In this document: piece after piece, positions 1 through 32,000 of the stretch
Numbering within the stretch: position 1 is the first letter of the stretch
Layout: each line of letters opens with the position of its first letter
Assembly (NCBI GenBank): GCA_951812855.1
Contig: OX638337.1
Span: 360,001 to 392,000 of the forward strand
DNA: 32,000 nt
Direction: 5' to 3'
Origin: an uncultured Lentisphaeria bacterium
GTDB taxonomy: Bacteria; Verrucomicrobiota; Lentisphaeria; JABSQK01; JAJFLO01
Program-made: the position numbers and the translations under genes
The notes under the pieces: generated by a model
What the model saw: the letters and a program-made list of their open reading frames with translations, nothing else
What the model was told of the DNA's origin: nothing
The model's database searches: none

Positions 1-44
1 ACCGTTTCAGACGTCGTTACCAGCTTGCTCAAGATTCAAAATAA
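1..44 (+). CDS. rpmE: Possible 3' end of ribosomal protein L31 (partial, runs off the left edge)
   Basis: Frame 3 reads RFRRRYQLAQDSK* (stop 42-44), resembling the GRVxRFxxRY tail of L31. rpmE is often near prfA. Only 13 residues are visible, so support is weak. Confidence 0.35.
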   Translation, partial: RFRRRYQLAQDSK

Positions 45-674
45 TGAACACGTGTATTGTCGTTCATCTGAATTCCACATCTTCAATATAAGCTTAACTC
101 ATACTAAATGTTAAGTTATAAAAAATAGTCCAATCGCCAACTTTATTATTTATACTTTAATAACAAACCTTGATTTGCATCAAGGTCATCAAGTCATTAC
201 ACAGTATATAGAACGAATATACAGACGACAGACCCAGAAGCCGTCCAAATTGACATCAGTCAATTCTTTTAAGGCATACATCCTGACAAATACCGGTTTG
301 ATTATTCCTTGCCTTTCTTCCTCTGACACACAGCTGAACAATAATGAATTAACACAACATGATATCCCTAAATCAATAGATTTCCACACTCTGTGCAAGG
401 GCAGTTATATTTCTTAAAATGATCTTTTTTAGAATTATCAACCCTTAAAATTTACTGATGAACAGCGTGCGGTATATTATGGAACTTGATCTTCCATAGG
501 CAATAATATATTAGACACGAAATAAAAGCCCGTAAATATACAAACTTCAGATGCTGTCTTTTCTTCAGGAGTGAAAAAAGGATTCGAATCATCTGAATTA
601 CTGAAAGATTATTCTTTCAGGATAATAAAGCCATTCTAAACTAAAACCTTGAATTTAATTTAATCTCAAGAGTC

Positions 675-1763
675 ATGTCAGTGATTGATATAAAACCGTT
701 AATTCAAAGAGTACGAATGAGTTTTTCCGATGTGGAAAAAAAGATATCAGATCCATCCGTTTTCGATGACCGGAAAAATTATGAAAAATTGTCAAAGGAA
801 TATCAACGACTTTCCTCATTAATAGGCAGAGTGGATGAATCAAAAAAATATGAAAAAGAACTTGCTGATAATCAATCCATGCTGGCAGATGAATCTGACG
901 ACGACTTCAAGGAAGTGATCCGCACCGAGATCGAAAGTTTAGAATCCAAAATTTCCAAGTTAAATGCTAAGATATTAACATTAATCATTCCGCCTGATGA
1001 AAATGACTCTCGAAATACAATCGTTGAAATTCGCCCGGCTGCAGGCGGAGATGAAGCCGCTTTATTTGCCGGAGATTTGTTAAGATTCTACCTGAAATTT
1101 GCAGAAAAAAATAATTGGAAATCAGAGATACTATATTTATCTGAACGGTCACTCGGCGGTATAAAAGACGTATCATTCAGCCTGACGGGCTCGAATGTAT
1201 TTCGTTATATGAAATTTGAAAGCGGTGTCCATAGAGTTCAGCGTATTCCAACGACAGAGTCATCAGGTAGAATTCACACATCAACAGTAACGGTTGCAAT
1301 TTTACCCGAAGCTAAAGAGGTCGATATACAAATCAATTCAGAAGATTTAAAAATAGACGTTTTCAGGTCATCAGGTCCAGGTGGGCAAAGCGTAAACACG
1401 ACAGATTCCGCTGTCCGTGTCACTCATATTCCCACAAATATCAGCGTCGCAAGCCAGCAGGAAAAATCTCAGCATAGAAATAAAGAAATAGCAATGAGAA
1501 TCCTTCGATCAAGAATATTGGAAATGAAACAACAGGAAGAGATGGAAAAACACGCAAAAGAAAGAAAAACACAAGTCGGAACGGGTGACAGAAGTGAACG
1601 TATCAGAACATATAATTACCCACAAAACAGAGTCACGGATCATCGTTTTGGTATATCAAATTTTAACCTTCCTGAAATCATGGAGGGTGATTTTGAAGGG
1701 TTCTTAGAACAAATCATGGCCGCAGATTCAGCGATAAAACTTGAAGCTGAGCTTGCAAAATAA
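675..1763 (+). CDS. prfA: Peptide chain release factor 1
   Basis: 362 aa. GGQ motif (SSGPGGQSVNTTDSAVRVTHIPT) and an RF1-type PxT tripeptide (RIPTTESSGRIHTS) rather than the RF2 SPF. Length is typical of RF1. Confidence 0.95.
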   Translation: MSVIDIKPLIQRVRMSFSDVEKKISDPSVFDDRKNYEKLSKEYQRLSSLIGRVDESKKYEKELADNQSMLADESDDDFKEVIRTEIESLESKISKLNAKILTLIIPPDENDSRNTIVEIRPAAGGDEAALFAGDLLRFYLKFAEKNNWKSEILYLSERSLGGIKDVSFSLTGSNVFRYMKFESGVHRVQRIPTTESSGRIHTSTVTVAILPEAKEVDIQINSEDLKIDVFRSSGPGGQSVNTTDSAVRVTHIPTNISVASQQEKSQHRNKEIAMRILRSRILEMKQQEEMEKHAKERKTQVGTGDRSERIRTYNYPQNRVTDHRFGISNFNLPEIMEGDFEGFLEQIMAADSAIKLEAELAK

Positions 1764-1820
1764 TTGTCATACCCAAAAAATAAATTTAATTCAGACTTGC
1801 TTCAACGGGTAAATGGACGG

Positions 1821-2535
1821 TTATTTTAGTGCCTGTATTGAAACCACTCTCCATATTAATTTTACCATTGTGATTCCCAATAATTTTTTGAATGGCGACC
1901 ATGCCCAATCCGCTTTCCCCTCATTTGTTTTTTTCGAGTAAAACGGTGTCAACATTCCATGCAATGTTTTACTCCCCATACCATACTCCAAATCAGATAC
2001 CGATAACGTTACATATCGGCCTTTTGGAATTTCTTCACCAGACTTAGATGTCACAATATTTGTATCTAAAAATGTTTCTGAAAGCTTAACTCGAATTTCT
2101 CCTTTATCTGTAATCGTATGGGCTGCATTTAAACATAAATTCATTTTTATATCTGCTCGAAATATGTCATTACAGATGTTGTCTTCTATTATTAGATGGG
2201 AATCCTTCCTTATATGTGATAATGCTCGTCGGAATGTTTCCTGATAATTTGCTTCCACGTCAAGACTTATTTTACCACCATAATTATTGCGTAATTCTTC
2301 GATTGTTTGCGGAAGTCCGACAATTGTTGTACATCCAGACGATATAAGAACGATATGGGTATTATTAATTTAATAATGATGGATTTCATGACAGTAACTT
2401 TGACACAGCTGTTTTATCGTGTCCTGTTTTGGGAAAAATTTTCTGCTTTTATACGGCGATGCCTCAATGTCGGTTATCTCAAGCTCTACTGATCCTAAAA
2501 TCAAACACCGGAAGTGAGTTTGGCTTAACAACTAT
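1821..2535 (-). pseudogene. Small sensor histidine kinase-like gene interrupted by an in-frame stop
   Basis: The minus-strand frame reads ...QLCQSYCHEIHHY*INNTHIVLISSG... with TAA at 2360-2362 inside an H-box-like HEI..NN segment. Downstream there is an N-box (DIKMNLCLNAAHTITDKGEIRVKL), a G1-like SDLEYGMG and PFYSKK, but the G2 GxGLGL box is replaced by KADWAWSPF. The track ORF 1821..2258 is only the 3' part. The 5' boundary is approximate. Confidence 0.45.
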
Positions 2536-2608
2536 TTACTCAATTAAAAATTATCTTGGAAAAACCAAAAAAAAAAATGATTTTTTTTCCAAAAGCAATT
2601 TTGATTAG

Positions 2609-2624
2609 ACACAATATATACTAA
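2609..2624 (+). promoter_or_regulatory. NrdR box 1 (distal)
   Basis: ACACAATATATACTAA matches the left half and AT core of the 16-bp NrdR palindrome (acaCwAtATaTwGtgt). It lies 32 bp upstream of box 2, about three helical turns, as is typical for tandem NrdR boxes. Confidence 0.6.
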
Positions 2625-2640
2625 CCTAAAGTGGTATTAA

Positions 2641-2656
2641 CCACAATATATAGTGT
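2641..2656 (+). promoter_or_regulatory. NrdR box 2 (proximal)
   Basis: CCACAATATATAGTGT is a near-perfect match to the NrdR consensus palindrome, about 145 bp upstream of the nrdA ATG in an AT-rich promoter region. Confidence 0.7.
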
Positions 2657-2800
2657 TTTTTAATAAATTAATAATTTTTAATTTTTAATTCACAAGTTAC
2701 TGCAATCACACAAGATTTAACTCCATTTTTTATTAATTTTTTATTAATCATTCACCAATTCAAATAAATTATTTTTACAGATTCAATTGAGGTTTTTAAA

Positions 2801-5671
2801 ATGATAAAAATTCAAAAAGAGATGCAGCTCGACCTGGAAGGAATAGACCCGTTAAAATATCGTGAGTTTACAGTAAGAAAGCGAAGCGGCAATCAAGAAG
2901 AATTTGATGAATCAAGGATATTTCGGGCAATTGAGAAGGCATTCAAGGCAGAAAGAGGTATACAAAATAACCAATCATTGACGGAAAAGGATCAAAAAAA
3001 CGTTCTGAGTATCTCTGAAGCCGTCACACGTAATGTGTTGGCTAATTGCATAAAAGGAGCAAGTCTGCAGGTTGAAGGAATCCAGGACGAAGTAGAAAAA
3101 GAATTAATGCTTCAAGAACACTTTTCAATTGCCCGTCTCTACATTGTCTATCGGGAAGAACATCGAAGAGTAAGACTGCTGAGAGATGACAGCAGCAGTA
3201 AAACCGAGCAGGAACTTGTCATCCATATTACGGATACATCTGACGGAACGCAAAAAGTTTTAGATACAAATAAATTAAGAGAAGAAATTTCTTATACTTG
3301 TCGATTATTAGAAGACAAATGTTCTACAGATGAGATTAGTGAAGAAGTATTTCGCACGTTATATGACGGCATCTCAGCCAATGAAATAAATAAAGCAAAA
3401 ATTCTTGCTGCCAAATCGTTAATCGAAAAGGAACCTGCATATACTTACGTAGCAGCACGACTTTTAATTAAATTAATTTATAACGAAGTATTAGGCCGGG
3501 ATCATTCATTTGAAAATATTGAAACGGAACATCGCAGCCATTTTAAAAATTACCTTCAGATTGGAATTGATGCCGGCCGATTATCTCCATCTCTTCTTGA
3601 TTTTAATATTGATCGATTAACAAATGCAATCCAAATTGACAGAGACTTGAAGTTCGCCTATATGGGGCTTCAAACTATTTATGACCGATATCTACTCCAT
3701 ATTGACGGCAAACGGATTGAAACTCCCCAATACTTTTGGATGCGTGTTGCTATGGGTATCGCATTAAATGAAAAAGACGAAAAAGATAAACGTGCAATAG
3801 AATTCTATAACGTCCTTTCATCGTTTTACTTTACATCGTCTACCCCTACCCTGTTTAACGCCGGGACACTTCATCCTCAATTAAGCTCGTGTTATTTATC
3901 TACAATCCGGGATAACCTCGAACACATTTTCAAAGTCATTTCTGATGATGCTATGCTTTCAAAATGGGCCGGAGGCCTGGGTAACGACTGGAGTTATATT
4001 CGTTCTGCAGGAGCCTATATCAAAGGAACGAATGGTAAAAGTCAGGGAGTCATCCCATTCCTTAAAGTTGCAAATGATACAGCCGTCGCGGTCAACCAGG
4101 GTGGTAAGCGAAAAGGAGCAATGTGTGCTTATCTTGAAACCTGGCATCTTGATATCGAGGATTTTCTTGAATTACGTAAAAATACCGGAGATGAACGTAG
4201 ACGTACCCACGATATGAATACTGCGAACTGGATCCCGGATTTGTTTATGAAACGCGTTATTGAAGAATCCCACTGGACTCTGTTCAGTCCGAGTGACGTG
4301 CCGGATTTGCATGATCTCTACGGTCAGGCATTTGAAGACAGATATGTTGAGTACGAAAAAATGGCGGAAAAAGGTAAAATAGATCAATTTAAAAAAGTCG
4401 AAGCGATTCAAATATGGCGGAAAATGTTGTCGATGTTATTTGAAACAGGCCATCCCTGGATCACGTTTAAGGATCCTTCTAATATCCGGTCGCCACAAGA
4501 CCATACCGGGGTTGTGCACAGTTCTAATTTATGTACTGAAATTTTGCTCAACACCAGTGAAAAGGAAACCGCAGTATGCAATCTGGGATCGATAAATCTC
4601 CCGGCACACGTAACAAATAGCGGATTGAATGAAACGTTACTGTCCCAAACAATCGGCACAGCGATTCGTATGCTTGATAATGTTATTGATATTAATTTTT
4701 ACCCAACCAGAGAAGCCGGGGAAGCTAATTTTAACCATCGTCCAATTGGTTTAGGGCTTATGGGATTTCAGGATGCATTGTACAAACTGGACATCAGCTA
4801 TGCCAGTGAAGAAGCGGTGGAATTTGCAGACAAGAGTATGGAAATGATTTCATATTATGCAATTCTTTCATCATCAAAACTGGCAAAGGAGAAAGGGCAA
4901 TACAAAAGTTACGAGGGCTCAAAGTGGAGTCGGGGTATTTTACCAATGGACACCCTGGCACTTCTTGCTAAAGAAAGAGGAATGGAAATAGACGTCGATC
5001 AATCTTCAAATATGGATTGGAGTGTTGTCCGCAAATCGGTCGCAGAAAACGGGATGCGAAACAGTAATACAATGGCAATAGCACCGACAGCAACGATTTC
5101 AAATATCACAGGTATTACCCAGTCTATTGAACCCGCATATAAAAATTTATTTGCCAAATCAAACTTATCCGGAGAATTTACAGTTATAAATACCTATTTA
5201 GTAGACGATCTCAAAAATCTTGAGCTGTGGGATGATGAAATGCTGGAGGATCTAAAATATTATGACGGCTCTATTCAGGAAGTTGATCGCGTACCGGATC
5301 ATATCAAATTAAAATATCTTACCGCTTTTGAGGTTGATCCAAAATGGGTTGTCGATTGTGCAAGCCAGAGACAAAAATGGATTGACATGGGACAATCACT
5401 GAATCTATATATTGCTGAACCAAGTGGAAAACAATTGAGTGATATGTACATTTCAGCGTGGAAGAAAGGCTTGAAAACGACATATTACCTGCGCTCAGTT
5501 GCTGCAACACAAATTGAAAAGTCAACTGTAGATGTTAACAGACGTGGTATTCAACCGCGTTGGATGAAAAATAAATCTGCGTCAAGTAACATTGTTATAC
5601 AAAGAAACCAACCCGGTGAATTGCCAAAAGCCTGCAGCATCCAGGATTCAGATTGTGAATCCTGTCAATAG
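2801..5671 (+). CDS. nrdA: Class I ribonucleoside-diphosphate reductase alpha subunit with N-terminal ATP-cone
   Basis: 956 aa. ATP-cone ([24 protein letters not shown] ... IQDEVEKEL ... YIVYREEHR). Catalytic region motifs are LSSCYL, NLCTEI and GLGLMGF. C-terminal redox cysteine pair CESCQ. RBS-like GAGG upstream. Confidence 0.95.
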
Positions 5672-5710
5672 TTTAAATCACTAAAAAATTAATTTTAAGG
5701 AGTCCTGAAT

Positions 5711-6772
5711 ATGTCATGTTGCACCGAATCGGATCGCCCGGCTGAGTTACACGACCTGACAAAACGTATAAACGCAGAAGACAAACGATTAGTTAACTGC
5801 AACAGTGTCGATGTGAATCAATTAATGCCATTGAAATACAAGTGGGCCTGGGAACACTATCTTAATGGCTGTGCAAATAATTGGCTGCCCAATGAAGTTC
5901 CTATGCAGCGCGATATAGAATTGTGGAAATCCGGTGAGTTAACCGATGGTGAACGTAAAGTGATCATGCGTAATTTAGGATTCTTCAGTACTGCTGAGAG
6001 TCTGGTAGGAAATAATATCGTCCTGGCAATTTATAAGCATATAACAAATCCGGAAGCACGACAATATCTTTTACGCCAGGCATTTGAAGAAGCAGTCCAT
6101 ACGCATACGTTTCATTATATTGTTGAATCCTTAAACCTTGATCAACGAGAAGTATTTAATATGTATCATGAGGTAAGTTCCATCAGTAATAAAGATGAAT
6201 TTGAAATGAAAATGACTGTGGATATCCTTAAAACTGATTTTACCACAGACACACGTGAAGGTCTGCAAACGTTTATAGAAAACCTAATTGGATTTTATGT
6301 TATAATGGAAGGAATATTTTTCTATAGCGGTTTTGCAATGATTTTATCGATGCATCGTCGCAATTTAATGACGGGGATTGGTGAGCAGTTTCAATATATC
6401 CTCCGTGACGAAACCATCCATTTAAATTTTGGTATTGATTTAATTAATACCATTCGTTCTGAAAATCCTGATGTTTGGGATAGTAAATTTGAGGAACATG
6501 TCTATGAATTAATTGATACTGCAGTTGAACTTGAAATCCGATATGCAGCCGACTGCCTGCCTAATGGTATATTGGGATTGAATGCAGGCATGTTTCATGA
6601 GTATGTACACCATATTGCCAACCGACGTCTGGAACGTATTGGACTTAATGCCAGATATGAGGGAGATAATCCATTTCCCTGGATGAGTGAAACTATTGAC
6701 CTGGGAAAAGAGAAGAACTTTTTTGAAACCAGAGTAACAGAATATCAAACTGCCGGATCATTGACTTGGTAA
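5711..6772 (+). CDS. nrdB: Class I ribonucleotide reductase beta subunit, class Ic-type (Glu for Asp ligand, Phe at the radical Tyr position)
   Basis: 353 aa. Metal ligands are FFSTAES (E96), EEAVH (E127, H130), EGIFFYSGF and RDETIH. The residue four positions after H130 is F134 (ttt, 6110-6112) where class Ia has the radical Tyr. AAGGAG RBS at 5696-5701. Confidence 0.9.
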
Positions 6773-6794
6773 TTATGATTAGATTATTCCAACC

Positions 6795-7842
6795 GTGCCC
6801 GATAATTATAACGCAACTTATAATGTTGCTTGTTTTATTACATCCCATGGGTTTGGGCATGCCGCCCGGTCAGTTGCTATTATGGAGAGACTCTCCAAAT
6901 TAGGGATTGATATTCATTTCAAAATATTTTCCCGTATTCCCGAATGGTTTGTAATTGATTCTTTTTCGGGAAGCTACACCTGTCATAGTTGCCTGACTGA
7001 TATTGGGTTAATCCAAAAACCCCCATTACATACAGACCTGGAACTGACATTAAATGCATTAGATGATTTTTTGCCATTCAGTGAATTATTGATAAATACT
7101 TATGCTCAGGAATTAGTTGAGTCGAAATGCAATTTAATCATTTCTGATATCTCACCATTAGGTTTAGAAATTTCAGTCCAAACAAACATACCGTCAGTGC
7201 TGATTGAAAATTTTACCTGGGATTGGATTTACGAACCGTATATCCATCATCATGATCAATTTCAATATTACGTGAATTATCTCAAAAACATTTTTCAAAA
7301 CGCAAATTACCATGTCCAAACAGAACCTGTATGTAATCTTATGTAATCTAAAGAATCCACAATTGATAACCAATCCAGTTTCAAGAAGCAATGGAAACCC
7401 GCCTGAATTAATTCGAGACAAGTTAGATATTTCCGATGATAAAAGTGTGATGTTAATCACGATGGGTGGAATTCAAGATACCTATTCTTTTACTAATCAA
7501 CTTCCTCTATTCTCCGATACTTTTTTCATTGTCCCGGGAGGCAGTGATAAGATTTCCAAAGGTGAAAATTTCGTTTTACTGCTGCCGCATAGGCCTGAAT
7601 ATTATCACCCTGATCTGATTAATTCAGCATATGCTGTTATAAGTAAAATCGGATATAGTACATTAGCAGAAGCGTTTTACACTGGCTGTTCTCTTGGTTA
7701 TATTCTGCGTCCGGGCTTTAGGGAATCTGACCAGATAATACCTTATATTAAAGAAAACTTTAATAGACTTTTGATCCCTGAATCTGAATTTTATTCTGGT
7801 TCGTGGATGATTCAAACAGGAGAGTTAAAAGCCTTTCCATAA
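6795..7842 (+). pseudogene. GT-B fold glycosyltransferase (GT1/GT28-like), split by a frameshift
   Basis: ORFs 6795..7346 (N-terminal ITSHGFGHAARSVAIMERL motif) and 7312..7842 (C-terminal VMLITMGG ... ISKIGYSTLAEA) are the two halves of one GT-B enzyme in different frames, overlapping at 7312-7346. The frame also stays open past the TAA at 7840-7842 to 7929 (weak evidence for a second lesion). Confidence 0.6.
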
Positions 7843-8027
7843 ACAAATAGAAATATTCCAAATGAAGCAGACCAGATATCAGAATTTATAGTTAATATTC
7901 TCAAAAAACCAGATCCCGATATTTCATAATAATAATTTCCTCTTTACAACTGACAGGAAGTTTTATCCACTGACAAATTACTGTTTGAAGTCAGTTGAAT
8001 AATCCAATTAATTAAGGCCCAATAATA

Positions 8028-8852
8028 ATGATCAAAAACATATTAATTACAGGATGTTCTTCAGGAATTGGTTTTGAAACAGCAAAAACCCTGCAAAATC
8101 GAGGCTATAAAGTCATTGCGACAGTCCGGAAGATTGACGATGCAACACAATTGAAAAAATTGGGGATTGACGTTGTAATTATGGATGTTACAGATAGCAA
8201 TTCGATCGATAAAGGATTAGCAGAAACATTGACATTAACAGGTGGATCGCTCTATGCCCTGTTTAATAACGCCGGATTTGGGATTCCCGGTGCAGTCGAA
8301 GATCTTAATCGAGAAGCATTACGTGTGCAATTTGAAACAAACCTGTTAGGTCCATTTGAATTGATATCCAAAATTTTGCCCACCATGAGACAGCAGGGCT
8401 ATGGACGCATTATTCAAAATAGTTCAATCTTAGGCAGAGTTGTTTTACCTTTAAGAGGTGCATATAACGCAAGCAAGTTCGCGATGGAAGGATTAAGCGA
8501 TACATTGAGACTTGAATTAACCGGCACTGAAATATTTGTATCCCTGATTGAGCCCGGTCCAATAGAAAGTAATTTTCGCAAAAATTCTTATAACGCATTT
8601 TTACACTATGTCGCCACAAAAGAAAGTGTATTTCAGAAACAGTATGAACAAATGAAAACCCGACTTACTAAAGACGGAAAAGCTGTACCATTCACACTTC
8701 CCGCATCATCGGTTGTTTCCAAAGTGATCCATGCCCTTGAATGCAACTCCCCTAAACCAAGATATTACGTAACCTTTCCAACCTATTTGTTTTTATTTTT
8801 AAACTATATCCTGCCAACACGGATCCTGGACAAATTTTTGCTGAAAATATAA
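8028..8852 (+). CDS. Short-chain dehydrogenase/reductase (classical SDR)
   Basis: 274 aa. Cofactor motif ITGCSSGIGFETA (TGxxxGxG), NNAG, and catalytic YNASK (YxxxK). Confidence 0.9.
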   Translation: MIKNILITGCSSGIGFETAKTLQNRGYKVIATVRKIDDATQLKKLGIDVVIMDVTDSNSIDKGLAETLTLTGGSLYALFNNAGFGIPGAVEDLNREALRVQFETNLLGPFELISKILPTMRQQGYGRIIQNSSILGRVVLPLRGAYNASKFAMEGLSDTLRLELTGTEIFVSLIEPGPIESNFRKNSYNAFLHYVATKESVFQKQYEQMKTRLTKDGKAVPFTLPASSVVSKVIHALECNSPKPRYYVTFPTYLFLFLNYILPTRILDKFLLKI

Positions 8853-9074
8853 TCTGACTGTCTAAATCACATGATGTTTCAACCAACCTGTGAAATTCCC
8901 AAATCGCACATCAAAGAATTAGATAATTTCCTTTGTAATCAGTCGATCATTAAAAACGATCTAATATACTTTTATTCAATATTTTATGTTATATATCAGT
9001 AATGTTTTTGACCGTTATTTTGAGGGTGTAACGGAAAGAGACTCGATAAAGAAATCCGGTTGTCCAGGCTTAAT

Positions 9075-10403
9075 TTATGCCAATTCACACGTGATTTTTT
9101 CCTGCGGATTATCAGCTTTCAGGCTGGCAATGGCCACAATCAGGGGAGCCATTCCACAAATAATTAAAATTGAAATATAACTACTTGTCAGTGATTGACC
9201 GAGACTGAATACAACCGGCCCAACAGCACTGGCAAAGACTATGATCGACATGTTCAGGCTGGAAATCGCTCCTAAATGTTTTCTGCCAAAGAATCGCGGC
9301 CAGGTAACGGTAACCAAAGTTGAAAAAATGCCGCCGGAAATACCGTATCCGATACTAAAGAGTGCCTGCCCAAAATGACTGCCCAAATAAAGAAGCGCCA
9401 ATGTCCCTGTTGACAGAGATATCTGCTGAATCATCAACAGCCATTTTAGTTTAACCTGATCACTGATCCATCCACTAAGCAAACTGCCCATTATAGCAAA
9501 ACCTGACATCGGCAAAAACAATTGGAATACTTCAGGTCGACTTAATCCAACGCCGGATCCAATTGACGCAATATGAAATGTCACTGCCGTAATAACGAGT
9601 GCCTGTGCTGATAATCCGGCACTGAACAACCAGAATGATCGTGTTTGCAATGCTTCTGATCGGTTAAATTCCTTTCTTGTATTCGGAATTTTCCCGGACA
9701 TTTTATTTAACCATGCGGGATCATCATTGCCATCCATAACCAGACCACAATCTTCCGGAGCGTCCCGATAGAATATCCAACTGATAAGAGAGACAAATAT
9801 ACCAACTGCCACCGCTAAAATAATACTCACCTCTTTCCAGCCATACGATTGGATTAGTGAATTCAAATATAGAGGGGATGCATTGAAACTAAAGGTAACA
9901 AAAATACCCGAAATTGCAGTCGCCAATCCGCGTCTGTGATTGAACCATTTACCAATAGCAATTCGGGAGATCACAGTCAGACACCCCTGACCAAAAAATC
10001 GGATCAACATAAACGTTATAATAATAACTGTCATGACAAAGGCCGTTGATCGTACTGTCTTCAAATTAATTACATACTCAAGACTTGCCAGGGTTGCCAG
10101 ACTGAATCCGAGCCCAATTGATACAACAACCACCATTATTCGAATTCCAAATCGATCAATCGCTCTCCCGGCGAAAGGCAAAATAAAACTGCTGCCCATC
10201 GTTCCTGCCATATAAGCCGCACTGAGTTGCACCCGGGAAATTCCCAGTGACATAATTAGGAAATCGGCAAAGACTCCCACACCAATCGTCTGTCCGGGGA
10301 TGCTTGCAATCATTGTGACGGTTGCAGCCAACATGATAATCCATCCATAGAAGAATGGACATCGATTCGGCCTGAATGGAATATTGTTCCAGGAAAAAGA
10401 CAT
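9075..10403 (-). CDS. MFS transporter
   Basis: 442 aa with about 12 hydrophobic segments. MFS loop motif GRAIDRFGIR between TM2 and TM3. A central hydrophilic loop splits two six-helix halves. Confidence 0.85.
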   Translation of the reverse strand: MSFSWNNIPFRPNRCPFFYGWIIMLAATVTMIASIPGQTIGVGVFADFLIMSLGISRVQLSAAYMAGTMGSSFILPFAGRAIDRFGIRIMVVVVSIGLGFSLATLASLEYVINLKTVRSTAFVMTVIIITFMLIRFFGQGCLTVISRIAIGKWFNHRRGLATAISGIFVTFSFNASPLYLNSLIQSYGWKEVSIILAVAVGIFVSLISWIFYRDAPEDCGLVMDGNDDPAWLNKMSGKIPNTRKEFNRSEALQTRSFWLFSAGLSAQALVITAVTFHIASIGSGVGLSRPEVFQLFLPMSGFAIMGSLLSGWISDQVKLKWLLMIQQISLSTGTLALLYLGSHFGQALFSIGYGISGGIFSTLVTVTWPRFFGRKHLGAISSLNMSIIVFASAVGPVVFSLGQSLTSSYISILIICGMAPLIVAIASLKADNPQEKITCELA

Positions 10404-10866
10404 GTTTTACACGTTTTAGGGATTGGGGATCAGTGGTTTATACAAAATGATTCTCATGACATATACCCCCTCAATCATCCAATTGCCAAGACGGGTGATT
10501 TCCAGTTATATTCAGCACTGGATGGATTTACAAGTTTATGCAGCAAATCCATGATTCTTCTTTTTTGGATTTAGTCAAAAAACACTCTCGTTTAACAATG
10601 TGATAAAAATGAAAAAAACCCAGCTCCACTCATTCACAATTTTTTTATAACTTGAAAAATAACGTTACGGAATGTAACCATACGGAATAATCCGTTAATT
10701 CTATGGTAGCTCATTCTAAATTATATTTCGTATGGAAGTCTTCACATTTCGTGACGTGACGGGGCGAAGCCTGCTTTATTTGGAATATTCGGCATGCAGT
10801 TTTCAGTTGCCACATACCCACTTTTTTATCCAGCATCCGCAAAATAAGTCTATAGAATTAAACACC

Positions 10867-11830
10867 GCAGAAATTATTGGCGGGCAAGAATAAACTCTCG
10901 ATAAGCACTCATTTGAAACCTGCCGGCCGGCATACTCAACCAGAGAGGTAAAAATCCTTTTCAAGTCTACACGTGAGACGTGCAGCTGAACTGTAACTGC
11001 GTCGCTGCGAGGCGGGGTGGAGAGCAACAGGGGGCGAACGGCCGGTCCATAGGTAACGAACTCGACTCGTATATTGACTCTATTTCATCGAAACTTTATT
11101 CATCTTGCCGATTCTCCAACGATTATTAAACGTCGATTTGTGGAAACCTATCCATTCCAGAAGTTATTCGAGATTTACATTATGAATGATCATCCTCAAA
11201 ATGGTGCAATCATCCGGTTGAAGAATAAGTTGGAGAAACTTCTGCTGAATATTGATATGGTGATTATTACGGACTATGGCCATGCCATGATCTGAGAAAG
11301 ATATTATTGAAATGATCTGTAAAAAAGCCCCCTGTACCGCAGTAAACACGCAAGAGAATACCGGAAATCACGGATTTAATGCTGTATCCAAATATTCCCG
11401 TCCTGATTTTATCTGTATTTCAGAAAACGAGCTCCGGCTTGATGCTCGTAATAAATCCGGAAATTTGCATGAGTTGACACGTAATCTCCCGAATCAATTG
11501 AACTGTGAAAACATTGTTGTTACTCGCAGCTTACTTGGGTGTTTATGCTACAATCGTGATAACGGTTTTATTACAGCACCTGCTTTGACAAATAATTTCA
11601 AAGACCGGGCTGGGGCTGGAGAATTCACAAATTCTGATTATCTTGGCAGCATAAAAAAGATTGAAGACATAATACCACAGGAAAAATCAGGGTATCATAT
11701 TGTGAAAGAATGTGATATAAAATCAAATATCAACCGTCTGAACGGAATTGGATTTCTGGCTCCTGGGATGGATACGACATTGTTATTGGATTCCGTTGAG
11801 AATTTAGAAACACTACTTCCCGAAAATTAG
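10867..11830 (+). pseudogene. PfkB/RfaE-domain-I-like sugar kinase, decayed (in-frame stop plus frameshifts)
   Basis: The fragments lie in three frames. AEIIGGQE*TLDKH has TAA at 10891-10893 and resembles the IGDxxLDxY N-terminus. ARRGG..ANG resembles RPGGAANVA. 11074..11295 encodes PTIIKRRFV ... ITDYGHAMI*. 11312..11830 encodes NTQENTGNHGFNAVSKY ... VVTRS ... DRAGAGEF, the PfkB GAGD motif. The 11074 and 11312 ORFs join with a 1-nt shift near 11290. The 5' limit is approximate. Confidence 0.55.
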
Positions 11831-11897
11831 AATTCATTATTGTTTTAGTCTATCATCCATTAACACTTTCTCATTAAATTACAGTTCAATTATTAAT

Positions 11898-12421
11898 ATT
11901 GAGTTTAATCTGTGTAACAACAAAACTTTATTTTCCAACCTCCAGGGAATTGTATTTGATTTTGATGGCGTATTGACTGATAATTAATAAGGTATATGTC
12001 GATCAGTCAGGCGATGAGATGTTTTGCTGCAATCGATCCGACGGTTTGGGAATCGGAGGCACTGAAGCTAACCCGTATAAGGTTATTTGTTCTATCAACA
12101 GAAAGAAATCCTGTTGTTGGATCCCGGTGTAAAAAACTGAAAATTCAGTTGCTCCGGGGAAGTAGAGATAAGCGTACAATCATAAAAGAACTGGCTTCTG
12201 AGAAAAATTTCAATTTAAGCCGTACGCTATTTGTCGGAAATGATTTGAATGATTTTTCAGTGATGCAGGCCTGCGGATACTCTGCTGCAGACAGTCACCC
12301 GCAGATCGTGAAAATTTCAAGATTCTTACTGAAAACAAATGGGAGCCGAGGCATCGTACGCGAAATTGCTGAAGAAATTCCCGGCATTGAAATCCTGGAT
12401 ACATTACATCCCAAAACATGA
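11898..12421 (+). pseudogene. KdsC-family HAD-IIIA sugar-phosphate phosphatase, decayed
   Basis: The HAD motif I segment GIVFDFDGVLTDN (11946-11984) runs into TAA TAA (11985-11990). The expected continuation NKVYVDQSGDEMF..SDGLGI is in the +1 frame. A second shift near 12050 joins ORF 11996..12421 (STERNPV ... FVGNDLNDFSVM ... GSRGIVREIAEEI). The usual AVADA is SAADS. No canonical start codon is seen. Confidence 0.6.
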
Positions 12422-12480
12422 TAAATGGTCCGGGCAGTAACCAACCCGATTACTAATAATGACTCTGTAAAAGACATAAA

Positions 12481-13305
12481 ATGTCCTCCCATAAATTAAT
12501 CATTGAAGCCGGCAAAACCAGTAAACGATATTTTAGAGACGTTTGGGAATTTCGGGAACTATTTTATTTTCTTGCCTGGCGTGACATTCTTGTGCGATAC
12601 AAGCAAACTCTGATCGGCATCTCCTGGAGCGTGATTCGGCCGCTGCTGACAATGATCGTCTTTACAATTGTATTTGGCAGACTGGCAAGACTTCCATCAG
12701 ACGGGATTCCGTATCCAATTCTCGTATTCAGTGCTGCCCTGCCCTGGCAATTTTTCGCGTCTTCCCTGGCAGAATGCAGCAATAGCGTTATAGCGAATGC
12801 TAATATGGTTTCCAAGGTTTATTTTCCCAGAATAATCATCCCTGCAAGTGCTGTGATTGTGAGTTTTGTTGATTTCCTGATTTCAGCTGTGATTTTGGCT
12901 GCAATGATGTTTTGGTATTCATTTATACCGGATTGGAAAATTCTACTCTTACCCGTGTTTATAGTGATAGCCTTTGGTGCATCCATTGGTACCGGCCTGT
13001 TCTTATCAGCCCTCAATGTCAGATTTCGTGATTTTCGCTATATTGTTCCATTTATTGTTCAGTTTGGGCTCTATATCTCGCCGGTCGGTTTCAGCAGTAA
13101 TATCATTCCTGAACGTTGGCGTCTTCTTTATTCACTAAATCCTATGGTAGGAGTTATAGATGGATTTCGATGGGCTTTATTGGGCGGAAACATTGATATT
13201 TACTGGCAGGGTTTCGGCTTATCCATGGTATTGGTGTTTTTCCTGTTCTTCGCCGGTATCTGGTATTTTAGAAAAACAGAAAATGCTTTCGCTGATATAA
13301 TTTAA
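12481..13305 (+). CDS. wzm: ABC-2 type polysaccharide/O-antigen export permease
   Basis: 274 aa with six predicted TM segments. N-terminal signature ELFYFLAWRDILVRYKQTLIGISWSVIRPLL is typical of Wzm/TagG/KpsM permeases. It is followed 3 nt later by the ATPase gene. Confidence 0.9.
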   Translation: MSSHKLIIEAGKTSKRYFRDVWEFRELFYFLAWRDILVRYKQTLIGISWSVIRPLLTMIVFTIVFGRLARLPSDGIPYPILVFSAALPWQFFASSLAECSNSVIANANMVSKVYFPRIIIPASAVIVSFVDFLISAVILAAMMFWYSFIPDWKILLLPVFIVIAFGASIGTGLFLSALNVRFRDFRYIVPFIVQFGLYISPVGFSSNIIPERWRLLYSLNPMVGVIDGFRWALLGGNIDIYWQGFGLSMVLVFFLFFAGIWYFRKTENAFADII

Positions 13306-13308
13306 TTT

Positions 13309-14592
13309 ATGTGTACTGCCATAACAGTTGAAAATTTAAGCAAAAAATATATTATTGCCCATCAGCTTCGCGAGCGTCACCCTGCATTACGGGACGCGAT
13401 TACAAATAATGCAAAACGGGTGTTCAGGCGTTTGAGACATCCGCTGGGTGGTTTTGACACCGATGATCCTCAGCACGAGAAATTTTGGGCTCTAAAAGAT
13501 ATCAATTTTGACATCAAAAAAGGTGATCGAATTGGCGTAATCGGCCGAAATGGTGCGGGGAAATCGACATTACTCAAGATATTAAGCAGAATTACCGAAC
13601 CCTCATCCGGCCGCATTGATATTTCAGGCAGAATCGCGAGTTTACTGGAAGTGGGTACGGGATTTCACCCAGAATTAACAGGACGGGAAAATATATTCCT
13701 CAATGGTGCAGTTCTCGGCATGAAAAGGGTGGAAATTAAACGGAAATTTGATGAAATTGTTGCCTTTGCCCAAACCGATAAATTCTTAGACACACCCGTC
13801 AAGCGTTATTCAAGTGGAATGCAGGTTCGTCTTGCTTTTGCTATTGCAGCTCATCTTGAACCTGAGATTTTATTAATTGATGAAGTTTTAGCTGTCGGAG
13901 ATCTTGGGTTCCAAAAGAAATGTTTAGGAAAAATGAACGAGGTTACCAGGCATGGAAGAACCGTTTTTTTCGTTAGTCATAACATCGGAATGGTCCGGAT
14001 TTTATGCAACAAATCGATCTTATTAACATCAGGTAAAATAACACAATATGACGATACACAAGATGTTGTTGAAACATATTTATCTGTGCATAAAACGGAA
14101 ATGGGCAGTAATGGTGAGATTTGCTGGTCAAAGGAAACCCCGGGGCCCGGATGCGATGACATTCGCCTTTTATCGATACGCTTATTAAATAATGCAGGAA
14201 CCGCAGCGAGTGTCTTCACTAAAGACGAAATCATAAATATCGAAATTGCTTATGAAGTCTACCGAAAGTTGAGTGGAGTCAGAGTCCATGTAACGTTAAC
14301 GACAGAGGATGGAATCGTTGCATTCACATCAACCAATCATGGTAAGGGTACCGAAGAACTAATGCCTGGAAAATTTCGAAGCCGGGCGACGATACCCCAT
14401 GATTTCCTAAATGTAAAAACGTATTATGTCAAAGTATACTTTGATGTACCGGGCATCAGAGCACTGGTACCCGAGGATGAATATCTATTTTTTAAGTGTG
14501 ACCCCGGAACTCCAAAAGGACAATTTGTTTCTCCATCCCAGGCAGGCGTCATCGCTCCAGAATTAGGGTGGTCAAATGAATCTATAACTTAG
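13309..14592 (+). CDS. wzt: Polysaccharide ABC exporter ATP-binding protein with C-terminal glycan-binding extension
   Basis: 427 aa. Walker A GRNGAGKST, signature YSSGMQVRL, Walker B LLIDEVLAVGD. About 170 extra C-terminal residues (IRLLSIRLLNNAG ... INIEIAYEV ... VKVYF) look like the Wzt C-terminal beta-sandwich. Confidence 0.9.
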   Translation: MCTAITVENLSKKYIIAHQLRERHPALRDAITNNAKRVFRRLRHPLGGFDTDDPQHEKFWALKDINFDIKKGDRIGVIGRNGAGKSTLLKILSRITEPSSGRIDISGRIASLLEVGTGFHPELTGRENIFLNGAVLGMKRVEIKRKFDEIVAFAQTDKFLDTPVKRYSSGMQVRLAFAIAAHLEPEILLIDEVLAVGDLGFQKKCLGKMNEVTRHGRTVFFVSHNIGMVRILCNKSILLTSGKITQYDDTQDVVETYLSVHKTEMGSNGEICWSKETPGPGCDDIRLLSIRLLNNAGTAASVFTKDEIINIEIAYEVYRKLSGVRVHVTLTTEDGIVAFTSTNHGKGTEELMPGKFRSRATIPHDFLNVKTYYVKVYFDVPGIRALVPEDEYLFFKCDPGTPKGQFVSPSQAGVIAPELGWSNESIT

Positions 14593-14842
14593 AATTCAAT
14601 TAAGATGTATTCTGTTTTTCATAAATAGATTGAAGACTTCATTATTTACTGAGTATCGGACTAAAACGCCTTGTAAACCAAGCTTACAGAAACCTTGAGA
14701 TAATTGTATCTGACTGATGATTGTTCACCTATGGAAGCAGCCGTTAGAACCTATAAGAGTGATAATAAACGAATAACCATCCCCTTCTTTCTTAAAAGGA
14801 CATACTGTCTGTTTTATACGTTATTACATTTTCTAATTCGAG

Positions 14843-15787
14843 ATGCATTTGTATAACGACAGCAATTTTAAACCCTTGGCTAAACAGCGGCTGGATTATT
14901 TTCTAATCTGGGGCCACGGGCTGGACTGTAAAAAAGAAATCATTGATTTTCTTCGTGCCGAAAAGGCCTTAAATATCATTCTGTTATTTGAATATTATCC
15001 AGGAAATATTCATAAATTTGTTAAGAAAATTTATTCCCATGACTATGCACCGTTCCAACATTTAAAAGATAAAACAAGATATTTGTTAAAAACACCATCA
15101 CGGGTCATAATAATTTTAGTGAAAAACCTGGATGTATGTGAAGTACTGGTCGGTAATGGAATGTTCAGGCACATTGAATGTGAACGGATTGTTCGCGTCA
15201 AAAATAAAATACGCGATGCATTCAACCCAAGAGAAAATAATAAACGGACAGAACACCATGTTATCCATGCCTCTGATAATGAAGAACAAACTCATCGTTT
15301 ACTATTGGATATTGGCTGTAAAAACGGAATTAATGCCTTTCATCATAAACCAAATTCGCTGCTGGATTTACCGTATCATGTCAACCCGTTCCATTCATTC
15401 AGGATTCAATCCATACCTGTTTCGAAAATTCACTGTCGACTTCTCAGCCCTGAGTCAACTAAATCTGATCTTAAAGTAGATCAATGTCGACTAACAGACA
15501 GCCCGCACTGTGCCTGCCTAAACGGAGATCCGACTCGATATAAATCGTATCTGGACATGGCATCAAAGGTTCGTGAATGTGATAATCATTCTGTTGAAAA
15601 TTTTCTTCTCCTCAATAAAAACCTGAAGTACCTGGAAACGCCATATGAATCGTCATATATCCTGGTTAAATATTGCACTGAATCGAATTGTTTTTTAATT
15701 TTTGACGGTCTGCATCGAGCCGTCATACTAACTCATCAGGGATACAAGAAAATAACAGTCGCCGTCATCACCCAGGGAATATCATGA
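14843..15787 (+). CDS. Uncharacterised two-domain protein: N-terminal alpha/beta domain with NDK-like motifs plus C-terminal ParB/Srx-fold domain
   Basis: 314 aa. The C-terminus YILVKYCTESNCFLIFDGLHRAVILTHQGYKKITVAVI carries the DGxHR core of the ParB/sulfiredoxin fold, preceded by FRIQSIPVSKIH. The N-terminus has IYSHDYAPFQHL ... RVIIILVKN ... HHVIHASDNEEQ, reminiscent of the nucleoside-diphosphate-kinase pattern (by eye only). Its stop overlaps the next start (ATGA). Confidence 0.6.
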   Translation: MHLYNDSNFKPLAKQRLDYFLIWGHGLDCKKEIIDFLRAEKALNIILLFEYYPGNIHKFVKKIYSHDYAPFQHLKDKTRYLLKTPSRVIIILVKNLDVCEVLVGNGMFRHIECERIVRVKNKIRDAFNPRENNKRTEHHVIHASDNEEQTHRLLLDIGCKNGINAFHHKPNSLLDLPYHVNPFHSFRIQSIPVSKIHCRLLSPESTKSDLKVDQCRLTDSPHCACLNGDPTRYKSYLDMASKVRECDNHSVENFLLLNKNLKYLETPYESSYILVKYCTESNCFLIFDGLHRAVILTHQGYKKITVAVITQGIS

Positions 15788-16479
15788 ATAAAACACTGTT
15801 GCTGAATGACCTGGATTTAAACCAGTTTTTCTATGCAATCCAGGATATCTCCTATGTCATTGTCAGACGAAGCAATCCGGAAAAGTGGCCAGGTTATTTC
15901 CAGGGAGAAGACATTGATATATTTTGCTATGACAAGGCAGCAGTCGGCCGTAACCTTCTGGGAATTGCAAACATATATGTCAATCAGGGTTTTGATATCG
16001 AGTCAACTGATCATGACAACGGTATGCAAACTCACATCGATTTCTTTAAAGGCGGACAATTACAATTCAGATTTGACCTCTATGGTCGTCTGCCACGTTT
16101 CAAAAAGGTATGTATTAAAGAACATTTATTTCTAAGCGTTATTGAAAACGCACACCCTTTAGAATACCAGTGGCAAGAAGAAAACTATCCACTTTATATC
16201 CCCTCATCAGCCGATGATTTATTACTGCGGTATATCGAATATGTTGAGTACTTTGAACAGCGTCCGGATAAAATAAAACATCTGGACTATATAATGTCGT
16301 CGATTTCAGACATTCCCGGAAGATTAGGTTTTATCGAAAAACTTCATCAATACACTGACCTTCCTAAATGCATTGCCTATATTCCGGAAGAAGAAGAAAA
16401 AGCAAAACATTATGCACAGAGTTTACGTTATCATTTTAAGATGATCGTAAACGAATTGATACGCCGTATCAAACCATGA
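15784..16479 (+). CDS. Uncharacterised nucleotidyltransferase-fold (Pol-beta-like, NTP_transf_5-like) protein
   Basis: 231 aa. GYFQGEDIDIFCYD supplies a DxD carboxylate pair and THIDFF a third acidic strand, followed by a helical C-terminal half. It shares 4-nt ATGA overlaps with both neighbours. Confidence 0.55.
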   Translation: MNKTLLLNDLDLNQFFYAIQDISYVIVRRSNPEKWPGYFQGEDIDIFCYDKAAVGRNLLGIANIYVNQGFDIESTDHDNGMQTHIDFFKGGQLQFRFDLYGRLPRFKKVCIKEHLFLSVIENAHPLEYQWQEENYPLYIPSSADDLLLRYIEYVEYFEQRPDKIKHLDYIMSSISDIPGRLGFIEKLHQYTDLPKCIAYIPEEEEKAKHYAQSLRYHFKMIVNELIRRIKP

Positions 16480-17369
16480 TCGTCGTAAAATTAATCGGAG
16501 GTTTAGGAAATCAGCTTTTCCAATATGCATTAGGCAGACACCTTGCTGAAAAACATCAAACACCTGTTAAACTGGATATTTCAGCGTTTAATTCTCAACA
16601 ATTAAGAAGCTATGCATTAACAGCATTTAATATTCACGCACCGTTAGCTTCTGACGATGAAATCAATAACATCCTGGGTGCCCCTCCAGGTATCGGGAAG
16701 CGATTCACAGCAAAATTGTTAAAACGAGATCTTACCGATTATTGGCCAACTTATGTCAAAGAAAAAAAATTCTGTTTTAATCCGGAAATTTTAAAGTTGC
16801 CCAATGATATTTATTTAGACGGTTACTGGCAAAGTGAAAAATATTTTGAGGATATCTCATCGATACTCAGAAAGGAATTCACACTAAATGCTGAGCAGTC
16901 TGCTGAAAATGAGAAAACTCAGTCACATATTCTCTCTTCAGAATCAGTTAGTGTACATGCTCGACGCTGTGATTTTGTCAGTGATGAATCTGTAAATCGA
17001 ATACATGGAATTTGTGACCTGAATTACTACGTAAAGGCCTTTGACTACATAAAAGGCATCGTGCAAAATCCCCGGTTTTTCATTTTTAGCGATGACATTC
17101 CCTGGTGTCGCTCTAATCTTGATTTTGAACATCAACTCACCTTCGTTGATCACAATGGTGCAGATAATAGTCATGACGATCTGCAATTGATGAAACAATG
17201 CAAACATCACATCATAGCAAACAGTTCATTCTCATGGTGGTCAGCCTGGTTAAATTCAAATCCTGATAAACTCGTAATCGCTCCACAGCGATGGGTGAAT
17301 TCTGACTATTACGATACAAAAGACTTAATTCCTGACAATTGGATAAAATTGAACATTGAATCTGCCTGA
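16476..17369 (+). CDS. GT11 family alpha-1,2-fucosyltransferase
   Basis: 297 aa. N-terminal LIGGLGNQLFQYALGRHLA, motif I VSVHARRCDF (HxRRxD), and C-terminal IANSSFSWWSAWLN are all GT11 hallmarks. Confidence 0.85.
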   Translation: MIVVKLIGGLGNQLFQYALGRHLAEKHQTPVKLDISAFNSQQLRSYALTAFNIHAPLASDDEINNILGAPPGIGKRFTAKLLKRDLTDYWPTYVKEKKFCFNPEILKLPNDIYLDGYWQSEKYFEDISSILRKEFTLNAEQSAENEKTQSHILSSESVSVHARRCDFVSDESVNRIHGICDLNYYVKAFDYIKGIVQNPRFFIFSDDIPWCRSNLDFEHQLTFVDHNGADNSHDDLQLMKQCKHHIIANSSFSWWSAWLNSNPDKLVIAPQRWVNSDYYDTKDLIPDNWIKLNIESA

Positions 17370-18285
17370 CATTTCTGTTGTTATGCCCGTATATAACGCT
17401 GAAGCTTATTTAGCTGAAGCAATTGAAAGCATTTTATGTCAATCTTTTAAGAATTTTGAATTTATCATTATTGACGATGGTTCAACGGATAATTCCGCTT
17501 CTATAATCAAACAGTTTACTGAAAAAGATTCACGTATTGTTGCCGTCTCCCAAACCAATCAAGGGTTGGGAGCTGCATTAAACAGGGGAATAAACGAAGC
17601 AAAAGGGAACTGTATTGCAAGAATGGATGCTGATGATATTGCCCATCCGGACAGATTTGAAAAACAATTACAATTCATGAAAGAAAATCCCGAATGTGGT
17701 ATCTGCGGAACATTCCATATCAGCATCGATCATAACGGAACAGAATTAAAAAAAGTAACATTCCCCACTGCTGATGATGATATAAAACTCCATTTATTAT
17801 GGTATTGCCCCATATCACACCCAACCGTAATGATTCAAAGAGTTCTAGTGCAAGAGAACAAATATGGCGGAATTTATCACAATGTCGAGGATTATGATTT
17901 ATGGCTGCGCCTCACTGAGAAAACCAAATTTTATAACATTCCCGAATATTTGCTCAAATACAGGAAGCACGAAAAAAATTATACCAGGAATAAATTGACC
18001 GTTATTGAACCTCAAATGCATGAATTGCAAAAACACTATTATATAAAAAACAGAATTGACCTTGATGACAAACTGCATAAATACCTTGATCGCCAGAAAA
18101 ATATTCTCGGAACTGATTTTATATGGGCGTTGATCGCTATATGGAAATCAGGCCACTGCTTAACATTTTTCTCACTGTACAATAGCGTTCTTCTCCGAAT
18201 ATCGCTCCGTTCACACATTGTATGCTGGAATCAAATATCAAACCTGAATTTACGACATCGTTTTACCAGACAGAGAAGACGTTAA
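17356..18285 (+). CDS. GT2 family glycosyltransferase
   Basis: 309 aa. ISVVMPVYNAEAYLAEAIESILCQSFKNFEFIIIDDGSTDNS and ARMDADDIAHPDR (DxD). The TTG start overlaps the GT11 3' end by 14 nt. Confidence 0.9.
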   Translation: MNLPDISVVMPVYNAEAYLAEAIESILCQSFKNFEFIIIDDGSTDNSASIIKQFTEKDSRIVAVSQTNQGLGAALNRGINEAKGNCIARMDADDIAHPDRFEKQLQFMKENPECGICGTFHISIDHNGTELKKVTFPTADDDIKLHLLWYCPISHPTVMIQRVLVQENKYGGIYHNVEDYDLWLRLTEKTKFYNIPEYLLKYRKHEKNYTRNKLTVIEPQMHELQKHYYIKNRIDLDDKLHKYLDRQKNILGTDFIWALIAIWKSGHCLTFFSLYNSVLLRISLRSHIVCWNQISNLNLRHRFTRQRRR

Positions 18286-18291
18286 AAACAT

Positions 18292-19209
18292 ATGAAATTA
18301 TCTGTAGTAATCCCGACCTGCAACCGAGACAACCTCCTTCCGGATACCGTTCGAATTTTATCGGAACGTCTGCAGAAAGAGTGGCCGGAAAGTGAAATTA
18401 TCATTGTGAATGATGGTGAATCCATGAACGAAGATAACCGTAAATTCTACATAAAATATCATGCATCTATTATTGAAAAAGGGCATCGCGGCCCGTCTTA
18501 CAGTCGCAATACCGGTGCTGAAGCCAGTTCGGGATCGGTTTTACTCTTTCTCGACGACGATATTGATGTACTGCCCGGAGCAATAGCAAGTTTGTTCAAT
18601 CAGTTTACAGACGGGACAAAAGCGGTTGTTGGACGGATTATTCACAAAATTGAGTCCGATGACGACGATGTTCGTCAATTTATCCTTGGTAAGGAAAATC
18701 ACATGGATGAAATTAGGAAAACATCTAAAAACAACCTGCCATTCGAATACGGACGTTCGGCGATGCTGGCAGTAACACGAGATATCTTTTTGAAAATTAA
18801 AGGGTTTGATGAAAAACTTGATGAATATTATGCCTGGGAAGATATCGAATTTTGCTACAGAGTCGAAAATCAAACCACCATAAAATATGAACACAAAGCC
18901 GCTGGAAATCATAAATGGCATGTTCCGTCCCTGGCAGCCTACCTAAGTCGATGTGAAGATTCTGCAAAATCATCAGTTCAAGTCTATCTAACGCATGATA
19001 ATCCCAGAATAGCAACTATTACAGGTGTCGGTAAAATGCGCGGAATTTCCGGATATTTTCGATATTTTCGACGACTGATCTTTTACTGTTTCCTGTCAGT
19101 ATGTGCCTTGTTTTTAGGCAGAAAATTAAAACAAAAAGTTATACATCAGAAAGTTATTTTGACCAAAATGAAAAGTATTATTAACACCTTGAATGTCAAA
19201 AATGCTTAG
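18292..19209 (+). CDS. GT2 family glycosyltransferase
   Basis: 305 aa. LSVVIPTCNRDNLL, IIVNDGES, FLDDDIDV (DxD) and WEDIEFCYR, with a hydrophobic C-terminal segment. Confidence 0.85.
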   Translation: MKLSVVIPTCNRDNLLPDTVRILSERLQKEWPESEIIIVNDGESMNEDNRKFYIKYHASIIEKGHRGPSYSRNTGAEASSGSVLLFLDDDIDVLPGAIASLFNQFTDGTKAVVGRIIHKIESDDDDVRQFILGKENHMDEIRKTSKNNLPFEYGRSAMLAVTRDIFLKIKGFDEKLDEYYAWEDIEFCYRVENQTTIKYEHKAAGNHKWHVPSLAAYLSRCEDSAKSSVQVYLTHDNPRIATITGVGKMRGISGYFRYFRRLIFYCFLSVCALFLGRKLKQKVIHQKVILTKMKSIINTLNVKNA

Positions 19210-20317
19210 AGTATTATTCCTGACCGGAGACAAGGTTGACGGCCTTTCACCCGCAACGCGCATGCGTGTCCACTACTACTTGAAACTTCTCCCCGAATAT
19301 GAGATTGAACCCGTCGTGTCCCCATCATGGATTTCCGTGTATTTTTATCAATACCCGGTGATACAAAAATTAATCACGCAATTTCCACCAATTCGGTATC
19401 CAGTCAAGGCTCTGGTTTTACCCATAATGATTCTGGGACGTCTCATAGATATTTGCCGAAGCTTGCACTATAACGTTGTTGTTATGCAGCGGGACCTGAT
19501 TCCCATTGGCATACCGCTTATTGAAAAACTGTTAATCAAAGTCAATCCCAATGTCATATTTGATTTTGATGACGCAATTTATATGAATTATCAAAGGCCA
19601 ACTAACTGGTTGAGCAAAGGGTTGTGGAATAGAGATAAAATCGGAACATTAGTTAAAGCATCTAAAGCAATAACAGCAGGAAATCACTCTCTTCAGAAGT
19701 GGGCACTGAATTGGAACAGCTGTGTCCATATTATTCCTACATGCATTGATATTTCAAACTACAAACCACATAATTATGACCTCCCCGTCAGTGAATCGAT
19801 AATCCTTGGCTGGATCGGCAGTGATGGAAATCTTCCCTGCCTTTATGATCTCTATCCGTTATTTGATGATTTAGCAGTCAAATATCCCCATGTTCAACTG
19901 AAGATAGTCTGTGGTATTATGCCCAGACGACCTGAAAAAATGCCACTTACATACCAAAAGTGGTCGCTTGAGTCTGAGGCGGATCTCATTTCTAAATTTG
20001 ACATTGGCTTGATGCCACTTAGCAACAGTGAATGGGCCAGAGGGAAATGCGGCGGTAAAATACTTCAATATTTCGCATCTGCATTACCTGTTATTGCCTC
20101 TCCCGTTGGGGTTAATCAAAGTATTATTGAAAATGGCCAAAACGGTTTTTTAGCGAATAATGACGATGAATGGCACGATAGTCTGAAAAAATTAATTGAT
20201 TCTCCAAAATTAAGAAAATCATTCGGTATCTCTGCCCGAAAAAAAATTGAGGACAACTTTACCACGGAGAGATGGGTTCAAAAGCTTGCTGAAATATTAA
20301 AAAAAACCGCAAAATAA
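19193..20317 (+). CDS. GT4 family (GT-B) glycosyltransferase
   Basis: 374 aa. The C-terminal domain GGKILQYFASALPVIASPVGVNQSIIENGQNGFLANNDDEW is an EX7E-like region. It overlaps the upstream gene by 17 nt. Confidence 0.85.
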   Translation: MSKMLRVLFLTGDKVDGLSPATRMRVHYYLKLLPEYEIEPVVSPSWISVYFYQYPVIQKLITQFPPIRYPVKALVLPIMILGRLIDICRSLHYNVVVMQRDLIPIGIPLIEKLLIKVNPNVIFDFDDAIYMNYQRPTNWLSKGLWNRDKIGTLVKASKAITAGNHSLQKWALNWNSCVHIIPTCIDISNYKPHNYDLPVSESIILGWIGSDGNLPCLYDLYPLFDDLAVKYPHVQLKIVCGIMPRRPEKMPLTYQKWSLESEADLISKFDIGLMPLSNSEWARGKCGGKILQYFASALPVIASPVGVNQSIIENGQNGFLANNDDEWHDSLKKLIDSPKLRKSFGISARKKIEDNFTTERWVQKLAEILKKTAK

Positions 20318-20327
20318 CTGTATGCCC

Positions 20328-21241
20328 TCATACTTTAATTTTACACAATTTCCGGATAGTGTATGCAGCAGCAGCCAATAATACGTTCATGTCATCGCCT
20401 TTAATACCTTTCAGGAAATTTCCAGACAATCTGAAATCTTCTTTGAGACGTCCTGTTACCGGTTCAATTGCTGCCCGTCGACGCAATTGCCTTTTGAGTT
20501 TCTGTTTTTGATACTCTGTCAGTTTTCTGCGAAGCTTATCCGCATTGATAATTTGAGTAGACTCGATTACCTTTTTACCTCGCTAACCGTGATCAATGAT
20601 GGCTGATCCTGCCCGGACTCCTCGACTCGTTTCCATGTCTGTTAATACTTCAGGCAATGTCTGTGCGACGTAACAATTCGTTTCAAAATTCAGTACACTG
20701 ACAATGATCCCTGATGTCTTTGTCATCGCAATCGAAACCTTAGAACCCGATTCATGTTTTTTATAATCTTTACCCTTGCTTATACAGTAAACATCACGTT
20801 CATGCAGACTGTAAATTTTATTGCTGTGATTACGCTTCTGCAATACTACTTCTTTGAAACCGTTAAGATCATCTTTGTAAATCCAATAAGCTTCCGTAAT
20901 TTTCAGACAGTCTTCAGCAATCTTACGATGACGTCTGGGTATCTGCAGGAAACGTGATGTCATTTCTCTTGAACCGTCGTGTCAACTACAACTTCATCTT
21001 CAAGCACCGGACGGCCATGAAGATGAACTGTCAGCTGAAAAATCTTCTTTACTTCTTCTCTGCCTGTCCGATGACAAAAATGAACCCGGTCTGATGGATC
21101 ACAGGGAAAATTCCACAGACACTCTGATTCACCACTGAGATTTTGAACCCAGCCTTCAACAACTGTCTCATCTCCATGGACTGCACATTTTTTATACTGT
21201 CTTGCCCCCATCGGTATAATTGATGGCCGGGGCAGTTTCTT
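20328..21241 (-). mobile_element. IS5-family transposase remnant (5'-truncated, nonsense and frameshift mutations)
   Basis: Minus-strand fragments lie in several frames. They include KLPRPSIIPMGARQYKKCAVHGDETVVEGWVQN ... FPCDPSDRVHF ... VVVDTTVQEK (InsH-type N domain and start of the DDE domain), NDITFPAD in another frame, and KIYSLHERDVYCISKGKDYKKHESGSKVSIAMT ... AIIDHG*RG. That last stop is an in-frame TAG at 20583-20585 where DRGYRG is expected. The tail is RRAAIEPVTGRLKEDFRLSGNFLKGIKGDDMNVLLAAAAYTIRKL*. No terminal inverted repeats were found. Confidence 0.75.
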
Positions 21242-21626
21242 GGTTTACGGTTACCCGGTATTGAAAGCCGGACGCTGTCCAACGGTCCGGAATTATTTCT
21301 GATATGGATAATGTGATGATAAATGAAAGTATGTTCGCCGGGAATACTGGAAAATTAGTACTGAGAAGAATACCTGGAGAACTACGGCCTGATAATTTAT
21401 GGGATCGACCCAAACAAGGGTTTTCTGCACCTGGTTACGCCGACAGGGGGAATTCATTCCATCGATACCGAATCAAATGCTTCATGATTATTTAAGCAAA
21501 GATCAATTATCAGGAGAGAATATTTTTGACGTCACATTTGTTGAAAAACTTATTAATGATCACGAGCAGGGATTGAAAATATTGTTTGTAGACACTGTTG
21601 ATGTGGTAAATGTGGAGAGAATTTGA
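21242..21626 (+). pseudogene. 3' remnant of a second asparagine synthase-like amidotransferase gene
   Basis: Fragments GIESRT.., KLVLRRIPGELRPDNLWDRPKQGFSAP and (after a frameshift) WLRR ... NIFDVTFVEKLINDHEQG ... VERI* parallel the last 120 or so residues of the intact AsnB at 25523..27400 (GLEVRSPFLD ... KKILIDTF ... RPKMGFGVPIARWIRHEW ... ELISIHLQEK ... LELW). The remnant stop overlaps the start of the next GT4 gene. Confidence 0.6.
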
Positions 21627-22723
21627 TCAAAAAAATTAATCTTTTATACCTTTGCAACTCACCACAGGTATGTGCAGGTGTAGAAAAAACTGTGTTGCTG
21701 CTAAATAACCACCTTGATAAAGAGCGATTCAACATTCGGTTCATATTAAATGCCGATGGTCCGTTTGCAGAAGAACTGATGGCTTCCAATGCCGATGTTG
21801 AAATTATCAAATTTAGTGGTCGTTATTCGCCAGCCTGGCAACGAGAAATTAAAGAATCACTGACAAAACGCCCAGCGGAGGTGGTACAATTGCATCTCAG
21901 CAGGTTAAATGCTCCGTTACTTCAAAAACTTGGAGCACGCGTCGTTGAACGACTGAATATGGTGCGACACAGATCATTCTCGTATCCCATGCAATGGCAT
22001 TGGCTGGATAATTTCACGGCAAATTGGATCGATAAATTTATTGTTGTTTCTGATTCACTGAAACATGATTTTATTTCACGTGGATATACAGATTCGAAAA
22101 TTAGTGTTATACATAATGGAATTGACGTACCTTCAAACGTGTCTCCAGTAAATTTGAGAGAAGAATTTGGTATCCCCCAAAATCATTGGATCATAGGGAC
22201 ACTGTGTAGATTGACGGAGCAAAAAGGAGTCGATACATTTTTACAAACGGCCTGCAGGGTGTCGGGAGAATTTGACAACGTCCATTTTATGATTGCAGGG
22301 GATGGAGAATTACGGTCACAGCTTGAAGAACAAGCGAATTCTTTAAAGATTAAGTCAAAAGTTCATTTCCTTGGTTTTCGACAAAATGCCCTGAACACCC
22401 TTGCAGCATTTGATATTTTCATGTATTTAAGTCGTTGGGAACCCTTCGCAAATACTATATTGGAATCACTGGCTGCAGGAACACCAATCATCGCATCAAA
22501 TGTTGGTGGAAATAGAGAGGCAATTAAAGATGACTTCAATGGATTATTAGTCCCCCCATGTGACCCGATTAAAGCGGCTGAATGTACAATTGCTGTCATG
22601 ACGGATAAATCTCTAAAAGCCAGGTTAACTGCAAACGGCAAAAAATCTGTTAACTCATATACAATTGAGAAAATGGTCCGTGATCACAGTCTACTTTATG
22701 AAGCCCTGGTCAATAAACCGTAA
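21623..22723 (+). CDS. GT4 family glycosyltransferase
   Basis: 366 aa. RLTEQKGVD, MIAGDGELR and SRWEPFANTILESLAAGTPIIASNVGGNREAIKDDFNGLLVPP (EX7E). TTG start. Confidence 0.9.
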   Translation: MIKKINLLYLCNSPQVCAGVEKTVLLLNNHLDKERFNIRFILNADGPFAEELMASNADVEIIKFSGRYSPAWQREIKESLTKRPAEVVQLHLSRLNAPLLQKLGARVVERLNMVRHRSFSYPMQWHWLDNFTANWIDKFIVVSDSLKHDFISRGYTDSKISVIHNGIDVPSNVSPVNLREEFGIPQNHWIIGTLCRLTEQKGVDTFLQTACRVSGEFDNVHFMIAGDGELRSQLEEQANSLKIKSKVHFLGFRQNALNTLAAFDIFMYLSRWEPFANTILESLAAGTPIIASNVGGNREAIKDDFNGLLVPPCDPIKAAECTIAVMTDKSLKARLTANGKKSVNSYTIEKMVRDHSLLYEALVNKP

Positions 22724-22762
22724 AATGTATGATTGACAGTGATTGTCTCAATTTTACGAAGG

Positions 22763-22796
22763 GTCTGGAGTTCCGCCTGAAGGCGGAACTCCAGAC
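22763..22796 (+). other. Perfect 15-bp stem / 4-nt loop hairpin (possible intra-operon terminator, attenuator or mRNA stabiliser)
   Basis: GTCTGGAGTTCCGCC tgaa GGCGGAACTCCAGAC, 40 nt after the GT4 stop. It is GC-rich against an AT-rich background and has no U-tract downstream. Confidence 0.5.
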
Positions 22797-22965
22797 TGAC
22801 ACCTAAACCCCTTAGGGTAAAGGACATTGCATTCATCCTGAGTTTCTGATAATTTCGATCGGATCGTTTATGGATAATGGTTCATATTAGTAACAAATCT
22901 TCATCTGGTATTGAAAAAATCACTGCGGATCTCACACGTAAAATAATTTTAGAAGTAAGGAAAAC

Positions 22966-24297
22966 GTGCTCGAATATTTAAAAAACATCCCGCGAAACGT
23001 TAAAATTATACTTGCCATAGCGTTTCTTCTTCGAATTACTGTTTGGTTAGGCGGTATAGCTGATCCGGGCAGATTCTTAGAGCCGGACTCAACAGACTAT
23101 TTACACCTTGCAGAAGCCATTGACACAAAGTTTCACTATACCAAACAGGGTCAGGTTGAAATCTTCAGAGCTCCGGGATATTCCTTCCTGATTGCATTGC
23201 TCAAAAAAATCTCTGACTCAAATGCGTTTATATGTTTTATTCAGGTTATTTTAGATACAGTACTGTGTTTCCTGGTGTGGCGTTTAGCCAGCCATATCTT
23301 TAACGATCATACAGCAATAACAGCACTTGTACTACAATGTATCAGTATCGTCTCCATTACATTTTCAGTAAAAATATTGTCTGATTCCATTTACGCTTTT
23401 CTGCTTTTACTGTTTTTAAATATCCTGCATGAAACTTGGTATGCCGATGAAAATAAAACTAAAGAAATGTTCAACAGCACAAATTTGGCAATTGCCTGTG
23501 GAGTGGTTTTAAGTTTGATGATCTATTTGCGAGCTATAACACTTTTATATATTTATATTCCAATGGTAATGCTTCTCGTGGGGAAACAGATTAAAAAGGC
23601 ACTCGTCGCAAGCATTATTGTGATTATATGCATTTCCCCCTGGTATTTCAGAAATTACAGCAAAGCGAACTACCCGCATTTCAGCAGTGTCGGAGCAATC
23701 AATTTATATCGATACAACGCCTGCCTGTTGTTAGCCGACAAAAATAATCGCTCATTTAATGAGCAGCAGGCCTTGATTGATAACGAATTTTCTAAATTCA
23801 AGTCTCAGTTCGAATTAGCCGCCTTTGCCGCAAAACGTGGAAAAGAAGAAATTTTAAAATCCCCCCTTCGTTACACATGGCTTCATATGAAAGCGAATAT
23901 AAATAATTTTCTTCCTGCAGGAGGAATAACTGCAGATATGTTCGGTTTTAAGATTGGAGAACGAAATACATTAGGTTTGCTTCATTCACAGGGAATTGTC
24001 GTTGGAATAGACAATTATTTCCATGATCAGTGGTGGCTGTTTTTTTGTCTTGTTCCTACAATAATTTTGTCGGGATTCGTTTATTGTTTGTCCATCGTTG
24101 GCATTTCTAACTGTTTAAGAATTCAAAAATTATCCCTCTTTGAACTCGTTCTGATTTTAAGTATGTGTTATTTTTTACTTGTCCCGGGCGGAGCAGCTCA
24201 TCCTCGATTCAGGGTTCCGGCAACTCCAATTTTATCGATATTTGCTGCAGTCGGTTTTGCATGTCTTAGAAAACGCTATTATTCAAAAGCTAAATGA
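22966..24297 (+). CDS. GT-C fold integral-membrane glycosyltransferase (ArnT/PMT-like, GT39/GT83-like)
   Basis: 443 aa, polytopic. The first-loop motif PDSTDYLHLAEAI ... FRAPGYSFLIALL resembles the DxxxY / RPPxYP region of ArnT/PMT-type enzymes. GTG start with AAGGA RBS. An O-antigen polymerase or ligase cannot be excluded. Confidence 0.65.
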   Translation: MLEYLKNIPRNVKIILAIAFLLRITVWLGGIADPGRFLEPDSTDYLHLAEAIDTKFHYTKQGQVEIFRAPGYSFLIALLKKISDSNAFICFIQVILDTVLCFLVWRLASHIFNDHTAITALVLQCISIVSITFSVKILSDSIYAFLLLLFLNILHETWYADENKTKEMFNSTNLAIACGVVLSLMIYLRAITLLYIYIPMVMLLVGKQIKKALVASIIVIICISPWYFRNYSKANYPHFSSVGAINLYRYNACLLLADKNNRSFNEQQALIDNEFSKFKSQFELAAFAAKRGKEEILKSPLRYTWLHMKANINNFLPAGGITADMFGFKIGERNTLGLLHSQGIVVGIDNYFHDQWWLFFCLVPTIILSGFVYCLSIVGISNCLRIQKLSLFELVLILSMCYFLLVPGGAAHPRFRVPATPILSIFAAVGFACLRKRYYSKAK

Positions 24298-25382
24298 GAA
24301 TCTTATTTGTTATTACAGAACTCTGCGAGGGGGGAGCAGAAAATGCACTTAGACATATTGCCTGGAGACTGCATGATCAAGGTCATAAAATAAAGGTGAT
24401 TTGCTTGTATGGTGATAATGGTGATATCGCCATTTTTCTCAAAGAGAAAAATATACCTGTCGAATGTCTTGAAGTTGTTTCCTTATGGGATTTACCAAAT
24501 TTACTTAAGTTAAAGAAAATTACAGCAGAATTTCAACCGGACATTATACATTCCTGGCTGTTTCATGCTAATTTTTTTATCCGCTTTTTCATCCCTGAAT
24601 CGATCCCTTTAATATGCAGTCTGAGAGTCGTCGAGCCTCGAAAAACCCACATCTTATTTGACCGTTGGACTCGTAAACGAGTTGAAAAATATCTATGTGT
24701 GTCTGGCAATGTATCAAATTTTGCACAAAAAATACTGCATATATCAAAAGATAAATGCGAGGTAATCAACAATGGAGTAGACTATGAATTCTTTGCGACT
24801 TCTCGTACTCAAAATCGTGAATTCACCAAAATTAACGGACTTACTATAGGACGCTTAACCCATCAAAAAGGAATCGATATCCTGTTAAAATCTCTATTAC
24901 ACTTACCGGATAATCTATATTGGACCTGGAAAATAATTGGCAATGCACCAGAACCAAAATACGCTGACTATTTAAGGCAGCTGGCAATTGATCTTAATAT
25001 TGCTAAAAATATCGAATGGTATGGTTTTGTAGAGCGTAAAAAAATTGTCGCATATTTCGAGAATTCGAATCTATTCATTCTACCCTCCCGATGGGAAGGG
25101 CAGGCAAATGTAATTTTCGAAGCAATGGCTGCAGGTATACCTGTGATGGCTTCCTCAAGACATGGTCTGGATGAAGTGTTAAACGAAAATTCGAACTGTT
25201 TACAGATAATTGTAGAAAATAAACCGGAGGTATGGTCGAAGGCAATTATTGACTTCTGGTCAAATAAATCCCAAATGCAATCTCACATTTCAAATGGAAT
25301 TGACCTAACCCAATCACTAACATGGGAAAAAGTAACTCTTAAGCATATTGCTGTTTATAACTCCGCCATAAACAGCCTTTAA
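24294..25382 (+). CDS. GT4 family glycosyltransferase
   Basis: 362 aa. RILFVITELCEGGAE, RLTHQKGID and SRWEGQANVIFEAMAAGIPVMAS. ATGA overlap with the upstream gene. Confidence 0.9.
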   Translation: MRILFVITELCEGGAENALRHIAWRLHDQGHKIKVICLYGDNGDIAIFLKEKNIPVECLEVVSLWDLPNLLKLKKITAEFQPDIIHSWLFHANFFIRFFIPESIPLICSLRVVEPRKTHILFDRWTRKRVEKYLCVSGNVSNFAQKILHISKDKCEVINNGVDYEFFATSRTQNREFTKINGLTIGRLTHQKGIDILLKSLLHLPDNLYWTWKIIGNAPEPKYADYLRQLAIDLNIAKNIEWYGFVERKKIVAYFENSNLFILPSRWEGQANVIFEAMAAGIPVMASSRHGLDEVLNENSNCLQIIVENKPEVWSKAIIDFWSNKSQMQSHISNGIDLTQSLTWEKVTLKHIAVYNSAINSL

Positions 25383-25522
25383 CAGAGGTTATTAAAATTA
25401 CGTTTCCTGAAGGTCAATTATTATGATACCGATCGGTGACGTGCTGCTTTTTGCGTTTTTAACAATTCTATTTCTATATCATTACTAATTAGATTAAACA
25501 CCAAACGAAACTCATTTTAAAA

Positions 25523-27400
25523 ATGTGTGGAATCGCCGGTATAACTGATCCAGAAACTCCTCCGACTTTAGACCTTCTGAAGGCAATGGCAAAACCATTG
25601 GAAAAGCGAGGACCTGATGATTTTGGATATTATCAAAACAGGCATGTCGGTCTGGTACATCAACGACTTTCGATTATTGATATCAGTGGTGGACACCAAC
25701 CTATTTTTAATGAAGATAAAAGTTTAGCGATTGTTTTTAATGGCGAAATTTACGATTATAAAAACCTAAGACAACGCCTTGTAAAAAACGGGCATCAGTT
25801 TACAACTCAATCAGATACAGAAGTGCTCATCCATCTGTTTGAAGATGAAGGCCCAAATTTTTTAAACCTTATAAACGGCATGTTTGCTTTGGCAGTTTAC
25901 AATTGTAATAACGGTGAATTGTTTATTGCCAGGGATCGCCTGGGACAAAAACCACTTTTTTACAGTTGTCACGATTCGAGGTTTGCGTTTGCCAGCGGAC
26001 CGTCATCTCTATTACCCATTGACTGGATTGATCAAACAATCAATACCAGAGCCATTCATGACTACCTTGAATATCAGTATTTACCGACACCGCAATCAAT
26101 CTTTGTCAGCATCAATAAACTGGAACCCGGAAGTTATGCAGTTTGGAATAACCGGGCATTACAAATACATCAATTTTGGCGTCCTCATATCACCGGGACT
26201 TACAGTTTAAGCTATTCCGACGCAAAAGAAGAACTGAACAACAAACTAACCACTGCTGTCAGTAAGCGATTAGTCGCGGATGTTCCGGTTGGGTTATTTC
26301 TATCAGGCGGTATGGATTCCAGTCTGATCTGTGCACTGGCACAAAACCAACTCGATCAGCAAGCCCATACATTTTCAATAGGTTTCCCGGAGAAAAAATT
26401 TGATGAACGGGATTTCGCAAAACAAGTTTCTGACTACCTTGGAACAAAACATCATTTCCTGGAAGTCAAACCAAATGATTTTGACCATCTTAAAGAAATT
26501 GTCAGTGACTGTGAAGAACCCTTTTGTGATGCATCGATCCTGCCGACATCATTACTTTCAAAATTCACAAAAGAATATGTAACGGTGGCCTTAAGCGGTG
26601 ATGGTGCTGATGAATTTTTCGGTGGTTATTATCGATATCGGATCATCCACATGTGTCAATGGTTAACAATCGTTCCAAAATCAGTACGGAAGACATTGTG
26701 TGCGATTATTCTAAAAATACTTCCGCCTAAAAAAGAAGAACGAACTTTCCGGGGCAGAATACGCCGCCTTGTGGAAATCAATGATTGTGAAGGTTTACAA
26801 CAGTATCTAAAGCTGATATCCCGCTGTCCCGCTTCGCTAAAAACAAGTCTCTATGGTGAAGCAATGACACAAAACAGCAGTCTGCCGGACTCACTTCATG
26901 TATTAGAACGGTTTGAAACTGACACGAGTAGTAACAGCAAATTTGTTGAGAAAATCATGGAAATAGATATTCAAAGCTATCTTAACGACGATATTCTTGT
27001 AAAGGTTGATCGTGCAAGCATGAAATATGGACTTGAAGTCAGAAGTCCATTTCTTGACGTGGATGTCGCTGAATTTGCTATGAGTTTACCTTATGAATGG
27101 AAACAGCATGGTGTAACACGAAAGAAAATCCTCATTGATACGTTTAGCAAATACCTGCCGGCAGAAATATTCCATCGTCCAAAAATGGGATTTGGAGTGC
27201 CCATTGCCCGCTGGATACGCCATGAATGGAAAGAAAACGTTCAATCCCTGCTGCTTTCCGGCTCTCTGGTAAACAAAAATCTGTTTAATAAAGAGAAGTT
27301 AGAAGAATTAATTTCGATTCACCTTCAGGAAAAAGCCGATTTTAGTTATACGATATTCGCACTATTGGTTTTAGAACTATGGCTCGAACAAAAGGTATAG
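25523..27400 (+). CDS. Asparagine synthase (glutamine-hydrolysing)-family amidotransferase
   Basis: 625 aa. N-terminal nucleophile MCGIAG, HRGPDD-like RGPDDFG, PP-loop LSGGMDSS, and C-terminal EVRSPFLD. Its position at the end of a glycan cluster suggests a WbpS-like sugar amidotransferase rather than housekeeping AsnB. Confidence 0.85.
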   Translation: MCGIAGITDPETPPTLDLLKAMAKPLEKRGPDDFGYYQNRHVGLVHQRLSIIDISGGHQPIFNEDKSLAIVFNGEIYDYKNLRQRLVKNGHQFTTQSDTEVLIHLFEDEGPNFLNLINGMFALAVYNCNNGELFIARDRLGQKPLFYSCHDSRFAFASGPSSLLPIDWIDQTINTRAIHDYLEYQYLPTPQSIFVSINKLEPGSYAVWNNRALQIHQFWRPHITGTYSLSYSDAKEELNNKLTTAVSKRLVADVPVGLFLSGGMDSSLICALAQNQLDQQAHTFSIGFPEKKFDERDFAKQVSDYLGTKHHFLEVKPNDFDHLKEIVSDCEEPFCDASILPTSLLSKFTKEYVTVALSGDGADEFFGGYYRYRIIHMCQWLTIVPKSVRKTLCAIILKILPPKKEERTFRGRIRRLVEINDCEGLQQYLKLISRCPASLKTSLYGEAMTQNSSLPDSLHVLERFETDTSSNSKFVEKIMEIDIQSYLNDDILVKVDRASMKYGLEVRSPFLDVDVAEFAMSLPYEWKQHGVTRKKILIDTFSKYLPAEIFHRPKMGFGVPIARWIRHEWKENVQSLLLSGSLVNKNLFNKEKLEELISIHLQEKADFSYTIFALLVLELWLEQKV

Positions 27401-27463
27401 CATTATACAAAGCCTTCCCTTATACCTCACTATAACTATAAGTCGATTCAAACTGTTAATTAT

Positions 27464-28195
27464 TTATTTGTGTGAATCACACAATTTATTCGACACAGGT
27501 TGAGTTGTTCGGCATTGAGGAAACATCGTCTTTTTATATTCCGCAGCAAACTTATCTGCCAACCTCGCAGGTTCAGGAATACGATATTTGGTCGTTACAG
27601 CCATAACAAATTCAACAGCTTTTTCCAACGAGATTTTATGTCCTGCCGAAACAAAAATCTCTTTTATATTTGACCGTGACCGCAGGGCTGCTCCAATTCG
27701 TTTCCCCTTGTGTTTAACAAAACACATATCTCCCTTATCTTCGCCTACTTCCGTATAAGTTCCACATAATAAACTCTTAGCACACCCTATAGATGGTATT
27801 TGAGTAATTAAACCCAAATGACAGGCAATACCAAATCGCCGCGGATGAATTAGACCCTGGCCGTCAGTAAATATAATGTCCGGTATAGTCTGCAGTTTCT
27901 TAAATGCTTTGATAATGACAGGAATTTCTCTAAACGAAAGAAGCCCGGGAATATAGGGATAGTTTACCGTTTCACATGCACAGACAGATTCTATGATTTC
28001 CAAAGTATTAAAATCTAAAACGACAACTGCTGCTATGCCAATATTGTCCCTGAATGCTAAATCAATACCCGCAACTCGTTGAACATTTTCAGGATATCCG
28101 TCAGTTATAATCTTTGAGGAATATTTTTTCTGAATTGCGATCGCATGTCCGGAGTTAATATTCCAGTCATGAAATTGATATAATTTCATATTCAA
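27464..28195 (-). CDS. nfi: Endonuclease V
   Basis: 243 aa. AGIDLAF ... YPYIPGLLSFREIPVIIKAF ... PDIIFTDGQGLIHPRRFGIACHLGL ... IGCAKS matches the endonuclease V core. The track start is TTG at 28195; the ATG at 28189 is the more likely start. Confidence 0.9.
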   Translation of the reverse strand: MNMKLYQFHDWNINSGHAIAIQKKYSSKIITDGYPENVQRVAGIDLAFRDNIGIAAVVVLDFNTLEIIESVCACETVNYPYIPGLLSFREIPVIIKAFKKLQTIPDIIFTDGQGLIHPRRFGIACHLGLITQIPSIGCAKSLLCGTYTEVGEDKGDMCFVKHKGKRIGAALRSRSNIKEIFVSAGHKISLEKAVEFVMAVTTKYRIPEPARLADKFAAEYKKTMFPQCRTTQPVSNKLCDSHK

Positions 28196-28306
28196 TGGAT
28201 GATCATTTAATCTTTAAAACAGACGATAATGTTCAAATACGCGTTTAATAAAAGACTCTGGAAAAATACGATTCTTAATACAAAATCAATTGTCTGAACA
28301 TAGTTT

Positions 28307-29140
28307 TTACCAGACGACATTTACAAAGGGAAGAACCTTGCATTTACTTTTCCGAGTTGCAATATTCAATAACCCGATTTGAAGTCCCTGCAAATCACCG
28401 GTTTTATTTAATATACCGAACTGAAACCCGACGACGGAATCTGCTATATTTATCAATCCCCACTGATTCCCGGTAGCGTTAACCGTATAACTGATTAAGC
28501 CAATTTGATTACCTGTGAAGTCCCCGCCGACACAACTGGCAACACCAATTTGGGTACCATTTAAATTGCCGGCGATTCCAGAAACAGCACCAAGTTGTAT
28601 CCCTTTCATATCCCCCCCATTCATAGAAAATACACCAAACTGGCAACCTGATAAATTCCCTTTGTTTGATGCATATAGAAAACCCGATTGGCGGCCGGTG
28701 ATATCACCATCATTGATAGAAATTAAACCTATCTGATGACCATCAATATCACCACCGTTAAACGCTATCAGTCCGCCAGCCTGAACGCCGCCTCTAATGT
28801 CCAGTTTATTGGAAGCAAACAGCAATCCTATTTGCTGGCCGTCAACGCTCCCGTTACATAAATTAACCAATCCTTCACTATGCCCCTGAATGCTTGTTTC
28901 AGTCTGATTAAAAAGACCTAAATCCAATCCACTGACACTATTATTACTACCCCAAATTAAATTTAAACGTACTCCTTTCACAGATGTATTCTGATCCTTT
29001 TGAATGGGTATCGACAAATGAGAGAATATCGATAGTTGTACAGGTATTATAACCTCGCTGGCAAAAACAGTTGATGTTATACTCAACGTTGTAATAATCC
29101 CCACGATACCCAGTCTCAAAACACATTTTCTAACATTCAT
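28307..29140 (-). CDS. Secreted repeat protein with about 14 tandem 15-16-residue GxQxG repeats
   Basis: 277 aa. Signal peptide (MNVRKCVLRLGIVGIITTLSITSTVFAS), then repeats such as DGQQIGLLFASNKLDI, DGHQIGLISINDGDI, NGTQIGVASCVGGDF, TGNQWGLINIADSV and QGLQIGLLNIA. It ends in LPFVNVVW. Confidence 0.75.
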   Translation of the reverse strand: MNVRKCVLRLGIVGIITTLSITSTVFASEVIIPVQLSIFSHLSIPIQKDQNTSVKGVRLNLIWGSNNSVSGLDLGLFNQTETSIQGHSEGLVNLCNGSVDGQQIGLLFASNKLDIRGGVQAGGLIAFNGGDIDGHQIGLISINDGDITGRQSGFLYASNKGNLSGCQFGVFSMNGGDMKGIQLGAVSGIAGNLNGTQIGVASCVGGDFTGNQIGLISYTVNATGNQWGLINIADSVVGFQFGILNKTGDLQGLQIGLLNIATRKSKCKVLPFVNVVW

Positions 29141-29292
29141 TTTTTACAACTCCCCTTTTTGGTTTCAATTATTTAAACATATCATAATAAGTGAATTAAA
29201 AGCATATAACTGAAAATAAGGCATTTCTCAAGATTAACGGAAAATAAACATCATTCGGTTTGATCATGAACTATAGACTCGCTTTTAAAAAT

Positions 29293-29325
29293 AAAAAACC
29301 CCCGGATGATCCGGGGGTTTTTAAA
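29293..29325 (-). terminator. Rho-independent (bidirectional) terminator downstream of the porin gene
   Basis: AAAAAACCCCCGGA tga TCCGGGGGTTTTTAAAAA: an 8-bp G/C stem (29299-29306 with 29310-29317) flanked by an A-run and a T-run, 23 nt after the porin stop on the minus strand. Confidence 0.85.
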
Positions 29326-29347
29326 AACTATTTAAAATCAGTTTAAC

Positions 29348-30766
29348 TTAGAAGTCAATTGAAAGTTCAGCAAGAAAAATATTTGCATGTCCACCACCAT
29401 CGAGTCCCCATGCTGAAGGAACTGTATCTGCAAACGTCTGATATTCCCAGTTTAGTGTAAGCATGGTATTTTCATATAGGTTTGTGGACAGGCTTAATCC
29501 CCAAATATCATGAATACCGCCATCTGCTAAAACTCGGCTGTCGCTTACACTCTCACTTGAAAAATCATCAAGATCAATATTAGCTTCATACTTTACAGCT
29601 ACTACATATTCCCTTTCAGCAACAGGACAAGTCAGACCCAACTCAAGTGTATATGCCTGAGGTTTTACGTCGGTGTCATTTTTGAAACCAATATCCTCTC
29701 CAGTCAAACCATTCGGATTTCTGTCAAGATCATTGATTGCACCAACATATTCTGCACTGAACCAAACGGGTCCCATACTGAGAACAGAATAAAGATTTAT
29801 TGCACCATTATCATCATCAGAATAATTGTCCGGAAAACGAGCCCCTGCATCAAGTCCAGCAACTGAATCAGTATTCTGAGCTTGATAAATATTGTTGATA
29901 TAGCTAATCCCAAACCTCATATTCCGATCTTCATTATCAGTCTCAATTGATAAAGATGCTCCCCAGGTATCGATTTTATTATCGACAGCACCACCACCTT
30001 TCGCAGCTCCACGAACTTTGTCGTTCTGACCGTTGAATACAAAAAGACTAAAATCCACCATGTCACTCTTCATACCCAAAACAGCACCGGTATCACGGGT
30101 TTCATATAATTGTCTGGTTAAGGTGTCATTGATAAAATTTCCAAATTCATTTATATTACCAAAAGGCATGTATTGTTTACCTAAAATACTATATATTCCA
30201 CGATCGCCGCCTATAAAAACATACGCTTCATCGACATAAAGTGTATCCTCTTTTTGGTCAGTATCTGCACCACCAGGACCGGCGAATGAACTGTTTCTAT
30301 AATCCTCGTACTGGAGTCCGATAAATCCGCTAACACTTTCGGCGATATCAATATCAAGGTTTAACCTTAGCTCATCCATAATTATATCGGAAGTGTCTTC
30401 CTTATTTGCCTTTGGATGGGTATCGATATCAGAGAAAAATCCGACAATATCGATATTACCGCTGATACTGACAAAATCATAATTGTCTTTTATTGCACTG
30501 AATCCTTCCAGAAATGCCATGCGTTCTTTGTTTTCCAACGCATCAAAATCAGTGTTCTTTCTGATATCAGCCGGAAGTGTCGAAACAATACGATCTGTTT
30601 CGACAGCTTTTTCTTCCTGAGCCTGTAACCTATTTTCAAGTTCTGACAATTTCTGTTTCAATAACTTAACCTCTTCGCGTAATAGTGAATTTTCACTGTC
30701 ATTACTCCACGTTACAGGTGTAATAATTGAAACGATTAAACATAATGTAAATATTTTTTTGACCAT
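29348..30766 (-). CDS. Outer-membrane beta-barrel porin with N-terminal coiled coil
   Basis: 472 aa. Signal peptide (MVKKIFTLCLIVSIITPVTWS), a heptad-like LLREEVKLLKQKLSELENRLQAQEEK, then alternating-polarity strands rich in G/Y/D/N. The C-terminal beta-signal is LAELSIDF, ending in Phe. The architecture resembles DcaP/LbtU-type coiled-coil porins. Confidence 0.7.
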   Translation of the reverse strand: MVKKIFTLCLIVSIITPVTWSNDSENSLLREEVKLLKQKLSELENRLQAQEEKAVETDRIVSTLPADIRKNTDFDALENKERMAFLEGFSAIKDNYDFVSISGNIDIVGFFSDIDTHPKANKEDTSDIIMDELRLNLDIDIAESVSGFIGLQYEDYRNSSFAGPGGADTDQKEDTLYVDEAYVFIGGDRGIYSILGKQYMPFGNINEFGNFINDTLTRQLYETRDTGAVLGMKSDMVDFSLFVFNGQNDKVRGAAKGGGAVDNKIDTWGASLSIETDNEDRNMRFGISYINNIYQAQNTDSVAGLDAGARFPDNYSDDDNGAINLYSVLSMGPVWFSAEYVGAINDLDRNPNGLTGEDIGFKNDTDVKPQAYTLELGLTCPVAEREYVVAVKYEANIDLDDFSSESVSDSRVLADGGIHDIWGLSLSTNLYENTMLTLNWEYQTFADTVPSAWGLDGGGHANIFLAELSIDF

Positions 30767-31103
30767 TGCTGAAACCTTTGTTTTTGGATTAATTCATAAA
30801 CCTAAAATCGGGAAATAATACTAAGTTCCCATCCTCAATAAGATAGATACTGCTTACTGAATTTATGTTGATAAGTTTATGTCACCTCCTTTCAAATGAT
30901 AGTTATTATTAGCCAATTCCCATTATTAAACTGTTCGTTGAACTCACAAAATAAAATGATACTGTTACCGGATAAATTATCTATAACTGTTTTATATGCA
31001 AGGACTTTTCAAAAAAAAAATCAGGGGAGCGTTAGTTTTCTAACATTTGCATTTTCACCAATCAAAACTAATTTCCATCCTCCATGCAATTTCAGATATT
31101 CTT

Positions 31104-31128
31104 TCACCTATTGGATCCCAATAGGTGA
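31104..31128 (+). promoter_or_regulatory. 11-bp perfect inverted repeat (candidate operator) upstream of icd
   Basis: TCACCTATTGG atc CCAATAGGTGA, about 150 bp upstream of the icd ATG in the 512-bp divergent intergenic region between the porin gene and icd. Confidence 0.35.
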
Positions 31129-31278
31129 GTGTTAAGAATTTATTGCTCATTTTAGGTAACAAAACAGAAAACAGAGTCATCGGTCTTGAAAAATTGATGC
31201 ATTGAATATATCAAACGATTTCCAACCCAAATATTAAAAATTAAAACCTTGAACTGAACCTACACAAAGGAAAATATA

Positions 31279-32000
31279 ATGCCAGAAAAAATTATTATGG
31301 AAAACGGGAAACTCTCCGTGGGAGATAATCCAACTATACCATTTATAGAGGGAGATGGTATTGGACCGGATATATGGCGTGCTGCAGTCCGAATACTTGA
31401 CAGTGCCGTAACTATCGCCTATTCAGGGAACAAAAAGATCTCATGGAGAGAAGTATTAGCTGGCCAGAAAGCCTTTGATAAAACGGGGAATTGGCTTCCT
31501 GATGAGACTGTTGAAGACTTCAGGGAATATCTTGTTGGAATTAAAGGGCCGTTGACAACTCCTGTCGGGGGTGGTTTTCGCAGCTTGAATGTTACGCTGA
31601 GACAAGTTTTGGATTTGTACGTATGTTTGAGACCCGTAAAATATTTTTCCGGTGTGCCGTCACCGGTTACTCATCCAGAATGGGTCGACATGGTCATTTT
31701 CAGAGAAAATACTGAAGATGTTTATTCCGGAAAAGAATTACAGGCTGATACCGAAGAAGCAAAGAATTTGATTTCATATTTCAAACAAAAATATGATTGG
31801 GACATCCGTACCGATTCAGGTATAGGAATAAAACCAATAAGCGAAACTGGAACAAAACGACATGTTCGTGCAGCAATAAATTATGCTGTTAACAACAACA
31901 AAAAGAGTGTGACATTGGTTCATAAAGGTAATATAATGAAATTTACAGAGGGTGCTTTTAGAAACTGGGGTTATGAATTAGCAAAGGACGAGTTTCCAGA
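31279..32000 (+). CDS. icd: NADP-dependent isocitrate dehydrogenase (5' partial, continues beyond the window)
   Basis: Open frame from ATG 31279 to the window end, absent from the ORF track because it has no stop. It reads [28 protein letters not shown] ... [37 protein letters not shown] ... [14 protein letters not shown] ... [15 protein letters not shown], matching E. coli-type Icd. AAGGAAA RBS at 31267-31273. Confidence 0.95.

Follow-up and report, generated by a model that had tools for sequence, protein, structure and literature searches.

Two adjacent genes of a glycan cluster, termed A and B in the following, appear to encode the obligate halves of one glycan-assembly enzyme system that would add a phosphate-based substituent to glycans, and in the cluster studied here this substituent is a candidate cap. 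We put the probability of this reading at roughly 40%. The genes are located in a stretch of 32,000 nucleotides from an uncultured Lentisphaeria bacterium (contig OX638337.1, positions 360,001 to 392,000), which was analysed as a whole and is referred to as the window. The pair joins three predicted nucleotide-using catalytic folds, and in relatives these are additionally fused to glycosyltransferases, O-methyltransferases and sulfotransferases, which points to an undescribed non-carbohydrate decoration of glycans. Decorations of this kind govern chain length, export, antigenicity and recognition by phages and the immune system. Although 938 clusters match a profile of A, neither family is picked up by Pfam or NCBIfam, and in the glycan clusters examined the members of both are carried as unnamed or 'hypothetical' proteins. 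RF1 homologues place the host only loosely, in the vicinity of Lentisphaerota/Kiritimatiellota.

Locus layout and predicted folds of A and B

The pair is preceded by the genes of a glycan exporter, and all genes and motifs described here are on the plus strand. The ABC-2 permease gene wzm (12481..13305; PF01061 ABC2_membrane, E = 4.7e-19) is followed by wzt (13309..14592), which encodes a long-form ATPase of 427 aa (ABC_tran, E = 1.8e-23). The first-pass annotation, made from the sequence alone, had credited this Wzt with a C-terminal carbohydrate-binding domain. Residues 284-378 match Wzt_C with E = 5.8e-7 and 30.0 bits, which is just under the Pfam cutoff of 30.4 bits, so that the domain is likely but borderline. 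Between wzt and A lies a spacer of 250 bp (14593..14842), in which a simple scan detected no promoter-like or terminator-like site. Gene A (14843..15787, 314 aa) and gene B (15784..16479, 231 aa) share an ATGA stop/start overlap at 15784..15787, and a second ATGA at 16476..16479 chains B to a gene for a GT11-family glycosyltransferase of the alpha-1,2-fucosyltransferase family (16476..17369; PF01531, E = 1.5e-38); both overlaps were read directly from the sequence and agree with the arrangement first described. The GT11 product carries HARRCD at residue 161, a fit to the HxRRxD motif, and the genes 3' of B are, in order, GT11, GT2, GT2 and a GT1/GT4-type gene. The earlier statement that the cluster lacks a WbdD-like kinase or methyltransferase holds for the window, as no methyltransferase or protein-kinase domain was found in any of its scanned ORFs.

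A and B are real genes and not chance ORFs, given that a word-indexed search returned 57 homologues of A and 206 of B, that an exhaustive search with the A profile matched 938 cluster representatives (50% identity clusters, E <= 1e-3), and that many polar residues are invariant. They are also uncharacterised, as had been supposed: searches with the single proteins gave no match in Pfam, NCBIfam or PADLOC and nothing useful among PDB sequences, we did not find the pair described in the literature, and the A family is absent from a 2025 survey of ParB-fold fusions (PMC12704722). All peptides to which attention had been drawn initially were located at the places given, that is IYSHDYAPFQHL (residues 63-74), RVIIILVKN (87-95), HHVIHASDNEEQ (138-149) and FLIFDGLHRAVILTHQGYKKITVAVI (284-309) in A, and GEDIDIF (41-47) and THIDFF (83-88) in B.

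The AlphaFold model of A (pLDDT 92.7, pTM 0.88) comprises two domains. The N-terminal half, residues ~15-160 (14885..15322), had been likened by eye to nucleoside-diphosphate kinases (NDKs), and structure comparison upholds this at the level of the predicted fold. NDKs account for all of the top 50 Foldseek matches in the PDB (probability 1.00, E from 5.5e-5, target-normalised TM-score 0.5-0.68) and are also found among the matches in the viral structure library BFVD, and the order of secondary-structure elements in the model, b-a-b-a-a-b-a-loop-b-a, is that of NDKs. The predicted catalytic strand, H139-V-I-H142-A-S-D145 (15257..15277), contains three residues that are invariant in the family alignments (H139, H142 and D145), and hhalign pairs HHVIHASDNEEQ of A with RNIIHGSDSVESAE of NDK. 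H142 is the predicted equivalent of the catalytic His118 of NDKs; comparison of HVIHASD in A with NIIHGSD in NDKs places a His at the position of N115. Other residues retained beside this strand are R124, N128, R135 and Y64. Membership of A in the NDK family by sequence was rejected. A does not match the NDK Pfam profile (PF00334) at E <= 1, a single one of 44 A-family members does so (E = 0.086), a profile of the N-terminal domain retrieved nothing from PDB sequences at E <= 10, and when the A profile or just the N-terminal domain was compared by hhalign with one or with six NDK sequences, nothing but the 16 residues of the catalytic strand aligned, with low probability. The relationship to NDKs therefore rests on the predicted fold and one short motif.

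The C-terminal half, residues ~185-311 (15395..15775), was originally taken for a ParB/sulfiredoxin-type core, and our searches bear this out. A profile of this domain matches structures of the ParB/Srx-fold protein SbnI (5uje, E = 4.7e-6; 5ujd, 5e-5; 6nr6, 6.5e-5), the whole-protein profile still reaches E = 1.2e-3 against SbnI, and many ParB/Sulfiredoxin proteins are among the BFVD matches. The predicted nucleotide-phosphate-binding motif D288-G-L-H291-R292 (15704..15718) pairs with DGVHR of SbnI in the profile alignment. One family alignment (A1) shows no variation at D288 and G289 and a conservation of at least 90% at H291 and R292, and in the alignment derived from the loci (A6) the G, H and R of DGxHR are invariant. 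Neither A nor the A-family members matched the ParBc Pfam profile, and PFIN gave only weak matches, in 4 of 44 members.

Protein B (AlphaFold pLDDT 90.8) had been read as a Pol-beta-type nucleotidyltransferase (NTase), in agreement with its Foldseek matches, which comprise MenT1 (8an4, the best with E = 2.5e-4), 5uvd and LnuA (4fo1), and further mimivirus and other viral poly(A) polymerases, TUTases and Pol lambda/mu. At sequence level, 9 of 49 B-family members match NTP_transf_2 below threshold (best E = 1e-3); the B protein of the window does not. The predicted metal-binding DxD of the NTase core, D43-I-D45 (15910..15918), is invariant in 49 sequences and resides on a predicted strand (42-48), as does the likewise invariant third carboxylate, D86 in HIDFF (16039..16041; strand 82-89). 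D98 is also invariant. In place of the hG[GS] motif that Pol-beta NTases carry on a helix-turn upstream of DxD, we observed the residues G-S (G-E in the window copy), which immediately abut the DxD (GSDIDIF), with no separate helix-turn predicted upstream. No member of the B family matches the LicD Pfam profile (PF04991) even at E <= 10, and a B profile retrieved only MEF2 from PDB sequences, which was judged spurious. B ends in a predicted helix (residues 202-229, 16387..16470). In the family, this tail is cationic and amphipathic, with a median net charge of +8 over the last 35 aa and a maximum hydrophobic moment of 0.58 as compared to a median of 0.23 for the body, which suggests a membrane location; in the window copy these features are weaker (charge +2, moment 0.48). 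Judged from motifs and model, B is an active-looking Pol-beta nucleotidyltransferase with a putative helical substrate domain.

Pairing and genomic surroundings of the relatives

Each of the 31 testable loci has A and B either side by side or in one fused protein. Fusions of both orders occur in 33 representative proteins, a Rosetta-stone link between A and B, and the frequent additional fusion partners are GT2, GT4, GT8, GT11, GT32, FkbM and other methyltransferases, Stf0 sulfotransferase, LicD and TPR, as exemplified by the arrangements B-FkbM-A-GT2-TPR, B-TPR-A-sulfotransferase and LicD-B-A-GT2. In one locus (L034), A is interrupted, with a GT11 gene separating its halves. The A family ranges over many bacterial phyla and giant-virus-like contigs, and every A-B locus examined is set in a glycan or polysaccharide cluster.

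The first-pass annotation proposed that the pair caps glycans exported by Wzm/Wzt, and an association of the homologues with this transporter is indeed seen: wzm/wzt is present in 11 of 30 loci, and in all 11 the wzt gene is of the long form (412-474 aa) and lies beside A-B, 0-5 genes upstream. The interval between wzt and A is either empty or occupied by a non-carbohydrate modifier, e.g. an O-methyltransferase or a sulfotransferase; one locus (L030) has an AEP/LicD gene set there. However, about two thirds of the loci have no wzm/wzt inside 10 kb, and a gene for a Wzx flippase adjoins A in two of them (L002, L031); Wzx is fused to A in two proteins (P0179, P0186). Capping can thus not be the general function of the pair. 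The absence of a coiled-coil ruler from the long fusion proteins in a crude scan also speaks against capping. The tightest partner of A-B is the GT11 gene and not the transporter. It directly follows B in 12 of 31 loci and lies no farther than 10 kb away in 20 of 32; six of the nine B-GT11 junctions measured have a 4-nt overlap. As the link to the transporter is partial and the link to GT11 tighter, A-B appears to be a general device for glycan decoration rather than a capping module dedicated to Wzt. What stands of the original proposal is that the pair may serve as terminator in ABC-type loci.

Proposed function and competing explanations

We propose that A and B would work together at the cytoplasmic face of the membrane, alongside the glycosyltransferases, and would place a phosphate-based non-carbohydrate substituent onto the nascent lipid-linked glycan. 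A would phosphorylate its target using an NTP, possibly via phospho-His142, and B would act on the same site, by nucleotidyl transfer or by a phosphodiester transfer of the LicD type. In the cluster of the window, the residue targeted would probably be the one that the translationally coupled GT11 attaches, or one beside it. In ABC-transporter loci that have a long-form Wzt and lack a methyltransferase or WbdD-like kinase, the modification would be the best candidate for a chain-terminating cap, whereas in Wzx-type loci the module would decorate repeat units instead. If so, a further function would be added to those of the NDK and ParB/Srx folds. A more far-reaching version, which we consider rather unlikely, holds that the pair represents a novel class of glycan end-modifying enzymes. 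In this case, the NDK-fold phospho-histidine and ParB/Srx kinase domains would cooperate with the Pol-beta nucleotidyltransferase to generate an undescribed phosphate-linked (nucleotidyl or phosphodiester) cap that is read by long-form Wzt for export. If true, no enzyme of the NDK or ParB/Srx fold would have been shown before to act on carbohydrates, and the module would be common to more than 10 bacterial phyla and giant viruses.

Alternatively, the pair might activate a donor: the ParB/Srx domain would phosphorylate a free sugar or alcohol, the NDK-like domain would regenerate NTP, and B would join the phosphorylated compound to NTP, giving a nucleotide-activated donor for a neighbouring transferase, here GT11. 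This is conceivable, if somewhat unlikely. Precursor activation in glycan clusters classically pairs a kinase with a nucleotidyltransferase, and A-B would fit this scheme. Moreover, the gene 3' of B nearly always encodes a transferase (GT11, GT10, GT2, Glyco_trans_1_2, GT47 or LicD), the GDP-binding HxRRxD motif is retained by 12 of the 16 linked GT11s, and the module is also found in reduced CPR genomes. However, one cluster with A-B-GT11 (L031) contains a complete set for de novo synthesis of GDP-fucose (gmd, fcl, NUDIX, manC), and in another locus, which by its position is L014, gmd directly precedes A; SDR/dehydratase genes are common. The salvage of GDP-fucose, an idea raised by the linkage to GT11 and GT10, was down-weighted because of these de novo genes in the same clusters. 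In addition, we know of no Pol-beta-fold NTase that makes NDP-sugars. Activation of a small donor is also at odds with the embedding of the module in giant polymer-acting proteins together with methyltransferases, sulfotransferases and TPR, and with the membrane location suggested by the tail of B.

The pair could also be devoid of catalysis and serve instead as an NTP-dependent switch or scaffold, regulating the polymerase complex or chain length and leaving the glycan unmodified. CTP/ATP-dependent switching is frequent among ParB-fold proteins (PMC12704722), 10 of the 43 long fusion proteins contain TPR repeats, and the pTM of the A model indicates a rigid two-domain body. What renders this improbable is the invariance of residues of the catalytic type: both His and the single Asp in the NDK strand, the DGxHR motif, and the three NTase carboxylates plus D98. 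Furthermore, a coiled coil that could act as a ruler was found in none of the 43 long fusion proteins by a heptad scan, which is crude and therefore weak evidence; TPR repeats are present instead.

The proximity of sulfotransferases raises the idea that A-B is an analogue of PAPS synthase, in which B would adenylylate sulfate and A would then phosphorylate the product to supply the neighbouring sulfotransferase. A sulfotransferase gene immediately precedes A in two loci (L002, L003), is one gene away in a third (L004), and is part of a B-TPR-A-Stf0 sulfotransferase fusion (P0184). This explanation was down-weighted to very unlikely because a sulfotransferase is missing from the majority of loci, the window among them; in addition, L003 also possesses a canonical APS kinase, and fusions to FkbM methyltransferases are more frequent than those to sulfotransferases. 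Finally, a role outside glycan synthesis, as a toxin-antitoxin or defence module or as cargo of mobile elements, which the MenT1 toxin as best structural match of B and a patchy spread across phyla suggestive of horizontal transfer might evoke, is effectively refuted, as there was no match in PADLOC, in 72,556 plasmids or in 50,697 phage records, every examined locus is a polysaccharide cluster, and the genes are found fused to glycosyltransferases.

Comparison with known systems

NDK/NME enzymes share the predicted fold, the order of secondary-structure elements and the His-containing strand with A, for which candidate equivalents of NDK Y52, R88, the TNP motif, R105 and N115 can be named. 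In contrast, K12 of NDKs seems by eye to be exchanged for WGHG in A, the Kpn loop is shorter, the domain is fused to ParB/Srx, and there is no sign of NDP kinase activity. SbnI and SerK are small-molecule kinases of the ParB/Srx fold (PMC5120207, PMC12704722). These free-serine kinases resemble the C-terminal domain of A in fold and in the aligned DG(V/L)HR motif, with the alignment limited to a core of ~65 residues, whereas A possesses the additional NDK-like domain, lacks the C-terminal regulatory part of SbnI, and occurs in the context of glycan assembly rather than of cysteine or siderophore metabolism. B shares the Pol-beta NTase fold with its DxD and third carboxylate with LicD/fukutin/FKRP and with the antibiotic O-nucleotidyltransferases LnuA and ANT, which move phospho-alcohols or NMP to sugar hydroxyls, the reaction type proposed for B. 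LicD enzymes belong to the NTase superfamily and transfer phospho-alcohols onto glycans (PMC11666461); in some relatives LicD is near or fused to the A-B module as a separate gene or domain. B differs from this group by a distinct helical C-terminal domain and by its obligate pairing with A.

A functional parallel is provided by the terminators WbdD and ORF6 of Klebsiella pneumoniae O7, which consist of kinase and methyltransferase modules and cap O-polysaccharides in Wzm/Wzt pathways. In E. coli O9a, wbdD occupies a position like that of A-B, near downstream of the long-form wzt. Methyl-phosphate caps are made by non-homologous kinase modules paired with methyltransferases (PMC11231755, PMC3482155), and different serotypes use terminator kinases that lack homology to each other (PMC11231755). 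A-B differs in several respects: neither protein has the WbdD-type Pfam domains (protein kinase, SAM methyltransferase), and the pair is devoid of a protein-kinase-like or AmiN-like kinase fold, of a SAM methyltransferase of its own and of a coiled-coil ruler, adds an NTase-fold partner, and is also encoded in Wzx-type loci and in loci without a nearby transporter. On the other hand, A-B resembles these terminators in its place just after wzm-wzt with a long-form Wzt, in the window and in 11 of 30 loci, in its predicted phosphotransfer chemistry, and in that it often adjoins or is fused to O-methyltransferase and polymerising glycosyltransferase modules. A-B is a concrete candidate terminator for ABC-transporter loci that are devoid of WbdD-like enzymes.

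Gene order around the A-B pair

The two ORFs that the first-pass annotation placed after wzm-wzt were both recovered on the plus strand, namely A at 14843..15787 (314 aa) and B at 15784..16479 (231 aa). The plus-strand ATGA stop/start overlaps at 15784-15787 and 16476-16479 can be read straight from the sequence, and each peptide quoted in that annotation was found in its place. A is preceded by wzm (ABC2_membrane match) and a 427-aa wzt, whose C-terminal part matches Wzt_C with E 5.8e-7 and 30.0 bits, marginally below the Pfam cutoff of 30.4 bits. B is followed by the α-1,2-fucosyltransferase family gene GT11, two GT2 genes and a GT1/GT4-type gene. A simple scan of the 250-bp wzt-A spacer revealed no promoter-like or terminator-like site. 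In agreement with the earlier statement that no WbdD-like kinase or methyltransferase is visible in the cluster, neither a methyltransferase nor a protein kinase was detected among the scanned window ORFs.

Shortly 5' of wzm, two short ORFs (11312-11830 and 11996-12421) align only with the C-terminal portions of known profiles, one with PfkB sugar kinase (profile positions 182-258 of 302) and the other with the HAD phosphatase Hydrolase_3 (178-255 of 255; by eye KdsC-like); they look like leftovers of a decayed sugar-activation operon. Two small minus-strand ORFs at 20583-21211 (126 and 83 aa; no Pfam match on record) break the co-directional run of glycosyltransferase genes and may mark an insertion or the junction of two sub-clusters. 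The cluster-edge ORFs 28307-29140 and 29348-30766 (minus strand; 277 and 472 aa) gave no Pfam match at E <= 0.01. RF1 of the window (675-1763) shares 58-61% identity with its nearest named organisms, from Victivallales, Lentisphaeria and Kiritimatiellota; no named organism among the best 120 matches exceeds 61%, and these are mostly Lentisphaerota/Victivallales/Kiritimatiellota, plus one Candidatus Pacebacteria match; judged by this comparison, the host appears to be a deep-branching bacterium. In a sister assembly, A and B are 98-99% identical to the window copies.

Families and predicted folds of A and B

Direct searches with either protein returned no match in Pfam, NCBIfam, PADLOC or PDB sequences. 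A word-indexed search retrieved 57 homologues of A and 206 of B, all unnamed or 'hypothetical' and none with a Pfam domain, and exhaustive searching with an A profile yielded 938 clusters (50% identity) at E <= 1e-3 and 278 at E <= 1e-30. Both are well-conserved families: Y64, H73, K77, K120, R124, N128, H139, H142, D145, Y233, Y236, D288 and G289 are invariant in the A alignment (H291 and R292 nearly so), as are D43, D45, D86, D98, R149, E152, K163 and H166 in B.

The proposed resemblance of the N-terminal half of A to nucleoside diphosphate kinases (NDKs) is supported by structure comparison. Using the AlphaFold model (pLDDT 92.7, pTM 0.88), the best 50 Foldseek matches of this half in the PDB were all NDKs, covering ~150 columns with E from 5.5e-5 and target-normalised TM-scores of 0.5-0.68; NDKs also ranked first in the viral structure library BFVD, and the predicted order of secondary-structure elements is that of NDK. 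Hhalign set HHVIHASDNEEQ of A against RNIIHGSDSVESAE of NDK, and this strand alignment matches H142 to His118, the phospho-histidine of NDK. No NDK sequence signal was found outside this catalytic strand, and the N-domain profile had no match in PDB sequences. Guided by the model, we propose by eye that Y64 corresponds to Y52, R124 to R88, N128-P129 to the TNP motif, R135 to R105 and H139 to NDK N115, with WGHG replacing K12. The ParB/Srx assignment of the C-terminal half is likewise supported: a profile of this domain matches SbnI, a serine kinase of the ParB/Srx fold, at E 4.7e-6 to 6.5e-5 and aligns DG(L/V)HR (whole-protein profile, E 1.2e-3), and BFVD returned many ParB/Sulfiredoxin proteins.

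For B, the predicted Pol-beta NTase arrangement is supported by an AlphaFold model (pLDDT 90.8) that resembles MenT1, an NTase-like fungal protein, giant-virus poly(A) polymerases, LnuA, TUTases and Pol lambda/mu in Foldseek, and in which the invariant carboxylates sit on the expected strands. Sub-threshold NTP_transf_2 matches occur in 9 of 49 family members. The C-terminal tail is cationic and amphipathic family-wide (median net charge +8; hydrophobic moment 0.58 as compared to a body median of 0.23), which fits a membrane-surface location; the window copy has a weaker tail than the family.

Linkage of the domains to each other and to glycan genes

We compiled 32 non-redundant loci from the window, identity look-ups, 23 reference-genome loci, three B-seeded loci and two viral-collection contigs. 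In all 31 testable loci, B is either the gene immediately after A or its fusion partner, and 33 proteins among the best 150 representative clusters contain both modules, 22 in B-A and 11 in A-B order. In L034, a 344-kb viral-collection contig, A is split (6929-8951): the ParB/Srx half forms its own ORF, followed by GT11 and then by the NDK-like half fused to B. The other such contig, L033, encodes B-FkbM-A in a single ORF of ~995 aa (6777-8876). Adjacency and fusion in both orders, together with the L034 split, are Rosetta-stone signs that the three domains act as one unit. Larger fusions include B-FkbM-A-GT2-TPR, B-TPR-A-Stf0 sulfotransferase, TPR-B-A-methyltransferase-GT32-FkbM and TPR-GT8-methyltransferase-B-A as well as, without TPR, LicD-B-A-GT2 and A-FkbM-GT4.

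In two proteins, P0179 and P0186 (759 and 760 aa), an N-terminal Wzx-type flippase part (Polysacc_synt) is apparently fused to the A module. Immediately after A, 9 of 43 fusion proteins (P0227 516-785, P0208 743-1012, P0244 706-980, P0214 954-1225, P0246, P0197, P0204, P0198 and P0273) carry a further conserved domain of ~270 aa that matches nothing in Pfam; in L019 this domain is a stand-alone minus-strand gene (12412-13491). Among its motifs FSKDRAMQL, LVDD, YDFGYPLE.SSS, NPNTLE and CHQEM, LVDD suggests a GT-A-like transferase, in which case the domain would be another unannotated partner of the module.

Every locus examined lies in a polysaccharide cluster. GT11 directly follows B in 12 of 31 loci, with a 4-nt overlap in 6 of 9 measured junctions, and 20 of 32 loci have a GT11 gene no more than 10 kb away; 12 of 16 linked GT11s keep HxRRxD, the motif of α-1,2-fucosyltransferases. 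Other genes after B mostly encode transferases (GT2, Glyco_trans_1_2, GT47 or LicD), and in L006 GT10 follows the fused protein. A is preceded by Wzt in five loci, an FkbM-type O-methyltransferase in five (one weakly resembling V. cholerae RfbT), a sulfotransferase in at least 2-3, or a glycosyltransferase. In L030, the cluster of a relative, a complete 2-aminoethylphosphonate set (1829-7092: a PEP mutase-NTP transferase fusion, TPP decarboxylase, aminotransferase, second NTP transferase, LicD) lies between wzt and A-B-GT11, and downstream there is another wzm/wzt pair, also with Wzt_C.

The reference-genome loci are labelled delta-proteobacteria, Desulfatiglandales, Geobacter/Geomonas, SAR324 cluster, Aeromonas, Alphaproteobacteria, Anaerolineae, Fusobacteriaceae, four CPR lineages, Bacteroidales, Carboxylicivirga, Kiritimatiellia and Binatia; annotated plasmids and phages gave no module match. 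The viral fold library returned Catovirus and Yasminevirus 'glycosyltransferases' and a Mimivirus LCMiAC01 protein, which together with L033 and L034 makes it probable that the module is present in giant viruses. L006 also appears virus-like (GIY-YIG/NUMOD3, GT10 and RXYLT1-like genes).

Proposed role and relation to known systems

Taken together, A-B brings three folds for nucleotide handling, each with catalytic-type residues conserved, into an obligate linkage, and it is tied physically and genetically to glycosyltransferases and to enzymes adding methyl, sulfate or phospho-alcohol groups. We consider it somewhat likelier than even (probability roughly 0.55) that A-B is a glycan-modifying phosphotransfer pair. 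It would act at the membrane on the nascent glycan, adding a phosphate-based substituent: A may provide NTP-dependent phosphoryl transfer through an SbnI-like ATP/CTP site and possibly a phospho-His142 relay, and B may catalyse nucleotidyl transfer or LicD-like phosphodiester transfer. Phosphorylation of small-molecule hydroxyls by a ParB/Srx fold has precedents in SbnI and SerK (PMC5120207, PMC12704722), LicD-family NTase-fold enzymes move phospho-alcohols onto glycans (PMC11666461), and O-polysaccharide terminators pair non-homologous kinase modules with methyltransferases to form methyl-phosphate caps (PMC3482155, PMC11231755).

The narrower role put forward in the first-pass annotation, capping of a glycan exported by Wzm/Wzt, stood in part. 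In all 11 loci with Wzm/Wzt within 10 kb, the Wzt beside A-B is long-form (412-474 aa), 0-5 genes upstream and on the same strand, and four of the five Wzt proteins directly adjoining A match Wzt_C. However, these are only 11 of 30 loci, and a Wzx flippase adjoins A in L002 and L031. In the window, A-B is the best cap candidate because Wzt is long-form, A-B comes next downstream and no other candidate terminator is present; even so, we consider chain termination there less likely than not. In this locus the pair might act on a terminal residue that the coupled GT11 enzyme attaches.

Alternatively, kinase, NTP regeneration and nucleotidyltransferase functions could supply an activated donor to the adjacent glycosyltransferase. 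This chemistry is tidy, but the idea is weakened by de novo GDP-fucose genes in the same clusters and by embedding of the module in polymer-acting megaproteins; moreover, we know of no Pol-beta NTase that makes NDP-sugars. PAPS-like sulfate activation would account for the sulfotransferase neighbours and thus explains a minority of loci, since most lack a sulfotransferase. Invariant catalytic-type residues are hard to reconcile with a non-catalytic switch or scaffold. A toxin-antitoxin or defence module, the adverse outcome considered at first pass, is excluded by the glycan-cluster context and the lack of a PADLOC match.

Our literature search found no paper describing the A-B pair, and a 2025 survey of ParB-fold fusions mentions neither an NDK fusion nor a polysaccharide context. 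In its predicted function, the module comes closest to two groups, the terminators WbdD and O7-ORF6 and the decorating enzymes of LicD type, but it belongs to neither: the WbdD features of kinase, methyltransferase and ruler were looked for and not found, the ruler in a crude coiled-coil scan, and A-B falls outside Pfam NDK, ParBc, NTP_transf_2 and LicD, while possessing the predicted folds and key motifs of NDK, ParB/Srx and the NTase superfamily. We rate A-B, as a predicted function, as glycan-decorating or glycan-terminating phosphotransfer enzymes built from an unprecedented combination of folds.
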